Assembly (NCBI GenBank): GCA_011174795.1
Contig: DUEY01000007.1
Coordinates: 70-64,069, forward strand
Length of the DNA stretch: 64,000 bases
Origin: Dehalococcoidia bacterium
GTDB taxonomy: Bacteria > Chloroflexota > Dehalococcoidia > SZUA-161
Direction: 5' to 3'
In this document: piece after piece, positions 1 to 64,000 of the stretch
How positions within the stretch are numbered: the first letter of the stretch is position 1
How the letters are laid out: the number at the start of each line of letters is the position of its first letter
Notes under the pieces: model-generated
The model's input: only the letters and a program-made list of their open reading frames with translations
Databases searched by the model: none
What the model was told of the DNA's origin: nothing
Translations under genes and position numbers: made by a program

Positions 1-2
1 AG

Positions 3-2168
3 CTCTATGAACAGGACATCACCGGCTTGAGAGAATCATGGAACTGGGATGATATCAGAGACTCAGCATTCGGCGTATCCCTGAAGATGAACGCATTCCT
101 GAATACTACCGGATGCACTCAGGTCTATATGGAAGTCGACTACGCAGGGCCCGAGGGCACAGGCTCAGTGGCGCAGAGAAATCACTGGCCTGTACACGTT
201 ATCTATCAGGACAGCGAGTTCTCCGTAAAGCCCCAAGTTGTGGTTGTGGACCTCGACGGTGACGGACTGAACGATGTGCTCACGCAGACGGAGCAGGACA
301 TCTACTACTTCAGGAAGACAAGCATCGATCCGGTACAGTGGGATATGATTGTTATCGAGAAGGACCCGGCGGCACAGTACTTTGCCAGGACGCTCAAGGT
401 AGCGGACCTCAACGGCGATGGCAAGCTCGATATCTTCGGGATGCTGGTACATGAAGATGCCATCATTCCCCCCGACAAAGCTGCTGCTTTCTGGATGGAG
501 TACGGCGGCGATGAACCGCTGGCAGACAACTGGACGACTCACGCAATTAAGTGGGGCTCGGGCCAGACAAACGTCCTTGCCGAGTTCGGTGAGAAGTGGG
601 ACCAGGCCGATGTCATCGACGTTGATGGCGATGGCGACCTGGATATAGTAGCCAACTGCGAGGAGTGGTGGGAGGACGGCTGGGGTATATATTCGTTCTG
701 GGACCCCAATGCGAGTTCCGCCACCGCTGCCGTGGTGTGGTTCGAGAACAGACTCGATGAAGAACCATATACGTTCGATGATATGAGCGGAATCTCCGAC
801 TCCAGCGATATAGTACTGGAGGGAGGGGTTGTCAAGCTTGCAGGCGGGCTAGGGGAAGAAGTCATAGCCTTTTCCGATGACTTTGAAGGACCGCAGGCGC
901 CCTGTTATAGCTGCCTTGAGCAGTGGCATGGTGGTAACTGGGGGTGTGTCAAGAACCAGTCTCAAAGCCCTACTCAAAGCGCGTGGGCAGGCGAGAGCCA
1001 TGATGACTTCTTCTACACCGACGAGATAGACCTGTCAGACGCGACAGAAGCATCGCTCGAGTTCTGGTACAGGCATTACGGCACCGACACCGATGATTTC
1101 ACCCTTTACTTCTATGACGGAACCGGAGGTGAATTCCCGGCCGGCTGGAATATAATGGACGAGTTGGGCCGACGGGGAGCAGACAACCAGTGGCATCAGT
1201 ACAGCATTCCAATAGATATCGGTACTTATGGCATTCCTAACTTCGAGATAGCGTTCGACGCCGACCTTGGATGGGTGTTTCCCTTCGTCCAGGAACAGGC
1301 ATGGATTGATGACGTAGTAGTGACCAAGCGCACAGAACGCGCAACGTTAGGCGCTCTCACATCCGTGACCATTGCCCCTGACAACCTGGACACGTGGGGC
1401 ACGTTTACCGCGACGCACACATTGCCAGCAGGAACCGACATCATCTATAGCATCCTCGATGCCAGTTGCGACTGTGAGATAGTCAGCATCACTGCCGCCC
1501 AGGCGGCTGCAGGGTATGATATGTCGTCAACAGTGGAGGCTAGCTCGATCAAGCTGCGTGCCATCCTGACAGGTGACGGCACTGCCACGCCGATGCTGGA
1601 TGAATGGCAGGTGACGTGGTCAGATGGCTCACCAACACCGTGTAGCTGGAATGACACGTTTGACGGCCTCTGCGTCATAGAAGCGGAAAACTACACCGAG
1701 TTGTATGACGGCACGTGGGTGAAACGTGCCAACTATGAAGGCTACGGTGGGGATGGCTATATGCAAGACCACAATGCAATACAGGCTGGTGCCTACGCGT
1801 GGAACGACACTGAGGGTCTGGAATATGCCTTCGATGTCAAGGGTGGTCTTTATTACCTCTGGGCGCGCCAGTGGGTTCCTGCGAAATGGGGCTTCGGCCT
1901 CGCATTTCTCGGAGGCCAGAATTCCAATTCGGCGTGGATTGGCCTGGATGGCGAACCTATTAATGCTGCCCTTGATAGCGGCAACGGCGGATTCGATGAG
2001 TGGTACTGGATACATAACAGTATCCCCATCTACCTGTCGCCAGGTACTCACACCATAAATCTGCGCGTTAGTGAGGGAGGATATGCCCTGGACAAGGTCA
2101 TTTTGACGCCCGATGTCGCTTTCGTGCCATCCAGCGAGGGGCCATGCGTAACGCTTTATAACCCTTGA
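3..2168 (+). CDS. FG-GAP/VCBS-repeat protein with a C-terminal carbohydrate-binding-like domain (5'-partial)
   Basis: ORF 27..2168 stays open in frame up to the window edge. It carries repeated Ca-binding DxDGDG motifs (DLDGDGLNDV, DLNGDGKLDI, DVDGDGDLDIV) typical of FG-GAP/VCBS blades. The C-terminal segment (CVIEAENY...YYLWAR...) resembles CBM/malectin-type modules. Confidence 0.6.
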   Translation, partial: LYEQDITGLRESWNWDDIRDSAFGVSLKMNAFLNTTGCTQVYMEVDYAGPEGTGSVAQRNHWPVHVIYQDSEFSVKPQVVVVDLDGDGLNDVLTQTEQDIYYFRKTSIDPVQWDMIVIEKDPAAQYFARTLKVADLNGDGKLDIFGMLVHEDAIIPPDKAAAFWMEYGGDEPLADNWTTHAIKWGSGQTNVLAEFGEKWDQADVIDVDGDGDLDIVANCEEWWEDGWGIYSFWDPNASSATAAVVWFENRLDEEPYTFDDMSGISDSSDIVLEGGVVKLAGGLGEEVIAFSDDFEGPQAPCYSCLEQWHGGNWGCVKNQSQSPTQSAWAGESHDDFFYTDEIDLSDATEASLEFWYRHYGTDTDDFTLYFYDGTGGEFPAGWNIMDELGRRGADNQWHQYSIPIDIGTYGIPNFEIAFDADLGWVFPFVQEQAWIDDVVVTKRTERATLGALTSVTIAPDNLDTWGTFTATHTLPAGTDIIYSILDASCDCEIVSITAAQAAAGYDMSSTVEASSIKLRAILTGDGTATPMLDEWQVTWSDGSPTPCSWNDTFDGLCVIEAENYTELYDGTWVKRANYEGYGGDGYMQDHNAIQAGAYAWNDTEGLEYAFDVKGGLYYLWARQWVPAKWGFGLAFLGGQNSNSAWIGLDGEPINAALDSGNGGFDEWYWIHNSIPIYLSPGTHTINLRVSEGGYALDKVILTPDVAFVPSSEGPCVTLYNP

Positions 2169-2203
2169 GCACGTCGTTGGTTCGAATCCAACTCCAGCTA
2201 CCA
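2169..2203 (+). other. tRNA 3' fragment (T-arm, acceptor 3' strand, CCA); not a complete tRNA gene
   Basis: GTTGG-TTCGAATC-CAAC forms a canonical T stem-loop, followed by TCCAGCT, A and CCA. The complementary 5' acceptor strand AGCTGGA and a D-arm are absent from the roughly 76 nt upstream, which lie inside the preceding CDS. Confidence 0.7.
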
Positions 2204-2212
2204 TGAACATAA

Positions 2213-2247
2213 GACCCCCGGATACCTGGCATCCGGGGGTCTTTCTT
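2213..2247 (+). terminator. Rho-independent terminator just downstream of the tRNA fragment
   Basis: An 11-bp GC-rich stem GACCCCCGGAT/ATCCGGGGGTC with loop acctggc, followed by TTTCTT. Confidence 0.75.
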
Positions 2248-2308
2248 GCTAATTTCGAGAAATCTTTGTATAAACGAACCGCATAAGGTCGAGTTTCACA
2301 GTAGAGCA

Positions 2309-2611
2309 TCATATGCCGAGGGCTTTGGCAAGCTTACCGACAGCAACCTTTCCCTTTTCAGCGGGAATGACCTCGGTGTTCCAGCCCTGCAACCGCATCC
2401 CCTCCAGGAAGGGCATCAGGGCCTCGAGGTCGGGAACCTCCCATACGCAGACGACGAGCCATTGCGCACGGGCATAGTACGAGGCTATGAGCTTTCCTCC
2501 GGGCACCACCTCCGACGGCTTAGACAGGACATCTCTCGCAGCCTGAATTCCCATTGTCGCCATCTCCGGTGGTATCATGCCGACCGGCCTGTGGATGAGA
2601 ATGACCTCCAT
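2309..2611 (-). CDS. Small hypothetical protein (DUF3303-like by recollection)
   Basis: I placed the start at the internal Met (MEVILIHRP...) because AAGGAGG lies 8 nt upstream. The longer ORF to 2677 lacks an RBS. No catalytic motif was recognised. Confidence 0.55.
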   Translation of the reverse strand: MEVILIHRPVGMIPPEMATMGIQAARDVLSKPSEVVPGGKLIASYYARAQWLVVCVWEVPDLEALMPFLEGMRLQGWNTEVIPAEKGKVAVGKLAKALGI

Positions 2612-2817
2612 GATGTCGAACACCTCCTTTTTAGATTTTGCCTTGCGATTATATAGAATTCGCCAGCATTTTGCCAATCCCTGCCACTATTTCTCGATTT
2701 ACTCCTTGCGCTACTACACATACCGCAGTAGAATATGACAAGCAGCATAGTAAGATGAGTTCAAGATGTGCGGACGCGGAGCGTAAATTAGATCGATAGC
2801 TGCTTAGAGAGCAACTC

Positions 2818-3051
2818 ATGGCGACAGAGAAGGAACTTTTAAAGGACCTCCGCAAGTGGATAGATGAATACCTTGAGGCTGATGAGGACGTCTACAGGTT
2901 ACAGCAAATCATATCAGAGCTGTCAAAGGGCGGGCAATCGCCGAGCCTCAGCTTCAGCAAGGAATTCGATGACGCTAAACAAAGGGTTGAGACCGCCCTT
3001 AATAATATGAGGGGGATACAGGAGAAGCTGGCCAAGCACATTACCGATTGA
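2818..3051 (+). CDS. Small hypothetical, probably helical/coiled-coil protein (77 aa)
   Basis: ATG-initiated ORF with a charged heptad-like composition, followed by a GC hairpin at 3094..3127. No recognisable family. Confidence 0.4.
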   Translation: MATEKELLKDLRKWIDEYLEADEDVYRLQQIISELSKGGQSPSLSFSKEFDDAKQRVETALNNMRGIQEKLAKHITD

Positions 3052-3093
3052 AACGATAATACCTGACAAATACAGGCTGTCAAGGCACATTGA

Positions 3094-3127
3094 GGGGGGC
3101 AACCCGAACAACTCTGCGGCGCCCCCC
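3094..3127. repeat. GC-rich hairpin, a variant of the GGGGCGC palindrome family; probable terminator
   Basis: GGGGGGC ... GCCCCCC stem followed by TATTT, located downstream of the 77-aa ORF. Confidence 0.4.
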
Positions 3128-3241
3128 TATTTCATGGTGGGCTTGCCTCGTGCTACCCACCCTATACTAACTATAAGATCGCCCCGCTACCTTACTCTAT
3201 TTCCGTGTCGTGTAATTTATCTGTTTTATCGACCCTCCCGA

Positions 3242-3631
3242 TTAGTTCTTTCTCCAAGGGATATATGCCCGACTTTTAGCGTGGCACTGGATGACACCGC
3301 TGGCAGACCCCCTGGTAAACCCATGACCAGTGCTGCCGCGATATATGTTGCTTTGCAGGTATTCAAGGATGACGCCCACTATTATGAAGCTGAATGGCAC
3401 TAGCCAGACCTCTATTCCCTTTATGCTGAACCATTCCACCACCCCATCAAGCTTATCGGGGACGTCCAGGGCAAGGAACAGGTCGCCCGCGTACTTGCTC
3501 CCCACTTCATCGACTCCGAAGAGCGCGACATCGCTGAAGTGAACATACATCCCGTGTATTCCCAGGACCAGCGCCACAATCCCGGCAAGCAGCAGGAGAA
3601 TTTGAGCTGTCCGTTTCACTATCGATTCCAC
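3242..3631 (-). CDS. Hypothetical membrane protein (129 aa)
   Basis: Two clear hydrophobic segments (ILLLLAGIVALVLGI and VWLVPFSFIIVGVIL). No recognisable family. Confidence 0.45.
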   Translation of the reverse strand: MESIVKRTAQILLLLAGIVALVLGIHGMYVHFSDVALFGVDEVGSKYAGDLFLALDVPDKLDGVVEWFSIKGIEVWLVPFSFIIVGVILEYLQSNIYRGSTGHGFTRGSASGVIQCHAKSRAYIPWRKN

Positions 3632-4144
3632 TTCACCCTCACCAAACGAGCTAAATCTGGCTATACCTCAAGTACATGTCCCACCAGACATAACCATTGT
3701 GCTCGAAACGGCAGGTACGAACAATGTGACGAGTGTACTTATTTTATTTGAATTTTTCTTACTTTATTCGTTCATTCAACGAGCCAAATTTAGCATAAAG
3801 TACTAATTACGCCGGTCTATGAAAAGGAGCCAAATCGCGAAGTTTGGGCTGCCGGGATACTATTTTGTACCGATTGCAGCCTCGGTAGCTTCCAACCACG
3901 TTATGGTAGATAAGTTCCATCCTATTATGTTAATCATACCTTGCTGTGTGCGTACCATTTCCGTACCTGTTCATCCATGTTATGAGACTTCTGTCACATC
4001 TCTTATCAGGTTGGTGAAATACAATAGAATCGAGGCCGGGCGTATCTCCCAGCCAGCCCCGCCCGCCGGGGTGGTTCACTCTCCTTACCACCCCCCAAGC
4101 GTGCGGGGTATATTCACACCTGAAAACATCACGCCTAAAACCGT

Positions 4145-4196
4145 CCAGATGCCCAGACATCTGAACATTCAAACAGTCAGATACTCAGGCATCTGG
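4145..4196. promoter_or_regulatory. Inverted repeat CCAGATGCC-N34-GGCATCTGG abutting the parA promoter; candidate operator or centromere-like site
   Basis: A 9-bp perfect inverted repeat ends 5 bp upstream of the -35 box. The left arm plus its flank (AACCGTCCAGATG...CAGACATCTGAACAT) is a variant of the 25-bp repeat found at 27746 and 29537. Confidence 0.4.
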
Positions 4197-4201
4197 ATGC
4201 C

Positions 4202-4230
4202 TTGACAGCCCTGTCCCATTGCCCTATAGT
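4202..4230 (+). promoter_or_regulatory. Sigma70-type promoter of the parA-like operon
   Basis: TTGACA, a 17-bp spacer, then TATAGT, about 28 nt upstream of the ATG at 4259. Confidence 0.55.
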
Positions 4231-4258
4231 AGGGGCGTATCATACCCGGCGGTTGCCT

Positions 4259-5017
4259 ATGCTCACTATAGCAGTCTCCAACCAGAAGGGTGGCTCGGCC
4301 AAGACAACCACTGCCATCAACGTCGGGGCAGCGATTGCCGAGGGCGGTAAACATGTCCTCCTGGTAGATGCCGACCCCCAGGGACATCTCGCCGAGGGCT
4401 TCGGTATCGACGCAGGTGCCCTTGATAAGGAAATCTCCATGGTACTGGACGGCAATCTCTCGCTGCGGGAGATAATCATCAGTGTCCGGCCCAACCTCGA
4501 CCTGGCTCCCAGCAACATCAAGCTGTCATACCTCGAGGCATCCCTCTTCACCAGACACCGCCGTGAGGACAAGCTCAAGAACGCCCTGTCCGCGGTTAAG
4601 AACAGCTACGACTTCATCATTATCGACTGCCCGCCCAGCCTGGGTCTGCTTACCGTGAACGCCCTGTCCGCTGCCGATTGCGTTCTCATAACTATGGTGT
4701 GCGAATTCTACGCCATGCTGGGCGTCAGCCTGCTGCTGGATGTGATCGAGGAGATGAGGGTTGAGCTCAATCCCTCCCTCCACATCCTCGGCATCGTCCC
4801 CACCCGCCTCAACCGCACAATCCACGCCCGTGAGGTCCTGGAGCGCACTAAAACAGAGCTCGAGGGCCGCGTCAAGGTATTCGAGCCAGCGGTAAACGAG
4901 AGTGTGCGCTTCAAGGAGGCAGCGGCTGCCGGCCAGACTATATTCGAGTACGCGCCCGATATCAAAGGTGCGGAGGCCTATCGAATCATAGCTAAGGAGA
5001 TTGCCGATGGACTCTAA
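4259..5017 (+). CDS. parA: ParA/Soj-family partition ATPase (no N-terminal HTH)
   Basis: Deviant Walker A motif NQKGGSAKTT at the N-terminus, DADPQ, and IIIDCPPSLG. I placed the start at MLTIAVSNQKGG; the ORF-track start at 4202 overlaps the promoter. Confidence 0.85.
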   Translation: MLTIAVSNQKGGSAKTTTAINVGAAIAEGGKHVLLVDADPQGHLAEGFGIDAGALDKEISMVLDGNLSLREIIISVRPNLDLAPSNIKLSYLEASLFTRHRREDKLKNALSAVKNSYDFIIIDCPPSLGLLTVNALSAADCVLITMVCEFYAMLGVSLLLDVIEEMRVELNPSLHILGIVPTRLNRTIHAREVLERTKTELEGRVKVFEPAVNESVRFKEAAAAGQTIFEYAPDIKGAEAYRIIAKEIADGL

Positions 5018-5282
5018 AGAGAGAACGCTCGGAACGCGTGCCAGCATCTTTAAAAAAACCGATAAAGCTATACCCGAACTCGAGGAACCGGCGGAGGATG
5101 TGAAGCGCCCCCCGCAGCAGCCGAAGAGGCAGCGCATCAAAGCTACATTCTACCTGAACCCGGAGGACGTGCTGGCAATCGACGAGCTTCAGAGCAACGA
5201 GTTCAGGCAAACAGGCAAGAAGCCGGAGCGCTCCGAGATCGTCAGCCGGGCTATCCAGGTGTTCAAAGAGCAGCAGGTATAG
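5007..5282 (+). CDS. Small ParA partner with a predicted ribbon-helix-helix C-terminal domain
   Basis: AAGGAG lies 7 nt upstream of the ATG at 5007, and the gene overlaps the parA 3' end. It has a basic, disordered N-terminus followed by KATFYLNPEDVLAIDELQ...RSEIVSRAIQVF, a strand-helix-helix pattern like ParG/omega/CopG. Confidence 0.6.
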   Translation: MDSKERTLGTRASIFKKTDKAIPELEEPAEDVKRPPQQPKRQRIKATFYLNPEDVLAIDELQSNEFRQTGKKPERSEIVSRAIQVFKEQQV

Positions 5283-5310
5283 CTGGCCCGAACCTCGCCT
5301 CGAACCGCGC

Positions 5311-5338
5311 GTAGGGGCACTTCGCGAACTGCCCCGAC
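5311..5338. repeat. REP-like palindrome (GTAGGGGCAC-N-TGCCCCGAC)
   Basis: Member of the dispersed GTAGGGGCGC...GCGCCCCTAC hairpin family. It lies just downstream of the RHH gene. Confidence 0.6.
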
Positions 5339-5433
5339 AAGGCAGGAGGCACGGATTAGGCCCCCATCGAACGCAACTTTTGACAACCAGCATATAATAT
5401 ATTTATCCTATTGTACCGTTCGACGGGTATTTC

Positions 5434-6672
5434 ATGAAGGCAAAGACGATGACTTCTAACCTTGATTTCATCTCCACGGGCACGATTACCACCCCCCTCG
5501 GGTTTCTCGCCGGCGCTACGTACGCCGGCATTAAGAGCCCGAGCGATAGCGCGCTCGACCTGGGCATCCTCTACTCAGAGGCACACTGCGCGGCTGCCGG
5601 CGTTTTTACCACGAACAGAATCAAGGCGGCGCCGGTAACCCTGTGCCAGCGGAACCTGAAGGACAGCAGAGCCCAGGCTATCGTGGTCAACAGCGGATGC
5701 GCCAATGCCTGCACCGGCGAGCAGGGCTTGGCGTATGCCGCGGAAACGGCGTCTCTAACCGCTGAAAAACTGGGGCTGACACCCGAGGCAGTACTGGTTG
5801 CCAGCACCGGCGTTATCGGCAGAGCACTGCCCATGGAACTTGTTCGAAACAGCATCGACAGAATAACCCTATCACGAGAAGGGGGGCATGACCTAGCGAA
5901 GTCTATTACCACGACCGACCGCTTCCCCAAGGAGACAGCGGTTCAAACAAACCTGGGGCACGAAAAGACTGCCATAGCCATCGGCGGCATCGCCAAGGGT
6001 TCGGGGATGATACATCCCAACCTGGCGACCTTGCTCTGCTTCCTTGCGACCGACGCCGCGGTCGAGCCCGAGTTTCTCAAGGAAGCGCTACGAAAGGCGG
6101 TAGACGTATCGTTCAACATGGTCACTATAGACGGCGATACCAGCCCCAACGACTCGGTAATCATACTGGCAAACGGGCTCTCCGGCAGCGAGATGATCGA
6201 GAGCAATAAGCCGGGGTCGGAGGAGTTCGAAAAGGCGCTGGAGGCAGTCTGCCTCTCCCTGGCGAAGTTAATCGCCGGCGACGGTGAGGGGGCGACCCGG
6301 CTTATCGAGGTCAACGTTGAAGGCGCACTCACGGTGACCGATGCCCGAATGGGAGCTCGCGCTATCGCGGGTTCGTCGCTGGTGAAGTCGGCAGTACACG
6401 GCTCCGACCCCAACTGGGGGAGGATCATCGCCGCTCTGGGCAGGAGCGGGGTTGAGATGACGGAATCCAAGACTGACCTCTACCTCGACAACCTCTGCCT
6501 GATGAAAGGGGGATGCCCCCAGAGCTTCGACCGGGCGCAGGCGAGGGCGATATTGAACGGGGCAGAGGTGCCGGTACGGATTTGTCTTAACATCGGCGAT
6601 GCAGCAGCCACAGCCTGGGGCTGTGACCTATCGCAAGAGTATGTTACTATAAATAGCGAGTATACTACGTGA
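5434..6672 (+). CDS. argJ: Bifunctional ornithine acetyltransferase / N-acetylglutamate synthase
   Basis: Full-length ArgJ pattern, including the autoproteolysis region GMIHPNLATLLCFLATDA and TTDRFPK. Confidence 0.9.
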   Translation: MKAKTMTSNLDFISTGTITTPLGFLAGATYAGIKSPSDSALDLGILYSEAHCAAAGVFTTNRIKAAPVTLCQRNLKDSRAQAIVVNSGCANACTGEQGLAYAAETASLTAEKLGLTPEAVLVASTGVIGRALPMELVRNSIDRITLSREGGHDLAKSITTTDRFPKETAVQTNLGHEKTAIAIGGIAKGSGMIHPNLATLLCFLATDAAVEPEFLKEALRKAVDVSFNMVTIDGDTSPNDSVIILANGLSGSEMIESNKPGSEEFEKALEAVCLSLAKLIAGDGEGATRLIEVNVEGALTVTDARMGARAIAGSSLVKSAVHGSDPNWGRIIAALGRSGVEMTESKTDLYLDNLCLMKGGCPQSFDRAQARAILNGAEVPVRICLNIGDAAATAWGCDLSQEYVTINSEYTT

Positions 6673-6695
6673 AAGGGATAATCACAGGGTAAGCG

Positions 6696-7847
6696 ATGGC
6701 AGAACCAAATATCAAACCCTCATCGGGGAAAAGGCTCCTCCTGGGACTCGGGTTTGTATACCTGGGAATCATCGGCCTAGGTATTGGTCTCTACCTCGAT
6801 GATATGGCCGCGGTTATCATCGGGCTGGCTGTTATCTCGCTGGGAATGGCTGTCTACACCGTAGCAACCGTGAGGGGCTCATACCGGCGAATGCGAACCA
6901 TCGCCAACTTCGTGTTTCACGAGAAACTCGCTATTATCAGCAGTTACCTGGGAAAGCCGCAGAAGCAGATTGAACACGACAGGCAGGCTGCCCTGGAGAT
7001 GGAGAGATGGGTTGAGCCGATATTAAGACAGGAGTTTGAAGAGTTGTGGCAAGAGTATTTTGAGAATGAGAGAAGGCCCATCGTGGTCAAGATCGGGGGC
7101 TCGACACTGGGCAACCACGATACCACGCTGAAAGACATCGTAGCCCTTCAGAAACAGGGGGCTCTACCGGTAGTGGTTCACGGCGGCGGCACCAGGGTAA
7201 CCGAGTGGCTCGAGAAGATGGGGGTCTCCACCAGCTTCATTCGTGGCACGCGGGTAACCGATAAGGAGTCGCTTCAGGTCGTCGTCGCCGTACTCGCCGG
7301 GCTGGTCAACAAGGAGCTTGTGGCAGCAATAAACTCCTTAGGCGGCAAGGCTCTCGGCTTGAGCGGAATCGATGGTGCGCTGATCGAAGGTCAGATTAAA
7401 AGCCCCGACATGGGCTATACCGGCGAGGTGGTCAAGGTCAATCCTGAATCGATTATCGCCGTCATCAGCGCCGGATACATCCCCGTGATCGCTACCGGCG
7501 GATTCAGACCGCCGCCTGGAGGCGACGACCCGGTCATGCTGCTCAACATCAATGCTGACGCCAGCGCCAGCGAGATTGCGCTGGCACTCAAGGCCGAGAG
7601 GCTCATCTTCCTGACCGATGTCCCCGGTGTTCAGGACGATAAAGGGAAATTGCTGCCCAAGCTGTCCGCCGCCAAAGCGCGGTCACTCATAGATTCATCG
7701 ATTATAACGGGAGGGATGATCCCCAAGGTAGAGGGGTGTCTCCGCGCGCGCTCACATGTACCCTCAACTCAGATCATAGATGGGCGTAATGAGGGGGCTC
7801 TTCTCGCCGCTGTCAAGGGCAAGGGCAACGGCACCACGATCGAGTAG
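6696..7847 (+). CDS. argB: Acetylglutamate kinase with an in-frame N-terminal extension of about 100 aa carrying two TM helices
   Basis: The kinase core starts at IVVKIGGSTL...VVVHGGG. A canonical-length ArgB would start at Met102 (nt 6999), but the upstream 101 codons are open, look codon-biased and encode two hydrophobic helices. Confidence 0.8.
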   Translation: MAEPNIKPSSGKRLLLGLGFVYLGIIGLGIGLYLDDMAAVIIGLAVISLGMAVYTVATVRGSYRRMRTIANFVFHEKLAIISSYLGKPQKQIEHDRQAALEMERWVEPILRQEFEELWQEYFENERRPIVVKIGGSTLGNHDTTLKDIVALQKQGALPVVVHGGGTRVTEWLEKMGVSTSFIRGTRVTDKESLQVVVAVLAGLVNKELVAAINSLGGKALGLSGIDGALIEGQIKSPDMGYTGEVVKVNPESIIAVISAGYIPVIATGGFRPPPGGDDPVMLLNINADASASEIALALKAERLIFLTDVPGVQDDKGKLLPKLSAAKARSLIDSSIITGGMIPKVEGCLRARSHVPSTQIIDGRNEGALLAAVKGKGNGTTIE

Positions 7848-7855
7848 CAGGTGCT

Positions 7856-10678
7856 ATGAGTTGGTACAGACCAGATAGCGGGGACAACAGTAACGGGCAG
7901 CCCAAGTGGCCTGACATCTCACAGATGCAGTTCAGCGTCCCTCCCGGGTTACGCAGAGTAGCCAAGTGGCTGATAATCCCGTTCGTCCTGATAGTGCTCT
8001 TTATCATCTTCAGCGTGATTAAGGGCATATGGACAGAGTGGCTCTGGTTCTCCAACCTGGGGTTCAGCAGCGTCTACAGCACTGTTCTCGTTACCAAGGC
8101 CACCAACTTCTTCGTAGCAGCTTTCGTTTTCGGCATCCTGCTTACGGGGAACATCCTGCTGGCAAGGCGGCTGAGTCCAAAGGCCGATATTCCTTCGATT
8201 TCCCAGGAAGGGCTGCAAAACCTGCGCAGGACGGCGATAATAGGCATAGTACTCGCTGTAATCATTTTAAGCTTGATCTTCGGCTCAGCCGCTCAGGGAC
8301 ACTGGGAAACGGTGCTGAAGTTCCCCAACGGGCAGACTTTCGGTATCTCCGATCCCATATTCGACAAGGATGTAAGCTTCTACCTGTTCTCCCTGCCCTT
8401 CCATAGGTTCGTCCAAGGCTGGTTTCTGGGCGCTCTTATCGTTATCCTGATTGCTACCTTTGCCTTCTATGCCTTCAACTACAGCTTGCGCCGGCTCAGC
8501 TTTGCTTTCAGTATCGGGGTCAAAGCCCATCTTTCCATACTGCTGGCAGCGATACTGGGTATATACGCCTGGCACTATTTTCTGGACATCTACGGGCTGG
8601 TCTATTCGGAGCGGGGGGTGGTGCTCGGAGCTGGCTATACCGACGTCCACGCCCAGCTCATCGCCCTCAGAATTCTCATCGCTACCGTCATTGTCTGCGC
8701 CATCATGGTGCTGGTCAATATCTTCCGCCGTGGATTCCGTCTGCCCCTCTACGCCTTCGGGCTCTGGATCGCCGCTATTATCATTGTCGGCGCTATCTAT
8801 CCCGCGATAGTACAGAGGTTCCAGGTCAGCCCCAGCGAGCTGGCCCGGGAAACAGAATACATAGAATACAACATCGAGTTCACCAGAGAAGCTTTTGCGC
8901 TCGACAGGATCGAGGAGCAGCAGTTCCCCGCCGAGGAGGAACTGACCATCGAGGACATCACCGCCAACCCAGCGACGATAGAGAATATCAGGCTCTGGGA
9001 CAGCCGGCCGCTGCTAAACACCTATCACCAGAAGCAGGCACTGCGCCCGTACTATGACTTCTATGATATAGATATCGACCGCTATGAGACGGACGGCCAG
9101 TACCGTCAGGTCATGCTCGGCGCACGGGAGTTTTACCAGGAGAACCTCGACCCCAAGGCAAAGACATGGGTGAACGAGCGCCTGGTTTATACCCACGGCT
9201 ACGGGCTTGCCCTGAGCCCGGTCACCGAATTCAGCGAGGAAGGCGCTCCGGTCTTACAGGTCAAGGACATCCCGCCGGTTAGCGATTTCGACAGGTTCCA
9301 GGTAGAAAGACCCGAGATATATTACGGGGAGAAGACCGACCAATACATCGTCGTCAACACTAATACCGAAGAGTTTGATTACCCCATGGGCGAGCAGAAT
9401 ATCTACACCGAGTATGCCGGCGAGGGAGGGGTGTCCCTCGGCTCCTTCTTACGCAGGGTGGCCTATGCCTGGCAGTTAGGAGATTTCAACATCCTTATCA
9501 GCGGTGAGATCACCTCCGACAGCAGGGTACTCTACTACCGCGATATACAGGAGAGAGTGAAGCACATCGCCCCCTTCCTTCAACTCGACGATGACCCCTA
9601 CCTGATGATTACCGAAGAGGGCAGGCTGATGTGGATACAGGATGCCTACACCTGGAGCGACAAGTACCCCTACTCCGAGCCGCTCACCGACGGTACCAAC
9701 TACATCCGCAACAGCATCAAGGCGATCATCGACGCCTATAACGGCACCGTGACCTTTTACGTCGTCGAGCCGGACGACCCCGTTGTCCAGACCTATCAGG
9801 AGATCTTCCCCGACCTGTTCACCCCGGGAACGGAGATGCCCGATGATATCAGGGAACACCTCCGCTATCCCGAAGACCTGTTCATGATACAGGCACAAGT
9901 GTACCAGAGATACCACATGCAGGATGTGAAGGTGTTCTACGGAAAAGAGGACCTGTGGGCAATCCCCGAAGAGATATACAGGGGCACGGCGCAGCGGATG
10001 GAGCCATATTATGTCATCATGCGCCTCCCCGATGAGGAGAAGGAAGAGTTCCTGCTCATGCTGCCTTTGACCCCTGAGAATAAAAAGAACACACTTGCCT
10101 GGCTGGCGGCTCGCTCCGATGGCGACAACTACGGTAAGCTACTGGCATACTACCTGCCTAAAGATAAACTCATCTACGGTCCCATGCAGGTGGAGAACCG
10201 CATCGAGCAGAATACCGCGATCACGGAGCAGTTCGCCCTCTGGGGGCGCGGTGGCTCCACAGTGCTTCGCGGTAATCTGTTGATGATACCTATCGAGGAA
10301 TCCTTCCTCTACGTGGAGCCGGTATTCCTGCAAGGAGCAGCGGGGGGTCTGCCCGAACTGAAGCGGGTGATTACCGCCAGCGGCGACCGCATTGCCATGG
10401 AGCAGACGCTGGACGAGGCACTCGAGGCCACCTTCGGCATCGAGCCAGAGCCGACGCCCACACCGGAGCCCACACCAACGCCGATACCTACGCCTACACC
10501 GACGCCCGGCGGTGAGCCTCCCGGCGATGTAGCTGCCCTGGTGGAATCCATACAGCAGCATCTGGACAAAATGCAGGAGTACGCCGGGGCTGGCGACTGG
10601 GCAGCCTACGGCGAGGAGTTAGATGCTCTGGAAGCGGATATCCAGAGGCTGGCTGATTTGACCGCTGAGTTAGAATAA
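7856..10678 (+). CDS. UPF0182-family large integral membrane protein
   Basis: The N-terminus has about 7 TM segments, followed by a large soluble region with RLWDSRPL, YDFYDIDIDRY and ERLVYTHGYGLALSPV, typical of UPF0182 (COG1615). The C-terminal linker is Pro/Thr-rich. Confidence 0.75.
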   Translation: MSWYRPDSGDNSNGQPKWPDISQMQFSVPPGLRRVAKWLIIPFVLIVLFIIFSVIKGIWTEWLWFSNLGFSSVYSTVLVTKATNFFVAAFVFGILLTGNILLARRLSPKADIPSISQEGLQNLRRTAIIGIVLAVIILSLIFGSAAQGHWETVLKFPNGQTFGISDPIFDKDVSFYLFSLPFHRFVQGWFLGALIVILIATFAFYAFNYSLRRLSFAFSIGVKAHLSILLAAILGIYAWHYFLDIYGLVYSERGVVLGAGYTDVHAQLIALRILIATVIVCAIMVLVNIFRRGFRLPLYAFGLWIAAIIIVGAIYPAIVQRFQVSPSELARETEYIEYNIEFTREAFALDRIEEQQFPAEEELTIEDITANPATIENIRLWDSRPLLNTYHQKQALRPYYDFYDIDIDRYETDGQYRQVMLGAREFYQENLDPKAKTWVNERLVYTHGYGLALSPVTEFSEEGAPVLQVKDIPPVSDFDRFQVERPEIYYGEKTDQYIVVNTNTEEFDYPMGEQNIYTEYAGEGGVSLGSFLRRVAYAWQLGDFNILISGEITSDSRVLYYRDIQERVKHIAPFLQLDDDPYLMITEEGRLMWIQDAYTWSDKYPYSEPLTDGTNYIRNSIKAIIDAYNGTVTFYVVEPDDPVVQTYQEIFPDLFTPGTEMPDDIREHLRYPEDLFMIQAQVYQRYHMQDVKVFYGKEDLWAIPEEIYRGTAQRMEPYYVIMRLPDEEKEEFLLMLPLTPENKKNTLAWLAARSDGDNYGKLLAYYLPKDKLIYGPMQVENRIEQNTAITEQFALWGRGGSTVLRGNLLMIPIEESFLYVEPVFLQGAAGGLPELKRVITASGDRIAMEQTLDEALEATFGIEPEPTPTPEPTPTPIPTPTPTPGGEPPGDVAALVESIQQHLDKMQEYAGAGDWAAYGEELDALEADIQRLADLTAELE

Positions 10679-10693
10679 ATCAGGGACCAACAG

Positions 10694-11896
10694 ATGACAG
10701 ACTGGCAAGAACTGGAAAAAAAGTACTTCATGAGCACGTTCAAGCGCATGCCGGTGACGCTTGTTCAGGGCCGTGGAACCCTGGTGTGGGACGATGAAGG
10801 CAACGAGTACCTGGACTTCACCGCAGGCTGGGGTGTGAACTGCCTGGGTCACTGCCATCCCGCAGTGGTCAACGCCATAAAAGAGCAGTCAAAGACCCTC
10901 ATCCAGACTTCGAACCAGTTCTACACAATCCCCCAGCTCGAACTTGCCGAGCTGCTGGTGGAGCATAGCTGCCTCGATAAGGCGTTTTTCTGCAACAGCG
11001 GTGTCGAGGCTACCGAGGGCGCAGTGAAGCTGGCACGCAAGTACGGTAAGCTTCACCTCAACGGTGCCTACGAGGTTATAACCACCTTCGACTCCTTCCA
11101 TGGACGAACACTGGCGATGACAGCCGCCACCGGGCAGCGCAAGTTCCAGGAGCCTTACGTCCCTGTTCCCGAGGGATTTATTAACGTGGCATATAACAAC
11201 ATCGATGCCATCAAAGCGGCAACCAACTCCAAGACCTGCGCCGTCATGCTGGAGCCAATCCAGGGCGAGGGCGGCGTTAATATCCCCGCCGGAGACTACC
11301 TCAAGAAAGTACGGGCCTGGTGCGACGAGAAGGGCATCCTCCTCATCCTCGACGAGGTGCAGACGGGTATAGGGCGACTCGGCACACTCTTTGGCTACGA
11401 GCAGTTCCGCGTCGAGCCCGATATCATCACCCTCGGCAAGGGGCTCGGCGGTGGCGTTCCTCTGGGGGCTTTCCTGTCCAAGGATAAATCATCTGTCTTC
11501 GCCCCTGGTGAGCACGGCTCAACCTTCGGCGGCAACCCGCTGACCTGCGCTGCAGGCTGTGCCACGGTAAAATATGTCATTGAAAACGATATACCGGGCA
11601 AAGCGAGAGAGAGCGGCGAGTACCTGCTATCAGAGCTCAAGAAGCTCAAATCGACATTCAAGTTCATCGTTGATGCACGAGGCCGCGGTCTTCTTGCAGC
11701 CATTCAGTTCGAAAGCGACATCTCCGATAATGTGGTACAATCTTGTCTGAAGCGCGGCCTGTTGCTCAATCCGGTGAAGCCAAACGCTATTCGCTTCATG
11801 CCGCCTCTTAACATAACTAGCAGCGATATCAACGAAGCTATCATGATTTTGGATACCGTGCTTGCGGAAGTCGGCAAAGGAAAGAGGGGTACATAA
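10694..11896 (+). CDS. argD: Acetylornithine aminotransferase
   Basis: Class-III aminotransferase motifs LILDEVQTGIGRLG and TLGKGLGGG, in an arg-cluster context. Confidence 0.9.
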   Translation: MTDWQELEKKYFMSTFKRMPVTLVQGRGTLVWDDEGNEYLDFTAGWGVNCLGHCHPAVVNAIKEQSKTLIQTSNQFYTIPQLELAELLVEHSCLDKAFFCNSGVEATEGAVKLARKYGKLHLNGAYEVITTFDSFHGRTLAMTAATGQRKFQEPYVPVPEGFINVAYNNIDAIKAATNSKTCAVMLEPIQGEGGVNIPAGDYLKKVRAWCDEKGILLILDEVQTGIGRLGTLFGYEQFRVEPDIITLGKGLGGGVPLGAFLSKDKSSVFAPGEHGSTFGGNPLTCAAGCATVKYVIENDIPGKARESGEYLLSELKKLKSTFKFIVDARGRGLLAAIQFESDISDNVVQSCLKRGLLLNPVKPNAIRFMPPLNITSSDINEAIMILDTVLAEVGKGKRGT

Positions 11897-13102
11897 TTGA
11901 CGGACAAGGTGGTTTTAGCCTATAGCGGCGGGGTCGATACTTCGGTCGCTATCAAGTGGATCGCCGAGAAGTACGACATGGATGTTGTCGCCCTGAGCAT
12001 AGACATGGGAGCGGAAAAGGAATACGAGGCCATACGGAAGAAAGCGCTCGATGTAGGGGCAATCAAAGCGATGGTTGTCGATGCCAGGGATGTTTTCATC
12101 AGCGATTACGTCTTCCCCGCCCTGCAGGCGGACGCGCTCTACGAAGGACAGTATCCCCTCGCTACCGCCCTCGCCCGCCCGCTCATAGCCAAGCTCATGG
12201 TTGATACAGCCCGCCTGGAGGAAGCAACAGCGGTGGCTCACGGCTGCACCGGCAAGGGAAATGACCAGGTCAGGTTCGATGTCAGCTTTGCCGCCCTCGC
12301 CCCTGACCTCAAGATCATTGCGCCAGCACGTGAGTGGGGCATGACCCGTGAACAGACCATAGACTACGCCAAGAGTCACAACATCCCGGTGCCGGTCACA
12401 GTGTCCAGCCCCTACTCGATAGATGAAAACCTCTGGGGCAAGGCCATCGAGTGCGGCGTTCTGGAGGACCCCTGGGTCGAGCCACCCGAGGAAGTCTTCA
12501 CCTGGACACGAGCACCGCAAGATGCCCCCGATAAGCCCTGTTACATCGAGATCGGTTTCGATGGAGGCATCCCCACCAGCCTCGATGGACAGAAGGTAAA
12601 CGGTATCGACCTGGTGGAGAAGCTGAACAGCGTCGCCGGTGAGCACGGCGTGGGCAGGATTGACCACGTGGAGAACCGCCTGGTGGGGATTAAGTCAAGG
12701 GAGATATACGAAGCTCCGGCAGCGTCGGTGCTCCTCCCTGCTCACCTTGCGCTGGAGCAGATGACCCTTGCCAAAGACCAGCTTCGTTTTAAGCAGAAGG
12801 TAGCCCTGGAATATGCCGACATCATCTACAACGGGCTCTGGTTTACAGCGCTCCAGCAGGACCTCGCCGCCTATGTCAAGAGCACACAGCGCCATGTCAG
12901 CGGAACGGTGCGGATGAAGCTGTTCAAAGGCAGGGCAACCGTGGTGGGACGCAAATCGCCGAAGTCGCTCTACAGATACGACCTCGCCACCTACGACGAG
13001 GCAGACCAGTTCGACCAGAGCGCCTCCGAGGGCTTTATCCAAATCTATGGCCTGCCGGTAAAGACCCAGGCACAGGTTCAGGTGGAGGAAGAACTTAAAT
13101 GA
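11897..13102 (+). CDS. argG: Argininosuccinate synthase
   Basis: TTG start directly after the argD stop. Contains the VVLAYSGGVDTS ATP-PPase motif and full-length ArgG similarity. Confidence 0.9.
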   Translation: MTDKVVLAYSGGVDTSVAIKWIAEKYDMDVVALSIDMGAEKEYEAIRKKALDVGAIKAMVVDARDVFISDYVFPALQADALYEGQYPLATALARPLIAKLMVDTARLEEATAVAHGCTGKGNDQVRFDVSFAALAPDLKIIAPAREWGMTREQTIDYAKSHNIPVPVTVSSPYSIDENLWGKAIECGVLEDPWVEPPEEVFTWTRAPQDAPDKPCYIEIGFDGGIPTSLDGQKVNGIDLVEKLNSVAGEHGVGRIDHVENRLVGIKSREIYEAPAASVLLPAHLALEQMTLAKDQLRFKQKVALEYADIIYNGLWFTALQQDLAAYVKSTQRHVSGTVRMKLFKGRATVVGRKSPKSLYRYDLATYDEADQFDQSASEGFIQIYGLPVKTQAQVQVEEELK

Positions 13103-14466
13103 CCCTGCGCAGCCGCTTCGGTAAGGAGATGGACGACCTGGCGAAGGGATATACCGCGTCAATTCCCTTTGACCGGCGCCTGTATGAGTACGATATCGCC
13201 GGCTCCATTGCCCACGCCCGGATGCTGGCCAAGCAGGGTATTATATCAGACAGGGACGCAGAACTCATCATCATGGGTTTGACCTCCATCAGGGAGGAGA
13301 TAGAGCAGGACAGGTTCGAGTTCAAGAAGGAACTCGAAGACATCCATATGAACATCGAGGTACGCCTTATTGCGAAGGTAGGCGACCCTGGAGCCAAGCT
13401 CCATACCGCACGCTCCAGAAACGACCAGGTTGCCCTCGACATGAGGCTGTTCACCAAGGACGCGATCGCTGAGACGCTCAGACGGCTCAAGGCGCTCCAG
13501 AAAGCCCTCCTCGACCAGGCGCAGGAAAATAAGAAGGTAATCATGCCCGGCTATACCCATCTGCAGAGGGCGCAGCCGATTCTCCTCGCCCACCACGTCC
13601 TCGCCTATTTCGAAATGTTCCAGCGGGACGTTGAGCGCTTCAAGAACTGCCTCGAGCGCACCGATGTCCTGCCTCTGGGCAGCGGTGCCCTCGCCGGCGT
13701 ATCCTATGACATCGACCGCGACTTCCTGGCGAAGGAGCTCGGCTTCAGCAAAGTGAGCGCAAACAGCCTCGATGCCGTATCCGACCGCGACTTCGTCATC
13801 GAGTACCAGGCAGCGGCCAGTCTGGCCATGATGCACCTCTCACGTCTCGCCGAGGAGATAACCCTGTGGTCATCGGCGGAGTTCGGCTTCATCGAGATCG
13901 ATGATGCCTTCGCCTCCGGCTCCAGCATCATGCCCCAGAAGAAGAACCCGGATGTGGCCGAGCTGGCACGAGCCAAGACGGGCCGGGTCTACGGCCACCT
14001 GATGGCTTTTTTAACAACGATGAAGGCGCTGCCACTGTCCTATAACCGCGACATGCAGGAAGATAAAGAGGGGCTGTTCGATTCTGTGGACACCCTTCTC
14101 TCCACGCTCGAGGTCTTCGCTGCGATGATAGCCTGCCTGCGCGTGAAGAGCGACCGGATGCGCCAGGCCGTTGAGCAGGACTACACCCTTGCTACCGACA
14201 TAGCCGACTACCTGGTGAGGAAGGGCATTCCGTTTCGCGAAGCCCATACCATCGTAGGGAAGCTGGTGCGCTATGCCAGCGAACTCGGCAGGTCGCTGAC
14301 CGAGATCGAGTTGAGCGAATACCGCAGGTTCTGCGCTGAGTTCGATAATGACGTTAAGTCGATCACCGTGGAATCCTCCCTTGCGGCACGCGGTTCGAGC
14401 GGCGGAACCGCGCCTGAGGAGGTGGAAAAAGCGCTGGCGGCAGCAAAAAAGAAGCTCAATGGATAA
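13099..14466 (+). CDS. argH: Argininosuccinate lyase
   Basis: Fumarate-lyase signature GSSIMPQKKNPD. A 4-nt overlap with argG. Confidence 0.9.
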   Translation: MTLRSRFGKEMDDLAKGYTASIPFDRRLYEYDIAGSIAHARMLAKQGIISDRDAELIIMGLTSIREEIEQDRFEFKKELEDIHMNIEVRLIAKVGDPGAKLHTARSRNDQVALDMRLFTKDAIAETLRRLKALQKALLDQAQENKKVIMPGYTHLQRAQPILLAHHVLAYFEMFQRDVERFKNCLERTDVLPLGSGALAGVSYDIDRDFLAKELGFSKVSANSLDAVSDRDFVIEYQAAASLAMMHLSRLAEEITLWSSAEFGFIEIDDAFASGSSIMPQKKNPDVAELARAKTGRVYGHLMAFLTTMKALPLSYNRDMQEDKEGLFDSVDTLLSTLEVFAAMIACLRVKSDRMRQAVEQDYTLATDIADYLVRKGIPFREAHTIVGKLVRYASELGRSLTEIELSEYRRFCAEFDNDVKSITVESSLAARGSSGGTAPEEVEKALAAAKKKLNG

Positions 14467-15139
14467 TAAAATCAAGCTGGCCCCGTCTATCCTTTCCGCC
14501 GACTTCGGCCGCCTCGGGGAGCAGGTCGCTGAGGCGACCAAGGCAGGCGCTGATTATATCCACGTCGATGTTATGGACGGGCACTTCGTCCCCAACATAA
14601 CCATCGGCCCTATGGTTGTAGCAGCCTTGTGCCCCCACACCACCATCCCCCTCGACGTGCACCTGATGATCGAATCTCCCGAGAAATATCTCAAGCAGTT
14701 CGCCGAGGCAGGAGCCGACATAATCACCGTTCATGCAGAGGTATGTCCCCACCTGCACCGGGTCGTGGAATCCATCAAAGAGCTGGGGAGCAAGGCAGGT
14801 GTATCCCTGAACCCGAGCACGCCATTGACCGAAGTCGACGAGATCCTGCCCGCGCTCGACCTGGTTCTGCTGATGTCGGTTAATCCCGGTTTCGGGGGAC
14901 AGAAATTTATCGAGAGCACGGTAGGTAAAATAGCGCGCCTCCGGCGCAGACTCGACGAACTGGGGCTGGCAGCTGAGCTCGAAGTGGATGGGGGTATAAC
15001 TGCTGATATCGCCCCCCGGGTGGTTCAAGCCGGGGCGAGAGTACTCGTAGCCGGTGCTGCGGTCTTCAACAAGAAGGAAACAGTCTCGCAAGCCATAGCG
15101 AGGTTCAGGGAGAGCATTCGGGGACTCGAGGCAGGCTAG
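14459..15139 (+). CDS. rpe: Ribulose-phosphate 3-epimerase
   Basis: MDNKIKLAPSILSADFGRLGE...HVDVMDGHFVPN. I placed the start at the ATG overlapping the argH stop; the longer ORF from 14348 lies inside argH. Confidence 0.9.
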   Translation: MDNKIKLAPSILSADFGRLGEQVAEATKAGADYIHVDVMDGHFVPNITIGPMVVAALCPHTTIPLDVHLMIESPEKYLKQFAEAGADIITVHAEVCPHLHRVVESIKELGSKAGVSLNPSTPLTEVDEILPALDLVLLMSVNPGFGGQKFIESTVGKIARLRRRLDELGLAAELEVDGGITADIAPRVVQAGARVLVAGAAVFNKKETVSQAIARFRESIRGLEAG

Positions 15140-15148
15140 GAATCCAGA

Positions 15149-15331
15149 TCAGCCAGTTATTTTATGCTGGGTCCGTAGACACCTGGTGCAAATGGTTATC
15201 CGCTTACTCTTGCCCTCGGTGACAATAGTGGTCGTCCTGAGGTTAGGCGTCCAGCGCCGTTTAGTATGACGCATGGAGTGAGATACAGTGTTTCCAAACT
15301 GCGGTCCCTTACCACAAATCTCGCACTTCAA
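15149..15331 (-). CDS. rpmB: 50S ribosomal protein L28
   Basis: MKCEICGKGPQFGNTVSHSMRHTKRRWTPNL is the canonical L28 N-terminus. Confidence 0.9.
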   Translation of the reverse strand: MKCEICGKGPQFGNTVSHSMRHTKRRWTPNLRTTTIVTEGKSKRITICTRCLRTQHKITG

Positions 15332-15344
15332 ACTAGTATCCTCT

Positions 15345-15373
15345 TTGACTAAAGTATATTTTTACGGTAAAAT
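15345..15373 (+). promoter_or_regulatory. Sigma70-type promoter for yloV-degV-recG
   Basis: TTGACT, a 17-bp spacer, then TAAAAT, in the divergent rpmB/yloV intergenic region. Confidence 0.45.
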
Positions 15374-15458
15374 TCAGGCTCAAGGATACCACAATCGAAA
15401 GAGTTGTGCAACCGGACGCACGATTACCAGGTTGAGCGACATCGAAATCTAAAATGGG

Positions 15459-17093
15459 GTGGCCAGCGAATCAGGAGAGCCTGGTATGAACGATTTAAGC
15501 TCCTGCGATGGGATAGGGCTGAGAGGGATGTTCAGCGCTGCTACCCGCTGGCTGGAGCGCAGTGCTCAGTCCATTAACACGCTCAATGTCTTCCCTGTTC
15601 CCGATGGTGATACCGGCACCAATATGCTCTTAACCATGCGGGCGGCAATGGAAGAGGCTTCCCGGTCCACAGATGGGGATGCCGCAGCTATAGCACAGGC
15701 GCTAGCGAAGGGCTCCCTTATGGGGGCCAGGGGTAACAGCGGCGTAATCCTGTCACAGATTTTCCGCGGTTTGGCCAGCGGACTTGACGGTAAAAACGCC
15801 TTCGACGGCAACGATTTGGCCGCTGCTCTTGTCCAGTCATCCATCTACGCCTATAAAGGCATGAGCAAGCCCGTAGAAGGTACGATCCTCACCGTTATCC
15901 GCGAAGCCGCCGACGCCGCCATGACGAAGAGCGCCTCGCATGACGGCGACCTGCTGGCGATTATGGAAGCCGTCGTTGATGAGGCCAGAGCCTCAGTGGC
16001 GAGGACGCCATCGCTCCTTCCAGTGCTGCGCCAGGCCGGGGTTGTGGATGCCGGCGGGCAGGGGCTCTATGTGTTGCTTGAAGGTTCCCTGCAATACCTG
16101 CGCGGCGATTTGGAAGAGGGTGATATCACCCCGGTTGAACCAGCAGCCAGCCCCTTCCTGACTTCAGTAGAAGACGCCCAATACGGTTACTGCACCGAGT
16201 TCCTGCTCCGGGGCAGAGGGCTCGACATAGATGCCATAAGGGAGAAGCTAACCAACATCGGCGAGTCCGTCCTGGTAGTCGGTGATGAGTCCATGATAAG
16301 AGCCCACCTGCACACCTTCGATCCCGGTGCTGCCCTGAGTTATGCTACCTTTTTAGGTACCCTCCAGCAGGTGAAAGTGGAGAATATGGACGAGCAACAC
16401 CGTGATTTCATAGTAGCCCAGCCCCAGTCAATCGCACCAGATATCTCTATAGTAGCCGTGGCCTCCGGTAAAGGGCTCGCCGAGGCTTTCTACAGCATCG
16501 GAGCCACTATAGTCGTCCCCGGCGGCGAGACTATGAATCCCAGCGTTCAGGAGCTTCTCCAGGCTGTGGAATCAGCTCCCTCGCAAAAGGTTATCATTTT
16601 ACCCAATAACCCCAATATTTTGCTGGCAGCGAGCCAGGTCCCGGTCCTGACCGAGAAAAAGGTTGATGTCGTGCCGACAAAGACCATACCCCAGGGGATA
16701 GCAGCGCTCCTCGCTTTCAACAACGAACTTGACCTGGAGGCAAACGCCGCTGCCATGGAGAAATCGCTGACAACTGTGCACAGTGGCGAGGTTACCACGG
16801 CGGTGAGGTCTATGGATATTAACGGCATCTCGGTCAAGAAGGGACAGGCTATAGCATTTCTGGACAGGAAGCCGGTAGCCGCCGAAGCCAGCTTGTCACT
16901 GGCTGTCCTCAAGCTGCTGTCTAAGATCAGCGTCGAACAGGACGGGCTAATCACCATCTTCTACGGGGCGAATACAGACAGCAGCGAAGTTGAGCAAATA
17001 GCCCAGGCCATCCAGGAGAAGTACCCGGGTCAGGAAATCGAGATAGTCTCCGGCGGCCAACCACACTATAACTACATCATTTCAGTAGAATAG
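15459..17093 (+). CDS. yloV: DAK2-domain fusion protein (YloV family)
   Basis: Dak2 motif PVPDGDTGTNM near the N-terminus, about 540 aa long, in the conserved rpmB-yloV-degV-recG neighbourhood. The exact start (GTG 15459 or ATG 15487) is uncertain. Confidence 0.8.
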   Translation: MASESGEPGMNDLSSCDGIGLRGMFSAATRWLERSAQSINTLNVFPVPDGDTGTNMLLTMRAAMEEASRSTDGDAAAIAQALAKGSLMGARGNSGVILSQIFRGLASGLDGKNAFDGNDLAAALVQSSIYAYKGMSKPVEGTILTVIREAADAAMTKSASHDGDLLAIMEAVVDEARASVARTPSLLPVLRQAGVVDAGGQGLYVLLEGSLQYLRGDLEEGDITPVEPAASPFLTSVEDAQYGYCTEFLLRGRGLDIDAIREKLTNIGESVLVVGDESMIRAHLHTFDPGAALSYATFLGTLQQVKVENMDEQHRDFIVAQPQSIAPDISIVAVASGKGLAEAFYSIGATIVVPGGETMNPSVQELLQAVESAPSQKVIILPNNPNILLAASQVPVLTEKKVDVVPTKTIPQGIAALLAFNNELDLEANAAAMEKSLTTVHSGEVTTAVRSMDINGISVKKGQAIAFLDRKPVAAEASLSLAVLKLLSKISVEQDGLITIFYGANTDSSEVEQIAQAIQEKYPGQEIEIVSGGQPHYNYIISVE

Positions 17094-17105
17094 ACAGGCC
17101 TCATT

Positions 17106-17945
17106 GTGGTCAAAGTAGTCACCGATAGCGTATCTGACATCCCTGCCAACGTAGCCCAGGAACTGGGAATTACGGTAGTGCCGGAATATGTATGCTTCGG
17201 CACGGAGGAGTACCGGGATGGCATCGACCTCAGCACCGATGATTTCTATAAAAGACTGGCCACCAGTCCCGTTCTTCCCACCACATCCGCTATCTCGCCC
17301 AGCGATATACTCAAAGTTTTTAACGGGCTTGCTGAGGAAACCGATGAGATCGTTGTCGTGGCTCTCTCCTCCAAATTCGGTGCCGCCTATAATAACGCCC
17401 TGCTGGCAAAAGAGATGATGGAGAAGCGGTGCCAGGTAGAGGTCATCGACTCGCTATCGGGGATAATGGGACTGGGCCTGATAGTCATTGCAGCGGCGCA
17501 GTTGGCTCAAGGCGGGGCCAGACTCGATGAGATTGTGGATGAGGTACGGGCTATTGTTCCCAGAGTACATGTCCGCATGACCTTCGACACGCTTGAGTAC
17601 CTGAGGAGAGGCGGGCGAATAGGCAAGGCACAGGGGCTTATGGGGAGTTTGCTCAAGATTAATCCCATCCTCGGCATTAAGGATGGCGAGGCCTACCCGA
17701 TTGACCGTGTTCGCGGCCGCTCCAAGGCGCTCGACTACCTGCACGATTTCGTAAGCAGCTTCCCCACTATCAGCAGCCTCGCTGTTGAACACGCCACGAC
17801 CCCTGATGAAGCAGAAATGTTCATCGACCGCTTGGACTACTTGTTCCCTAAAGAGCGCATCTACAGGTCAAAGGTCAGTCCTGTCGTAGGAACTCACGTC
17901 GGCCCACGTGTGATCGCGGTATCCTTAGTGGAAGGGAACCGTTGA
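17106..17945 (+). CDS. degV: DegV-family fatty-acid-binding protein
   Basis: N-terminal VKVVTDSVSDIP and a length of about 280 aa, typical of DegV. Confidence 0.8.
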   Translation: MVKVVTDSVSDIPANVAQELGITVVPEYVCFGTEEYRDGIDLSTDDFYKRLATSPVLPTTSAISPSDILKVFNGLAEETDEIVVVALSSKFGAAYNNALLAKEMMEKRCQVEVIDSLSGIMGLGLIVIAAAQLAQGGARLDEIVDEVRAIVPRVHVRMTFDTLEYLRRGGRIGKAQGLMGSLLKINPILGIKDGEAYPIDRVRGRSKALDYLHDFVSSFPTISSLAVEHATTPDEAEMFIDRLDYLFPKERIYRSKVSPVVGTHVGPRVIAVSLVEGNR

Positions 17946-20350
17946 ACCTAGCGATTGACCGTTTGCGGAAGGTTCTGGAATTGGAGCGGGCTAAAGGCTA
18001 CCGCGATCAGGCGGTAATGGGGGGGCTGGACAAGCTGCTGCGCAACCTTGCGCCAGCCGACCCGAAGCTCACCGGCCTGCTTTCTCAGAGCTACGCTGCC
18101 CTAAAGGAAAAGGAGCGGGAGGAATGGGTCGAGAGAGTGCTGAAGCAGCTTGACGGTGCGGAGTCGGAGGCGCACCCTCTGCCTGAGCCTACGCCCGTTC
18201 GCAAACAGACTCCTCCACCAATCCCCCAACCTGACATCGATACCCACCTGAACGCCCGGATTACGTCGATTAAGGGCATAAGCTCGAGCCTCGCCTCTAA
18301 ATTCGGAAAGCTGGGTATTAAGACGGTACGCCAGCTTATTTACTTCTTCCCCCGGCGCCATATCGACTACAGCCAGAGAAAGCCCGTTTCCCAACTCATC
18401 GAGGGCATGGAGCAGACCATCGTAGCTAACGTCTGGGAGGCTGCTGAGAAGGCTACCTCGAAACGGATGAGAACAACAGAAGCCATCGTCGGCGATGAGT
18501 CAGGCAACATAAGAGTCATCTGGTTCAATCAACCCTACCTCGCCAAAAAGCTTACCCCGAATAGCAGAGTGGTGCTCAGCGGCCGGGTAAGCAGATTCCG
18601 AGGCAGGCTACAGTTCGAATCCCCAGAGTGGGAGCTTCTGGAGTCCGAAGACCTGGTGCACACCGGCAGGCTGGTCCCCGTTTATCCGCTAACCGCGGGG
18701 CTTTACCAGCGTACGGTGCGGAGGCTAGTCAAGGGAACTCTCGACCACTGGCTCCCCCGTCTCCCGGATTTCCTTCCCGAAGACGTCAGAGTAAGGACTG
18801 CCTTGCTCCCTCTTTCCGAAGCTATCGGACAGGCGCACTACCCGGACAACGAGCTCGGCAAAGGCCAGGCGAGGAAGCGGCTGGCTTTCGATGAGCTCTT
18901 CCTCATTCAACTCGGCGTTCTTGCCAAGAAGAGGGACTGGCAGGAAGAGGGAACAGGCAACGCCTTCGACATCGATAACGACAGCCTGGCGCCGTTCCTC
19001 GATTCGCTGCCTTACACCCTGACCGGGGCGCAGAGACGCAGCCTTGTCGAGATTCAAGAGGATATGCGCAAGTCGAAACCGATGAGCCGTCTCTTACAGG
19101 GCGAGGTCGGCAGCGGCAAAACGGTGGTCGCCACCGCAGCCATGCTGCTCGCCGCGGCAAACGGTTATCAGGCTGCCTTGATGGCGCCGACCGAGATACT
19201 GGCGGAGCAGCACTTTGAGATTATTTGTGGCTTCCTCAGCAGGGCAAGCGGAGAGCCGGGCGACAGCAAGCCTGTCAGCACGTATAATTCGCTGCTGCAC
19301 AAACCTCTCAGCATCGGTGCCCTCACGGGTGGCCTCAAGGGAAGCGAGAAGCAGAGCCTCCATGAACGCATCTCCACAGGCGAGATCAACATCGTCGTCG
19401 GCACCCACGCCCTGATTCAAAAAGGGGTGGAGTTCCATAAGCTGGGACTCTGTGTTGTGGATGAGCAACATCGCTTCGGTGTGATGCAGCGCTCGGAGTT
19501 GCGCTCGAAGGGAAAAAGCCCTCACGTACTGGTGATGAGCGCCACGCCCATACCCCGCACACTGGCGCTCACGCTCTATGGCGACCTCGACCTCTCGGTC
19601 ATCGATGAACTCCCCCCGGGGAGGACTGAGATCAAGACCAGGTGGATCAGCCCCAGTCAGCGTCACAGCGCCTACGATTTCGTTCGCAGACAGATTGCCA
19701 GCGGCAGGCAGGCATTCATTATCTGCCCCTTAATAGAGGAGTCGGAAGCTATCGAGACCAAGGCAGCGATTACGGAATACGAGCGCCTCTCACTGAACAT
19801 ATTCCCCGAGCTAAGGCTGGGCCTGCTCCATGGACGGCTCTCCAGCACGGAGAAAGAGAAGGTGATGCAGCGTTTTCGCAACGGTGAGCTTGACATAATG
19901 GTATCAACGCCGGTGGTAGAGGTGGGGGTTGACGTCCCCAACGCCACCGTTATGCTTATAGAGGGTGCCGACCGCTTCGGACTGGCACAGCTTCACCAGT
20001 TCCGCGGACGCGTGGGCAGAGGTGAGCACCAGAGCTACTGCCTGCTGCTAGCCGACACGCCATCGGCGGAGGCTAAAGAGCGCCTCTCCCTGCTCCAGAG
20101 AATGCGGGACGGGTTCGCCCTCGCCGAGGAAGACTTGCGGCTCCGCGGCCCGGGCGAGTTCTTCGGCACCCGCCAGAGCGGGCTTCCCGACCTGAAGATG
20201 GCCAAGCTCTCCGATATCGGCCTTCTGGAGCTTTCCCGCAGGGAGGCGATTCAGCTTTTCGTCACCGACCCTTACCTCCAGAAGCCGCAGCACCGTCTCC
20301 TCGCCGGAGAGGTTGCCCGGTTATGGGACAGCGGAGGGGAATCGAGTTAG
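17942..20350 (+). CDS. recG: ATP-dependent DNA helicase RecG
   Basis: Helicase motifs GEVGSGKTVVA and VVDEQHRFG, an OB-wedge region, and a length of about 800 aa. Confidence 0.9.
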   Translation: MNLAIDRLRKVLELERAKGYRDQAVMGGLDKLLRNLAPADPKLTGLLSQSYAALKEKEREEWVERVLKQLDGAESEAHPLPEPTPVRKQTPPPIPQPDIDTHLNARITSIKGISSSLASKFGKLGIKTVRQLIYFFPRRHIDYSQRKPVSQLIEGMEQTIVANVWEAAEKATSKRMRTTEAIVGDESGNIRVIWFNQPYLAKKLTPNSRVVLSGRVSRFRGRLQFESPEWELLESEDLVHTGRLVPVYPLTAGLYQRTVRRLVKGTLDHWLPRLPDFLPEDVRVRTALLPLSEAIGQAHYPDNELGKGQARKRLAFDELFLIQLGVLAKKRDWQEEGTGNAFDIDNDSLAPFLDSLPYTLTGAQRRSLVEIQEDMRKSKPMSRLLQGEVGSGKTVVATAAMLLAAANGYQAALMAPTEILAEQHFEIICGFLSRASGEPGDSKPVSTYNSLLHKPLSIGALTGGLKGSEKQSLHERISTGEINIVVGTHALIQKGVEFHKLGLCVVDEQHRFGVMQRSELRSKGKSPHVLVMSATPIPRTLALTLYGDLDLSVIDELPPGRTEIKTRWISPSQRHSAYDFVRRQIASGRQAFIICPLIEESEAIETKAAITEYERLSLNIFPELRLGLLHGRLSSTEKEKVMQRFRNGELDIMVSTPVVEVGVDVPNATVMLIEGADRFGLAQLHQFRGRVGRGEHQSYCLLLADTPSAEAKERLSLLQRMRDGFALAEEDLRLRGPGEFFGTRQSGLPDLKMAKLSDIGLLELSRREAIQLFVTDPYLQKPQHRLLAGEVARLWDSGGESS

Positions 20351-20352
20351 CC

Positions 20353-22011
20353 ATGCTTAAACACAAACTCGCTACAATACTGGAGCAGGCTGCGAAAGAA
20401 GCTCAGGCCAAAGGGCTGCTGCCGTCCATAGCCCTGCCCGATATCATCCTGGAACACCCCCAGAACCCCGAGCACGGCGACTATGCTTCCAGCCTCCCGC
20501 TCAAGATGGGGCGAGCAGCCCGGTCTGAGCCAATGGGTATCGCCGAGACCTTAGCCACGCTGCTGCCTCACATTGAGGAGGTGGAGAGGGTGTCCGTCGC
20601 AGCACCGGGCTTCATTAACTTCTTCCTCACCGGTACATGGCTCACAGAGCAGGTCGAGGAGATACTAAGAGCCAGCGAATTCTATGGAAACCTCGACCTG
20701 GGGAGGGGCGCCAAGGTCCAGGTTGAATTCGTCAGCGTCAACCCAACGGGTCCCATCCACGTCGGCCACGGACGTGGCGCAGTACTCGGCAGTACAATGG
20801 CAAACGTGCTCAGCGCCGCCGGCTATTCCGTGGAACGTGAATATTATGTCAACGACGCCGGCAACCAGATGGACGCCTTCTACCGCTCCCTCTACTGCCG
20901 CTACATCCAAGCTCTGGGCAAGGAATGTGAGCTGCCCGCAGATGGCTACCGGGGCTCCTATCCCGTAGAGCTTGCCCGCGAGATTATCTCGGAAAAAGGC
21001 GCCGCCTTCCTCGACATGCCTCCCGAAGATGCAACCCGCGAGCTGGGGCGAATCGGCCTGGAGAAGACCATCACCGCCATCAGGTCAGACCTCGAAGCCC
21101 TTGGCGTTACCTTCGATGTGTGGTTTAATGAACACGATCTCTTCTATAACGGTCAATACGAGCGGTCCATGGCTCTATTGCGGGAGGGCGGCCACATCGA
21201 GCAGCGGGAGGGAGCGCAGTGGTTTGTCTCCACCGCCCTCGGCGAGGATAAGGATAACGTCCTCGTGCGCAGCAACGGCGTCCCTACCTACTTCGCCTCG
21301 GATGTTGCCTATCACTACAATAAGTTCCTTGAGCGCAGCTTCGATAAGGTGATCAATATCTGGGGAGCCGACCATCAGGGGCACGTCTCGCGGATGAAGG
21401 CGGTGCTCGGTGCGTTGGGAATCGACCCCGAGAGGCTTAAGATTATCATCTCACAGATGGTAACCCTGCGCCGCGGAGAGGATATCCTCAGAGTCTCGAA
21501 GCGTACCGGGGAGCTCATCACCCTCAGTGAGCTGCTGGAGGAGGTTGGGCCGGATGTCTGTCGCTTCTTCTTCCTCGCACGTTCCGCAGACAGCCAGATG
21601 GACTTCGACCTCGAGCTGGCCAAGCGCGAATCGAACGATAACCCCGTCTACTATGTCCAGTATGCTCACGCCCGTATCGCCAGCATCCTGCGCCTCGCCC
21701 GGGAGAGGAATATCGACTACAGCAACGGCGATGTCTCCCTGCTCACCACCGAGGCGGAACTGGAACTGCTCCGTAAAATGGTGTTGCTACCCGAGCTTGT
21801 TGAGCTTACGGCTATGAACCTGGAACCCCACCACCTGCCCTACTTTGCCCAGGAACTGGCGACCGCTTTCCACAGTTTCTACAAGCAGTGCCGTGTGGTT
21901 ACCGACGACGAAGTATTGACCAAAGCACGGCTCAAGCTGGTCAAATCTGCGCAAATCGTTTTCTCGAGAACGCTCGGCCTCATGGGGATGACAGTGCCCG
22001 AGCGGATGTAG
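20353..22011 (+). CDS. argS: Arginine--tRNA ligase
   Basis: SVNPTGPIHVGHGRG (HIGH-type motif) and a C-terminal DALR anticodon-binding region. Start placed at the ATG right after the recG stop. Confidence 0.9.
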   Translation: MLKHKLATILEQAAKEAQAKGLLPSIALPDIILEHPQNPEHGDYASSLPLKMGRAARSEPMGIAETLATLLPHIEEVERVSVAAPGFINFFLTGTWLTEQVEEILRASEFYGNLDLGRGAKVQVEFVSVNPTGPIHVGHGRGAVLGSTMANVLSAAGYSVEREYYVNDAGNQMDAFYRSLYCRYIQALGKECELPADGYRGSYPVELAREIISEKGAAFLDMPPEDATRELGRIGLEKTITAIRSDLEALGVTFDVWFNEHDLFYNGQYERSMALLREGGHIEQREGAQWFVSTALGEDKDNVLVRSNGVPTYFASDVAYHYNKFLERSFDKVINIWGADHQGHVSRMKAVLGALGIDPERLKIIISQMVTLRRGEDILRVSKRTGELITLSELLEEVGPDVCRFFFLARSADSQMDFDLELAKRESNDNPVYYVQYAHARIASILRLARERNIDYSNGDVSLLTTEAELELLRKMVLLPELVELTAMNLEPHHLPYFAQELATAFHSFYKQCRVVTDDEVLTKARLKLVKSAQIVFSRTLGLMGMTVPERM

Positions 22012-22014
22012 CCC

Positions 22015-22521
22015 CTACAGCCCTTCCTCCCTGTACCTCTCCGCCATCTGTGGATAGAAATCCCGGTGCCCCCTCATCCAGCCCTTCTGCTGCTCGGTGA
22101 CCTGACCCTTTACCTTCGCCGGCACCCCGACGACAAACGAGCCCGGAGGCACCTTCATGCCCTCGGTAACTACCGAGCCTGCGGCGATAATGCAGTCGTC
22201 GCCGATCTCGGAGTTATGCAGGGTGGTAGCGTTCATGCCGATGAGCACGTTGTTCCCCACCTTGCTGCTGTGCACCACAGCGCCGTGTCCTGCTATCACG
22301 TTGTCGCCTATCTCCATGTCCGTACCCGCATGGAGCATGCAGTTATCTTCGATATCGACATACTTCCCAATCTTTATCCTGGCGAAGTCGGCCCTGATAA
22401 CCACGCCGGGCCAGACATTCGAGTGCTCCCCGATCTCGACGTCGCCGACGATGTACGCCGCCTCGCTGATAAAACACGACTCTGCTATCCTGGGTGCCTT
22501 TCCCCCGAAGCTCCTTATCAA
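22015..22521 (-). CDS. Gamma-carbonic-anhydrase-like hexapeptide-repeat protein
   Basis: Left-handed beta-helix repeats and the pattern SFISEAAYIVGDVEIGEHSNVWPGVVIRAD, typical of the gamma-CA/YrdA/PaaY family. Confidence 0.75.
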   Translation of the reverse strand: MIRSFGGKAPRIAESCFISEAAYIVGDVEIGEHSNVWPGVVIRADFARIKIGKYVDIEDNCMLHAGTDMEIGDNVIAGHGAVVHSSKVGNNVLIGMNATTLHNSEIGDDCIIAAGSVVTEGMKVPPGSFVVGVPAKVKGQVTEQQKGWMRGHRDFYPQMAERYREEGL

Positions 22522-22561
22522 CGTAAACCTCCTGGCTCAGACGTAAAATCTGTTCCCTGAC

Positions 22562-23842
22562 CTAACCCCTCTTCGATAGCTTAATAGCCCCGTCCAGGAA
22601 AGTCGAGCGCAGGGGCTCTATCGCCATCGCCGCTTTGAAGGGAGGCGTATTCTCCAGGACGCCGATGATCCGTCCCAGCGCCCGGTGGCTCAGCTTCTCA
22701 GGCTGCTCGAACAGCACATTGGCCAGCTTACCCCGCTCCAGCGCCATCGTAACGATACGGTCGAAGGTGTTCTCTGGCGTCAACACCCTCTGCGGGCGAG
22801 CTTTCATAGTGACGCCTCCATTCTTGCATGCGGAATAGCAGACGCCGCACCCCATACAGAGCGTCTCATCGAGCACAGCCCAGCGCCGCTTCTTTTCGCC
22901 CTCTATTTCCTCAGCAATCTCGATCGCCCCCAGCGGGCACGACTCCGCGCACTTGCCGCATCCCTTGCACCGGGAGAGGTCCACCTCCATAATCCAGTTC
23001 GAGCTGACAATGGCGTTACGTATGTCGAAAGTCTTGATCGCCCGTATCATCTCGCAGCAGCAGCCGCAGCAGTTGCAGATGAAGGTCACATTGCGCTGTA
23101 CGTTGTCGCCCGACTGAGCCAGACCCGCCTCTTTACACTCCTCGAGAACGCGCATCGCCTCTTCGACCGTTATCGATTCCGCCAGGCCGCTTCGGATGAG
23201 CGGCGGCGCTCCCCCGTTGAGAGTCAGGCAGGTCCGCTGCGGCCGGTCGCAGGCTTCTCCCAGAAGGGTCGCCTTATTGCGGCAAGGGCACGTCGAGACC
23301 CCCAGCGCCCATGCCGACTGTATGAGATGGCTCGCCCGCTCCCAGTCCAAGATTTCGATGTGGTCATCCTCCGGCAGGGCCTCCTCGCGCACCAGCGAGC
23401 GTCCGAGCTGCGTTGTACGCTGATAAACCGAGTGTGCAAAGCGGTCGTCCTCTATCATATATTGCTCGAAGAGGCGCGCCAGCTCTCCCGCCGTCGTGTC
23501 GTCACCCGTGCGCATAAAGGAATACTCAAAAAAGCCGATCACCACCGGCGGCAGCGCGAAGTATCGCTGACCCTTGTTCTCGACATCAAGCATCAGACCG
23601 CGTTTCGCCATCCCGGTCAGCTTCTCGCCCAGCTCATCCTCGGGAATGCCCAGCCTCCGTGACAGGACATCCAGGGGGGTGGGTCGGCTGGGGATATGTC
23701 GGACGAACCCCGCCTCATCGGGAGTGAACAGGAGCCTCAGTATTTTAGTGAAAGCAGGCGACTCGGGAGCTCCGGTAATATTTTTATCCAGCCGCCGCTG
23801 CAGCAGGCGGTACTCACGGTCAGCGTTCATCTGGTGTCCCAT
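22562..23842 (-). CDS. 4Fe-4S dicluster domain protein of unknown function
   Basis: Contains CKGCGKCAESCP and CMGCGVCYSACK ferredoxin motifs plus a CNCCGCCC cysteine cluster. Confidence 0.7.
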   Translation of the reverse strand: MGHQMNADREYRLLQRRLDKNITGAPESPAFTKILRLLFTPDEAGFVRHIPSRPTPLDVLSRRLGIPEDELGEKLTGMAKRGLMLDVENKGQRYFALPPVVIGFFEYSFMRTGDDTTAGELARLFEQYMIEDDRFAHSVYQRTTQLGRSLVREEALPEDDHIEILDWERASHLIQSAWALGVSTCPCRNKATLLGEACDRPQRTCLTLNGGAPPLIRSGLAESITVEEAMRVLEECKEAGLAQSGDNVQRNVTFICNCCGCCCEMIRAIKTFDIRNAIVSSNWIMEVDLSRCKGCGKCAESCPLGAIEIAEEIEGEKKRRWAVLDETLCMGCGVCYSACKNGGVTMKARPQRVLTPENTFDRIVTMALERGKLANVLFEQPEKLSHRALGRIIGVLENTPPFKAAMAIEPLRSTFLDGAIKLSKRG

Positions 23843-24002
23843 AATTCGCTCCTTGAATATAAGCTCTCATTAAATTTTCCCATGTATCCCCGCGGTATGC
23901 AACTCCGCCATAGTCACATTAAGATGGGCAGCAGGTATAATTTTTACCTTGTCCCGACACTCGTTTTATGCTAAACTCCACGAGGATAAAAGGGGTGAAT
24001 AG

Positions 24003-24980
24003 TTGAAGAAAGGGCGGGTCTTCTCCGGAGCCAGGCCGACGGGCAGGCAGCATATCGGCAACTACCTGGGTGCTATAGATAATTATGTCAAGTTGCAGGA
24101 GCGCTACGACTGCATCTACTGCATCGTCGACGTCCACGCCCTCACCACCCTGGAGGACACCCATCTTCTCAAAGAGAACACACGCGAGATGATGCTCGAC
24201 TGGCTGGCTGCTGGACTCGACCCCGAGCAGAGCATCCTCTTCGTCCAGTCGCATGTTCCCCAGGTAATGGAGCTCCATACCCTGCTCAGCATGGTAACTC
24301 CCCTCGGCTGGCTCCTCCGCGTCGCCACCTTCAAGGAGAAGGTCAAGTCGCAGCCCCACAACGTCAACTACGGGCTGGTGGGTTACCCTGTACTGATGAC
24401 AGCGGACATCGTGCTCTACAAGGCAGACACCGTCCCGGTGGGCGAGGACCAGTTACCCCACCTCGAGCTGGCACGGGAGATCGTGCGCCGCTTCACCTAC
24501 CTGTTCGGCGAGGTCTTTCCCGAGCCCAAGGCCAAGCTGACCACTTTCCCCATGGTACTCGGGCTCGATGGGGAGAAGAAGATGAGCAAGAGCTACGATA
24601 ACGATATCGAGCTCGCCGCTTCGCCCGAGGTAACAATGCAAAGGGTGAAGACAGCGTTCACCGACCCCGCCCGCAAGTACCGCAACGACCCCGGAAACCC
24701 CGATGTCTGCAACATCTACAGCCTGCACCACTTCTACACGCCCAAACGGCTGGAGGACATCGCAACACAGTGCCGTGGCGCCCAGATCGGATGTGTCGAG
24801 TGCAAGGAACTTCTCGCCGAGGGCATAAACAAAGCCCTTGTTCCCTTCCGCGAGAGACGCGCTGAGATCGCCCGGAGGAAAGGGTACATAGATGAAGTCC
24901 TCGCCGATGGCGCCCGGCGCGCCCACGCTATAGCAAAGGAGACCATCAAAGAGGTCAGAGAGAAGATGGGGCTGCCATGA
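24003..24980 (+). CDS. trpS: Tryptophan--tRNA ligase
   Basis: TTG start. GARPTGRQHIGNYLG (HIGH region) and KMSKS are both present. Confidence 0.9.
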   Translation: MKKGRVFSGARPTGRQHIGNYLGAIDNYVKLQERYDCIYCIVDVHALTTLEDTHLLKENTREMMLDWLAAGLDPEQSILFVQSHVPQVMELHTLLSMVTPLGWLLRVATFKEKVKSQPHNVNYGLVGYPVLMTADIVLYKADTVPVGEDQLPHLELAREIVRRFTYLFGEVFPEPKAKLTTFPMVLGLDGEKKMSKSYDNDIELAASPEVTMQRVKTAFTDPARKYRNDPGNPDVCNIYSLHHFYTPKRLEDIATQCRGAQIGCVECKELLAEGINKALVPFRERRAEIARRKGYIDEVLADGARRAHAIAKETIKEVREKMGLP

Positions 24981-25780
24981 CCGCTTTGCCCCTGTCCACC
25001 AGCGGTAAGGAAGCTCTCGAGGTAGCGACGGCGGCGGCGAGGGAGGCGGGGGAGATACTCAAAGCCCGCTTCCGGGCAGAACGGCATGTACAGTACAAGG
25101 GACGAGCCAATATCGTCACCGACGTCGACCTTCAGGTGGAGAAAAGCCTCCGAGCCTTTATACAAGCAGAATACCCCGACCATAACATAGTCTCCGAGGA
25201 ATCCGAGCCCGTTGTAGGAGCATCGGACTACACCTGGATATTCGACCCCCTCGACGGGACGAACAACTACTCCTTCGGAATACCCTTCTTCGCCACCGTC
25301 ACCGCCCTGACCAGAGGAGAAGACGTCCTGCTGGGCATTGTGTACGACCCGCTGCGCGACGAGATGTTCTGCGCCGTAAAAGGGGAGGGGACAACACTCA
25401 ACGGCAGACCCGTCTCCGTTACCGGAAAAACAGCGGTCCGTAACTCGCTCATCGGCCTCGACCTGGGGTACGTCGATGATAAGGGGAAAAAGCTCCTGGA
25501 GTTTATCAGCAGCCTGTGGCCGAACATATACGCCTTCAGGATCATGGGCTCGGCAGCCCTCGGCATGTCCTATGCCGCCTGCGGGCTGCTTGACCTCTAC
25601 TTTCACGCACTGGTTTATCCCTGGGAGATAGCCGCAGGCAAGCTGCTGGTCACCGAGGCCAGCGGCGTTATTACCGACTGGGAGGGGAGACCGGTGGGGG
25701 TCGAAGAGAGTTCTATCATCGCATCAAACCAGGCCGTCCACGCCGACTTCCTCAGGCTGCTTCAAGCTACAAACCGATAA
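24977..25780 (+). CDS. Inositol-monophosphatase-family phosphatase (SuhB/HisN-like)
   Basis: WIFDPLDGTNNY metal-binding motif. ATGA overlap with the trpS stop. Confidence 0.8.
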   Translation: MTALPLSTSGKEALEVATAAAREAGEILKARFRAERHVQYKGRANIVTDVDLQVEKSLRAFIQAEYPDHNIVSEESEPVVGASDYTWIFDPLDGTNNYSFGIPFFATVTALTRGEDVLLGIVYDPLRDEMFCAVKGEGTTLNGRPVSVTGKTAVRNSLIGLDLGYVDDKGKKLLEFISSLWPNIYAFRIMGSAALGMSYAACGLLDLYFHALVYPWEIAAGKLLVTEASGVITDWEGRPVGVEESSIIASNQAVHADFLRLLQATNR

Positions 25781-25808
25781 ATCTCGACCACTATGCATCT
25801 TTAAAAAT

Positions 25809-25836
25809 CCAGATGTCTGGCTGTCCTGACGTCCAG
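25809..25836. repeat. Degenerate copy of the CCAGATG...TCTGAACGTCC near-palindromic repeat
   Basis: CCAGATGTCTGGCTGTCCTGACGTCCAG shares both ends with the 25-bp repeat at 29537. It is followed by a CCTGACG/CGTCAGG hairpin. Confidence 0.35.
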
Positions 25837-25861
25837 CAGGTGCGACCCGTCAGGTCGCCCT

Positions 25862-26524
25862 GTGTTGCCCGTCTGTGCCCATTGCTATATCATAGGCACC
25901 GTGGACATCGGCGAGCTCATACCCATCATCCTAGCGATCCTGACAGCGGTCGCTCTCCCTATTGCCCTGAGCCTGCGCAAGAAGGGTGGACGCAAGAAGG
26001 CAGAGGAGCTTCATCAGCACCTCCTGGGCATCGGTCTGAAGGTTTCCCCGATAGAAAAGGAAAGCGAGGAGGAAATTGGACTGCCCAAGCATTCCTGGGG
26101 GGATAAGTCCGAGGGCGCTATCTCCGTAGAGGGTAGAAAAATTGACTACATACGTATCATCGGCGTGTCCAGCCAGTACGGGACCAACTACTACATCGAG
26201 TACCTCCTGAAGACCCCCGGCATAGCAGGAAGGGAAGATATGAAGAAGACCAGCATGGTCAAGAAGAAAAGCCCTCCCCTCTGGGGCAAGGCGGTGGACA
26301 TCGAGTGGAAGGGCAACCCTTCCCTGTCGCAGCGGCTCAACTTCGACTACCAGCTTAAGTACAGGCTGCTCAACGCTTACCCCAAACCGCTCAAGGGAGG
26401 CATCTCTATTCACCCCGAGCCCAGGTACGGCTACACCAGGATAAGGACCAGTTACCAGCTTCCATCTCCCGACCTGTTCGAGGCGATGGATACTATCGCG
26501 AAGCACGTCAAGGTGGGTGTCTAG
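25862..26524 (+). CDS. Hypothetical membrane-anchored protein
   Basis: One N-terminal TM helix (LIPIILAILTAVALPIALSL) followed by a Lys-rich soluble region. No recognisable family, and the start codon is uncertain. Confidence 0.45.
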   Translation: MLPVCAHCYIIGTVDIGELIPIILAILTAVALPIALSLRKKGGRKKAEELHQHLLGIGLKVSPIEKESEEEIGLPKHSWGDKSEGAISVEGRKIDYIRIIGVSSQYGTNYYIEYLLKTPGIAGREDMKKTSMVKKKSPPLWGKAVDIEWKGNPSLSQRLNFDYQLKYRLLNAYPKPLKGGISIHPEPRYGYTRIRTSYQLPSPDLFEAMDTIAKHVKVGV

Positions 26525-26549
26525 CACAGCGAATACAGGGGGGTATACC

Positions 26550-27254
26550 ATGAGCACATACGTACTTATCCATGGAGGCTTGGGCGGGGCATGGTGCTGG
26601 GACAAGGTCGTTCCGCTCCTCGAGGAGAGAGGACACCGGGTGGTGGCACCCGACCTGCCGGGTCACGGGCGGGATACCACTCCCGTATCCGAAGTCACCA
26701 TGGAGGCCTATGTCAATTGTGTCTGCAATGTACTGGACGCCCAGCCCGAGCCGGTAATTCTCGTGGGTCACAGTATGGGGGGCGCTATCATAACCCAGGC
26801 AGCCGAATACCGTCCGGACAGGATAAAGACCCTGGTTTATCTCGCCGCCTTCCTGCCGCAAAACGGCGAGTTCACGGGCGGTATAGACGATACAGAGTCG
26901 CTGCTCCGTCCCAACGTTGTCATGTCCGATGACGGGAGCTATATCACGTTCAGAGACGAGATCCTCAAGGAAGCCTGCTACGCAGATTGCTCCGACGAGG
27001 ACGTGGCGCGGGCAAAATCGCTGATGTGCCCCCAGGCAACACTGCCCAATATTACGCCTGTGGTTACCACGGAGGCCAACTTCGGCCGGGTACCGCGTGT
27101 CTACATAACAACCCTCCGCGACCGTGCCCTCTCGCCCTACGTGCAGAAGCAGATGTACACCGCCCTGCCGTGCAGGGTCATCTCCATGGATACCAGCCAC
27201 TCGCCGATGTTCTCAACCCCCGGGGAGCTGGTGGACATTCTGGTCTCGCTGTAG
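26550..27254 (+). CDS. Alpha/beta-fold hydrolase (esterase; SABP2/methylesterase-like)
   Basis: VLIHGGLGGAWCW and the nucleophile elbow GHSMGG. Start placed at the Met preceded by AGGGGGG. Confidence 0.75.
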   Translation: MSTYVLIHGGLGGAWCWDKVVPLLEERGHRVVAPDLPGHGRDTTPVSEVTMEAYVNCVCNVLDAQPEPVILVGHSMGGAIITQAAEYRPDRIKTLVYLAAFLPQNGEFTGGIDDTESLLRPNVVMSDDGSYITFRDEILKEACYADCSDEDVARAKSLMCPQATLPNITPVVTTEANFGRVPRVYITTLRDRALSPYVQKQMYTALPCRVISMDTSHSPMFSTPGELVDILVSL

Positions 27255-27280
27255 TACCCACCCCGAGAAAGGAGCCTGAG

Positions 27281-27712
27281 ATGCTGAGCTGGGAGAAGAA
27301 GCTGGCGGCGATAGATACCACCCAGGAGCTGTTCACCAGTTGTTTCGCCTGCGGCAGGGACAACCCCGTCGGGCTCAAGCTCGACTTCAAAAAGGAAGGC
27401 AACGAGGCCAGAAGCGAGTTCACCATCAGCGAGCTCTACGAGGGCTGGTACGGGTTCATCCACGGCGGTATCATATGCACCATCCTCGACGAGGCTATGG
27501 CGTACACCTACTTCCCCGAGACAAAGGGCGTCACTGCGAAGGCGGAGTTCAGGTTCAGGCAGCCAGCGCCCGTCGGTGTACCGATGGTGGTCACCGCCAG
27601 GCTGGTGAAAAAGACGAGGAAGCTCCTCACCGCAGAAGCCACGCTTACCCTCGATGACGGCACTATTATCGCCGAAAGCACCTCCCAGGCATACATCGTC
27701 AACCCTAAGTAG
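27281..27712 (+). CDS. PaaI/hotdog-fold thioesterase
   Basis: CFACGRDNPVGLKL...HGGIICTILDEAM pattern. RBS AAAGGAG upstream of the ATG at 27281. The longer ORF from 26987 overlaps the hydrolase gene out of frame. Confidence 0.75.
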   Translation: MLSWEKKLAAIDTTQELFTSCFACGRDNPVGLKLDFKKEGNEARSEFTISELYEGWYGFIHGGIICTILDEAMAYTYFPETKGVTAKAEFRFRQPAPVGVPMVVTARLVKKTRKLLTAEATLTLDDGTIIAESTSQAYIVNPK

Positions 27713-27736
27713 GGGTGATCCGCGAAGCGCCCCTGC
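27709..27736. repeat. REP-like palindrome overlapping the thioesterase stop codon
   Basis: GTAGGGGTGATCCGCGAAGCGCCCCTGC, a member of the GTAGGGGCGC family. Confidence 0.55.
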
Positions 27737-27745
27737 TGCAACCGT

Positions 27746-27770
27746 CCAGATGTTCAGATGTCTGAATGTC
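27746..27770. repeat. 25-bp near-palindromic repeat, upstream copy
   Basis: CCAGATGTTCAGATGTCTGAATGTC is identical at 24 of 25 positions to 29537..29561. It contains the inverted repeat TTCAGA-TG-TCTGAA. Confidence 0.8.
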
Positions 27771-27887
27771 TTGCTGCACAGAAGTACCTCAGTGATACCA
27801 CCGGGCAAAAGACCGCCTGCCAGCTTTGTGGTATCATATAACGCAGTGCGATTCGCGGATGCCCCTATCTCGAACTACTAGATACAT

Positions 27888-29507
27888 ATGTCCGAAGAGC
27901 AGACAACCGAAAATGCAGCAGCGGTTCCTGCAGGCATGAGAGCATTGCCCAGGCGGCAACTCATCATCACACTGGCGGGCGTGATGCTCGCCATGTTCCT
28001 CGGCTCGCTGGACCAGACGATCGTCGGCACCGCTATGCCTCAGATTATCACCGATCTCGGCGGGTTCACCCACTACACCTGGGTTACCACAGCATACGTC
28101 ATCTCCTCTACAATCACGGTGCCCATCACCGGCAAGCTCACCGACATGTACGGCCGCAAGTGGTTCTACGTAGCCGGTTTATCTATCTTCATTTTAGGCT
28201 CCATGCTCTGTGGCCTCAGCCAGACGATGACGCAAATCATTCTATTCCGGGGGTTTCAGGGCATCGGAGCCGGCGTGATGATGGCCAATGCCTTCATCGT
28301 CATCGGCGACCTCTTCCCTCCCGCCGAACGGGGCAAGTACCAGGGGCTCATGGCCGGCGTGTTCGGTATATCGTCTATCATCGGTCCGACGCTCGGCGGC
28401 TTCCTCACCGACGAACTCTCCTGGCACTGGGTCTTCTTCGTCAACGTCCCCCTCGGCATCATGGTCATCGGCCTGTTCATATTCTTCTTCCCCGACATCC
28501 GTCCCGACAGGCGGAAGCACAGGATAGATTACCCCGGCCTGGTAACGCTGATACTCGCCGTCGTACCGCTGATGCTGGCTCTCACCTGGGCGGGGGTCGA
28601 TTATCCCTGGAGTTCCGCGACCATCATCAGCATGTTCGCCTTTTCGGCGATTATGGGCGCCCTGTTCGTAATGTTCGAGAATAGAAGCGAGGAACCGCTT
28701 ATCCCGCTATGGATATTCAAGAACCGTATCGTAGGCGTTTCTGCAGTGGTCATCTTCATCACCGGCTTCGGCATGTTCGGCGGCATCATCTTCGTTCCCC
28801 TCTTCTTCCAGGGGGTACTGGGTGAATCGGCTACCGCAAGCGGCAGCTTCCTCACACCGATGATGCTGGGCGTGGTGGGTGCCGCCATTGTCTCGGGGCA
28901 GGTGCTCTCGCGGGCAGGGGGGCACTACCGTCTCCAGGGTATAGTCGGTCTGGCGGTCATGGCGCTGGGCATGGCGCTGCTCTCAATGATGACAATCGAG
29001 ACCAGCAACACCAGGGCCATCCTCAACATAGTCATGGTCGGTATCGGCCTGGGCATCACGATGCCCCTCTACACCATAGCGGTGCAAAACGCGGTCCCCT
29101 ATGCGGTAATGGGGGTGGCAACATCATCGACCGCTTTCTTCCGCTCCATGGGAGGCGCTGTCGGACTCGCTATCCTCGGTTCCGTGATGAACAACCGCTT
29201 CGCCGCTGACTTCACCACCGGTCTATCGGCAGAAGCGAAAGAGGTTATCTCGCCGGAACCGTTGAACTCGCTGGCTCACAATCCCCAGGCGCTGCTCAGT
29301 GCCGAGGCGCAGGCACAGCTCATGCAGCCCTTCGAGCAACTGGGTGAGCAGGGAACCGAGCTTTTCGAGCAGGTGATGCTCACGCTGAAGATGGCGCTGA
29401 ACTCCGCCATAACGGATATTTTCCTTATCGCCCTCGGCGTGGTTATTGCCGCGTGGGTGGTGAACCTCTTCCTCAAGGAGATACCGCTCCGCAAGCAGAA
29501 CGTGTGA
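27888..29507 (+). CDS. MFS transporter, DHA2/EmrB-like (14-TM type)
   Basis: About 14 hydrophobic segments. MFS motif A-like GKLTDMYGRKW and motif C-like GPTLGGFL. Length 539 aa. Confidence 0.85.
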   Translation: MSEEQTTENAAAVPAGMRALPRRQLIITLAGVMLAMFLGSLDQTIVGTAMPQIITDLGGFTHYTWVTTAYVISSTITVPITGKLTDMYGRKWFYVAGLSIFILGSMLCGLSQTMTQIILFRGFQGIGAGVMMANAFIVIGDLFPPAERGKYQGLMAGVFGISSIIGPTLGGFLTDELSWHWVFFVNVPLGIMVIGLFIFFFPDIRPDRRKHRIDYPGLVTLILAVVPLMLALTWAGVDYPWSSATIISMFAFSAIMGALFVMFENRSEEPLIPLWIFKNRIVGVSAVVIFITGFGMFGGIIFVPLFFQGVLGESATASGSFLTPMMLGVVGAAIVSGQVLSRAGGHYRLQGIVGLAVMALGMALLSMMTIETSNTRAILNIVMVGIGLGITMPLYTIAVQNAVPYAVMGVATSSTAFFRSMGGAVGLAILGSVMNNRFAADFTTGLSAEAKEVISPEPLNSLAHNPQALLSAEAQAQLMQPFEQLGEQGTELFEQVMLTLKMALNSAITDIFLIALGVVIAAWVVNLFLKEIPLRKQNV

Positions 29508-29536
29508 TGCTACATTACTGTGTTGCGTTTCGACAG

Positions 29537-29561
29537 CCAGATGTTCAGATGTCTGAACGTC
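29537..29561. repeat. 25-bp near-palindromic repeat, downstream copy
   Basis: CCAGATGTTCAGATGTCTGAACGTC. Extended to CCGG it forms a 13-bp-arm hairpin with one mismatch and one G-T pair. Confidence 0.8.
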
Positions 29562-29586
29562 CGGTTTGTGCAGCATCCCGAAAAAC

Positions 29587-29611
29587 GTAGGGGAAATTCA
29601 TGAAGTACCCC
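29587..29611. repeat. Degenerate REP-like element
   Basis: GTAGGGGAAATTCATGAAGTACCCC keeps the GTAGGGG...CCCC ends of the family but has a weak stem. Confidence 0.3.
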
Positions 29612-29625
29612 AAACCCCCTAACCT

Positions 29626-31539
29626 TTACGGGAGCAGGTGTTTCAGGTGAGGGAAGGTATCCTCCATATGGGGGAACCACATGGCCTGAGTGAATACCTT
29701 GTTGAAGCCGGGCTCAACGGTCAGCTCTCTGTATTCTACCCGTCTCGCCACTTCGTCGGCTTCCGCTCGCTTGTCCACATTAAGCAGGGCGATGCGTGCT
29801 CCGTCGCCGGCGGCATTGCCAACGGCGTAGACATTATCTAAGGCACAGTCGGGGAACAGCCCGATAACCGCTGCCGCCTCTTTATCTATATAACTGCCGA
29901 AGGCTCCCGCCAGAATGACTTTGTCCAGCCTCTTTACGCCCAGGTGTTGCATCATTATCTTCGCCCCGGCGTACATGGCACCCTTAGCAAGCTGTATGCT
30001 CCTCACATCCTGCTGGCAGACGACGATGTCTCCGCCGATGGCTGTCTCACTCGCCCAGGCGATGACGAACTCCGGTCCCTCGCCAGAGACACGCAGCCGG
30101 CGGGTTTCCACGTCTTTGTTGAAACGCCCGCTCCGGTCTACGATACCCGCCCTTAACAGTTGGGCTGCGGCATCTATTATCCCCGAGCCGCAGATACCCC
30201 TCGCCCCCGCATCCTCCAGTTCGGTGCTCCATCCATCCCTGCCGATAACCTTGAAGCGCACCTCCATGGTGTCAGAGTCTATCTCTATCCTCTCTATGGC
30301 GCCGGGGGCGGCGCGCATTCCGTGCCTTATGCTGGCTCCCTCGAAGGCAGGCCCGGTGGCGCAAGAGGACGAGAGCAGCCTACCCCGGTTGCCCAGTATC
30401 AACTCGCCGTTGGTGCCGACGTCTATTATCAGCACTACGTCGTCCTGATTATAGGGCTCCTCCGCAATGAGCACACCCACGTTGTCGGCGCCGACGAAGC
30501 CAGCCTCTATGGGAAGGACATGCACATATGCCCCGGGAGCTATCCTGAGCCCAAGGTCGCGAGCCTTGAAATCCAGCGAGCGGTGTACGCTGGGGGTGAA
30601 GGGAACCCTGCCCAGATACCGGGGATCGATATTGAGGAAGAGATGGTGCATGCAGGTATTGCCCACGACTGCCATATCGACGATGGCCCGCCGCTTGACA
30701 CCGGCATGGGCAGTCGCCCGCCCCGCGATGTGATTGATGGTCTTGATTATCAGCTTATGCAGGCGCTCGCAACCGCCCTTATGGTTCATCGTATAGCTGA
30801 TGCGGGACATCACGTCCTCGCCGTACTCCGCCTGCGGATTAGCCTCGGATTCGGTGGCTATGACCTCGCCGCTTGCCAGGTCACAGAGATAGCCTGCCAC
30901 CGTAGTCGTCCCTATGTCCACCGCCAGCCCGTAGCCTTTATCGACGAGTCCGGGCTTTACCCTGATGACCTCGCTGCCCTTCCACACCCACACGGTTACC
31001 TTCCAATCGCCCTTCCGCACCACTCCCTGCAAGCCCGCCAGCACCCGGTAGTCAATAGTGAGGTTGTTCAGGCCGAACCCGCTTTCGAGCTCGGCTGTCA
31101 GCCGCTCCCAGTCACCCGTGGCGTCATCCAGGGTGGCGGGAGTCATTTCAACGTAATACCTTGTCACCGCCGGCTTCAGATCAATGGCCCTCTCCGTAGC
31201 CGCCTTGCGTATTATCTGCTTCACCGTCCGGCTCTCCTCAGGCACGAAGACGGCAACGTCGCCGTGGATACGAGCCTGGCAGGCAAGACGGTAGCCGTCG
31301 CGCCGTTGCCGTGCGCTCAACAGCTTCATCTCTGCTTCATTCACCGGGGAAAGGGCATCCCCGCGCGACTCGACCCTGACCCGGCACTTACCACAGGTAC
31401 CCCTATCGCCGCAGATGCCCTCAATGCCCACTCCCAGTTCCCTGGAAGCCTCTTTGATAGTCTTCCCATCGCCGACAGAGGCTCGACGCCCCATGGGTTT
31501 GAATATAACCTTATGCTCACGTCTCTTGCTTCGCGGCAT
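29626..31539 (-). CDS. RACo-like ATP-dependent reductive activator of corrinoid proteins (2Fe-2S ferredoxin plus ASKHA/DUF4445 domains)
   Basis: N-terminal plant-type 2Fe-2S motif CGDRGTCGKCRV, and a C-terminal ASKHA-fold region (DIGTTTV, IDVGTNGE). Start placed at MPRSKRREHKV, which has GGAAGG upstream. Confidence 0.75.
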   Translation of the reverse strand: MPRSKRREHKVIFKPMGRRASVGDGKTIKEASRELGVGIEGICGDRGTCGKCRVRVESRGDALSPVNEAEMKLLSARQRRDGYRLACQARIHGDVAVFVPEESRTVKQIIRKAATERAIDLKPAVTRYYVEMTPATLDDATGDWERLTAELESGFGLNNLTIDYRVLAGLQGVVRKGDWKVTVWVWKGSEVIRVKPGLVDKGYGLAVDIGTTTVAGYLCDLASGEVIATESEANPQAEYGEDVMSRISYTMNHKGGCERLHKLIIKTINHIAGRATAHAGVKRRAIVDMAVVGNTCMHHLFLNIDPRYLGRVPFTPSVHRSLDFKARDLGLRIAPGAYVHVLPIEAGFVGADNVGVLIAEEPYNQDDVVLIIDVGTNGELILGNRGRLLSSSCATGPAFEGASIRHGMRAAPGAIERIEIDSDTMEVRFKVIGRDGWSTELEDAGARGICGSGIIDAAAQLLRAGIVDRSGRFNKDVETRRLRVSGEGPEFVIAWASETAIGGDIVVCQQDVRSIQLAKGAMYAGAKIMMQHLGVKRLDKVILAGAFGSYIDKEAAAVIGLFPDCALDNVYAVGNAAGDGARIALLNVDKRAEADEVARRVEYRELTVEPGFNKVFTQAMWFPHMEDTFPHLKHLLP

Positions 31540-31723
31540 GATACCTTCCGCCTGTAGCTGACTGTAAATCCCCTGCGGCCTAGAATAAAGCAACACTGCA
31601 ACTGGCTCAAGGGGCATGGAGAATTACCTCGATAGAATAACGGCGTGAGAAAACGAGAGGATTTACCTGCGCTCTGGCTCTCGATTCCTTCCAATAAGAG
31701 GTGTGAGGCGTGCTTTAGAGCCT

Positions 31724-32008
31724 TTACTTCTTTCCCAGCATACCCTTGATCATGTCAAGGAGCTTCTTGCTGTATATCTCCTGCTTATAATGTACCTCGC
31801 AGGGAAATTCGTCGCATCTCGTGCAGTGGTCGACTTTCTTGTTTATGGCACAATCAAGTATCAGGCAGGGATGACCCATGACCGCTTTGAATCTCTCCTG
31901 CTTATCGGGAGCCCTGGGGTCCGTCCCCGGCACGCAACCTTCGATAGGACAAAGCTTCTTGTCCAGAAACCCGCAGACCTCGCAAGCTAAACCACACGCG
32001 CTCGGCAT
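31724..32008 (-). CDS. Cys-rich DUF3795-like protein
   Basis: CGLACEVCG...CPIEGC...C..C motifs typical of DUF3795. Start placed at the internal Met (MPSACGLACEVCG). Confidence 0.6.
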   Translation of the reverse strand: MPSACGLACEVCGFLDKKLCPIEGCVPGTDPRAPDKQERFKAVMGHPCLILDCAINKKVDHCTRCDEFPCEVHYKQEIYSKKLLDMIKGMLGKK

Positions 32009-32204
32009 CTCCCTCTCTCCTTTCCAACTGGGTCCATCGACCGTTGATTGCTCTTGTACTTCCACGCTGATTCTACTGCGAGGACACAGCTAATGTCAAA
32101 TACGCCTCACTGGATTCGGGCGCAGCTTTCTCCTCAGTCGAATACCTGCAGCGCACCAGAACGACAGGGCAGTCGAAGCATTCCGAGCAAACGGGCGGGA
32201 AGAA

Positions 32205-33482
32205 TTACTCTCCCCGTCTCGCCAGATAGAGTACCAGTCTTCCAACCAGCACAACGCCGATAATGGGGCCAATTACTATCCAGAGGTTGAACGGAGCTTC
32301 CTCATCCGACACCGGAGTAGGCGATGGCGTCGCTGTGGCAGTCACTGGCGATGGTGTTGAGGTAGGTAGTAGTGTGGGAGTGGGCTGCAGCGTAGTTGTA
32401 GGTTGTAGCGTGGTCGTAGGTTGCAGAGTAGTCGTAGGCCCTTCAGTTGGCGTGATCTTCGTAGGGAGCCAGGTAACATCCACCCCCCTCTGCTCAAGCT
32501 GGGGTACATATACATCCACCGACTCCTGACTCAATGGATTCTTTTCTATCCTCAGATTGTCCCCCTCACCTAAACCATCGTTCGCTACCAGTGGAGAGAT
32601 ATCGCCTATCTCGTTATCCCACAAGGATAGATAATACAGTTCAGTGAGTCCAGACAGCGGGGTCACGTCGCTGATATCGTTCCTGTAAAGATAGAGGTGA
32701 GTCGATTCACCACAGTTTGCCAGCGGAGATATATCACTTATCTTGTTTCCAGCCATTTGGAGATATGTCAAGCCGGTGAAACCGGACAGCGGCGTCAGGT
32801 CGCTGATATCGTTATACCCACCCCGGAGGTCGGTTATACCGGTAAGACCTGATAGCGGGGTCAGGTCGCTCACCTGGTTCCTCCAGAAATAGAGGTCGGT
32901 CAGGTTCACGAGATTAGAGAGCGGGGTGAGGTCGCTTATCAGGTTATTCTGAATAGTGAGCATAGTCAGGTCGGTGAGCCCGGACAGCGGCGTCAGGTCG
33001 CTTACCAGATTCTCTGAAATATGGAGCTCGGTCAGGCCGGTAAGACCTGACAGCGGGGAGATATCGCTCACCAGATTCTCCGCAATTGAGAGGCTGGTCA
33101 GGCCGGTTAGGCTGGCAAGCGGGGAGATATCGCCTACCTGGTTTACATGAAGGTGAAGGCTGTGCAGGCTGGATAGGCTGGCCAGCGGAGAGATGTCGCT
33201 TATCTCGTTGTATGAAAGCGACAGCTCGGTCAGGCCGGTGCAGTATTCCAGGCCCGTGAGATCGGTAACGCCTATTAAATCGGCTCTGAGGATAGTGAGG
33301 CTTTCCAGGTCAGACTGATAGATATCTCCGGCAGGCTTGTCAATTGTGTCACGTATTCTGTCCTCAAGTTTGGGGTCTGGGAAGACAACAACTCCATCAG
33401 CCCACGTAACCGAGGGCAACAGGAGAAGCGCCGCCAAGCCCAGAAAGATGATCGCCGGCCTAAGTCTATGGAATACACTCAT
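32205..33482 (-). CDS. Secreted leucine-rich-repeat (internalin-like, 22-residue LRR) protein with a Thr/Pro linker and a C-terminal TM anchor
   Basis: Signal peptide. About 11 repeats of LTGLTxLxLxxNxISDISPLSG. A TTTLQP x3 linker. C-terminal WIVIGPIIGVVLVGRLVLYLARRGE. Confidence 0.85.
   Translation of the reverse strand: MSVFHRLRPAIIFLGLAALLLLPSVTWADGVVVFPDPKLEDRIRDTIDKPAGDIYQSDLESLTILRADLIGVTDLTGLEYCTGLTELSLSYNEISDISPLASLSSLHSLHLHVNQVGDISPLASLTGLTSLSIAENLVSDISPLSGLTGLTELHISENLVSDLTPLSGLTDLTMLTIQNNLISDLTPLSNLVNLTDLYFWRNQVSDLTPLSGLTGITDLRGGYNDISDLTPLSGFTGLTYLQMAGNKISDISPLANCGESTHLYLYRNDISDVTPLSGLTELYYLSLWDNEIGDISPLVANDGLGEGDNLRIEKNPLSQESVDVYVPQLEQRGVDVTWLPTKITPTEGPTTTLQPTTTLQPTTTLQPTPTLLPTSTPSPVTATATPSPTPVSDEEAPFNLWIVIGPIIGVVLVGRLVLYLARRGE
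32383..32436 (-). repeat. 3 x 18-bp tandem repeat encoding TTTLQP
   Basis: GGCTGCAGCGTAGTTGTA / GGTTGTAGCGTGGTCGTA / GGTTGCAGAGTAGTCGTA on the plus strand, inside the LRR gene linker. Confidence 0.7.
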
Positions 33483-33519
33483 TACCTATCCTCTCCGTCA
33501 ATTTTCATAACCGCCCTGC

Positions 33520-34116
33520 TCATATGGTGCCTTTGGTACTGGGAACCTCGTCACCCCTTCGATTATCTATGCTGGTGGCGGTATCCAGCGCCTTCGCCAG
33601 TGCCTTGAACAGCGCCTCAACCTTGTGGTGGTCGTTGACACCGCTGAGAATCCTGGCGTGCAGGCTCAGCTTCGCCTCCGCGGCAAATGTTTCGAGGAAG
33701 TGACGCACCAGGTCGGTATCGAGGCCGCTGATATCCCTCCCCTCGAGTGGGGCCTCGATCACAGCGTAGCCTCTACCTCCCGCGTCAACCGCCACCAACG
33801 CGAGCGCCTCGTCCATAGGCACCGCCGCATGTCCCATCCTGACGATGCCCCGCCGTTCCCCCAGCGCTTTATCGAACGCCTGGCCCAGGCATATTGCGAC
33901 ATCCTCCAGGGTGTGATGCTGCCCCACCTCGAGGTCACCCTTAGCCTCAACCCCGATGTCGAACAGGCCATGCCTCGCTATCTGGTCGATAAGATGGTCG
34001 AGCATCCCGATGCCGGTGCTCGCCTGGCACTTGCCCGTACCGTCTATCACAAGCTCCAGTTTGACCTTTGTCTCGCCCGTCTCGCGGTTAACGGTAGCTT
34101 TTCTCCCAGCAGCCAT
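33520..34116 (-). CDS. hisB: Imidazoleglycerol-phosphate dehydratase (monofunctional)
   Basis: IGPD motifs ([29 protein letters not shown]). Start at the ATG 1 nt after the hisC stop, with GGAAGGAGGG upstream. No fused phosphatase domain. Confidence 0.9.
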
Positions 34117-34117
34117 G

Positions 34118-35224
34118 TTACCCTCCTTCCCACTTAGCCAGCGCTGCGACCAGAGCATCGCTGTGCTCCGGCTTGCCCACGCTTATGCGCAGCATATTCT
34201 TTAGAAGAGGTGTATCGAAGTGCCTGATAAAGATGCCCTGCTTCTCCAGTCCCTGCTTTATCTTCCGGGCATTGCCCTTAGCCACCCGGCAGAGGATGAA
34301 ATTCGCCTCGGACGGCAGCGGAGTAAGAACCCCCTGCCTTTTCAGCATGGATGAAAGACGCTTCCGTTCGTCGATGATATCCTTGACATTTTCCCGAAGA
34401 TAAACGATATCCGCCAGCGACTCCCTCATCGCAATCATCGCCGCTGCGTTCACATTGTAGGGCATCTTAATCCTGCGGACGAGTTCAGCAATGTTTGACG
34501 GGAAGATGCCGTAGCCCGCCCTGAGACCACCCAGCCCCGCCCACTTGCTGAACGAACGCAGGACTATGAGATTAGGGTTCGCCGGTACCAGAAGCGCGAA
34601 GGTCTGACCGCTGAACTCGTAATAAGCCTCATCTACCACCACGATCACCCCGGTTTTTAACAGCTCCAGGACAGCATCTGATTTCGTAACATTCCCCGTA
34701 GGATTGTTGGGAGAGGCGATGAAGACGACCTTGGTGCGTTTGTCGAGAGCCGATTTCACGGCGTCGACATCCACATTGTAGGCTTTGTCACGGGGGACGG
34801 TTACCGTCCTGCCCCCGCACACCGCCGTGCTGAACGGGTACATGCCGAAGGTGGGGACGCAATTTACCACCTTATCCCCGGGCTCGAGGAAGATACGCAG
34901 GATCAGGTCTATGAGCTCGTCGCTGCCGCTGCCGGCTACGATATATTCCTGTCCAACCCCCACATAGTCCTCCAACGGCTTCTGGAGCTCCCGGTGCAGT
35001 GGGTCAGGATAGATATGATAGAAAGGGTATTCCGCCAGCGCACGGCGCACACGGGGGGAGCAGCCGTAAGGATTCTCGTTTCCGTCCAGCTTGACCAGCT
35101 TATTAACAGGAACTCCTGAGAGCTCGCTGAGCGCCTCCAAGGGTAAAATAGGCTCATAGGGCTCAATACCCTTTACATCGCCTCTAATGAGGCTCTCAGC
35201 GCTTCTGCGGGCATCGTAGCTCAC
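34118..35224 (-). CDS. hisC: Histidinol-phosphate aminotransferase
   Basis: Class-II aminotransferase with the PLP lysine motif [16 protein letters not shown], in a his-operon context. Confidence 0.9.
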
Positions 35225-36513
35225 TCGCCGCGCTCCTCCTTTTCCATTTCTTCAAGCCTTCTCTCCACCGACAGGGCATGGCCTTGCAGTCCCTCAGCCC
35301 GGGCGATAGCCGCCGACGCCGGCCCGAGTTCCTGCAATGCCCCGTCATCAAGCTCGACCAGCAGTGACAGCTTGAGGAAATCGAGCACGCTGAGCGGCGA
35401 ACTGAAGCGGGCGGTTCCTCCCGTAGGCATGACGTGGCTCGGCCCGGCGGTATAGTCACCAAGCGCTTCCGGTGCCCCGACGAAGATACCCCCCGCATGG
35501 CGTATCCGGTCGATATAGGAACGCGCGTTACGCAGCATGAGGCAAAGGTGCTCCGGCGCGTACAAGTTCACCAGCTCAACAACCTCATCAATGCCTGCTA
35601 CGACAACGAGAGCACCATTACTCTCCAGGGCACGCCGCACGATAGGCTCGCGCTCCATGCCAGCAAGCTGCCGTTCTATCTCTTCGCGGACAGCATCCGC
35701 CAAACCAGTTGATGCAGTGATAAGTACAGCGCTAGCCATCTCGTCGTGCTCCGCCTGGGCAATCAGGTCGGCGGCGCAGAAGACGGGGTTTGCCGAATCA
35801 TCGGCGAGGATGACGGTCTCAGTAGGGCCGTATAGTCCGTCGATAGCCACCGTCCCGAAGACCTGCTTCTTCGCCAGCGTGACGAAGATATTTCCCGGGC
35901 CGCATATCTTGTCTACCTTGGGGACTGATTCGGTGCCGTACGCCATGGCAGCGATAGCCTGAGCGCCCCCGAGCTTGAAAATCCTGTCTACTTTAGCCAC
36001 GCTGGCGGCGGCCAGCGTAGGTGCAGGTAGAGAGCCATCGGGGGCCGGCGGGGTGGTCATTATCACTTCCCCAACCCCGGCTACACTCGCCGGGATAGCC
36101 GTCATCAGCACCGTTGATGGGTACGACGCCTTACCGCCGGGGACATAGATGCCCACACGCTCCAGAGACCGAACCACAAACCCCAGTCCACCCTCGAAGA
36201 ACTCCAGACCCAGATTTCGCTTCTGGGTCTCGTGAAAGCTGCGTATCCTCTCAGCAGCAAACTCGAGAGCATCCAGCAACTCCTTGCTCACCTTATCGCG
36301 GGACGCAACGACCTCCTGTTGCGGCACCTCTAACCGGTTAAGCCGCACACCATCTATCTTCTCGCTGTAGTCCAGAAGGGCTCTGTCCCCACCAGCGCGC
36401 ACATTCTGGAGAATCTGACGCACCGTTTCACTACGCGCATCTCCGGCTAGCTCCACAGGGGAGCGCTCCAGCAGGAGAGATTTCGCAGCTTCCAGGCCTT
36501 CAATTATCCTCAT
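35221..36513 (-). CDS. hisD: Histidinol dehydrogenase
   Basis: ICGPGNIFV and AQAEHD motifs. Length 430 aa. Confidence 0.9.
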   Translation of the reverse strand: MRIIEGLEAAKSLLLERSPVELAGDARSETVRQILQNVRAGGDRALLDYSEKIDGVRLNRLEVPQQEVVASRDKVSKELLDALEFAAERIRSFHETQKRNLGLEFFEGGLGFVVRSLERVGIYVPGGKASYPSTVLMTAIPASVAGVGEVIMTTPPAPDGSLPAPTLAAASVAKVDRIFKLGGAQAIAAMAYGTESVPKVDKICGPGNIFVTLAKKQVFGTVAIDGLYGPTETVILADDSANPVFCAADLIAQAEHDEMASAVLITASTGLADAVREEIERQLAGMEREPIVRRALESNGALVVVAGIDEVVELVNLYAPEHLCLMLRNARSYIDRIRHAGGIFVGAPEALGDYTAGPSHVMPTGGTARFSSPLSVLDFLKLSLLVELDDGALQELGPASAAIARAEGLQGHALSVERRLEEMEKEERGE

Positions 36514-37262
36514 CCCAGATACTCCCCGGCCACCCTGGCGGAATCAGCTACAGACTGCTCACGGAACTCACGGAGCCGCTCTTCCGGAACCAGTTCCAAA
36601 ACCTGCTTCAGCCTGTCGTCAAAAGACTCGAAGAAAGACTCGATCCTCTCGGCAGGCAGATACCTCATCCAGATGAGATATTTCTGAGCAAAGGTACTGA
36701 AATCATCCCAGCTCAATTCCCCGCTGGTAGCTATATACACGAACTCACGCCACCTGTTCAAGGTGATGGCATCGATAAAACCTACCGACACCTCCGAGTC
36801 CGAGCTGCCTATCTCCGAGCGAGCAGCCAATATGCTTTTACTATTGAGCCTCTCCCGGCGGTCGAGTTCGAATTGAAGCAGCCGGTCGAGGAGATTCGCC
36901 ATAGCATCCCCCCCGAGAGCAGACGACTTGCCAAAAAAAGGCCGGTAAATCCGGTAGAGCCAGACTTCATCGGTAACAAGGTGGGAAAGATAACCAGCGA
37001 TAAAAGCCTTCGTGGCACTGCTCAAGCTCGCATCATCGATAAGTTCCGGATAGGCTTCAAACATGAACTTCACACCGCTGGCCCCGTCCTCGCAGTTCAG
37101 AGAGAGGAAATGCGTCTCCTCCCGTCCGGCGCTGATGAAAAAGCGGATGTCCGGCGCCGTAGACCCGAGATAGTAGCTCCCCAGGTTACCTTCCACGACC
37201 GGATGGCGCAATCCCGATAACGCCTCCCGGGCGATCCCTAAATGCAGACAAATCGGAGGCAA
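36510..37262 (-). CDS. Uncharacterised metal-dependent phosphoesterase-like protein (zinc-dependent phospholipase-C-like His/Asp pattern) embedded in the his operon
   Basis: TTG start with AAAGGAG located between the hisG stop and the start. ATGA overlap with the hisD start. Motifs CLHLGIA, GSTAPDIRFF, ETHF and GYLSHLVTDEVW resemble the bacterial Zn_dep_PLPC-type family, from recollection. Confidence 0.55.
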   Translation of the reverse strand: MPPICLHLGIAREALSGLRHPVVEGNLGSYYLGSTAPDIRFFISAGREETHFLSLNCEDGASGVKFMFEAYPELIDDASLSSATKAFIAGYLSHLVTDEVWLYRIYRPFFGKSSALGGDAMANLLDRLLQFELDRRERLNSKSILAARSEIGSSDSEVSVGFIDAITLNRWREFVYIATSGELSWDDFSTFAQKYLIWMRYLPAERIESFFESFDDRLKQVLELVPEERLREFREQSVADSARVAGEYLG

Positions 37263-37274
37263 AAGGCTCCTTTC

Positions 37275-38687
37275 TCAAGAGACAGGGCGGGCCTCCACGC
37301 CCCGCCGCATTGCTTCAATAACATGCGATATCTTCTCTCTCTTGTCACGGCGTCTCATAGCCTCAGTGTTCCCGATGAGACACGCTGAGGACTCAAACAG
37401 GGTATCGATAATCTTAAGTTTGTGCTTGGCTATGGTCGAGCCGGTCTCGGTGTTCTCGATGAGGACGTCAGCATCCTCAGGCAAGAAGGCCTCGGTTGCC
37501 CCCCAGGTAGGGATAAGCTTATAGGGCACCAGATGGTTGTCAAGGGCGTATTTATCGGCTATGTTGACATATTCTGAAGCCAAGCGTAACGCGGAGTCTC
37601 TTCCTAGTCTTCTCAAATCCTTCGTGCTCGAAACCGGCAAATCCTGGCTGACCACAGCTACAATTCTTACCCAGCCAAAGCCGAGCTCAAGCACTTCCTC
37701 TACCGGGCTCGAGGGAAAGCGGAAGCGGTGATCCTGGAGCCAGTCCCTGCCGGTGATGGCCAGGTCGAAGCTACCATTGGCTACCTGAAGAGGCATGTCC
37801 TGGGGCCTGACAACCTTCACCGCAACGCCATCGAGGCCGATCCGGGGCCTTGTTGTCGGCCTGCCTACACTATAGCCCCTGATTCCAAGACCAGCCTTCT
37901 TGAGGAAACCGGCGGTGTGACGCTGCTGGTGACCATCGGGAAGCGCCAGATATATCCCAAACTCACCCTCTATCTGCCGCCTTGTTCCAGACCCAGCACC
38001 GATTTTCACAGCCTCCTCAACATCGGTAGCCACAACCTCCGCAGCAGATAGCGCCGATAGAATCCGGCTCAAGTCCTTACTCTCCAGGCTGTTCCTGTTC
38101 GCCACCAAGTATGCGCCGCCTCCAAGGATAGTAGCGACCGGAACGAGGCCCTGCTCCCGGAGTACGCTGGACGAGGCACCAGTCATTATCGCCAGTTCGG
38201 CATTCTCGGGGAGATACGCGCCGGCTGCTCCCCAAACGGGAAATATCTGGAATTTCCTCAGACGCTGCGTAAGGGCAAAGGACTCCGCCAGATTGGGGTA
38301 TTCAGTGACAATACGCAGACTCTCCGAACGGCTTTTCAGTTCCTGAAGCGAGCCAACCTCGGAAGAATCGGCGGCAACGGCGTAAAGATTCCGCTTCCCG
38401 TAGCCCAGGGCTTGAACCTTTACCACAGCATCGCTGTGGTATTTGACCAGCAGTTCCTCCACCCAGTCAAACCGGCATATACCCAGGTCGTAGTTCCCAA
38501 TAGCTACCTGGATGGCGATGTCCTTCTCGTGAAACACCTTTACGAAGAGACCAGGGGAGGCTTCGCACTGCGGCCGGTAGGAGCGCGACCCCTGGTCGTA
38601 ATCGCCGACGGCAAAGCCAGCTTCCTTCAGCAATACTGCCGTTCTATCCTGAAGCGGCCCTTTGGGCAAAGCAAGCTTTATTTGCAC
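37275..38687 (-). CDS. hisG: ATP phosphoribosyltransferase, tandem duplication of the short-form HisG catalytic fold (470 aa)
   Basis: The two halves (about aa 1-235 and 236-470) each follow the HisG-S pattern (LALPKG.., DL(G/A)I.G.DW, RI..EY.N.A, WGA..A.LPE.A). Only the C-terminal half keeps GATE and the PRPP loop TETGSTI. Confidence 0.8.
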   Translation of the reverse strand: MQIKLALPKGPLQDRTAVLLKEAGFAVGDYDQGSRSYRPQCEASPGLFVKVFHEKDIAIQVAIGNYDLGICRFDWVEELLVKYHSDAVVKVQALGYGKRNLYAVAADSSEVGSLQELKSRSESLRIVTEYPNLAESFALTQRLRKFQIFPVWGAAGAYLPENAELAIMTGASSSVLREQGLVPVATILGGGAYLVANRNSLESKDLSRILSALSAAEVVATDVEEAVKIGAGSGTRRQIEGEFGIYLALPDGHQQRHTAGFLKKAGLGIRGYSVGRPTTRPRIGLDGVAVKVVRPQDMPLQVANGSFDLAITGRDWLQDHRFRFPSSPVEEVLELGFGWVRIVAVVSQDLPVSSTKDLRRLGRDSALRLASEYVNIADKYALDNHLVPYKLIPTWGATEAFLPEDADVLIENTETGSTIAKHKLKIIDTLFESSACLIGNTEAMRRRDKREKISHVIEAMRRGVEARPVS

Positions 38688-39910
38688 CCCGCCTCCTTAA
38701 GGAGCTCCAGCACCTCGACAGGAGACGGCATACGCTGCTTCTTGCCGCTTGACTGGTCTATCAATTCGATCCCAGCCCCACTGCGCATATCGACTATCCA
38801 GCGAAAGTCAGAGGTCTCCTTGTAGCCCAGATCGAACTCTGCGATATAACCCGCTTCCCGTAAAAGCCGGGCTACTTCGAAAGAAGCTTTGAGCCCCTCA
38901 GCGTCCCTGGCCTTGACCAGAATCTTCTCCCGCTGCGGCGACTCCTTGAGCAGATCCGTCAGCTCGTCAACATAGAAGGCGAAGCCCGAGGCACGAACAC
39001 CCTTCCCTCCGACGAGATGGATCAACTCATCGTATCTACCACCCCCTCCCAGCCTGCGCCCCGAACTGTAGAACCCGAAGATTATGCCAGTATAGTATTC
39101 GAAGCCTTTCCCCGAGGTGAAATCAATCTGGTAGCTGTAGCCCAGATTGGTGAGCAAATCGGCAATCCTGGCCAGTTCACTAAGGCTGGACTCGAGGGCT
39201 GGCAGTGGAGCGGAAAAAACGTTCTTCAGGTTCTCCACAAAGCCGGGAGAGCTTCCCTTCAAGCCAAACAGCAGCTTCAACTGCTTCTCAACCTCTGGAT
39301 TTCCGCCCTTCACGTCATCCAGTACATCCATATTACCGGAGAATATCTTGTCCAGCACATCAGCCTCCTCCTCTCCACTTAACCCCAGTCCTTCGAGGAA
39401 AGTCTTCAGCAATCCGGCATGAGCCAGCCGGATCTCCACCGGCTCGATACCGAGCTCTGCCATAGCTTCCAGCGCCAGCGAGATAAGCTCAACATCACCT
39501 TCAGGCTTGCTGCCACCGATGAGCTCGGCTCCACATTGCCAGCGCTCCCGCGACTCCTTCCCTGTGCCCTCAAAGGCGAACATATTCTCCACATAGAAGA
39601 ACCTGACTATGGGCAGTTTCTGGAGGTTCTCCACATAGAGCCTGGCTGTAGGAATAGTTCCGTCGGGTCTCAATACCACCCGCTCACCGCTCCACCCGTC
39701 CCAGTCGAGAAAGGAGTAAACACGCCCCAGCATCTCCGGGGAGAGAGTTCCCGCAGAGGTGAAAAGGTGCAGGTATTCCAGTGTGGGAGTCTTGATCTCC
39801 TGATACCCCCACCCGAGACAGCAGTCTCTAAATCCCGCTTCTACACGGCGGAATTTCTCCATGTCCTGAGGCAGCAAATCACGTGTTCCCTTGCACCTCG
39901 GCACCTTCAT
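38678..39910 (-). CDS. hisZ: ATP phosphoribosyltransferase regulatory subunit (HisS paralogue)
   Basis: HisRS-like fold (GTRDLLP, LRPDGT, GGGGRYD), but the motif-2 FRYE arginine is replaced (FAFE). It overlaps the hisG start by 10 nt. A C-terminal anticodon-binding-like segment is retained. Confidence 0.7.
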   Translation of the reverse strand: MKVPRCKGTRDLLPQDMEKFRRVEAGFRDCCLGWGYQEIKTPTLEYLHLFTSAGTLSPEMLGRVYSFLDWDGWSGERVVLRPDGTIPTARLYVENLQKLPIVRFFYVENMFAFEGTGKESRERWQCGAELIGGSKPEGDVELISLALEAMAELGIEPVEIRLAHAGLLKTFLEGLGLSGEEEADVLDKIFSGNMDVLDDVKGGNPEVEKQLKLLFGLKGSSPGFVENLKNVFSAPLPALESSLSELARIADLLTNLGYSYQIDFTSGKGFEYYTGIIFGFYSSGRRLGGGGRYDELIHLVGGKGVRASGFAFYVDELTDLLKESPQREKILVKARDAEGLKASFEVARLLREAGYIAEFDLGYKETSDFRWIVDMRSGAGIELIDQSSGKKQRMPSPVEVLELLKEAGCK

Positions 39911-39942
39911 CCCCGTAACTCCCCTAGAATTAATTATGCACT

Positions 39943-39971
39943 ATTCTACACTGATTGATGATGCTGTTCAA
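39943..39971 (-). promoter_or_regulatory. Sigma70-type promoter of the his operon
   Basis: On the minus strand: TTGAAC, a 17-bp spacer, then TAGAAT, about 30 nt upstream of the hisZ ATG. Confidence 0.5.
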
Positions 39972-40024
39972 CGCTGTACACGTTTGCCTGCGCCTGCCCG
40001 TAAAACGGGGCTGGTTGCTGCTCC

Positions 40025-40056
40025 CTGACTGCTGAAAGCTGACGGCTGAAGGCTGT
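40025..40056. repeat. Five tandem 7-bp units CTGAnnn
   Basis: CTGACTG CTGAAAG CTGACGG CTGAAGG CTGTTAG with exact 7-bp phasing, at the 3' end of the antiporter gene. Confidence 0.5.
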
Positions 40057-41750
40057 TAGACCTTCTCCTCCCTGAGGGTATTGACGATGTACTGAATCTC
40101 CTGCATGGTCAAGCCAAAGCGGTGCAGGGTATGGCGAATGATCTCCAGGCCGGCCTCCAGCTCCGGGCGCACCATCTCGGCGACCCCGAGCTTCCGCAGA
40201 GCCTCAGAATCCTCATCACGCTGAACTCGAGCCACCACATCGATCCGGGGATTGATACGGCGGGCGTTCGCCACCGCCAGCTTGGCTGCTATCGGGTCAG
40301 GGAAGGTAATTACCAGAACTTTGGCCCGCTCCAGCTCCGCACGAGCCAGAATCTCAGGATTGCTCGCATCCCCGTAGATATGAGGAATGCCCCTCTCATG
40401 GGCGGAATCGATAACCCTCGGGTCGAGGTCGATGATAAGGTAGGAGAAGCCCCTCCGCTCAAGCACCGTCCCCAGATTCTGCGCTACCCTGCCATAGCCG
40501 CAAATCACCGCATGGTTTACCAGCTGTTTTCTTTCATCCAATACTTCGGGATCGAGCCCGGAGGCAAAGAGCCTGGCGCCTCGCTCAGTCTGGATGAACC
40601 GGTGATAGAGCGCCGAGGTCAATCCCATACCGAACGGCGTGAGCAACATCGTGATAAGTGCAGCAGCCAGGGTCAGGGAATAGAGGTCTCGAGAGATGAT
40701 CTCCAGCTCGAGAGCGAGGGCAGCGAGGACGAAGCTGAACTCCCCTATCTGGAAAAGACCGCTTCCTACGAACAGGGCGGTTTTCGCGCTGTAACCGAAG
40801 AGCCTTGCGACTAAACCCGCTATCACGAACTTGCCCAGCACAATCGCCACGACAACGGCAGCGACTTCCCCGGGGTTTTCCGCGATGAAGCTGAGGTCTG
40901 CCAGCATTCCCAGTGAGACGAAGAAAAGGATGGCGAATATGTCCCGCAGGGGCCTGATGTCGGCCAGAGCCTGATGGGCATATTCAGATTCACTGACCAG
41001 CAGCCCCGCTATGAAGGCGCCCAGTGCTGCCGACAGTCCAAAGTGATAAGCCCCGAAGGCTGCGCCGAGGCAAAGGCACACCACCGTGAGCAGGAAAAGC
41101 TCACGGGAGCGCCCTCCAGCTACCCTGCGCATAAACCAGGGAAGCACCCAAACGCCTATGGCGAATATCGCCCCAAGAAAAAGGATGGCTTGTAATACAG
41201 CCCACCCGAGGGATATCCAGAGGTCGAAACCGACCTCATCCAGCGAAGGAAGGATGACCATCATAGGTACGACGCTGATGTCCTGTACCAGGAGAATGCC
41301 GATCATCACTCGACCATGGGGACTTCCCAGCTCCCCGCGCTCCATGAGGGTCTTGAGTACGATAATGGTGCTGCTGAGGGCGATGAAGAAACCGAACAGG
41401 ACCGACCCCCGAAGCGACCAATCGAGGAGTTGTCCCACCATCAGCCCCAGCGCCGCTGTTACTACTATCTGAGCAGTACCTCCGAATACTGCTACCTTGC
41501 CTATCCGCCTCAGTGTTGTAAAGGAGAATTCCAGGCCCAGGGTGAACATTAAAAGCACTACACCTATCTCGGCCAGTGTTTCAACGTCACCAACTTCGCT
41601 AATTAGTTTTAGCCCGTAAGGCCCGATGAGCACCCCGCTGAGGAGATAACCGAGGATGACAGGCAGCTTCATAATGCGCGCCGCCATACCCCCGATAAGG
41701 GCGACCCCGAGAACGATCGCCATGCTCGTCAGCAGACCGGGCTCTTCCAT
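40056..41750 (-). CDS. Cation:proton antiporter (CPA2/Kef-type) with a C-terminal TrkA-N/RCK domain
   Basis: About 12 TM segments followed by the Rossmann-type VICGYGRVAQNLGTVLE RCK domain. Confidence 0.85.
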   Translation of the reverse strand: MEEPGLLTSMAIVLGVALIGGMAARIMKLPVILGYLLSGVLIGPYGLKLISEVGDVETLAEIGVVLLMFTLGLEFSFTTLRRIGKVAVFGGTAQIVVTAALGLMVGQLLDWSLRGSVLFGFFIALSSTIIVLKTLMERGELGSPHGRVMIGILLVQDISVVPMMVILPSLDEVGFDLWISLGWAVLQAILFLGAIFAIGVWVLPWFMRRVAGGRSRELFLLTVVCLCLGAAFGAYHFGLSAALGAFIAGLLVSESEYAHQALADIRPLRDIFAILFFVSLGMLADLSFIAENPGEVAAVVVAIVLGKFVIAGLVARLFGYSAKTALFVGSGLFQIGEFSFVLAALALELEIISRDLYSLTLAAALITMLLTPFGMGLTSALYHRFIQTERGARLFASGLDPEVLDERKQLVNHAVICGYGRVAQNLGTVLERRGFSYLIIDLDPRVIDSAHERGIPHIYGDASNPEILARAELERAKVLVITFPDPIAAKLAVANARRINPRIDVVARVQRDEDSEALRKLGVAEMVRPELEAGLEIIRHTLHRFGLTMQEIQYIVNTLREEKV

Positions 41751-41843
41751 CCTTATCCTTCCCAGGCTAGGTGATTTATCAGACGTGTATTCATGTAGGG
41801 ATTATACATGCTCAAAGCATGATAAGTACAGGTCAGTAATCAG

Positions 41844-41871
41844 ATAGGGGCACAGCGAACCGTGCCCCTAT
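41844..41871. repeat. REP-like palindrome (ATAGGGGCAC-N8-GTGCCCCTAT)
   Basis: Perfect 10-bp stem, downstream of recJ. Member of the GGGGCGC family. Confidence 0.65.
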
Positions 41872-41968
41872 CCCCTCAAGACATAGGAATTCCTGTCAAA
41901 CTCCCGTTACTACTACTGCCAGAGACCTCGCTCAGCCTCCTTCGCCTCCTCGTCGAGCGGAACCGTTA

Positions 41969-43669
41969 TCAAGACGAAGTGACGAAGTCGATAATGTTGA
42001 GCCGCAGCAGTTGCTTTCCGCCCCAGTACTCTTTTTGCAGGTTATAAACGATGTCAAGATAGAGGGATGTCTCCCGGTCGCCGAGGTTGAAGGCGATAGC
42101 ATCCCAGATAGCCCTGCCGTCGCGCAGCTTGAGCTTTAGATGACTCCCCTCTTCACCGACTCTACGCGCTTCCACCACCTTCACATTCCGGCTGAGAAAA
42201 GTCGGAACCTGATTAGCCTGCCCGAACGGCGCCAGCTTGCCAATGAGTTTATAGGTTTCTCCACTCAACGTAGAAAAGGGAACCTCAGCATCTATCGTTA
42301 TCATAGGACGAAGGTCAACCCCTTCCAGTTCCCGGTATGCAATCTCCAGAAGCATCCTGTTGAGCTGTTCTAAATTGGCGCTGGGCACAAGGAAGCCCGC
42401 TGCCTGACGATGACCACCGAATCGAGTAAGCAAATCCTGGCACTCAGCCAGGGCAGCCACTATATCGAACTCGGGGATACTGCGAGCGCTGCCCCTGACC
42501 GTCTCCTCGCCCAACTGGAGCACAATAGCCGGCCGGTAAAACTCATCTGCCAGCTTGCCGGCGACTATACCCGTTATCCCGGCGGGGTAATCGGGGCCGC
42601 CAACCATGAGCACAGGCAGTTCAATTCCCTTGGCAAGCAATTCATCCTTCGCCCGGTCGAGAAACTCGCTGGTCAGCCTCTGGCGCTCGCTGTTATTAGC
42701 TTCGAGTGCAGCGGCAAGCCTGCGTGCCTGATCCCGTGAAGATGCGGTCAGCAACTCATAGCTGGTAACGGCGTGCTCCATTCTTCCGCTGGCATTAAGC
42801 CTGGGGCCCAGCGCATACGAGACGTTATCTTCGTCGAGTCTGCCCATCTCCAGACCGGCACAGGTAATCAGTTCCTGCAAGCCAACCCTCTGAGTCTGGT
42901 TAAGAACCTCAAGACCGCGTTTGACCAGATACCGGTTCTCTCCCTGCAGGGGGGACATGTCGGCAATGGTCCCCAGCGCAACCAGGTCGAGGAAGTCATC
43001 CTCCTCCCCATCCCTATGGGTCGCCCCCCAGAGCGCCTGAATAAGCTTAAACGCAACGCCCACCCCCGCCAGCTCGAAAAAGGGATATTTCGAGTCGGGA
43101 CGTTTGGGGTTGATAGCCGCCACAGCGGGAGGAGGAAGTTCAGGAGCCACATGATGGTCGGTGATAATAATGTCCAGCCCTAGCTTTTGCCCCTGCTCCA
43201 CCTCGGAGGTTTCACTGATGCCACAATCTACGGTCACCACCAGGCTGACCCCCTGCTCTTTCAGGCTCTTCAGGGCAGACTGGTTCAGCCCATGCCCTTC
43301 GCCGACACGGTGAGGGATGTAGTAAACAGCCCTCCCCCCCATCCGCGAGACCGCTTCCACCATGAGAACAGTGGCAGTGATGCCATCGGCATCGAAGTCG
43401 CCATATATAGCGATAAGTTCATCCCCGAGCAGTGCTCGCAGGAGCCTGGTTACCGCCTTATCGATATCCTGGAGAAGACGGGAATCATGTGTCAGCCGCT
43501 CGTCGGCGGTGAGAAAAGGCTCGAACTCAGCGGGGTCTTCGATGCCGCGGTTATGCAGCAATTGAACAAGCAGGGGTGATAGAGCCGGCGGGAGGAATTT
43601 ACCTCCGAGGCGCTGTTCCAGCACTTCATCGGGAAGCTGAGGGCATAGTTGCCATCTTTTACGGTTCAC
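41969..43669 (-). CDS. recJ: Single-stranded-DNA-specific exonuclease RecJ
   Basis: DHH-family motifs (IYGDFDADG, TVDCGI, IITDHH) and a DHHA1 region. Confidence 0.9.
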   Translation of the reverse strand: MNRKRWQLCPQLPDEVLEQRLGGKFLPPALSPLLVQLLHNRGIEDPAEFEPFLTADERLTHDSRLLQDIDKAVTRLLRALLGDELIAIYGDFDADGITATVLMVEAVSRMGGRAVYYIPHRVGEGHGLNQSALKSLKEQGVSLVVTVDCGISETSEVEQGQKLGLDIIITDHHVAPELPPPAVAAINPKRPDSKYPFFELAGVGVAFKLIQALWGATHRDGEEDDFLDLVALGTIADMSPLQGENRYLVKRGLEVLNQTQRVGLQELITCAGLEMGRLDEDNVSYALGPRLNASGRMEHAVTSYELLTASSRDQARRLAAALEANNSERQRLTSEFLDRAKDELLAKGIELPVLMVGGPDYPAGITGIVAGKLADEFYRPAIVLQLGEETVRGSARSIPEFDIVAALAECQDLLTRFGGHRQAAGFLVPSANLEQLNRMLLEIAYRELEGVDLRPMITIDAEVPFSTLSGETYKLIGKLAPFGQANQVPTFLSRNVKVVEARRVGEEGSHLKLKLRDGRAIWDAIAFNLGDRETSLYLDIVYNLQKEYWGGKQLLRLNIIDFVTSS

Positions 43670-43784
43670 GCGCTATTCCTTAAAGGTAATTGGCAGGGTA
43701 AGGCAAGTAAATTAACATAAAAGTGTACACCCCTTTCGGTCAGCGGTCAATCTTCGCACCATGCACCGCGAAACCTCCGCAAAT

Positions 43785-43813
43785 AAATAAGGCGGGTGAT
43801 TCCCGCCTTATTT
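43785..43813 (-). terminator. Rho-independent terminator of dnaK
   Basis: AAATAAGGCGGG / CCCGCCTTATTT 12-bp stem with a 5-nt loop and a T-rich tail on the minus strand, 30 nt after the dnaK stop. Confidence 0.75.
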
Positions 43814-43843
43814 GCCTTGATAAGAGGCAGCGCAGCAACCTCA

Positions 43844-45757
43844 TTACACCTCCCTGAACTCCCCCTCGACAGTGCCTTCGTCGCCCTTGCCTTCCTCACC
43901 GCCTTCTTCCCCACCTGCTCCCTCGCCGCCGGGAGGTGGAGGTGCGCCTGCCTGCTGGTAGACGGCTGTGCCTACCTTCTGCATCGCTTCAGACAGCTCC
44001 TGTGCAACGCGATTGATCTGCTCGATGTCGCTCCCCTGCAGGGCCGACTTCAATGCTTCTACCTTGCTTTCGACTTCCTGTTTCAGGTCACCGGGCACCT
44101 TATCACCCTGCTCCCTGAGCATCCTCTCCGCATTATACGCCAGGTTATCAGCCAGATTTCGAGTCTCGATTTCCTCACGCTTCTTGCTGTCCTCAGCGGC
44201 ATGCTCCTCAGCCTCATGCTGTAACTTCTCGACCTCTTCCTTGCTCAGACCGCTGGACGCGGTAATGGTTATCTTCTGTTCCCTGCCCGTACCCTTATCG
44301 TGCGCCTTGACGCTGAGGATGCCGTTGGCATCGATGTCGAACGTAACCTCGATCTGAGGAACCCCCCGCGGTGCGGGAAGAATGCCGTCAAGCATGAAGC
44401 GTCCCAGCGTCCTGTTATCAGCCGCCATAGGTCGCTCCCCTTGAAGCACATGAATCTCGACGCTGGGCTGGTTATCCGCAGCCGTGCTGAATATCTGGCT
44501 CTTCGATGTCGGAATGGTGGTATTGCGAGGGATGAGCGGGGTCATCACTCCACCCAGGGTCTCGATGCCCAGCGTAAGCGGCGTGATATCAAGGAGCAGA
44601 ACATCCCTGACATCCCCCTTGAGCACCCCCGCCTGAATCGCAGCGCCAACGCCGACAACCTCATCGGGGTTGACACCCTTGTGCGGCTCTTTGCCGAAAA
44701 GCTCCTTGACCTTCTGCTGCACAGCCGGCATCCTGGTCTGGCCGCCGACGAGGATAACCTCATCGATTTGGTTGGCGCTTATGCCGGCATCAGCAAGCGC
44801 CTGCTTGCATGGCTCGACGGTCTTTTCTATCAGGTCCGTGGTCAACTGTTCCAGCTTCGCCCTGGTGAGCGTAATGTTCATGTGCTTGGGTCCCGAGGCG
44901 TCAGCGGTGACAAAGGGAAGGTTTATATCGGTCTGTGCCACGGTGGAAAGTTCGCACTTCGCCTTCTCCGCAGCCTCCTTCAGCCGCTGAAGCGCCATCC
45001 TGTCCTGACGCAGGTCTATTCCCTGATCCCGCTTGAACTCATCGCAAAGCCAGTCTATAACGCGCTGGTCGAAATCATCGCCTCCCAAGTGGGTATCGCC
45101 GTTGGTAGACTTTACCTGAAAGGTCCCCTCGCCCAGCTCCAGTATCGAGATATCGAATGTTCCGCCGCCGAGGTCATAGACAGCGATAGTCTCGTCCTTT
45201 TTCTTGTCGAGACCGTATGCCAGGGAAGCAGCGGTGGGTTCGTTGACGATGCGCAGCACCTCGAGTCCCGCGATCTTCCCCGCGTCCTTCGTCGCCTGCC
45301 GCTGGCTGTCGCTAAAATAGGCAGGGACAGTAATCACCGCCTCGGTCACTTTCTCACCGAGATAAGCCTCGGCATCAGCCTTCAATTTTTGCAGAATCAT
45401 CGCCGAGATCTCAGGCGGGCTATATTCTTTGTCGCCCATCTTGACCTTGACGTCACCGTTCGGTGCCTCGGTCAGTTTAAATGGCACCAGCTTCTTATCA
45501 CCTTGTACCGTCTCCTCATTGAACTTGCGCCCCATAAACCGCTTGATGCTGAAGATGGTGTTCTCCGGGTTGGTAACCGCCTGCCGCTTGGCAACCTGCC
45601 CCACCAGCCGCTCCCCGCCCTTACTTACCGCCACCACCGAGGGGACCACACGTCCCCCCTCCTGGCTGGTGATTACCACCGGCTCACCTGCTTCCATAAT
45701 GGCGACGCAGCTGTTTGTTGTACCCAGGTCTATACCGATTACTTTACCCATATCCAA
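43844..45757 (-). CDS. dnaK: Molecular chaperone DnaK (Hsp70)
   Basis: [20 protein letters not shown] and a full-length Hsp70 pattern. Confidence 0.95.
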
Positions 45758-45798
45758 CCTCCGTCGGGTTATATTAATCTATCACCGGCCCTGAAAAA

Positions 45799-46350
45799 TC
45801 AGGCGCTTTCCTCCTCTTTGCCTACCTTGACCATGGAGGGGCGGAGCAAACGGTCGCGAAACTTGTAGCCCTTCTGTATCTCTTCGCAGACCTTCCCCTC
45901 CTCACCCTCCACACACATCACCGCCTCGTGGATATTGGGGTCGAATTCCTCGCCCTCCGCTACAATCTCCGCAAGCCCCCGCTCCTCGAGAACTGCTTTG
46001 AGCTTACGATAGATAAGTTTGATACCCTCAACCCAGGTGGGCCCATCGAAATCCCGGGAAACGTTTCCCAGAGCCCTCTCCAGGTCATCCAGAACAGGCA
46101 GCAGCTCCTTGATAAGAGCAGCACTGGCAATCTCCGCCGTCTCAGCCCTCTCCTGCTCGCTACGCTTCTTGTAGTTTATGAAGTCTGCCTCCGCTCGCTG
46201 CCAGTTAGCCAGGTATTTCGCCGCCTTCTCTTTCTCCTCCTTGAGCTCCTCCTTGAGCGATTCCATATCACCAAACGCCTCTATCTCTTCATCCTCTTTC
46301 GGCTCAACAGCTTCCTCGTCGGGCGTTAATTTCTTCTCTTTATTGTCCAA
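45799..46350 (-). CDS. grpE: Nucleotide exchange factor GrpE
   Basis: Acidic N-terminus, then a coiled coil, then the GrpE C-terminal beta domain (HEAV...GYKFRDRLLRPSMV). Located between hrcA and dnaK. Confidence 0.9.
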   Translation of the reverse strand: MDNKEKKLTPDEEAVEPKEDEEIEAFGDMESLKEELKEEKEKAAKYLANWQRAEADFINYKKRSEQERAETAEIASAALIKELLPVLDDLERALGNVSRDFDGPTWVEGIKLIYRKLKAVLEERGLAEIVAEGEEFDPNIHEAVMCVEGEEGKVCEEIQKGYKFRDRLLRPSMVKVGKEEESA

Positions 46351-46406
46351 ACAATATCACCCCTCTCAAATCAATGAATAGCGCCAAGAAGCAACGACCC
46401 TAACAC

Positions 46407-47420
46407 CTACCCGTACAGCTCTTCCACCATCTCGCTCATGACCGAGGACAAGAAGCCGACTGTTGGTATGGCGCGACTGTACTGCATCCGGGTTGGACCC
46501 ACCACGCCGATAGCCCCGCCAACCTCCCCGGGGATGCCATACTTGGTCATAATCATGCTACAGCTACGCATCGCGTCCTGCTTGTGCTCCCTGCCGATGA
46601 TAACCTTTATCCCCTCCCCAGTCAGCACCTGGGGCAGGAATGACCGGAGCAGGCTTCTCTGCTCAAACAACTCAACAATCGGCACCAATCTGCCGCTCGA
46701 TGCAAACTCGGGCTGGCTGAGTATATGGCGCAGGCCATCAATATAGGGCTCCTCGTAAGCCTCTCCCTCCTCCGCCTGTATTATATGCACCACCGTTCTT
46801 AATACCAGCTCCTCCAGAGGGTAAAGGTCCAGGTGCCTGGCAGATATCTGTGAGCCGCTCAGCCCCGCACAGGCAGCGTTGATTCTCCGGGCAGCGGCAC
46901 TGAGTTCCTCCTGGGAAGCAGCCTCGTCCAATGTCAGCACCTGCTGCTTGAGCTTAGCTTCCTTTAACACTAAAACGAGCAAAGCCAGGAACTCGTGGAG
47001 GGAGATGAGCTCCAGATGCTTGAGACGGTACTCACAAGGCTTGGGGAGGGTAACAACTGCCACACTGCGCACCATGCGGGATAATATAGCAGCAGCAAGA
47101 CGGATCCATTCCTCTACTACCCCCTCTACCTGATGAAACTGGTGCCGTATCATGCGCTGCTCCACCAGAGAAAGTTGAATATCGCCCACCATCGAGTCTA
47201 TATAGTGGCGATATCCTTTGTCCGAAGGTACACGCCCCGCCGAGGTGTGCGGTTGAGTCAGATACCCCTCTTCCTCAAGCTCGACCATCTCGTTGCGTAT
47301 AGTAGCAGGGCTCACCCCCATTCCCCTATTTGCTACGGCCTCCGAACTGACCGGCAGACCGGTTGAGATATACTCACTGACAACAATATTGAGAATATCC
47401 CCTCTTCTCTTTGTAATCAT
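46407..47420 (-). CDS. hrcA: Heat-inducible transcription repressor HrcA
   Basis: N-terminal winged helix (PVSSEAVA...SPATIRNEM.ELEE.GYL.QPHTSAGRVP). A CIRCE operator lies upstream. Confidence 0.9.
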   Translation of the reverse strand: MITKRRGDILNIVVSEYISTGLPVSSEAVANRGMGVSPATIRNEMVELEEEGYLTQPHTSAGRVPSDKGYRHYIDSMVGDIQLSLVEQRMIRHQFHQVEGVVEEWIRLAAAILSRMVRSVAVVTLPKPCEYRLKHLELISLHEFLALLVLVLKEAKLKQQVLTLDEAASQEELSAAARRINAACAGLSGSQISARHLDLYPLEELVLRTVVHIIQAEEGEAYEEPYIDGLRHILSQPEFASSGRLVPIVELFEQRSLLRSFLPQVLTGEGIKVIIGREHKQDAMRSCSMIMTKYGIPGEVGGAIGVVGPTRMQYSRAIPTVGFLSSVMSEMVEELYG

Positions 47421-47435
47421 CTCTGTTGCACCAGA

Positions 47436-47462
47436 TTAGCACTCTTAAGCCGAGAGTGCTAA
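47436..47462. promoter_or_regulatory. CIRCE operator (HrcA binding site)
   Basis: TTAGCACTC-N9-GAGTGCTAA is a perfect match to the CIRCE consensus, 16 nt upstream of the hrcA start. Confidence 0.95.
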
Positions 47463-47472
47463 TCCCTCATTA

Positions 47473-47502
47473 ACTCTATCACTTCACGCTCAATTTTGTC
47501 AA
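47473..47502 (-). promoter_or_regulatory. Probable hrcA-grpE-dnaK promoter
   Basis: On the minus strand: TTGACA, an 18-bp spacer, then TAGAGT, immediately upstream of CIRCE. Confidence 0.45.
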
Positions 47503-47507
47503 GACAT

Positions 47508-47536
47508 TTGACCTCGAAAGTCAACTTTGCTATACT
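47508..47536 (+). promoter_or_regulatory. Sigma70-type promoter of fabH
   Basis: TTGACC, a 17-bp spacer, then TATACT, about 35 nt upstream of the TTG start. Confidence 0.5.
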
Positions 47537-47570
47537 ACCTTCTCAATAAGCGCTCAAGAAAGGTGCCTTC

Positions 47571-48539
47571 TTGGCTCGATACGCAAGGGTCGTAGGTTGG
47601 GGCAAGTACCTGCCTGATAAGGTGCTCACAAACCAGGAACTTGAGCAATTAGTCGACACAACAGACGATTGGATTTTCAGCCGTACCGGTATTAAAGAAA
47701 GGCGGATCGTTGCCGCCGACGAGACATCGTCAACGATGGCAGCGCATGCCAGCAGGGAAGCGCTCGAGCTATCCGACCTTAAACCTGAGTCCGTTGACCT
47801 GATAATAGTGGGGACCTGCACCCCGGACCATATATTCCCCGCCTGCGCCGCTCTTGTTCAGGACTCCCTGGGCGCCACAAAGGCGGCTGCCTTCGATATC
47901 AACGCCGCCTGCAGCGGCTTCATTTATGCCCTGGCAACAGCCTACCAGTTCGTCGCGGCCGGTACCTACGAAAATGCCCTCGTCGTCGGCAGCGATGTCT
48001 ACTCACGAATTCTGGATTGGGAGGACCGTAATACCTGCGTCCTCTTCGGCGATGGCGCTGGAGCTGTGGTGGTACAGGCCAGCGGATCTCATCCAGGCTC
48101 GCTGAGCTTCGTCCTGGGTAACGATGGCTCTGGGGCAAGTACTATTTACACCCCGGGGCCCTGTGGCGTGAACGACGGGCGCTACTATCTCACTATGAAG
48201 GGGCCGGAGACGTTCAAGTTCGCAGTAAACATTGTCTGTGAGGCAACCAGGCAGGCTGTCGCCGCTGCCAACCTGGAGCTATCCGATATAGACCTCATAA
48301 TCCCCCACCAGGCCAATACGCGCATCCTTAAATCCGCTGCCAAGATGCTCGACCTGCCCCTGGACAAGTTTTACATGAATGTGGAGCGCTACGGTAATAC
48401 CTCGGCGGCCTCGATACCTATCGCACTCTGCGAGGCGATCGATGAAGGGCATATAAAGGACGGGGATAAGCTGGTCCTGGTCGGCTTTGGCGGCGGCCTT
48501 AGCTGGGCAGCCATGGTGATTGAATGGGGACGTGGCTAG
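47571..48539 (+). CDS. fabH: 3-oxoacyl-ACP synthase III
   Basis: Active-site context AACSGF, HQAN and GNTSAAS. Confidence 0.9.
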   Translation: MARYARVVGWGKYLPDKVLTNQELEQLVDTTDDWIFSRTGIKERRIVAADETSSTMAAHASREALELSDLKPESVDLIIVGTCTPDHIFPACAALVQDSLGATKAAAFDINAACSGFIYALATAYQFVAAGTYENALVVGSDVYSRILDWEDRNTCVLFGDGAGAVVVQASGSHPGSLSFVLGNDGSGASTIYTPGPCGVNDGRYYLTMKGPETFKFAVNIVCEATRQAVAAANLELSDIDLIIPHQANTRILKSAAKMLDLPLDKFYMNVERYGNTSAASIPIALCEAIDEGHIKDGDKLVLVGFGGGLSWAAMVIEWGRG

Positions 48540-48569
48540 CGAAACCAATAGTGGAATGAAACCAACCTT

Positions 48570-48597
48570 GTAGGGGCGCTTCGCGGAGCGCCCCTAC
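48570..48597. repeat. REP-like palindrome (GTAGGGGCGCT-tcgcgg-AGCGCCCCTAC)
   Basis: Perfect 11-bp stem, 30 nt downstream of fabH. This is the best copy of the family. Confidence 0.7.
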
Positions 48598-48677
48598 ATA
48601 CGACAAAGGCTCAAGACAAACAGGATTGGTGATAGGTTGGAGCATCTGTTCCAACCTTTGCCTGAGCACGGGGATAA

Positions 48678-50120
48678 TTGATGGACCTCGCAATTATTAT
48701 CCTTTACTTCGCAGTTATGGTAGCCATAGGCGCTTATGTCTACAGGAAAAGGCAGGCGTCGAGCAATGACGGCTTCTTCGTCGCCAACCGTAGCGGCACC
48801 ACCCTGCTCATAGCAGGCTCTCTCTGCGCCACCTTCATCGGATCATCGGTTGTGGTGGGGATGGTGGGACGGGGTTACCGAATGGGTTTTTCCGGTGCCT
48901 GGTGGCTTCTGGTGGGGACCATCGGCCTGCTGATACTGGGCTTCTTCTTCGCCCGTAAAGTAAGGAGGTTCGGGCTCTATACCCTGCCTGAACTGGTGGA
49001 GGGACAGTTCGGCAGTAAAGCGGGTCTGGCAGCATCCGTCCTTATCGTGGTCGCCTGGATAGCGATTATTGCCGCACAGATAATCGCTGCCGGCAAAGTT
49101 CTCACCGTTTTTACCTCCTTAGACCTTTCCCAGTTGATGACTATCTCCGCTTTTATATTCGTTCTCTACACGGTCCTGGGAGGCCAGTATTCGGTTATCC
49201 GAACAGACCTGGTCCAGTTCGGCATACTGATTGTCGGCATACTGGTAACACTTGGTTTCGTGGTGGACCGAGTAGGGGGGGTCGGCGAGTTAGCCTCCTC
49301 CCTCCCCTCGGAGCACTTCTCCTTACCGGTGAGCAGCAGCTTCGGATGGTACGAACTGCTCGTACTCCTTATCCTGACGGGCTCCACCTATGTCGTGGGT
49401 CCCGACATGTACTCCAGGCTGTTCTGTGCCCGTGATGAGGCGGTCGCCAGGAAATCCGCCTTTTACGCCGGGCTCATAGCCATACCGGTAGCTTTCATTA
49501 TCGTCCTCATCGGGATGGCAGCGCTGGTCTTATTTCCCGATATTCACGCTCAACACCCGGAGTTGTCGTATGCTCAAGCCAGCGAACTGGCCTACCCCAC
49601 GGTAATCGAAAATGTCCTGCCGGTCGGCGTAGCCGGCCTGGTGGCCGCAGCCCTGCTGGCAGCCATCATGTCGTCCGCCGATACCGTCCTGCTCACCACG
49701 AGCACCATACTCACTCAGGACATCTACAAACGCATTTCTCCCAACATGACCGAGCGCACGAGTCTCATAATAACGAGGCTGGGCGTGATTGTTATCGGCG
49801 CCATAGCACTGGTAATCGCGTGGCAGCGTCCCGGTATAATAAGCTCGCTGCTGCTGGCATATACCATTTTCACCAGCGGGATAGTAGTTCCGGTTATAGC
49901 GGGATTCTACAGGGATAAGCTCAAGGTCAATTCAGCAGGCGCGATAGCGGCCATCATCGGGGGAGGTGGCACAGCCCTGGCGATAAACCGGCTGACAGCA
50001 GCGGGATGGCTCAATGTGGATAAACTCGAGCTGGTAGGATTCGGCGTTTGCATTATATTGTTGTTCGGCGTAAGCTGGATAACAGCAAAGACAGGTTTGT
50101 TCTCCCAACAGAGAGGTTAA
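48678..50120 (+). CDS. Sodium:solute symporter (SSF) family transporter
   Basis: About 13 TM segments with an SSF-like N-terminal pattern (YRKRQASSNDGFFVANRS). The substrate cannot be inferred. Confidence 0.75.
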   Translation: MMDLAIIILYFAVMVAIGAYVYRKRQASSNDGFFVANRSGTTLLIAGSLCATFIGSSVVVGMVGRGYRMGFSGAWWLLVGTIGLLILGFFFARKVRRFGLYTLPELVEGQFGSKAGLAASVLIVVAWIAIIAAQIIAAGKVLTVFTSLDLSQLMTISAFIFVLYTVLGGQYSVIRTDLVQFGILIVGILVTLGFVVDRVGGVGELASSLPSEHFSLPVSSSFGWYELLVLLILTGSTYVVGPDMYSRLFCARDEAVARKSAFYAGLIAIPVAFIIVLIGMAALVLFPDIHAQHPELSYAQASELAYPTVIENVLPVGVAGLVAAALLAAIMSSADTVLLTTSTILTQDIYKRISPNMTERTSLIITRLGVIVIGAIALVIAWQRPGIISSLLLAYTIFTSGIVVPVIAGFYRDKLKVNSAGAIAAIIGGGGTALAINRLTAAGWLNVDKLELVGFGVCIILLFGVSWITAKTGLFSQQRG

Positions 50121-50145
50121 TTGAAGCGACGGAGGTACCGGGAAA

Positions 50146-50781
50146 ATGGAGATCGTCTGGCTGGGCCATTCATGCTTCAGAATACGGGGGAAGGAAGCCA
50201 CAATCGTTACCGACCCATTCGATAAAACGCTCGGCTATCCGGTTAAAAAACCAACGGCTACCATTGTCACCGTGAGCCACGAGCATCCTCAACACAGCTT
50301 CCTCAAAGGTGTTGCCGGAGAGCCCAAGGTAATCAGCAGGCCGGGAGAGTACGAGATAGCCCACGTTTTCATCAATGGCATCGCCACCTTCCACGACGCT
50401 AGCAAAGGGGAGCTGCGAGGCAAGAACACAGCTTTCTTTATTGAGATCGAGGACGTTAATATCTGCCATCTGGGAGACCTGGGGCACGTGCCGACAGCGG
50501 AGCAGACCGAGCAGATGAGCGATACCGATATCCTGATGGTGCCCATAGGTGGCGGAGATACCATGGGCGCAGCAGCAGCGGTGGAGACCATAAGCCTGCT
50601 TCAACCCAAGATTGTACTGCCGATGCACTACAAGACTGACGTGGTGAAGATGGAACTTGCCTCCCTGGAACCTTTCCTCAAGGAGATGGGACTGAAAGAA
50701 GTCACGCCGCAGCCGAAGCTCAGCATCAGCAAATCAAGCCTTCCCGCAGAGACCACGGTTGTGGTTCTTGACTACCACTAG
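50146..50781 (+). CDS. MBL-fold metal-dependent hydrolase (UPF0173-like)
   Basis: MEIVWLGHSCFRI...VTDPF and SHEHPQH motifs. Confidence 0.75.
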   Translation: MEIVWLGHSCFRIRGKEATIVTDPFDKTLGYPVKKPTATIVTVSHEHPQHSFLKGVAGEPKVISRPGEYEIAHVFINGIATFHDASKGELRGKNTAFFIEIEDVNICHLGDLGHVPTAEQTEQMSDTDILMVPIGGGDTMGAAAAVETISLLQPKIVLPMHYKTDVVKMELASLEPFLKEMGLKEVTPQPKLSISKSSLPAETTVVVLDYH

Positions 50782-50809
50782 CCCGTCCGGCTACGCTATT
50801 GCATTCTAA

Positions 50810-50836
50810 GTAGGTGCGCCTCGTGAAGCGCCCCTA
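50810..50836. repeat. REP-like palindrome (GTAGGTGCGC-N-GCGCCCCTAT)
   Basis: Family member located between the convergent MBL hydrolase gene and the small membrane protein gene. Confidence 0.6.
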
Positions 50837-50978
50837 TTATTGTTCCCTTGATAAAAGGGATAAGAGTAATCCCCCTTCCTCGAAGAGAGATTCAGGGGGA
50901 TTATGCTTTATACCCGGTTTAAAGATATGGCGAGTATGTCGAGGCTATGCGATAAAGTGCCTAAGCGCCGCCGCGGTA

Positions 50979-51227
50979 CTACTGATACGGTCTGCGAATG
51001 GGCTTGTCTGTAGCCCACCGCCCCAGGAGGTAGAACGAGAAACCGAGAAGCCAGATGAGAATGGAGCTTATTGGAGCCAGGGGAATGATAGACTGGTACG
51101 GCAATAGTGCCCCATCTCCTTCTGCCCCTGATGGTATCAGGGAGATTACACCCACGATAAAGCATAGCAGTATAAGGATAAACCAGAGCCGTTTTACCCG
51201 AAACCTTTGTATCATGCTGTCATGCAA
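50979..51227 (-). CDS. Small two-TM membrane protein co-transcribed with the CetZ-like gene
   Basis: Starts 4 nt after the upstream stop codon. Two hydrophobic helices (LWFILILLCFIVGVISLI and ISSILIWLLGFSFYLLG). No recognisable family. Confidence 0.5.
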   Translation of the reverse strand: MHDSMIQRFRVKRLWFILILLCFIVGVISLIPSGAEGDGALLPYQSIIPLAPISSILIWLLGFSFYLLGRWATDKPIRRPYQ

Positions 51228-51231
51228 ACCT

Positions 51232-52344
51232 TTACTCGGATTCTGCTTCCAGTTCCAGCGTAGACGCCTTTATACTCACAGGCGGCTTGACGTTATTGAT
51301 GCTAACGCCTAACCTGGGGATGTTATTGTAGCCTGCTAGCATCACTACACCAGCCACCGAGTCCCACCCCCTGATGGGGCAGTCTCCACCTCTCACCTCG
51401 TGCGTTGCTATGGAACTCTCCAGCCAGCTCTTGGCGTGGGAGAAGCCTTCCATATTGAGCTCGTCCGGCGGCCCGGCGATAATCATCAACGCCTTCTTGG
51501 CTTTGCTTATATCACAATCACCGGTCAGCCTCAGCGTGGCGGCGTTCCGTATCGCCGTGTAGCACCTCATAGCCGGGCTCAACTGGTCTATGGAGGTCTT
51601 CTTCTTCCAGAAAAGGAACCTGTCACGCACATTCTTGGTCTTCATCTCCGAATAGCCGATATAGCTGAACCCCTCCCATGAATTGATGATGTCGGAGGCG
51701 TCAATAACCTTGATCCCTACCCTGTCCTTCTCCGTCTCACCGGCACCGAGCATCAGGGGCAGTGGCTTCACCAGCTCGTGGTTCATGATGCTGTAGCTTG
51801 TCTCGAGCGGGAGCCCCTCCTTCTTCCAGACGTCGTTGTCGAACAGGAGGATACCGTTAACCTTACCATCCACCTCCTGAAGGCATTCGATAGCGTTCAT
51901 GGACATCAGCTTCCCCTCGTCCTCACTGGGGAGAACGCCTATAAAGTAGATTGGCTCCTCGTAGACCTCCCTGAGCTTGGAAACGATCACCGGCGATCCG
52001 CCGGAGCCAGTGCCGCCGCCGAGCCCCGCGATGACCAGAAAGCCGTCTATGTGATGGAGAACCTTCTCCGTAACCGAGTGCATGACCGAATGCAGCCCGT
52101 GCTTGGCCACCTTCTCCCCCACCTTGCGATTCAGCCCCACTCCGTGTCCCTTCACGACTGTCTGCCCAATAAGGATTCTATCCTTCTTCTGTATCGTTTT
52201 CAGTCCCAGCAGGTCAGCCTGCGCTGAATTGACAGCGATAACAAAGGGGACGATCCCCTGGTGCCTACCCCATAAACTGTGGTAGCTCAACAGGTCCGCA
52301 ATCCTGCCCCCAGCCTGACCGATACCTATAACACCAACCCTCAT
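51232..52344 (-). CDS. Tubulin/FtsZ-superfamily GTPase, CetZ-like
   Basis: GIGQAGG N-terminal loop. Tubulin signature AGLGGGTGSGGSP. AVNSAQADLLGLK, VKGHGVG, LFDNDVW, VIDASDIIN and EVRGGDCPI follow the archaeal CetZ pattern as I recall it. The FtsZ-type GGGGxNA and NVDFAD motifs are absent. Strong RBS GGAGGTG. Confidence 0.75.
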   Translation of the reverse strand: MRVGVIGIGQAGGRIADLLSYHSLWGRHQGIVPFVIAVNSAQADLLGLKTIQKKDRILIGQTVVKGHGVGLNRKVGEKVAKHGLHSVMHSVTEKVLHHIDGFLVIAGLGGGTGSGGSPVIVSKLREVYEEPIYFIGVLPSEDEGKLMSMNAIECLQEVDGKVNGILLFDNDVWKKEGLPLETSYSIMNHELVKPLPLMLGAGETEKDRVGIKVIDASDIINSWEGFSYIGYSEMKTKNVRDRFLFWKKKTSIDQLSPAMRCYTAIRNAATLRLTGDCDISKAKKALMIIAGPPDELNMEGFSHAKSWLESSIATHEVRGGDCPIRGWDSVAGVVMLAGYNNIPRLGVSINNVKPPVSIKASTLELEAESE

Positions 52345-52394
52345 TTTTCACCTCCAGTTGACAGATACACTATAAATATAAATACCAGCGACCC

Positions 52395-52424
52395 AGTTTA
52401 ACATAAAAATGAAGCTGTTGTCAA
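52395..52424 (-). promoter_or_regulatory. Probable promoter of the CetZ-like operon
   Basis: On the minus strand: TTGACA, an 18-bp spacer, then TAAACT, about 50 nt upstream of the ATG. Confidence 0.4.
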
Positions 52425-52543
52425 TACCTACTCGTCTCAGGGCATTTACTAACACCGATTATCCCCGCATCCACGCAAAGACCCTCATGAAGAAACCGAC
52501 GTTAGTAAATACTCTAAGTAAGCCCTGCCATTGTTAAACTGGC

Positions 52544-52575
52544 AAAAGCCGCCCGCCAAAAGACGGACGGCTTTT
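52544..52575. terminator. Bidirectional-looking rho-independent terminator after the 206-aa gene
   Basis: AAAAGCCGCCCGCC-aaaa-GACGGACGGCTTTT: a GC stem flanked by an A-run and a T-run, 25 nt downstream of the stop at 52600. Confidence 0.7.
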
Positions 52576-52599
52576 GTTACATACTTTGAATCAAGCGCT

Positions 52600-53220
52600 T
52601 TATACTCTGCGCCGCATGCTCATCACTGCCACGCCTATCGCGATGACAGCGAGAACCAGCGCAACTATCGGTAATGCCATTCCACCTGGTGCGTCTTCTC
52701 CCGGTATACCTTGATCACCCTGCGGTCCAGCGGCACCTGCGGGGCCTGTGGCTCCAGCGGGGATTGTCAGAGTGAGCACACCAGTTTCGGCATCGTAGTC
52801 CGCATCTGCAGGGCTACCTGTTACTACCACTACTGATGTGATCAGCCCACCCTCCTCCGGTCCCGTGCCGATGGTAAGGTCAAGTTCCTTATTGCCGCCG
52901 GCCTCGAAGGTGCTGGTCGCTACCTGTGTAGCACCGACCTTGAAGCTTACTGCCGCACCTTCGCTGTAATTCGTGCCCTCAGGTGGAGTTATCTCCAGCG
53001 CATACGTCCCGGCGCCGTAGACCGAGGGAGTGGAAGCGGTATACTCATCCCCCTCTATCGTGGCCGATACTACAGTGTCGTCAGGCGCAGGATCGCCGTA
53101 TATGGTCACGTCGCCATAGAACCGACACGGTAGCTGCAACCCTCCTTGTGCAAAAGCCATAGCCGGGAAGAGGAGAAGCGCTACCACTGCTAGCACAACC
53201 AATACTCTCACTTTGGTCAT
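52600..53220 (-). CDS. Secreted, C-terminally membrane-anchored protein with a short collagen-like (GXY)7 segment
   Basis: Signal peptide ending AFAQ. A beta-rich N-domain. GATGPAGAAGPQGDQGIPGED gives seven consecutive GXY triplets (nt 52693..52755). C-terminal TM helix plus an RRRV tail. Confidence 0.7.
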   Translation of the reverse strand: MTKVRVLVVLAVVALLLFPAMAFAQGGLQLPCRFYGDVTIYGDPAPDDTVVSATIEGDEYTASTPSVYGAGTYALEITPPEGTNYSEGAAVSFKVGATQVATSTFEAGGNKELDLTIGTGPEEGGLITSVVVVTGSPADADYDAETGVLTLTIPAGATGPAGAAGPQGDQGIPGEDAPGGMALPIVALVLAVIAIGVAVMSMRRRV

Positions 53221-53245
53221 ATCTTTTCCTCCTAATTTGAGTGGC

Positions 53246-53279
53246 CCCTGAGGAGCCCGCCAAACCGGGCTCCTCAGGG
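53246..53279 (-). promoter_or_regulatory. 13-bp perfect-stem intercistronic hairpin
   Basis: CCCTGAGGAGCCC-N8-GGGCTCCTCAGGG between the 677-aa and 206-aa genes. There is no T-run, and the AGGAGG RBS of the downstream gene follows. Confidence 0.6.
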
Positions 53280-53296
53280 ATTATCGCTATTTCCTC

Positions 53297-55330
53297 TTAT
53301 CTCCAGCCTATGTTATTCCAGCCCGCCTTCAGGTCGTAGCTGAAACCGCCAAAGATCAGGGTGCAGTCCTCGGTTACCTTGATCCAGTAGCCCCTGCCGG
53401 GAGTGAGCGACATCAGGTCGCTGCCGACGGGGTCTGCCGGGTCATACATCTGCCACTCGCCGTCGTAGTAGCCCCATACCCTGACCAGCTTGCCGGAGAT
53501 GCTTGCCGTGGCAACCGCTACGGTGTCAGGCTCCTCTTCAACGGTGAAGAACGTTGTCGCGGTCTCACCAGCAGCGGTGGCCCGCACCACAATCGCGCCT
53601 TGCGGCTGGCCGGGACAGGTGGCCGTGTATTCGAAGGCTCCGAAGCGGTCGGTCAGCGGCTTGTCCGCGAACTCGGCGGTGCCGAACTGAATCGTAACCG
53701 AAGTGTAGGCTCCGAACCCGTCTCCGCTTATCGTCACCTGGTCAGTTCCCGGCACTCCGGACGTCGGGCTCACGGCGATTGCCGGAGGCGGTACCGTATA
53801 TTTCACCGGTTCCGCTTGATTGCCTACAACCTCGACACCAACCTCATTGATGACCATATCGGCGGCTCTTACCTCGTTGTTGGCCCCCCTGTTGGCATCA
53901 GCGGGAACCACCAGCGTAGCGCCGAAGGCGCCGTTGGCATCGGGAATCGAGGTAACGGTGCGGGCAGTGGCCCCCTGGAAGGTTATGGTCACCGGATTGT
54001 CGGGCACCCAGCCTGCGCCGGTTATGGTTATCGTCGTTCCCCTTGGTCCCGTAACCGGGTTCACGGAGATCGTCGGCTTTGTTACCGTGAAGGTGCCGAA
54101 GGCGCTCAGATTATCGAGAAGTGTATTATCGTCGTAATCCGCGCCGCCGTCCATCGCCTGTATCGTGTTAGCTCCTATCGGGAGCCGTTGACCACCCGCC
54201 TCCTCAGCAGGGATTACGAATGTCGTTGGGCTTATCGAGCCGGTGGTATCGATCTCTATCGCCCCAGGCTGTATGCCGCCCGGGTTCAGGGAGATGTTAG
54301 TGGCGATGACAAGATCGTTAACATCGATTATGCTCATGTTGGGAGGCGCGCTCGGGGTCATATCCTCGCCGAGCAGCATAACAGTGGTCCCCAGCGGACC
54401 GCTGCTCGGGCTGAGCTCCAACACGCGGGGAAGAACGGTGAAGGTCGTCTCCGCAGTGTTAGGCGTTAGAGCGGTATCAGTACCCTCAACCTTCTTCACG
54501 CCGGGAAGCTGTGCCGGAGGTATCGTCACCCCCGGGTCGTCTATCACGCCGTTGGCATCTGCAGTAACTGTATCCCAGAACGCTCCCGCGAAGAAAAGGG
54601 TGACAGCGCCCGTCTCCCAGCCGCTTCCTTTCACCGTCACATCGTCGCCAGCAAGTGCGCTGCTCGGGCTCATCGTCAGCGTCGGCGTAACTTTGAAAGT
54701 ATCTGCATTCCCAGCAACTGAAGCAACTGCGCCCGCTCCATCTATGGCATCAACTACCTGGTCCCCGGCTCCAAGCAGCGGTATAGTGCCTGTAGCCGTG
54801 AAGCTTCCGTCAGCCGCAACAGGAACGCCGCTGGCGAAGGTCTGTCCGCCGACGGTCACAAGGGCGGTCACGCCGGCTGCAAATCCGGAGCCGGTTACCG
54901 TGGCGCTCGAGGCCACAGTTCCCTGCACCGGTGATATGACAACCTTGGGCTCAACCTGGATCCAGTTAAGACCCTGCAATGTGTTGACACCGTCGGTAAT
55001 CGTGACCTTATGGTCTCCCCACTCCGCAGCCGGAATCACTATACCGAACGTTGCTTGACCCGCAGGGACTATGCTCCCATCGCCAGTTGTCACCGTTGCT
55101 GGCGACGTTGTTAGCTTCACCCCGTCCATGGTAATGGTCAGTATAGCGCTCGGGAGGAAACCGGTTGCTACTATATTAACTGACTGTCCTACGGGCCCTG
55201 AAACTGGCGGTGGCGCACCGTTGAACGTAACAGTCTGTGCACCGGCTGGCGCTATAGTTATCGCCAGCAGGCTGCATACCATCGCCAGCACCACCAGCAC
55301 CCGTACAGTATTTGGAAATCTCTTCCTCAT
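53297..55330 (-). CDS. Secreted protein built of Ig-like (IPT/TIG-type) repeats; S-layer/envelope candidate
   Basis: Signal peptide. About 7 repeats of the pattern P..GP.G..VT..G.GF....V.I.F.G, with a Thr/Val/Gly-rich beta composition. The C-terminal GRGYWIKV...GWNNIGW segment is unassigned. Confidence 0.65.
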   Translation of the reverse strand: MRKRFPNTVRVLVVLAMVCSLLAITIAPAGAQTVTFNGAPPPVSGPVGQSVNIVATGFLPSAILTITMDGVKLTTSPATVTTGDGSIVPAGQATFGIVIPAAEWGDHKVTITDGVNTLQGLNWIQVEPKVVISPVQGTVASSATVTGSGFAAGVTALVTVGGQTFASGVPVAADGSFTATGTIPLLGAGDQVVDAIDGAGAVASVAGNADTFKVTPTLTMSPSSALAGDDVTVKGSGWETGAVTLFFAGAFWDTVTADANGVIDDPGVTIPPAQLPGVKKVEGTDTALTPNTAETTFTVLPRVLELSPSSGPLGTTVMLLGEDMTPSAPPNMSIIDVNDLVIATNISLNPGGIQPGAIEIDTTGSISPTTFVIPAEEAGGQRLPIGANTIQAMDGGADYDDNTLLDNLSAFGTFTVTKPTISVNPVTGPRGTTITITGAGWVPDNPVTITFQGATARTVTSIPDANGAFGATLVVPADANRGANNEVRAADMVINEVGVEVVGNQAEPVKYTVPPPAIAVSPTSGVPGTDQVTISGDGFGAYTSVTIQFGTAEFADKPLTDRFGAFEYTATCPGQPQGAIVVRATAAGETATTFFTVEEEPDTVAVATASISGKLVRVWGYYDGEWQMYDPADPVGSDLMSLTPGRGYWIKVTEDCTLIFGGFSYDLKAGWNNIGWR

Positions 55331-55469
55331 CTAGTCTCTCCTTTCTCGGGCGAATTATCACATTGCCCTGAATAACCATCTGCTAATTCCTTCATCATTG
55401 TAGTCTTCATTCCATATAACCACCTCCTTAAAACTGGACATATTGAGCCGAATTTTGACACGTTAGTTC

Positions 55470-55499
55470 ATTGTAAGCACCTTTCATCCCTCTTGTCAA
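55470..55499 (-). promoter_or_regulatory. Probable promoter of the envelope-protein operon, with a leader of about 125 nt
   Basis: On the minus strand: TTGACA, an 18-bp spacer, then TACAAT. RBS AAAGGAGAG at the gene start. Confidence 0.45.
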
Positions 55500-55666
55500 G
55501 CCTTTTCCCGCAAGAAAACAGAAAAAGCCCCGCGCATCTCATTAAAAAGGCGCTCGACAATGAATAATCCCCAAATTTATATATGATGACAGGCTGCCGG
55601 GGGAAGCACGGTCCTGCCCCGCCCGGGCACCCCTCTCCTGTAATTCCCCCTCTGCTCTTCCTGCAT

Positions 55667-55767
55667 GGACTGACGGACTATCACCTGTTTTCGTGCCAGA
55701 CCGGCTAGTCCCTTCAGTCCGTACCGCTTAGTCCGACAAGTCCCTTTCAGCTTTGAATAAAACGGAC
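55667..55767. repeat. Cluster of seven GGACT/AGTCC pentamers
   Basis: GGACT at 55667, 55675 and 55763. AGTCC at 55707, 55716, 55730 and 55739 (spacings 9, 14, 9). All lie in a region without ORFs. Confidence 0.6.
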
Positions 55768-55911
55768 TGTTAAGCTTTTAACATTTTTTTAACCTTTTGT
55801 CAACCCCCTCTTACTACTTTTTCTCCATTTCCGCAGCGAGAACTGCCGTTACTTGCCCATAAGGATCTGTACGCCGAGATAGACGTGTGACTAGTCGTCC
55901 CGGCAATCTGA

Positions 55912-55940
55912 TTGCGCCCTTTTTGGTTATATGCTATAAT
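55912..55940 (+). promoter_or_regulatory. Probable folD-fhs promoter (extended -10)
   Basis: TTGCGC, a 17-bp spacer, then TGcTATAAT. This leaves a leader of about 210 nt before the folD ATG. Confidence 0.45.
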
Positions 55941-56159
55941 TCCTCCCGCATGGCCGGAGGGTAAATTGCAGGTAGCTCTCACCGATTACACCATCGAATC
56001 CGAACTGACCTCACCCTCCCTAATTAGATTTCCCCCTTCAGCACCATCACCATCGAATGATTGCCCCCTAAACGCTGAGCCAAAGCCCCGGCGTGCACAT
56101 ACCACGACGAAGGATACAACTATCTAGCTATAAATAAAGGATAAGGAGGCCGGAGGAAA

Positions 56160-57068
56160 ATGACGGCGAAGATAATCTCAGGCACCGAGGTAGCAAAGGA
56201 AATTCGCGCTGAACTACAGGAAAGGGTCACGAAATTGAAGGCGGAAGGGGTAACCCCGGGGCTGGTCATGATCCGCGTCGGCGATGACCCCGCTTCCGTC
56301 TCCTATGTCACGGGTAAAGAACAGGCCTGTGAGGAGGTCGGAATATGGTCCGAGACCTACGTTATGCCCGAGAGCGCCTCTGAGGACGAGCTGCTGGCCA
56401 AGGTGGCGGAGATGAACAAGGCGGAGCATGTCGACGGCATCCTGGTTCAGCTCCCCGTGCCCAAACATATCGACGCGGACAAGGTGCTCAACCTTATCGA
56501 CCCTGCTAAAGATGTCGATGGATTCCATCCCATCAACGTCGGTAAAATGCTCATCGGGGATCCTTACTTCATGCCCTGCACCCCTCACGGCGCGGTGGAA
56601 CTGATGGTGCGCAGCGGCAACAGCCCCGAGGGCAAGCATGTCGTCATCTGCGGCCGCAGCAATATCGTGGGCAAACCCCTCATGGCGATGCTGGTGCAGA
56701 AGAAACCCCATGCTAACGCCACCATAACAGTCGTCCATACCGGAACGAAGAACATGTCTGAAATCACACGGCAGGCGGACATACTCGTCGCCGCCATGGG
56801 CTCCGCCGAGGTCATCAAAGCGGACATGGTCAAGGACGGGGCAGTGGTAATCGATGTCGGCGTCAACAGGGTAGGCATGAAGCCCAGCAAGAAAGACCCC
56901 ACTAAGATGGTCGCAGATCTCAGGGGCGATGTTGACTTCGAGGCAGTCAAGGAGAAGGCAAGCGCTATCACTCCCGTTCCCGGCGGCGTGGGACCAATGA
57001 CCATAACCATGCTGATGATGAATACGGTGGTGGCCGCCGAGAGGCGCGCCGCCCGCTCTAAAAAATAA
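56160..57068 (+). CDS. folD: Bifunctional methylenetetrahydrofolate dehydrogenase / methenyl-THF cyclohydrolase
   Basis: Full-length FolD pattern (PGLVMIRVGDDPAS..Y, VQLPVPKHID, CTPHG, GRSNIVGKP, TPVPGGVGPMT). RBS AAGGAGG. Confidence 0.9.
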   Translation: MTAKIISGTEVAKEIRAELQERVTKLKAEGVTPGLVMIRVGDDPASVSYVTGKEQACEEVGIWSETYVMPESASEDELLAKVAEMNKAEHVDGILVQLPVPKHIDADKVLNLIDPAKDVDGFHPINVGKMLIGDPYFMPCTPHGAVELMVRSGNSPEGKHVVICGRSNIVGKPLMAMLVQKKPHANATITVVHTGTKNMSEITRQADILVAAMGSAEVIKADMVKDGAVVIDVGVNRVGMKPSKKDPTKMVADLRGDVDFEAVKEKASAITPVPGGVGPMTITMLMMNTVVAAERRAARSKK

Positions 57069-57150
57069 CGCGGTAACAGGCAATTTAACGAGTTCCTCAG
57101 GTGAAGGATATCTCGTTTAAAAATTAGAAGCCAATTTAAGGAGGTTTTCT

Positions 57151-58914
57151 GTGGCATACGATGCAACTAAGATGAAGGACTGGCAGATCTCGGAAGCTGC
57201 CGAGGCTAACATGCCCACCCCCGATGAATGGCGGGAAAAGCTGGGGCTGGAGAAGGACGAGCTTATCCCCTTCGGGAGAACACCCAGGCTCGATTTCATC
57301 AAGATTATCGAGCGCCTCAAGGACAAGCCCGATGGCAAGTACATCGAGGTGACTGCCATCACTCCCACGCCGCTTGGTGAAGGAAAGAGCACCACCTCAA
57401 TGGGCCTGCTGGAGGGGATGGGAAAGCGTGGTCTGAATGTAGGCGGCTGCCTGCGCCAGCCCTCGGGTGGCCCTACCATGAACATCAAGGGCACCGCTGC
57501 CGGCGGAGGCAATGCGCTGCTCATCCCCATGACGGAGTTCTCTATGGGACTCACCGGCGACATCAACGACATCATGAATGCCCACAACCTGGCGATGGTG
57601 GCCCTTACGTCCAGGATGCAGCACGAGCGCAACTACAACGACGAGCAGCTCCAGCGGCTCACCAGGATGCCCCGCCTCAACATCGACCCCACCAGGGTGG
57701 AGATGGGCTGGATCATGGACTTCTGCGCCCAGAGCCTGCGCGACATCACCATAGGTCATGGCGGGCGCATGGACGGCTTTCTGATGCAGTCCAAGTTCGG
57801 CATAGCGGTAAGCTCCGAGCTCATGGCCATGCTCTCCATCGTCAGGGACCTGGCGGACCTGCGTGAGAGAATGGATAACATCACGCTAGCCTTCGATAAG
57901 AGCGGCAAAGAGGTTACCACGGGCGACCTGGAGGTGGGCGGCGCCATGACCGCCTGGATGCGCAATACCATCAACCCTACATTACTCTGCACGGTAGAGT
58001 ATCAGCCCTGTATGGTGCACGCCGGTCCCTTCGCCAACATCGCCGTGGGCCAATCGTCCATCATCGCTGACCGTATCGGTCTGAAGATGTTCGACTATCA
58101 CGTAACAGAGAGCGGCTTCGCCGCCGATATCGGCTTCGAGAAGTTCTGGAACGTCAAGTGCCGCCTGAGCGGCCTCAAGCCGCATGTTTCCGTACTTACG
58201 AGTACGATACGGGCGATGAAGATGCACGGCGGCGGGCCCAAGGTGGTAGCGGGAATTCCACTGCCCGAAGAGTACACCAAGGAGAACCTCGGCCTCCTGG
58301 AGAAGGGCCTGGCTAACATGGTGCACCACATCGGTGTTATTCGGGAATCGGGCATAAACCCGGTTGTCTGTGTAAACTGCTTCCACACCGACACCAAGGA
58401 CGAAATCGCAATGGTCCGCAAGGCTGCTGAGGAGGCAGGGGCACGCTGTGCCGTATCTACCCATTGGGCCGACGGCGGCGACGGCGCCCTGGAGCTGGCC
58501 GACGTGGTCAAGGAAGCCTGCGAGGAGAAGAACGAGTTCAGGTTCCTCTATCCTATGGAGATGAAACTCAGGGAGCGGGTCGATAAGATCGCCAGGGTGG
58601 TCTACGGCGCCGACGGCGTGAGCTGGACCCCTGATGCTGAGGCCAAGGCCAAGTCTCTTGAGGGCGACTCCAAGTACGATGATTTCGCCACCATGATGGT
58701 CAAGACCCACCTGAGCCTCACCCATGACCCTGCGTTGAAGGGCGTGCCCAAGGGTTGGACTTTACCAATCCGCGATGTATTAATCTACTCCGGCGCCAAG
58801 TTCCTCTGCCCCTGCGCTGGCACTATCAGCCTGATGCCTGGAACAAGCTCCGACCCCGCATTCAGAAAGGTCGATGTCGATACCAAGACAGGCAAGGTAA
58901 CGGGGCTGTTCTAG
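57151..58914 (+). CDS. fhs: Formate--tetrahydrofolate ligase
   Basis: [12 protein letters not shown]-loop signature and full-length FTHFS similarity. GTG start preceded by AAGGAGG. Confidence 0.9.
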
Positions 58915-58936
58915 CTCGCTTAAACAGGCATTGTCA

Positions 58937-58974
58937 CGGGGTGGGCGAATCGGCTGTGGCGAGCGCCCACCCCG
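58937..58974. repeat. GC-rich palindrome (CGGGGTGGGCG-N16-CGCCCACCCCG); probable fhs terminator
   Basis: An 11-bp perfect stem 23 nt after the fhs stop. It is related in style to the GGGGCGC family. Confidence 0.55.
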
Positions 58975-58987
58975 AATCCTAGTATCG

Positions 58988-59017
58988 TTGACTCTTAATC
59001 CGAGCCTTGACTATAAT
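58988..59017 (+). promoter_or_regulatory. Sigma70-type promoter of the FeS flavoprotein gene
   Basis: TTGACT, an 18-bp spacer, then TATAAT, 20 nt upstream of the ATG at 59037. Confidence 0.5.
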
Positions 59018-59036
59018 TTCTGCGGGGTGCAGCACC

Positions 59037-61547
59037 ATGGCAACAATGAAACTGACTATCAATGATATAGAAGTCGAGGTCGAGGAAGGCAAAACGGTAC
59101 TGGAGGCGGCGCAGAGCGCCGGTATCTATATACCAGCCCTCTGTGCCCACCCCGACCTGCCCCCGGCAATAGGGATGAAGGCCGACAGCGTCATCTACCT
59201 CGGCGGTCAAGCTTTCGAAAGCTCGGCGCCCGAAGCGGAGTTCCGGGGGTGCCAGTTGTGCATCGTTGAGGTCGAAGGAAGAGACGACCTCCCTGCATCT
59301 TGCACCCTCACCGTCGCAGAAGGAATGACCATCCGTACCGATACGACCCGGGTGCGGGAGCAGCGCCGCGAGAACCTGAAAGCCATCCTTGTCAGGCACC
59401 CCCACGCCTGTCTTACATGCAGCCAGAGGGAGGGGTGCAGCCCCTTTGAATCATGTCCCAACAGCATACCGGTTCTTGAGCGTTGCTGCTCCAAGCTCGG
59501 CTACTGCGAACTGGGAGCGGTTGCCGAATATATCGGCATCAAGGAAGATACCCCCCGCTATACCCCCGGAGACCTGCCCGTCAAGAAGGACGAGCCGCTC
59601 TTCACCCAGGATTACAACCTCTGCATTGGCTGTACCAGGTGTGTCAGGGTATGCCGGGATGTGCGCGGCATAGGAGCCCTCGGTTTCGTCGTACGAGACG
59701 GCACGTCAATAGCAGGACCCATCGCCCCCTCGCTTAAGGAGTCGGGGTGCAAGTTCTGTGGCGCTTGCGTCGAGGTCTGTCCCACCGGCGCCCTGCTCGA
59801 CCTGGACGTCAAGCGGGCGGAACGCGAGGCAGTGCTCGTTCCCTGCACCAGCGCCTGTCCCGCCGGCATAGATGTCCCCCGCTATGTGCGCCTGATAGCC
59901 GAGGATAAATTCCCCGAAGCCCTGGCCGTGGTTCGAGAGAAAGTACCCTTCCCGCTGGTGCTGGGCTGCGTCTGTTTCCACCCCTGCGAGAGCGTGTGCC
60001 GGCGCGGTCAACTGAATGAACCCATCGCCATTGCGGCGCTGAAGCGCTTCGCCGCTGAACAAGCCGGGGCCTCGCGACAGGCAGAAGCTGATAAGGCGCA
60101 CCCCACGGGCAAGAAGGTGGCTATCGTGGGCTCCGGACCCGCAGGTCTCACCGCGGGGTACTACCTGGCTAAGCTCGGGCACTCCGTCACCGTATTCGAG
60201 GCACTGCCTGAAGCCGGCGGCATGATGCGAGTCGGCATACCCGAGTACCGCCTGCCGCGGGAAGCGCTCGATAGCGAGATCGAGAGCATAGTAAGCTCAG
60301 GCGTCGAGATAGTGACCGGCAGCAAGGTCGAGTCACTCGATAATCTCAAGGAACAGGGGTTCAACGCCATATTCCTGGCTACCGGGGCACACCGGGGAAT
60401 CAAGATGGGGGTGGAGGGAGAGGACAGCCCGGGGGTTATAGACTGCATATCCTTCCTCAGGAAGATTAATATGGGCGAAGAGGTCAAAGTGGGGGACAGG
60501 GTTACCGTAGTCGGCGGCGGCAACGCCGCCATCGATGCCGCACGTACTGCGCTGCGGCTCGGCGCCGGGGAGGTGACCATCGTCTACCGGCGCTCACGCG
60601 ACGAGATGCCCGCCAGCCCGGAGGAGATAGAGGGGGCTCTGGAAGAAGGAATCGAGATAGTCTTCCTTGCCGCGCCGAAAAAGATATCGGTTAACGGCGG
60701 CAGGCTGGCGATGGAATGCCTGCGCATGGAACTGGGAGAGCCGGATGCAAGCGGCAGAAAGCGTCCGGTGCCGGTCGAGGGTAGCGAGTTCACGATGGAC
60801 TTCGATACGGTGATAGCAGCTATCGGGCAGACGCCTGAGGTCCCCGACAGTTTCGAACTGGATGTCGTTGCCGGCGGCAGAGTGAAGGTAAACCCCGAGA
60901 CCCTGGCCACCGGTATAGATGGCGTCTTCGCCGGCGGCGATGCGAGCACCGGCCCGGCCTCGGTCATAGAAGCTATCGCTGCCGGAAGAAAGGCGGCTGC
61001 CTCCATAGATAAATACCTTGGCGGCAGCGGCGATATCGATAAGGCTCCTACAGAAAGCGGGGAGGCCACGCCCTCGCTGGGCCGCGACGAGGGTTTCTAC
61101 GACAGGCAGCGTGTCGCGATGCCCTGCCTTCCGGCGGAACAGCGAACGGGGAACTTCTCGACCGTGGAACTCGGCTTCGATGAGAAGATGGCGGTCGAGG
61201 AAGCAGCGCGGTGCCTCAGATGCGACCTTAGATTCCAACTCTCAGCGGTGATGCTGCCACCGAGCGAGTGGCTCGGGTTCACCCCCGATAATGTGGAGGC
61301 CGCCCCTGAGACCGACGGGGTATTTCGTCTATTCGATGAGCAGAAGGAAGTTATATATATAGGAAGCGGCACCAGTATCCGCGAGGGACTTCAGGAGATA
61401 CTGGACTCAGGTGACGAATGGGTGGAAAAAGCGCGCTACTTGCATTATGAAGAGACTATGATGTATACTATGCGAGAGAGCGAGCTTATACAGCAGTTCA
61501 TGCAGGAGCACGGCAGGCTCCCCGAAGGAAACGACCAGCTCTTTTAA
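59037..61547 (+). CDS. Multidomain FeS flavoprotein: NuoG-N-terminal-like 2Fe-2S/4Fe-4S module, a GltD-like NAD(P)H:FAD oxidoreductase, and a C-terminal GIY-YIG-like domain
   Basis: 2Fe-2S (CAHPDL...CQLCIVEV...SC). HxxCxxC and two CxxCxxCxxxCP clusters. GltD-type CPAGIDVPRY and VAIVGSGPAGL. The last 76 aa read GVFRLF-x7-IYIG..SIREGL...RESELIQQF....LPEGN. Start placed at the ATG after the promoter. Confidence 0.8.
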   Translation: MATMKLTINDIEVEVEEGKTVLEAAQSAGIYIPALCAHPDLPPAIGMKADSVIYLGGQAFESSAPEAEFRGCQLCIVEVEGRDDLPASCTLTVAEGMTIRTDTTRVREQRRENLKAILVRHPHACLTCSQREGCSPFESCPNSIPVLERCCSKLGYCELGAVAEYIGIKEDTPRYTPGDLPVKKDEPLFTQDYNLCIGCTRCVRVCRDVRGIGALGFVVRDGTSIAGPIAPSLKESGCKFCGACVEVCPTGALLDLDVKRAEREAVLVPCTSACPAGIDVPRYVRLIAEDKFPEALAVVREKVPFPLVLGCVCFHPCESVCRRGQLNEPIAIAALKRFAAEQAGASRQAEADKAHPTGKKVAIVGSGPAGLTAGYYLAKLGHSVTVFEALPEAGGMMRVGIPEYRLPREALDSEIESIVSSGVEIVTGSKVESLDNLKEQGFNAIFLATGAHRGIKMGVEGEDSPGVIDCISFLRKINMGEEVKVGDRVTVVGGGNAAIDAARTALRLGAGEVTIVYRRSRDEMPASPEEIEGALEEGIEIVFLAAPKKISVNGGRLAMECLRMELGEPDASGRKRPVPVEGSEFTMDFDTVIAAIGQTPEVPDSFELDVVAGGRVKVNPETLATGIDGVFAGGDASTGPASVIEAIAAGRKAAASIDKYLGGSGDIDKAPTESGEATPSLGRDEGFYDRQRVAMPCLPAEQRTGNFSTVELGFDEKMAVEEAARCLRCDLRFQLSAVMLPPSEWLGFTPDNVEAAPETDGVFRLFDEQKEVIYIGSGTSIREGLQEILDSGDEWVEKARYLHYEETMMYTMRESELIQQFMQEHGRLPEGNDQLF

Positions 61548-61566
61548 AACTGAATTACGTATGATT

Positions 61567-61691
61567 GCTTCCTGGTGATTAGAGCGGGGTGGACCCACCC
61601 GTTCCCATCCCGAACACGGAAGTGAAACTCCCCAGCGCAGACGATACTGCCCCGGCAACGGGGTGCGGAAAATATGCCATTGCCAGGAAGC
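61567..61691 (+). rRNA. rrf: 5S ribosomal RNA
   Basis: CCCACCCGUUCCCAUCCCGAACACGGAAGUGAAAC matches the universal 5S loop B/C and helix III core. The terminal helix GCUUCCUGG/CCAGGAAGC closes the molecule. The ends are good to within a few nt. Confidence 0.9.
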
Positions 61692-61694
61692 TTG

Positions 61695-61738
61695 AATAGC
61701 CCAGAATTCAAGGGATTTTGTGAGTTTTGGGCTATTTT
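61695..61738 (+). terminator. Hairpin plus T-run after the 5S rRNA
   Basis: AATAGCCCA ... TGGGCTATT 9-bp stem (long loop) followed by TTTT. Confidence 0.45.
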
Positions 61739-61822
61739 CATACTAGCCTAACTGTGGTAAAATAACGGTGTGCCCGGTGTATGTATTTGCACCCGGGTTG
61801 CAGAAATATATCGAGTAAAGCG

Positions 61823-64000
61823 ATGAGCAACCGATTCGATAAATTCACCGAACGTGCTCGGAAGGTACTGGCTCTGGCCCAGGAGGAAGCCCGGAGATTC
61901 AACCATAACTATATCGGCACAGAGCACATACTTCTCGGGCTGGTGCGAGAAGAGGAGGGGATGGCCGCCAAGATCCTCTCCAATCTCGGTGTCGGACTGA
62001 ACAAGGTCCGGTCTGCTGTAGAGTTCATCATCGGCCGCGGGGAGGGGACCACTCAGAACGAGGTCGGGCTCACGCCGAGGGCTAAGAGGGTGATAGAGCT
62101 TGCCGTAGATGAGGCCCGTTCTCTGGGGCATCAGTATATCGGTACCGAACACATTCTCCTCGGGCTTCTGCGCGAGGGTGAGGGAATCGCCTCGGGCGTT
62201 CTGGAAAGCCTGGGAGTCAGCATAGATAACGTGCATGCCGAGCTTAATCGTGCTCTAAGCCAGAGCATGCCCCGCGCCGGCTCGCGCCCTACCACCAAGA
62301 CCCCAACCCTCGACCAGCTGGGCATGGACCTGACCGCTGCTGCTCGAGCAGGCAAGCTCGACCCGGTTATCGGGCGCCAGAAGGAGATCGAGCGGGTAAT
62401 TCAGGTGCTCAGCCGGCGCACCAAGAATAATCCCGTTCTCATCGGAGAACCCGGAGTAGGTAAGACCGCCATCGCTGAGGCCATCGCGCACCGCATTGCT
62501 CAGGGTAACGTCCCCGAGACATTGCAGGACAGGCGGTTGCTCACCCTCGATGTTGGCGCCCTGGTCGCCGGTACCAAATACCGGGGCGAGTTCGAGGAGC
62601 GCCTGAAGAAGGTTATCGAGGAGATAAAGACCGCCGGCAATTGCGTTATTTTCATCGACGAGATACACACCCTGGTTGGCGCCGGCGCGGCCGAGGGCGC
62701 CGTTGACGCTGCCAGCATTCTCAAGCCATCGCTGGCACGGGGCGAGCTTCAATGTATTGGTGCCACCACCCTGGACGACTACCGCAAGCACGTGGAGCGC
62801 GATGCCGCCCTCGAACGCCGCTTCCAGCCGATTACCGTCGACGAGCCCTCAACTGAACAGACAATAGAGATCCTGAGAGGCATCAAGAGCCGCTATGAAG
62901 AGTATCACCGCTTGACGATAGATGACACGGCACTGAAGACGGCCGCCGGGCTGGCTGCCCGGTACATACCGGACCGCTTCCTGCCCGACAAGGCAATCGA
63001 CCTCATCGATGAGGCAGCGTCCCGTCTGCGGATTAAATTGTCCGGCCCTCCCCTGAGCCTGAACGAGGCTAAACAGGCTCTGGAGACCGTGCAGAAAGAG
63101 AAAGAAGAGGCGATGTCTGCTCAGCAGTATGAGCATGCAGCCGAACTGCGCGAGCGGGAATTGGAGCTTACTAACAAGATAGAGGAGATGCATAAGGGCC
63201 GGAAGGAGGAGATAGACGCGGAAGAGATGGTGGTGACTGATGAGCACATCGCAGAGGTTGTCAGCATGTGGACCGGCCTACCGGTAACCCGTCTGGCTGC
63301 GGATGAGACTGTCAGGCTGCTTCAAATGGAAGAGGCGCTGCATAAGCGCATCGTCGGTCAGGACGAGGCTATTGTTGCCATCTCCAAAGCGGTACGGAGA
63401 GCCAGAGCCGGGCTCAAGGACCCCAGGCGGCCCATCGGCAGCTTCATCTTCCTCGGCCCCACCGGCGTAGGCAAGACGGAGCTGGTGCGCGCGCTGGCAG
63501 AGTTCATGTTTGGCAGCGAGGATGCCCTGGTCAGGCTCGATATGTCGGAGTTCATGGAAAGACATGCCGTGGCTCGCCTCGTTGGTGCGCCGCCGGGATA
63601 TGTCGGCTACGATGAAGGAGGGCAGTTGACCGAGGCTGTAAGACGCAAGACATACTCGGCGATATTGCTCGACGAGATCGAGAAGGCCCATCCCGACGTT
63701 TTCAACATCCTGCTGCAGATTTTCGATGACGGGCATCTCACAGATGCCAAAGGGCGAAAAGTCGACTTCCGCAACACCGTCATCATCATGACCAGCAACA
63801 TCGGCTCCGAGCTTATCAGGAAGGAAAGCACCATCGGCTTCATCTCCCGCAGCGATGAGACCAAGGTAGCCCAGATGTCATACGATAAGATGAAGGAAAA
63901 GGTGCTCGAGGAAATGAAGAAGACCTTCCGCCCCGAGTTCCTCAACCGCATCGACGGAGTGGTTGTGTTCCATGCCCTGACGAAAGAGCATATCCGCCAG
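61823..64000 (+). CDS. clpC: ATP-dependent Clp protease ATP-binding subunit ClpC (3'-partial, runs off the window)
   Basis: It is missing from the ORF track because no stop is reached. My own translation from the ATG at 61823 gives [40 protein letters not shown] (duplicated Clp_N), GEPGVGKTA (Walker A1), the UVR motif [15 protein letters not shown], and GPTGVGKTE (Walker A2). Confidence 0.9.

Follow-up and report, generated by a model that had tools for sequence, protein, structure and literature searches.

Histidinol-phosphate phosphatase (HolPase), which converts L-histidinol phosphate into L-histidinol, is the step of amino-acid biosynthesis most often left without an assigned gene in sequenced prokaryotes (42 of 208 prototrophs, 20%; PMC13759103), and it has repeatedly been filled by unrelated protein families (PMC5516325, PMC5764234). 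The DNA analyzed here, called the window, is a stretch of 64,000 nucleotides from a Dehalococcoidia bacterium (contig DUEY01000007.1, assembly GCA_011174795.1). It contains a histidine operon with the gene order hisZ, hisG, X, hisD, hisC, hisB, all on the minus strand, where X is our label for a protein of 250 residues (Table 1). This order had been proposed in a preliminary description of the window and agrees with the coordinates. The sequence also agrees with its statement that X begins 12 nt past the hisG stop, with a ribosome-binding site in the gap, and ends in an overlap with hisD. The hisG stop is TGA (37277..37275), the gap reads GAAAGGAGCCTT and includes AGGAG, and the X start codon is TTG at 37262. 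Neighboring his genes in the window overlap one another as X and hisD do. HisB had been described as monofunctional. It is matched by PF00475 and by NF002116 (287 bits versus a cutoff of 269), the bifunctional HisB model covers its dehydratase half only, and no phosphatase domain was detected in it.

Table 1. Features of the his operon and of the IMPase-family gene in the window (positions are those of the window).
Feature	Position	Strand	Basis
hisZ, regulatory subunit of ATP-PRT	38678..39910	-	PF13393
hisG, 470 aa, two tandem HisG folds	37275..38687	-	two PF01634/TIGR00070 stretches
X, predicted cytoplasmic, metal-dependent-hydrolase-like; his-operon-specific Zn_dep_PLPC subfamily	36510..37262	-	ORF, PF00882, AlphaFold2 model
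hisD, histidinol dehydrogenase, invariant downstream neighbor of X	35221..36513	-	translation, compared loci
hisC, histidinol-phosphate aminotransferase	34118..35224	-	translation; order conserved, PF00155 in locus L115
hisB, monofunctional IGP dehydratase without phosphatase domain	33520..34158	-	PF00475, NF002116 over cutoff
Ribosome-binding site AGGAG of X, 4 nt upstream of TTG	37267..37271	-	sequence reading
ATGA, X stop codon overlapping hisD start codon	36510..36513	-	sequence reading
IMPase-family gene, SuhB/ImpA-type, start overlapping trpS end	24977..25780	+	TIGR02067 below cutoff; motif 5

The window's genome has no recognizable HolPase. No HisJ/PHP or HAD-type HolPase matched over cutoff in this genome, which is 89.6% complete, in support of the earlier view that the step is locally without an assigned gene. 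The IMPase-family gene that had been put forward as a competing HisN-type candidate does exist and is the only one of its family in the genome. However, it reaches 163 bits with TIGR02067 versus a cutoff of 275, and its motif 5 (RIMGSAALGMSY...LLDLYF) is of the SuhB/ImpA type (GSAAL...DL) and not the HisN motif, by the criteria of PMC5516325. HisE was likewise not found in this genome, at the same completeness, an absence overlooked in the preliminary description. HisI is a monofunctional protein of 113 residues whose gene adjoins hisA, and the only PRA-PH-like match in the genome is a MazG protein of 258 residues. Since HisE is absent, PR-ATP pyrophosphatase has to be considered as a second candidate step for X.

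The protein X represents a real, undescribed, enzyme-like family that is specific to the his operon. Its 570 homologs fall into 384 clusters when grouped at 50% identity. Members of the family share a conserved N-terminus, MPP..H, which supports the TTG start. The motifs CLHLGIA, APDIRFF, ETHF and SHLVTDEVW were all found in X, and the guess that they point to a zinc-dependent phospholipase C-like family gained support from the Pfam model PF00882 (Zn_dep_PLPC), which matches residues 7-101 with 29.0 bits versus a gathering score of 26.8. This alignment spans only the first 96 of the 167 model positions. All 65 aligned members of the family match the model (E<0.01; best E 6e-10), so that the putative relationship to Zn_dep_PLPC is weak but consistent. 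Across 20 loci from 13 families, P2, H7, D38, R47, H51, H94, D98, R107, D126, R127 and Q130 are unchanged; the candidate metal ligands H7, D38, H51, H94 and D98 are invariant in the family. A His/His/Glu triplet for a third zinc site is not conserved in the family alignment. The evolutionary rate of X is close to that of HisC. Together, the presence of PF00882 in all 65 members, the invariant His/Asp/Arg set and this HisC-like rate indicate a selected, enzyme-like protein. Searches of X with Pfam and NCBIfam gave no match to HAD HisB-N, PHP HisJ/K, IMPase HisN or PF01503. No signal sequence was detected in its N-terminus, MPPICLHLGIAREAL, and family members have a conserved start at residue 1. 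X is a small gene with a product that looks soluble.

A profile and structure search had been suggested for X; the Pfam match is its positive part, and no structural neighbor came from the PDB. The AlphaFold2 model is all-alpha and of high confidence, with a pLDDT of 91.2 and a pTM of 0.90. Compared with the PDB by Foldseek, its best match had an E value of 0.66 with a TM score below 0.3, and there was no PLC or P1 nuclease among the 50 matches listed. The Foldseek comparison with viral models returned noise only. A profile search of the PDB gave no relevant match, only a spurious one to a repeat protein, and hhalign of X with a P1 nuclease sequence was not significant (probability 0.15).

The suggested neighborhood survey was strongly positive. 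In all 76 informative loci, i.e. those extending past X, the gene immediately downstream of X is hisD, and the same placement is seen in a marine contig where identity is down to 25%. Both ends could be placed in 69 related loci, and in 64 of these the X stop and hisD start overlap. X is present, always as a single copy, in 123 of the 195 hisD-bearing Dehalococcoidia genomes (about 60%), and the his linkage was also seen at the examined loci of these 123 genomes. In family f22 (locus L096), X remains with hisD-hisC where hisG is located elsewhere, which argues for a role in the late pathway. The other 72 hisD-bearing genomes lack X; their operon is otherwise identical, with hisG abutting hisD. 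Genes found in the X slot of such genomes were considered as replacements and turned out to be insertions only, namely two paired HEPN-like genes in L101 and genes for MarR, an amidohydrolase and a GGDEF protein in L104. Gene fusions of X in high-GC genomes were also rejected: the long open frames around X there are not fusions, and X, hisG and hisD lie in different frames. The predicted protein P0171, in which a HisG C-terminus is joined to X, looks like a read-through gene call.

X almost certainly serves histidine synthesis. That it might be a phospholipase or phosphatase of general function, with no tie to histidine and placed in the operon by chance, is hardly credible to us. More distant PLPC-like relatives do occur, both within the class and beyond it, in contexts unrelated to histidine. 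However, all X-bearing genomes examined have X at the same position, even where identity falls to 25%, and a single-copy gene whose product carries no signal peptide and which is never found away from hisD does not fit this explanation. The invariant, translationally coupled X-hisD pair could also mean that X is not a catalyst at all, being rather a regulator that senses histidine or a metal-binding partner of HisD (for example in zinc delivery or complex formation). HisD itself is a zinc enzyme, and the independence of X from all known phosphatase genes would suit such a role. We nevertheless find it improbable: the conserved His/Asp residues and three arginines, with the PF00882 match, resemble a phosphoesterase site, HisD functions without X in 72 genomes, and the coupling is not special, since neighboring his genes overlap in the same manner.

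Among single reactions, the HolPase reaction is in our opinion the most likely one for X, although this assignment is tentative. X would have been recruited from the zinc phospholipase C/P1-nuclease-like superfamily as a metal-dependent phosphohydrolase of the cytoplasm, acting in late histidine biosynthesis and making L-histidinol, the substrate of the HisD enzyme encoded next. From the conserved residues we infer that His7, Asp38, His51, His94 and Asp98 would hold a two-metal centre, perhaps helped by the N-terminal residue; this centre would activate a water molecule and bind the phosphate. Contacts to the phosphate oxygens may come from Arg47, Arg107 and Arg127, and the aromatic and acidic residues Tyr91, Trp101 and Asp126 could hold the amino-imidazole part. 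Histidinol phosphate, a phospho-amino-alcohol, resembles the head groups that Zn-PLCs bind, and a multi-metal centre is also used by PHP-type HolPases. X would act as a second isozyme wherever a lineage has HisN as well.

The other vacant step of this genome deserves attention here. X could be the PR-ATP pyrophosphatase (step 2), in place of HisE: X is usually the next gene after hisG, the window's genome has a monofunctional HisI and no HisE, and HisE is missing from 73 of the 123 X-bearing genomes. However, HisE or HisIE is present in the other 50, so that no complementary distribution of X and HisE was found, and some f16 genomes even have hisE-hisG-X in one operon. The loss of HisE follows the tandem HisG and not X. 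Full-length relatives of the tandem HisG occur in 113 of 201 class genomes; HisE is found in one of these 113 versus 66 of the 88 others, and 53 of the genomes with a tandem HisG have neither X nor HisE. Moreover, X keeps company with hisD and not with hisG in f22, and MazG-family enzymes, one of which is encoded in the window's genome, are capable of this step (PMC5764234). We consider a pyrophosphatase function of X very improbable.

For the HolPase reading, the distribution of known HolPases was compared with that of X. The expectation that X would recur preferentially where a known HolPase is lacking was not borne out: the two are not complementary, and known HolPases are commoner in genomes with X (48 of 123) than in those without (6 of 72). 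A strong HisN was detected in 34 X-bearing genomes and a HisJ-like gene in 14, and 75 have no known HolPase. The 66 X-less, hisD-bearing genomes that also lack any known HolPase indicate that another solution for this step exists in the class, which makes the argument from the gap weak. HisN motif 5 was confirmed in families f16, f22, f30, f33 and f50, and in f33 a motif-verified hisN is located in the X operon itself, downstream of hisB (4 of 4 loci examined). On the HisD tree, HisN arises at least six times within X-bearing clades, and X is not lost. Only two to six independent contrasts between X and known HolPases are available on this tree, so the contrast test is low in power. No relaxed selection on X was found beside HisN, HisJ or HisE: the key residues are all kept and the rates are patternless, the relative rate of X being no higher in lineages carrying HisN or HisJ. 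A speed-up of X in f33 was ruled out as relaxation, since f8, without HisN, matches it. The genome comparisons neither confirm nor exclude X as the missing HolPase.

This persistence could also mean that X has an accessory role in the pathway, outside its ten textbook steps, useful but dispensable, such as metabolite repair, in which a side-product or a damaged phosphorylated intermediate would be hydrolyzed, or a hydrolysis that serves regulation. X is intact and its constraint unchanged in at least 23 genomes in which both phosphohydrolase steps are seemingly covered, by HisN together with HisE or with a tandem HisG (f33, f16 and genomes G139, G053 and G088), and X, HisE and HisN occur together in seven genomes. 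The presence of X is independent of HisG type, HisE, HisN or HisJ, and its absence from 72 hisD-bearing genomes with the same operon is as expected of a non-essential helper. We hold such a role to be possible, if somewhat unlikely: no reaction of this kind is known in the histidine pathway, the data suggest no candidate substrate that could be named, and other bacteria have documented cases of redundant HolPase isozymes (PMC5516325, PMC12220765), which means that the co-occurrence of X and HisN needs no new function. That X, on a recruited phospholipase-C-like scaffold, carries out a reaction not yet recognized in histidine biosynthesis would explain why it persists unchanged beside HisN and HisE; we regard this as unlikely. 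Such a reaction could possibly be a metal-dependent hydrolysis, either removing a phosphorylated side-product or controlling the flux into HisD.

In the literature we found no paper that connects histidine synthesis with PF00882 or with a PLC-like protein. If X is a HolPase, it would add a new, structurally unrelated family to those known for this step, and the phospholipase C/P1-nuclease-like group would gain its first member that is cytoplasmic and biosynthetic. False auxotrophy calls would then be corrected for the whole class, including marine SAR202. Should X have another role, it points to an accessory function so far unrecognized in a pathway that is among the best studied.

Among known systems, the PHP HolPases HisJ/HisK (TIGR01856) are metal-dependent phosphoesterases, are often encoded in or near his operons and catalyze the reaction proposed for X, but they are unrelated to X in sequence and fold class, and HisJ-like genes stand alongside X in 14 genomes. 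The IMPase-type HisN (TIGR02067) shares the proposed reaction and, in f33, the operon, but its fold is unrelated and it accompanies X in 34 genomes rather than replacing it. HisE/MazG (PF01503) proteins are, as proposed for X, all-alpha metal-dependent phosphohydrolases of the histidine pathway. However, the presence of HisE follows HisG architecture and not X. The Zn-PLC/P1-S1 nuclease superfamily, of which Bacillus cereus PC-PLC is the type, differs from X in several respects. PLCs are secreted with a signal peptide, whereas X is predicted to be cytoplasmic and is encoded in a biosynthetic operon; they use nine ligands for three zinc ions, and X has five candidate ligands, with the three of the third zinc not recognizable; the C-terminal 150 residues of X lie outside the Pfam match; and fold similarity to solved structures of Zn-PLC or P1 nuclease was not found with Foldseek or the PDB profile search. 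On the other hand, X shares with this superfamily a length of about 250 residues and an all-alpha architecture, and the Pfam model fits its N-terminal part. The spacing of its invariant H...D...H...H-x3-D series may correspond to that of the ligands of two of the three PLC zinc ions, and its conserved N-terminus recalls the zinc-binding N-terminal residue of PLCs.

The TTG start of X, the 250-aa metal-hydrolase-like gene of the his operon, lies 12 nt past the hisG stop as read from the sequence, and the gap (GAAAGGAGCCTT) contains an AGGAG ribosome-binding site. Its stop shares the sequence ATGA with the hisD start. The preliminary description of X was accurate in all these details, quoted motifs included.

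Genes of the his operon and the IMPase locus in the window
Gene	Position	Strand	Remark
hisZ	38678..39910	-	
hisG	37275..38687	-	470 aa, two HisG folds
X	36510..37262	-	250 aa, start TTG
hisD	35221..36513	-	
hisC	34118..35224	-	
hisB	33520..34158	-	IGP dehydratase only
IMPase family	24977..25780	+	only IMPase gene of the genome
trpS	24003..24980		

Relatives of X were collected by a one-genome-per-species scan, and the best 80 of 195, all from Dehalococcoidia/Chloroflexota MAGs, were used for neighbourhoods. The earlier proposal, that X may be a histidinol-phosphate phosphatase (HolPase), depended on homologues recurring in his operons, and they do: hisD immediately follows in 76/76 loci reaching past X among these best 80, with the order hisZ-hisG-X-hisD-hisC-hisB preserved down to 36% identity. 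The X stop and hisD start overlap in 64 of the 69 loci with both ends placeable. A marine contig at 25% identity still shows hisG-X-hisD-hisC-hisB, and in family f22 hisG is not adjacent, yet X heads hisD-hisC. In an even sample of the class (201 genomes), hisD is present in 195 and X in 123, almost always singly. PLPC-like homologues outside the class, and more distant ones within it, are not his-linked. X is thus a his-specific subfamily that originated within Dehalococcoidia.

The window's genome comprises 1.81 Mb in 76 contigs. At 89.6% completeness, it gave no match above cutoff to the HisJ/PHP family or to HAD-type HolPases. Two weak PHP proteins were rejected as HolPase; they resemble a CehA/McbA-type hydrolase and a nucleoside-bisphosphate phosphatase. 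The IMPase gene, starting 4 nt before the trpS end, had been named as a competing candidate. It is a weak one, scoring 163 bits on the HisN model (cutoff 275), with a motif 5 (RIMGSAALGMSY...LLDLYF) of SuhB/ImpA type. The R-x-x-G-D-aromatic motif, required for HolPase activity according to Kulis-Horn et al. (PMC5516325), is absent from its motif 5. Because of this SuhB/ImpA-type motif in place of that of HisN, the gene should not carry a histidinol-phosphatase annotation, and the HolPase step is indeed without local assignment, as first described. Genes hisH, hisF, hisA and hisI were found, hisI being monofunctional (113 aa) and adjoining hisA on another contig. Two HisF-like paralogues occur (C76:19442-20245 and C73:13720-14490), one downstream of hisH amid glutamate-synthase-like genes, the other beside a DUF-type regulator and an FAD oxidoreductase. 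HisE, the PR-ATP pyrophosphatase, was not found in this 89.6% complete genome, where the single PRA-PH-like match is an ordinary 258-aa MazG. This is a second his step without an assigned gene.

That X acts as PR-ATP pyrophosphatase in place of HisE is nevertheless very improbable. HisE or HisIE co-occurs with X in 50/123 genomes (HisE in 17/72 with hisD and no X), hisE-hisG-X lie within one operon in some genomes of family f16, and both X and HisE are absent from 53 tandem-HisG genomes. Across the 201 genomes, the absence of HisE tracks HisG architecture, not X. Tandem 470-aa HisG occurs in 113/201, with HisE in 1/113 of these versus 66/88 of the others (Fisher p 1.6e-32, kinship among genomes ignored). 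Together with the 53 genomes lacking both, this indicates that HisE loss follows HisG architecture. HisE may no longer be needed owing to the extra HisG-like half, or to something co-inherited with the hisZ/tandem-hisG module. At two f16 loci (L093 of G159, L094 of G043), an 86-98-aa hisE stands directly upstream of a single-fold hisG, then X-hisD; sister genera in f16 have hisZ and tandem hisG instead, and no hisE.

The 201 genomes were searched for HisJ, HisN, HisE, HisD and tandem HisG, with HisN considered strong at 215 bits or more. Strong HisN is present in 34/123 genomes with X versus 6/72 with hisD and no X, and HisJ-like proteins in 14/123 versus 0/72, which speaks against X as the stand-in where a known HolPase is absent. 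HisN motif 5 was seen in representatives of f16, f22, f30, f33 and f50. In f33, hisN lies downstream of hisB in a common operon with X at 4/4 loci examined (L089-L092; G141, G169, G155, G111), arranged hisZ-hisG-X-hisD-hisC-hisB-(hisH/hisA?)-hisN. The actinobacterial-type motif 5 of these proteins (R-G-Y/F-G-D-F-W-G-H) identifies a genuine HisN co-operonic with X. X, HisE and HisN are all present in 7 genomes. Conversely, 66 of the 72 genomes with hisD and no X are also without a known HolPase; their operon is hisZ-hisG-hisD-hisC-hisB, hisG abutting hisD. Unrelated insertions break up the his operon at two X-less loci: in L101 (6871-8195) a pair of small HEPN-like genes separates hisG from hisD, and in L104 (4120-7544) hisD is separated from hisC by genes for a MarR regulator, an amidohydrolase and a PAS-GGDEF protein. 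No known HolPase was found in 75/123 genomes with X. Given HisN or HisJ beside X and the 66 X-less genomes, X does not replace known HolPases as simple non-orthologous displacement predicts. In a HisD phylogeny covering 132 genomes, the X state changes just six times, giving 2-6 independent contrasts, so that neither an association nor the lack of one carries statistical meaning. HisN arises at least six times within X-containing clades without loss of X, and f6 and f51, X-less clades with HisN, are placed among them. The f40 genomes (G042, G063, G081 and others; 1.4-1.9 Mb, single-contig) have hisD and tandem HisG and no X, HisJ, HisE, nor HisN-like IMPase at E<=1e-35. From f40, the class must hold at least one further HolPase of unrecognised kind.

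All 22 key positions examined in X are kept or conservatively replaced in 20 loci of 13 families, lineages with HisN, HisJ or HisE among them. Measured against HisD (ln identity ratio per family), the rate of X is 2.1 in f33, 1.7 in f16, 1.2 in f22, 1.9 in f46 and 1.1 in f27, which have a known HolPase, and 1.1 in f20, f30 and f43, 1.4 in f32 and f50 and 3.4 in f8, which do not. These rates resemble those of HisC, with no pattern by HolPase presence. By these positions and rates, no decay of X was seen where HisN, HisJ or HisE is present.

It is firm that X is a cytoplasmic protein under selection, almost always present once per genome, which bears a phosphoesterase-like metal-site signature and belongs specifically to the his operon, where it is linked to hisD. 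That it is a non-catalytic partner of HisD is improbable. A role in histidine biosynthesis is probable. An accessory function in the pathway, previously undescribed, is a tentative reading, rated only slightly below HolPase, that would better explain the stable persistence of X beside a verified co-operonic HisN and its retention where both phosphohydrolase steps are seemingly covered. HolPase is the best single proposal for the reaction, put forward tentatively. It is suggested by the position ahead of HisD, the histidinol-using enzyme, and by a step without an assigned gene in the window's genome and in 75/123 genomes with X. Histidinol phosphate is a phospho-amino-alcohol, akin to PLC head groups, and this substrate likeness also favours HolPase. 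Finally, this step is the most prone to unrelated-family recruitment and isozyme redundancy (PMC5516325, PMC12220765, PMC5764234, PMC13759103). Full-text literature searches returned no paper tying PF00882 or a PLC-like protein to histidine synthesis, and no such enzyme is listed in the most recent survey of pathway gaps.

Pfam Zn_dep_PLPC matches X at 29.0 bits (threshold 26.8) over residues 7-101 only, and matches 65/65 members of a diverse X alignment (best E 6e-10); no NCBIfam model matches X. The family is of modest size: clustering at 90% leaves 570 proteins, and at 50% identity there are 384 clusters, of which 61 fall below 1e-30. Invariant or near-invariant are P2, H7, G28, G33, P37, D38, R47, H51, G90, Y91, H94, D98, F110, D126, R127, Q130 and W171, and the M-P start is conserved. 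Many public gene calls (P0001, P0040, P0042, P0098, others) are 228-235 aa and start ~17 residues late, cutting off the conserved MPP..H7 N-terminus with His7. The AlphaFold2 model, built with the family alignment, is confident and all-alpha (14 helices, pLDDT 91.2, pTM 0.90). Neither the PDB (best E 0.66) nor a set of viral models yielded a significant Foldseek match, and searching PDB sequences with a profile gave no relative. An hhalign comparison with a P1 nuclease sequence fell short of significance, although the single local alignment placed H94 on the nuclease H-x3-D motif. The H...D...H...H-x3-D pattern of X presumably corresponds to the zinc ligands of the PLC / P1-nuclease group. Since the structural searches failed, the putative tie to this group is drawn from the Pfam model and the ligand-like pattern. 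X would be a distant relative of that group, linked through a partial Zn_dep_PLPC relationship.

Follow-up and report, generated by a model that had tools for sequence, protein, structure and literature searches.

A fused pair of HisG modules linked to hisZ in Dehalococcoidia: a predicted ATP phosphoribosyltransferase with a single composite active site

ATP phosphoribosyltransferase (ATP-PRT) is a textbook allosteric enzyme and a target both for histidine overproduction and for antibiotics. In its short form, HisZ is the histidine sensor, and mechanistic work on this form is now chiefly concerned with the positioning by HisZ of an arginine lent from one HisG_S subunit to the other. Described short-form enzymes, hetero-octamers of HisG_S and HisZ, include those of P. 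arcticus (5M8H/6FCA), A. baumannii (8OY0/23FI), T. maritima (1USY) and L. lactis (1Z7M). In the HisG_S dimer of P. arcticus, Arg56 extends across the interface to the pyrophosphate of PRPP bound by the partner subunit; the R56A variant costs 42-fold and R32A 25-fold, and HisG_S can sit on the HisZ tetramer only as a dimer (PMC9734150). The long-form enzymes (HisG_L), such as those of E. coli (1H3D), M. tuberculosis (1NH7) and C. jejuni (4YB7), carry a C-terminal PF08029 regulatory domain and function without HisZ.

Two further precedents are relevant here. In the prozymes of T. brucei (AdoMetDC, DHS and PRMT1), a catalytically impaired paralogue is the obligatory partner of an active one within a hetero-oligomer (PMC5201418, PMC3663545), and among the his genes, hisA and hisF are cases of elongation, in which paralogous half-barrel modules were duplicated, diverged and fused (PMC7284861). 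The latter account does not treat hisG as an elongation case and names it once, in an operon formula. More generally, we found no description of a tandem, fused or duplicated HisG, or of such an ATP-PRT in Dehalococcoides/Dehalococcoidia, in the searchable literature (which includes few subscription papers), reviews of his-gene fusion and elongation included. This agrees with the original prediction for the locus reported here, made from the DNA alone, that no HisG of this architecture had been described, and yet the proteins are abundant in databases.

The gene in question, which we call hisG'G, lies in the window (the whole 64,000-nt stretch of Dehalococcoidia DNA that was analysed), and its GTG start is preceded by AAGGAGG 5-11 nt to its 5' side, within the 3' end of the preceding gene (Table 1). 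In the source genome, a MAG of 1.8 Mb in 76 contigs that is ~90% complete, hisG'G is the sole HisG, the only genome-wide matches being its two halves. The preceding gene is hisZ, and the proposed pairing of the two genes through a 10-nt overlap is exact to the nucleotide. The hisZ product scores 215.6 bits with TIGR00443 (cut-off 271.65) and 213.5 bits with TIGR00442, both below cut-off, while the genuine HisS is encoded on another contig and scores 479.6 bits. The locus is therefore like those of short-form enzymes in having a linked hisZ that is separate from the true hisS and that lies directly upstream in translational coupling. On the 3' side of hisG'G, the operon continues with a Zn_dep_PLPC-like gene, hisD, hisC and hisB (33520..37262, minus strand).

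Table 1. Position and supporting evidence of hisG'G, its parts and the neighbouring genes of the operon (coordinates of the window).
Feature	Position	Strand	Evidence or remark
hisG'G, fused N-type/C-type HisG, 470 aa	37275..38687	-	ORF, GTG start; stop codon 37275..37277
N-type HisG module, pseudo-catalytic (predicted), aa 1-215	38043..38687	-	TIGR00070 103.0 bits for residues 1-242 alone; clade-specific HMMs and tree; lacks the T-G-x-T loop
S34-R35-S36-Y37-R38 motif, N module	38574..38588	-	R35 aligned with P. arcticus HisG_S Arg56 (5m8h_E and 11te_A alignments)
MTGASSSV, N module, degenerate counterpart of the PRPP 5-phosphate loop	38163..38186	-	columns unconserved in 135 N-type modules
Inter-module linker, aa 216-242	37962..38042	-	AF2 pLDDT <50 at residues 222-241
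C-type HisG module, predicted catalytic, aa 243-470	37278..37961	-	TIGR00070 126.8 bits for residues 243-470 alone; C-type clade; Glu, acidic residue, T-G-x-T and cis Arg of vRxxD kept
D251-G-H-Q-Q255, C-type signature in place of canonical K-G-R (P. arcticus K30/R32)	37923..37937	-	alignment to 5m8h_E
E411-N-T-E-T-G-S-T418, putative PRPP-binding loop, C module	37434..37457	-	aligns with D-x-x-x-T-G-x-T of solved HisG
hisZ, HisS paralogue, 410 aa	38678..39910	-	PF13393 197.9 bits; overlaps hisG'G start by 10 nt
Zn_dep_PLPC-like gene	36510..37262	-	Pfam PF00882
hisD	35221..36513	-	assigned from translation and operon position
hisC	34118..35224	-	assigned from translation and operon position
hisB/IGPD	33520..34158	-	Pfam PF00475

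The original prediction read the 470-aa ORF as two consecutive HisG folds, and the profile searches bear this out: hisG'G contains two matched stretches, not one, with both Pfam PF01634 and NCBIfam TIGR00070. The whole protein scores 225.5 bits with TIGR00070, for which the cut-off is 75.75, and each half taken separately is also above this value (Table 1) and covers essentially all 183 positions of the profile. When aligned with each other, the N and C halves are 33% identical over 217 columns (E = 1e-39), a similarity far above chance, and the paired segments that had been picked out between the halves are contained in this alignment. A Pfam scan of hisG'G for PF08029 (HisG_C) gave no match. 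Short-form subunits are ~200-230 aa long and likewise lack HisG_C, but hisG'G is a 470-aa chain with two catalytic-type modules, each of which is short-form-like when taken singly. The PRPP signature, E-x5-G...D-x3-[ST]-G-x-T, is present in the C module only (GATE ... ENTETGST); its counterpart in the N module reads GAAG ... MTGASSSV, and all four motifs occur where they had been placed.

In an AF2 model computed from a 59-sequence alignment (mean pLDDT 87.2, pTM 0.84), the order of secondary-structure elements is identical in both modules, which are each predicted to adopt the two-domain, periplasmic-binding-protein-like HisG fold. The modules are confidently modelled as packed together and are joined by a linker with a predicted disordered stretch, and since a pTM of 0.84 would otherwise be unreachable, this packing is predicted to be a defined one. 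Linkers across the family are rich in E, P, A and S, with a median length of 29 aa (range 23-60). A Foldseek search with the model returned single-module matches only, with TM-scores of at most 0.42 by query and 0.84-0.90 by target for short-form HisG_S, whose fold is thus common to each hisG'G module; no solved structure with a two-module HisG architecture was found in this search. Among 98 fused proteins, mean pairwise identity is 51% for the N modules and 58% for the C modules, and the two sets of identities are correlated (r = 0.93). By these values, the N module is constrained, is under purifying selection nearly as strong as that on the C module, and co-evolves with it.

To describe how the two modules differ, we compiled residue statistics for 135 non-identical N-type and 128 C-type modules, along with a second table from a three-way alignment that includes 26 canonical sequences. 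P. arcticus numbering was taken from the printed 5m8h_E alignment, in which the chain index equals the native number plus 1, R32 is the Arg of S-K-G-R, and R56 is the Arg of S-R-K-L. A candidate assignment of Arg56 to the 'vRxxDvP' motif was ruled out, as the same alignment puts Arg56 upstream of it. At the Arg56-equivalent column, 131 of the 135 N-type modules have Arg or Lys (R 110, K 21), the three-way table has Arg in 27/27, and the Tyr of the N-type R-x-Y motif is kept in 133/135. The remaining 4/135 have neither Arg nor Lys; in one class member (L103), the N-type module has Pro at this position. The C-type modules show no conservation at this column, where P, A, G, V and other residues occur.

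The residues that act in cis have the opposite distribution. The T-G-x-T loop and the acidic residue preceding it are absent from all 135 N-type modules, so that the restriction of an intact PRPP loop to the C-terminal copy, first seen in the window protein, extends to the entire family sampled. The cis R/K of vRxxD is lost or variable in N-type modules, while canonical HisG sequences have R/K in 25/26 and the T/G/T of the PRPP loop in 24-25/26. The C-type modules retain the Glu (128/128), T-G-x-T (T 125/128, G 127/128, T/S 128/128) and, in the three-way table, the cis Arg of vRxxD (24/24). Residue loss is thus complementary, with the Arg56 equivalent residing in the N-type module and the cis residues in the C-type module, whereas in a short-form homodimer each subunit has both. 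The C-type modules also have D-G-H for K-G-R (D 24/24 and H 24/24 in the three-way table; H 121/128 in the larger set), and with K30 and R32 replaced in this way, catalysis may differ from that of the model enzymes.

Other cleft residues are still present in the N-type modules, including the K of P-K-G (K or R in 125/135), D56, Q60, G-N-Y-D and E-Y-P-N. Some N halves retain K-G-R together with the Glu, and some from closed genomes outscore their own C halves on TIGR00070. Because many N-type modules have both the Glu and the K of P-K-G, the N cleft may still bind a ligand. The loss of the Glu from the N-terminal copy had been singled out in the original prediction, and it does occur in the window protein (GAAG) and in some relatives; as 94/135 N-type modules keep this residue, the loss is local and not a family trait. 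The description of the N copy as degenerate is similarly half right: it fits the PRPP loop but not the module as a whole, which is under purifying selection and in which the Arg56 equivalent is selectively kept.

To place the two modules relative to other HisG sequences, we built clade-specific HMMs from the two halves, and these sort every relative into N-type, C-type or canonical. A 50%-identity library contained full-length proteins of ~215-250 aa that are N-type or C-type by this measure, and split genes were accepted only for loci with genomic context; several apparent stand-alone N-like proteins (P0157, P0176) were rejected as fragments of fused Chloroflexota proteins. The three-gene order hisZ - hisG' (N-type) - hisG (C-type), in which neighbouring genes overlap by 4-8 nt, is found in four unrelated contexts. 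It occurs on four independent metagenome contigs (L012-L015), in a MAG of Deltaproteobacteria / Candidatus Zymogenaceae (G231; L017 and L018) whose N-type/C-type pair is the genome's only HisG, and in three more genomes from a 121-genome sample of the phylum of this MAG. The order is also present at L020 and at L019, where the split pair precedes a PLPC-like gene and hisD, just as hisG'G does in the window. The neighbourhood of L012 is archaeal-looking (RuBisCO, inositol-1-P synthase, PaREP1), which we note as a hint only.

In a maximum-likelihood tree of 77 modules, read without a fixed root, the N-type modules form one clade (SH-aLRT 99) and the C-type modules another (97). Fused and split members occur side by side in each clade, and the two clades have congruent internal groupings, which makes the duplication old and the fusion secondary. 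The original prediction of a local tandem duplication is therefore the one that we abandon: judging from the split loci and the tree, hisG'G is a fusion of two ancient paralogues that elsewhere persist as adjacent, separate genes.

The fused layout is common in Dehalococcoidia. All 41 relatives sampled at family and order level carry a pair of HisG matches within a single frame of ~470 aa. In a sample of 201 genomes of the class, ~115 (~57%, by hand count) have two HisG matches, which share one frame wherever they are individually listed, while ~80 have one stronger HisG match and 5 have none. The single-match genes that we fetched (4/4) encode long-form HisG with a C-terminal PF08029, making HisG_L the alternative form in the other ~40% of sampled genomes of the class. 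The tandem form is found in closed single-contig genomes of 1.4-1.9 Mb, and outside the class it was seen in 0/143 sampled genomes of the phylum. A public protein collection holds >120 clusters of ~470 aa at 57-78% identity; the named ones are annotated 'ATP phosphoribosyltransferase' and come from Chloroflexota or Dehalococcoidia. Finally, a scan of species-representative genomes found an N-type relative encoded in 559 of them. The best 80 of these 559 are all Dehalococcoidia or Chloroflexota; their N and C modules share one ORF in 75/80, and 76/80 of the species loci have hisZ upstream of the fused gene. A contig scan with the split N-type proteins revealed no further split lineages among the same best 80 of 559.

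On this basis, we consider it likely that hisG'G is the catalytic component of an ATP-PRT in which the HisG_S homodimer has been replaced by a covalent HisG'/HisG pseudo-heterodimer that has one composite active site and works with HisZ. The ATP-PRT activity itself is predicted indirectly, from the status of hisG'G as sole HisG and from its his operon setting. In the proposed mechanism, the C-type module (aa 243-470) would carry the only working PRPP/ATP site, and the N-type module (aa 1-215), having lost PRPP binding, would be retained as an obligatory dimer partner. R35 of the N-type module most likely crosses the interface and stabilises the departing pyrophosphate at the C-type site, and half of the HisZ-docking surface is probably provided by the same module. 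By analogy with the short form, the translationally coupled HisZ encoded upstream would serve as activator and make the enzyme subject to histidine feedback, and with one site per pseudo-heterodimer, the holoenzyme would contain half as many active sites as usual.

Other roles can be envisaged for the N-type module. It might be mainly regulatory, with a cleft that binds an effector (ATP/AMP, PRATP or histidine) and tunes the C-module site, the trans-Arg role being secondary or absent. The many cleft residues that persist, among them the K of P-K-G and the Glu, are consistent with such a role, as is a level of conservation nearly that of the C half, and the long-form enzymes show that HisG can acquire a regulatory domain in cis. 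We nonetheless regard it as unlikely: HisZ, the known histidine sensor of the short form, is still present and tightly coupled, a ligand is not inferable from sequence, and of the N-specific features missing from the C-type, the best conserved is the trans-acting R-x-Y motif, which fits donation better than effector binding. A somewhat smaller chance attaches to a purely structural N-type module that completes the dimer and the HisZ-docking surface and gives no catalytic residue. The dimer requirement of HisG_S on the HisZ tetramer (PMC9734150) and the confident packing in the AF2 model would both be explained in this way, but the retention of R-x-Y in the N-type (97% R/K) and its loss in the C-type, with the cis residues showing the opposite, would not.

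That both modules are catalytically active, giving two sites per chain, is in our view very improbable. Although both halves exceed the cut-off of the hisG equivalog and K-G-R plus Glu survives in some N halves, the T-G-x-T loop for the PRPP 5-phosphate and its preceding acidic residue occur in 0/135 N-type modules, and the cis R/K position of vRxxD varies among them. An assembly artefact, against which the original prediction had itself cautioned, or a recent and decaying duplication might be suspected in a MAG as fragmented and incomplete as this one, but these readings are refuted by the comparative data. The halves are only 33% identical and belong to separate ancient clades, the N half is under purifying selection, and the architecture is shared by 41/41 relatives, recurs across hundreds of species and is present in closed single-contig genomes. 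Donation of R35 to a single C-type site remains the reading that we favour.

The pseudo-heterodimer so predicted resembles the short form in having the PRPP loop and Glu in one module and a trans-acting Arg in the partner module. Unlike in the short form, the dimer consists of two diverged paralogues fused in one chain, with one predicted PRPP site per dimer instead of two and with D-G-H instead of K-G-R in the catalytic module. The catalytic fold and the reaction would be shared with the long form; the addition in HisG_L is the PF08029 domain at the C terminus, whereas in hisG'G it is an extra HisG module placed N-terminally. The analogy to the T. brucei prozymes is one of principle only, as those are eukaryotic and of unrelated folds, and in hisG'G a catalytic residue appears to come from the partner, which in most lineages is fused to the enzyme. 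When compared to the elongation of hisA and hisF, the fusion in hisG'G joins whole subunits and not half-domains, and the unfused stage survives in nature.

A broader proposal, on which our confidence is evenly divided, is that these proteins represent a third, hitherto unrecognised class of ATP phosphoribosyltransferase besides the long and short forms. Such a class would combine HisZ with an obligate heterodimer, made up of a C-type catalytic HisG with a D-G-H site and a HisG-derived pseudo-subunit (N-type) that completes the single site in trans. It would have a single origin, surviving in two-gene form (hisZ-hisG'-hisG) among Zymogenaceae-like deltaproteobacteria and unplaced lineages, and as a fusion in most Dehalococcoidia, apparently including those with small closed genomes, and the N-type cleft may have taken on a new regulatory role.

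For annotation, the consequence is that hundreds of Dehalococcoidia proteins carry the bare label 'ATP phosphoribosyltransferase', and the N-type gene of the split lineages would pass for a second active hisG. Within the his genes, hisG'G adds a whole-subunit fusion to the known elongations. It is of interest to ATP-PRT enzymology and to the study of pseudoenzymes and gene fusion as a natural dissection in which the lent Arg is kept in one subunit and the receiving site in the other, with both fused and unfused stages extant. With a single defined site predicted per dimer, hisG'G would offer a natural system for half-of-sites behaviour, catalysis in trans and allosteric transmission.

In four small closed genomes of the class (G085, G186, G052 and G055, with the fused-gene loci L101-L104), the N module scores approximately 130-150 bits against TIGR00070, versus approximately 120 bits for the C module. 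These N modules retain K-G-R and the Glu, while T-G-x-T is absent from them as well. At the column of the trans-acting arginine, corresponding to Arg56 of Psychrobacter arcticus HisG_S, we observe Pro in L103 and Lys in L101. Despite the loss of their own PRPP loop, 125 of the 135 N-type modules compared have Lys or Arg at the position of the P-K-G lysine, a site that is occupied in C-type modules by an invariant Asp (D-G-H). This pattern could reflect a second contribution in trans or a metal site.

The his operon of the window includes a Zn_dep_PLPC-like gene between the fused hisG'G and hisD, the stop of which overlaps the hisD start. A gene of the same type is found at the same place in L019, a locus with a split hisG pair, which means that distant lineages have conserved the link between this gene and the his operon. 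The split locus of L012, which adjoins genes for a RuBisCO large subunit and inositol-1-phosphate synthase and a weak PaREP1 match, lies in a neighbourhood that may be archaeal. Directly after hisB in the window, we observe genes for a leucine-rich-repeat protein and a RACo-type activator.

Coordinates of features in the window and in split-hisG loci
Feature	Location	Coordinates	Strand	Details
Zn_dep_PLPC-like gene	window	36510-37262	-	250 aa; PF00882, 29 bits
Zn_dep_PLPC-like gene	L019	2526-3281		after split hisG pair
hisZ-hisG'-hisG, split	L012	657-3761		
P-K-G position, N module	window	38655-38666	-	
RACo-type reductive activator of corrinoid enzymes	window	29626-31617	-	Fer2 + RACo domains
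Leucine-rich-repeat protein	window	32205-33482	-	425 aa
HisZ	window	38678-39910	-	

Three single-module HisG proteins of the 50%-identity library (P0198, P0199 and P0201; 244-265 aa) combine features of both module types, with the motifs P-K-G-x-L-Q, S-R-N-Y-R-P, D-W, P-P-E-D and N-T-E-T-G and an additional insertion ahead of G-A-T-E. These proteins may lie near the ancestor of the N-type/C-type pair. The window HisZ falls below the curated cut-offs of both TIGR00443 (hisZ; 215.6 versus 271.65 bits) and TIGR00442 (hisS; 213.5 versus 286.75 bits), and the partners of N/C-type HisG may constitute a divergent HisZ subgroup.

Follow-up and report, generated by a model that had tools for sequence, protein, structure and literature searches.

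How does a gene for a CetZ-type protein, from a family that current papers still introduce as archaea-specific (e.g., PMC11621097), come to reside among bacterial genes, and what might it do there beside the gene for a small membrane protein? The locus that raises this question lies on a Dehalococcoidia contig (GenBank assembly GCA_011174795.1, contig DUEY01000007.1), of which we analyzed a stretch of 64,000 nucleotides, referred to here as the window. An earlier note, made from the sequence alone, had described a CetZ-like tubulin-superfamily GTPase in a bacterial chromosome, and profile HMM scores, ranking against PDB sequences, Foldseek, and synteny all bear this description out. The features of the locus are collected in Table 1.

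Table 1. Coordinates of genes and sequence signals at the cetZ locus (window positions)
Feature	Position	Strand	Remarks
Hairpin	50862..50908	.	15-nt arms, 87% complementary; between convergent partner and MBL-hydrolase genes
Partner gene	50979..51215	-	78-aa two-TM protein from ATG; conserved start
cetZ-like gene	51232..52344	-	ORF; 370-aa tubulin-superfamily GTPase
Shine-Dalgarno GGAGGTG	52349..52355	-	4 nt 5' of cetZ ATG; from sequence
Sigma-70-type promoter-like site TTGACA-18 nt-TAAACT	52395..52424	-	10/12 matches; consensus match only
Hairpin	52543..52576	.	13-nt arms, 92% complementary, 8-nt loop; just 3' of 206-aa gene stop
206-aa predicted surface protein gene	52600..53220	-	ORF; upstream neighbor of cetZ
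677-aa secreted IPT/TIG-domain protein gene	53297..55330	-	Pfam TIG 1.5e-10; first in envelope unit
Promoter-like site of 677-aa TIG gene	55499-55470	-	Consensus match

A CetZ-family protein

In Pfam, the 370-aa protein clears the cut-offs of both PF00091 (Tubulin; 99.6 bits versus 33, E 3.5e-28) and PF21011 (CetZ_C; 130.7 bits versus 21.6, E 5.5e-38), the latter over profile positions 4-171 of 180. A phmmer search of PDB sequences ranked Haloferax CetZ1 (4b46) first with 285.7 bits (E 5.4e-84), followed by CetZ2 (4b45; 179.7 bits), Methanosaeta CetZ (3zid; 67.8 bits), the best FtsZ (52.5 bits), and then TubZ (about 37 bits) and BtubB; identity to Haloferax CetZ1 is 40% over 356 residues (BLASTP, E 2e-85). 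The structural comparison proposed in the earlier note gave the same order. An AF2 model (pLDDT 86) had 4b46 as its best Foldseek match (TM 0.81/0.90), ranks 1-4 were all CetZ (three CetZ structures), and FtsZ came next with a TMq of about 0.68, placing the model closer to solved CetZ than to any FtsZ. Because the HMM scores, the PDB sequence ranking, and the Foldseek ranking agree, we assign the protein to the CetZ type and not to the FtsZ type.

The motifs tell a similar story. The GIGQAGG loop (T1) and the tubulin signature AGLGGGTGSGGSP are present as previously read, and the stretches that had been named as characteristic of CetZ1, namely AVNSAQADLLGLK, RILIGQTVVKGHGVG, LMIIAGPPDELN, FDNDVW, VIDASDIIN, and EVRGGDCP, are all confirmed by the HMMER and BLASTP alignments to 4b46. 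Among relatives aligned with the 370-aa protein, T4 (GLGGGTGSGG) is 90-100% conserved, as is the D215-x-x-D218 pair of T7, which reads V-I-D215-A-S-D218-I-I. D218 aligns opposite E218 of CetZ1, the catalytic residue under study in bioRxiv 10.1101/2024.04.08.588506, and this Glu-to-Asp difference is conservative. A motif alignment further reveals a long M-loop insertion with the hydrophobic tip RFLFW (clade consensus F.FF) that is missing from CetZ2, 3zid, and FtsZ; for CetZ1, a long M-loop with the hydrophobic/amphipathic tip LLSRL has been described (bioRxiv 10.1101/2024.04.08.588506). These comparisons establish the 370-aa product as a bona fide CetZ-family member whose GTP-binding site and T7 loop are intact. 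One proposal did not survive: the acidic tail STLELEAESE had been likened to the partner-binding tails of FtsZ and tubulins, but past the IPRLG motif the tails of orthologues that are as much as about 80% identical already differ in sequence, charge, and length, and residues 356-370 are disordered in the AF2 model (pLDDT <50).

Other family assignments were tried and rejected. For FtsZ, the equivalog model TIGR00065 scores 80.3 versus 295.2 bits and aligns with the N-terminal half only, FtsZ_C gives no Pfam match, GIGQAGG and VIDASD stand where M. jannaschii FtsZ has GCGGAGN and NVDFAD, and the neighborhood contains no ftsA or dcw genes; the FtsZ hallmarks are missing, as the earlier note had observed. 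The FtsZ-like/Tubulin_2 family (PF13809) reaches 16.8 bits against a 27-bit cut-off. A tubulin identity is likewise rejected, the PDB match to BtubB extending over about 100 residues with an E value of only 2.4e-7.

Residence in Dehalococcoidia chromosomes

Bacterial housekeeping genes, among them hrcA-grpE-dnaK, fabH, recG, and recJ, occur throughout the window, in line with the bacterial neighborhood first described. Two independently produced assemblies, which differ in source, contain the identical gene with the same bacterial neighbors on both sides. A set of 17 close cetZ loci comes entirely from Dehalococcoidia or Chloroflexota MAGs and includes CP070819.1, a closed 2.14-Mb Dehalococcoidia chromosome. 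The gene order TIG, p206 (the 206-aa gene), cetZ, partner, and then MBL, SSS, FabH, and HrcA is shared by about 10-12 MAGs, and the GC content of the cetZ region equals that of its flanks, with no compositional break. Clustered at 90% identity, relatives make up more than 50 groups that are 72-94% identical to the window protein, and several MAGs have two or three cetZ paralogues per genome. Within the window, tblastn (E <=0.01) found no second tubulin-family gene, and there are no ftsZ, mreB, or mur genes. Our results show cetZ to be a vertically inherited resident of the Dehalococcoidia (Chloroflexota) chromosome. This host departs from the archaeal one in the described distribution of the CetZ family, which is a statement about distribution and not a molecular criterion.

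Phylogenetic position

In a neighbor-joining (NJ) tree, the Chloroflexota CetZ sequences form one clade with 100% bootstrap, and the 20-member and 50-member clades both have a value of 100; all named members are Dehalococcoidia or Chloroflexota. Loci L029 and L030 have bacterial gene contexts. Among the named outgroups, TACK archaea (Nitrososphaerales, Conexivisphaerales, and Hecatellales) lie nearest, and not haloarchaeal CetZ1/2: the window protein groups with TACK archaeal sequences, and HvCetZ1 and HvCetZ2 fall in a separate 45-member group (distances of 0.74 between HvCetZ1 and HvCetZ2 and 1.06 between the window protein and HvCetZ1). The protein is not inside FtsZ and the contig is not chimeric, so that neither of these two findings, which the earlier note had said would refute its claim, was obtained. 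By sequence comparison, the window protein is shown to belong to a diversified, Chloroflexota-only clade, and the CetZ-like proteins nearest to this clade among named relatives are those of TACK archaea. With bootstrap values of 51 or less at its deep nodes, the tree does not orient the transfer.

A conserved two-TM gene beside cetZ

The small ORF downstream of cetZ is a real gene. The earlier note gave it 82 aa, starting 4 nt downstream of cetZ; its two TM segments held up, and its start had to be moved. The 82-aa version (50979..51227(-)) depends on a TTG alternative start at 51227, 4 nt past the cetZ stop, whereas the ATG at 51215, 16 nt past that stop, is both the conserved and the NCBI-annotated start, making 78 aa the most likely size. 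The 78-aa protein is identical to NCBI G4O13_02835. Differences between homologues by codon position are 0.385/0.207/0.572. A structure model places its helices at residues 5-26 and 44-69, and conserved motifs lie in TM1 (W..P...C...G....IP), in the loop (LPYQS.IPLAP), and in TM2 with the basic tail (W...G..Y.LGRW.T.RP.R.P). Of the soluble parts of the protein, this tail, predicted to face the cytoplasm, is the best conserved. Pfam and NCBIfam yield no matches, and the protein has no functional name.

When the co-occurrence of the two genes was checked, as the earlier note had suggested, the partner was found directly 3' of cetZ in 16 of 19 Dehalococcoidia loci. Profile matches also lie 3' of cetZ in four further loci (L025, L029, L030, and L022) and adjoin cetZ in archaeal loci of Hecatellales (L020/L021/L031), where the partner is convergent to cetZ, on the opposite strand, and not co-transcribed with it. 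Altogether, the partner accompanies the main cetZ copy, the second paralogue, three distant Chloroflexota subclades, and Hecatellales archaea, and the pairing persists across independent genomic contexts where CetZ identity to the window protein is only about 46-54%. In six loci (L014, L016, L026, L025, L029, and L030) the partner start either overlaps the cetZ stop or lies directly against it, an arrangement that suggests translational coupling. The partner is missing beside some cetZ copies in Chloroflexota (L013, L017, and L023, a Dehalococcoidia subclade locus), and the profile search did not find it at a Nitrososphaerales locus (L028), at L033, or at a CetZ1-like euryarchaeal locus (L032). 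Because some cetZ copies lack it, the partner is not universally required. Nevertheless, its conservation beside cetZ makes a tether a reasonable conjecture, and the two-TM protein may be a membrane anchor of the CetZ filament.

Regulatory signals and surface-protein genes

Both the strong ribosome-binding site and the promoter-like site that had been ascribed to cetZ are present, the latter with a TG before its -10 hexamer. Terminators or hairpins had been proposed on either side of the gene; two hairpins do exist, detected as inverted repeats, but neither was listed by a terminator scan. The one that follows the 206-aa gene is a probable boundary between the cetZ and envelope-protein units, and the one between the convergent genes is a candidate bidirectional terminator.

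The neighbors of cetZ include surface-protein, MBL-hydrolase, and symporter genes. The 206-aa protein has a predicted signal peptide, a collagen-like G-x-y stretch, and a C-terminal TM anchor followed by RRRV, and it has no family matches in Pfam or NCBIfam; its gene is kept 5' of cetZ in ten loci (L003-L012). Synteny of the TIG gene is kept in L003 and L005-L011, and in L025 a TIG protein gene lies directly upstream of three tandem cetZ genes. A TIG-domain surface protein is therefore encoded upstream of cetZ in two distant lineages, and an SlaA-like S-layer gene is found near archaeal cetZ copies. The window cetZ had been placed beside an envelope-protein operon: surface-protein genes do adjoin it, but judged from sequence signals they are a separate transcription unit, because they have their own promoter-like site and are followed by a hairpin.

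Proposed role and alternatives

As a whole, the best explanation in our view, and one we hold with moderate confidence, is that a CetZ family of archaeal origin forms filaments in these bacteria, is anchored by the two-TM protein, and shapes the cell envelope. The family would have entered Chloroflexota by an ancient transfer from archaea, possibly already as a two-gene module. By analogy with Haloferax CetZ1, CetZ would use GTP to polymerize into filaments that are dynamic and lie beneath the membrane. The partner, with both termini presumably cytoplasmic, could recruit or anchor these filaments through its basic tail (GRW.T.RP.R.P), and/or its outer loop (LPYQS.IPLAP) could couple them to the envelope. 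The system would shape or organize the envelope and not divide the cell. In Dehalococcoidales and SAR202, the dcw cluster lacks its peptidoglycan part, mraZ-mraW-ftsA-ftsZ is kept, and the wall is S-layer-like (PMC10608941). We favor an envelope role over division because peptidoglycan is missing from related Dehalococcoidia, whose wall is S-layer-like and which retain ftsZ and ftsA for division; the adjacency of envelope genes is weak functional evidence for the same role. A more specific proposition, which we offer tentatively and regard as possible though not probable, is that the two-TM protein of about 75 aa is a dedicated CetZ anchor or envelope coupler, that the module was exchanged between Chloroflexota and TACK archaea, and that it diversified in Chloroflexota into two or three paralogous filament systems that organize a peptidoglycan-free, S-layer-type envelope.

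Alternatively, CetZ filaments may reach the membrane unaided, for example through the M-loop tip, with the two-TM protein serving as a regulator or passenger and not as a tether; it could inhibit or modulate assembly, or be an envelope protein whose only tie to CetZ is a common operon. Haloferax CetZ1 alone binds liposomes in vitro (bioRxiv 10.1101/2024.04.08.588506), so CetZ may need no dedicated tether. The conserved hydrophobic M-loop tip of the window clade, the cetZ copies that have no partner, and the lack of conservation in the C-terminal tail, where anchors usually dock in FtsZ, point the same way. A mere passenger, however, would hardly remain paired with so divergent a set of CetZ proteins in independent contexts and across the domain boundary, and its frequent overlap with the cetZ stop is hard to square with that role; the conservation of the basic, cytoplasm-facing tail also speaks against this reading, which we judge unlikely.

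A role in cell division, in which the CetZ-like protein replaces or works with FtsZ at the septum and the two-TM protein is an anchor like FtsA, ZipA, or SepF, seems to us improbable. A tubulin-superfamily GTPase whose partner is a small membrane protein formally resembles FtsZ with ZipA, many homologues are named "cell division protein" or "cell division GTPase FtsZ" by NCBI/JGI pipelines, and in Hecatellales locus L020 cetZ adjoins Vps4/CdvC-like division genes. Against this stand the low FtsZ equivalog score, a gene context that is not dcw-like, and the reported retention of ftsZ and ftsA in related Dehalococcoidia (PMC10608941). Furthermore, Haloferax CetZ1 is described as necessary for rod shape and motility while FtsZ1 and FtsZ2 divide the cell, and several paralogues per genome suit an accessory function better than an essential single-copy one.

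The notion of a TubZ-like system for DNA segregation or a mobile element, in the chromosome by chance, is effectively refuted. Bacterial non-FtsZ genes of the tubulin superfamily are often TubZ/PhuZ of plasmids or phages, and TubZ chains are among the weak PDB matches (E about 1e-8, N-terminal domain only); yet the C-terminal domain is CetZ_C, the housekeeping synteny is stable in about 10 MAGs, GC content equals that of the flanks, and the sole small neighbor is the two-TM gene; cetZ is not flanked by a gene for a TubR-like DNA-binding protein, for an integrase, or for any other function of mobile elements. Finally, an assembly chimera or archaeal contamination of a bacterial bin, which might be suspected of a family normally described as archaea-specific, is refuted by the identical gene in two assemblies, the closed chromosome, and the shared synteny, and the even GC content also speaks against it.

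To return to the favored reading of a membrane-anchored CetZ that shapes the envelope, the occurrence of CetZ in a bacterium is not in itself new, having been noted by Santana-Molina et al. 2023 (PMC9871819). Our literature search found no report of the partner gene, of the paralogy, or of the recurrent link to surface-protein genes, and no dedicated membrane anchor for CetZ, none being described in bioRxiv 10.1101/2024.04.08.588506 either. Our findings show that CetZ has a firm place in one bacterial lineage, where it has diversified and is inherited vertically, and they single out a very small membrane protein, so far without a name, as a specific candidate partner. A bacterium with an archaeal-like envelope, as reported for related Dehalococcoidia, would also have an archaeal-type shape cytoskeleton, and the locus bears on the coevolution of envelope and cytoskeleton as well as on the transfer of cytoskeletal genes between domains. 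If the anchor module is real, bacteria could harbor an archaeal-style cell-shape system alongside FtsZ.

Comparison with known systems

CetZ1 (4b46) and CetZ2 (4b45) of Haloferax volcanii have the same Tubulin plus CetZ_C architecture as the window protein and share with it T1 GxGQAGG and T4 GGGTGSGG. All have an acidic T7 residue at the position of CetZ1 E218, Glu in CetZ1/2 and Asp in the window protein, and CetZ1 and the window protein are alike in their long M-loop with a hydrophobic tip. In contrast, the C-terminal hydrophobic LESLF of CetZ1 (bioRxiv 10.1101/2024.04.08.588506) has no conserved counterpart in the window clade, the hosts are archaeal in one case and bacterial in the other, the proteins fall in separate NJ clades, and the two-TM gene beside the window cetZ is missing beside the CetZ1-like euryarchaeal copy.

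Closer likenesses are seen with the CetZ-like proteins of TACK archaea ("tubulin/FtsZ family protein"; Hecatellales/Bathyarchaeia, Nitrososphaerales, and Conexivisphaerales), which are about 45-51% identical to the window protein and share its T7 variant VG.KV.DASDI and M-loop type. Hecatellales resemble Chloroflexota in having the two-TM partner beside cetZ, but in convergent orientation, and the Nitrososphaerales locus is without it. The cetZ neighbors in these genomes are archaeal, including SlaA-like, Vps4/CdvC-like, and crenactin-like genes.

Santana-Molina et al. 2023 (PMC9871819) point to "CetZ-like" sequences in Chloroflexota-Dehalococcoidia, and these are almost certainly the same proteins as our clade. 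There they appear sparse and paraphyletic, whereas we find more than 50 clusters in one fully supported clade; the main text of that paper does not mention a Chloroflexota partner gene, paralogy, synteny, or function.

The logic proposed here is that of FtsZ with FtsA, ZipA, or SepF, in which a filament is tethered by a small membrane partner encoded nearby. Unlike the FtsZ anchors, the two-TM partner has no detectable homology to any named family, and unlike FtsZ, the window CetZ has no conserved C-terminal docking peptide. BtubA/BtubB of Prosthecobacter, for which horizontal transfer is the usual explanation, set a precedent for a non-FtsZ cytoskeleton of the tubulin family in one bacterial lineage. 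Those proteins are true tubulins, whereas the window protein is of the CetZ type and has its nearest relatives among the archaea.

A bacterial CetZ

As the earlier note proposed, the 370-aa ORF encodes a cytoskeletal GTPase of the CetZ family that resides in Dehalococcoidia. Pfam finds two domains: Tubulin (E 3.5e-28) and CetZ_C, the C-terminal domain specific to CetZ (5.5e-38), which at 130.7 bits exceeds its cut-off of 21.6. The NCBIfam FtsZ equivalog scores far below its cut-off (80.3 versus 295.2 bits), in the N-terminal half only. By sequence, the PDB ranking is headed by Haloferax CetZ1 (4b46, 5.4e-84), CetZ2 (4b45, 8.7e-52) and Methanosaeta CetZ (3zid, 9e-18), followed by FtsZ (1e-13 or weaker), TubZ (~1e-8) and BtubB (2e-7). 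BLASTP aligns 356 residues with CetZ1 at 40% identity, and the CetZ1 motif stretches that the earlier note listed all appear in the HMMER and BLASTP alignments. An AF2 model built from an alignment with 32 relatives (pLDDT 86, pTM 0.86; residues 356-370 a disordered tail) likewise ranks CetZ structures before every FtsZ in a Foldseek search of the PDB, with CetZ1 at the top (TM 0.81/0.90) and CetZ2 and Methanosaeta CetZ next.

Relatives of the protein keep the T4 signature and, in T7, both D215 and D218; the latter aligns with CetZ1 E218, a catalytic residue whose mutation blocks function (bioRxiv 10.1101/2024.04.08.588506). Motif alignment also reveals a long M-loop with the hydrophobic tip RFLFW, a loop described in the same 2024 preprint as characteristic of the CetZ1 subfamily; there, the M-loop tip and the C-terminal tail of Haloferax CetZ1 are required for function. 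The suggestion that the acidic C-terminal tail binds partners did not hold, because the tail varies among orthologues.

Bacterial residence and descent

As had been claimed, the neighbours are bacterial: the window encodes hrcA-grpE-dnaK, fabH, recJ, recG, ArgRS/TrpRS, folD/fhs and RACo, together with arginine and histidine biosynthesis genes. Chimeric assembly is ruled out by the identical CetZ protein with the same neighbours on either side in two independent assemblies (one ENA, one JGI), by an order kept in about 10 loci (TIG protein, 206-aa protein, cetZ, small gene, MBL hydrolase, symporter, FabH, HrcA), and by GC content that shows no break across the cetZ region. Searching one genome for each species gave 17 cetZ loci, all in Dehalococcoidia or Chloroflexota MAGs, one of them in a closed 2.14 Mb chromosome (CP070819.1). 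Four of these MAGs carry two or three copies, the second paralogue being flanked by RNase HII/UbiA and an ABC transporter, and a more distant Chloroflexota MAG (L025) has three in tandem. Just past the L025 array come smpB and genes for a ParE toxin pair.

More than 50 clusters at the 90% level are 72-94% identical to the window protein, and 89 representatives at the 50% level match it at E 1e-30 or better. In a neighbour-joining tree (135 sequences; 200 bootstrap replicates; M. jannaschii FtsZ as root), it falls in a 20-member clade nested in a 50-member clade, both with bootstrap 100. Named members of the larger clade are all Dehalococcoidia or Chloroflexota; two unnamed subclades have bacterial neighbours (L32p/YceD/NusB/ACP and ComEA/ComEC/IspH, respectively). 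The closest named outgroups are Hecatellales, Nitrososphaerales and Conexivisphaerales archaea, and a separate large group holds Haloferax CetZ1 and CetZ2. Low support at the deep nodes leaves only distribution as a guide to the direction of transfer: CetZ-family members are widespread in Archaea and, among named bacterial sequences recovered, are confined to Chloroflexota. An ancient exchange with TACK-type archaea is the most likely origin.

A two-TM partner gene

Alongside cetZ stands the gene of a conserved two-TM protein that has no name; it lies immediately 3' in 16 of 19 Dehalococcoidia loci and behind both main paralogues. The earlier note recognised this gene and gave it 82 aa; the conserved start is an ATG yielding about 70-78 aa, and NCBI annotates the window copy at 78 aa. 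The product of the window copy matches NCBI protein G4O13_02835, from a Dehalococcoidia MAG, at 100% identity. Pairwise differences per codon position (0.385, 0.207, 0.572) follow the pattern expected for coding sequence under purifying selection. Two hydrophobic helices (5-26 and 44-69 in the AF2 model, pLDDT 68) lie between basic ends, which by the positive-inside rule predicts an N-in/C-in topology; the loop LPYQS.IPLAP and the tail GRW.T.RP.R.P are conserved. The family comprises 49 clusters in a 5.8-billion-protein database, essentially all "hypothetical" and none with a Pfam domain.

The partner profile also matches ORFs behind the third L025 cetZ and beside cetZ in L022. Two further matches (E 1e-16 to 1e-18), in L029 and L030, are ORFs that adjoin or overlap the cetZ stop; neither was among the sequences building the profile. 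In Hecatellales contigs the match is on the convergent strand, beside cetZ in L020 and L021 and ~1.4 kb downstream in L031. No partner adjoins cetZ in L013, L017, L023, L033, L028 (Nitrososphaerales) or L032 (CetZ1-like, euryarchaeal). The convergent ORFs directly downstream of cetZ in L013 and L017 may encode an alternative small partner for a third paralogue; they resemble each other and have a coiled-coil look (LIEEK..L.TQLVQ.Q.ML..ID). In L025, the partner overlaps the stop codon of the last cetZ.

Coordinates of features in the window and at related cetZ loci
Feature	Position	Strand	Basis or remark
713-aa ORF	27..2168	+	no Pfam match at E 1e-8, no NCBIfam match at E 1
ParA/MinD/MipZ-type ATPase	4202..5017	+	AAA_31 5.6e-57; ~46 kb from cetZ
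RACo (corrinoid activation), FolD, formate-tetrahydrofolate ligase	29626..31617; 56160..58914	-; +	
Inverted repeats on both sides of cetZ-small gene unit	52543-52576; 50862-50908		inverted-repeat search
Small ORF after cetZ	50979..51227	-	ORF call
cetZ, 370 aa	51232..52344	-	ORF call
Shine-Dalgarno GGAGGTG, 4 nt 5' of cetZ ATG		-	sequence reading
Promoter-like TTGACA-18-TAAACT, TG upstream	52424-52395	-	promoter scan
206-aa surface protein	52600..53220	-	
Promoter-like site of two surface-protein genes upstream of cetZ	55499-55470	-	promoter scan
L025 (GCA_040754215.1): 864-aa TIG-domain protein, three CetZ-like genes (390, 371, 358 aa), 73-aa partner	5947..12466	one strand	
Convergent 53-58-aa ORF downstream of partner-less cetZ	L013 5205..5366; L017 699..875	-	ORF reading
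Hecatellales-type contigs: cetZ and convergent partner between Vps4/CdvC-like AAA+MIT cluster and ~1120-aa SlaA-like S-layer gene	L020 1728..12960; L021; L031		
L032 (GCA_964501105.1), CetZ1-like euryarchaeal: YdjM-family membrane hydrolase gene, CetZ1-like gene, PKD-domain surface protein	4543..7171		

Envelope neighbourhood and proposed function

The strong ribosome-binding site, the promoter-like site of cetZ and the hairpins on both sides were found as first described, as were adjoining envelope genes. Upstream lie genes for two surface proteins. One is secreted and has an IPT/TIG domain; the other, of 206 aa, combines a signal peptide with the collagen-like stretch GATGPAGAAGPQGDQGIPGEDAPGG and, at its C terminus, a TM anchor ending RRRV, and matches nothing in Pfam or NCBIfam. 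Since the two genes have their own promoter-like site and the hairpin at 52543-52576 stands behind them, they probably form a transcription unit distinct from that of cetZ. Both are syntenic with cetZ throughout the clade; the three L025 copies are likewise preceded by a TIG protein, and archaeal copies have a SlaA-like S-layer gene nearby. These recurrent surface-protein neighbours are suggestive of an envelope link. L031 also carries a Cas12f/TnpB-like fragment upstream and, ~1.8 kb downstream, an MreB/crenactin-like gene.

Haloferax CetZ1 is positioned by MinD proteins; in the window, no link was seen between the ParA/MinD/MipZ-type ATPase gene and cetZ. The RACo, FolD and formate-tetrahydrofolate ligase genes suggest that this MAG has C1 metabolism of the Wood-Ljungdahl type.

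Haloferax CetZ1 binds liposomes in vitro (bioRxiv 10.1101/2024.04.08.588506), and Dehalococcoidales and SAR202 have lost peptidoglycan genes while retaining mraZ-mraW-ftsA-ftsZ and an S-layer-like wall (PMC10608941). The most likely function of Dehalococcoidia CetZ would be a GTP-dependent sub-membrane filament system for envelope or shape rather than division, in which the two-TM protein would recruit the filaments or couple them to the envelope. Bacterial occurrence of CetZ has already been published, in one sentence, by Santana-Molina et al., whose CetZ C-terminal HMM matches Dehalococcoidia CetZ-like sequences (PMC9871819), and the family is still termed archaea-specific in 2024-2026 papers (e.g. 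PMC11621097). Our literature search found no paper on bacterial CetZ function or a CetZ membrane partner, and no earlier report of the partner gene, paralogy, stable synteny or recurrent surface-protein neighbourhood, which together provide a concrete, testable hypothesis.

The C-terminal TM helix and RRRV of the 206-aa protein resemble the way in which surface proteins of the S-layer type are anchored at their C termini. The membrane and surface neighbourhood of the CetZ1-like euryarchaeal gene in L032 differs from that of the Chloroflexota module; there, the YdjM-family gene ends 3 nt before the CetZ1-like start and the convergent PKD-domain gene overlaps its stop. Haloferax CetZ1 shares the long, hydrophobic-tipped M-loop with the window protein, but has Glu at T7 catalytic position 218, where the window protein has Asp.
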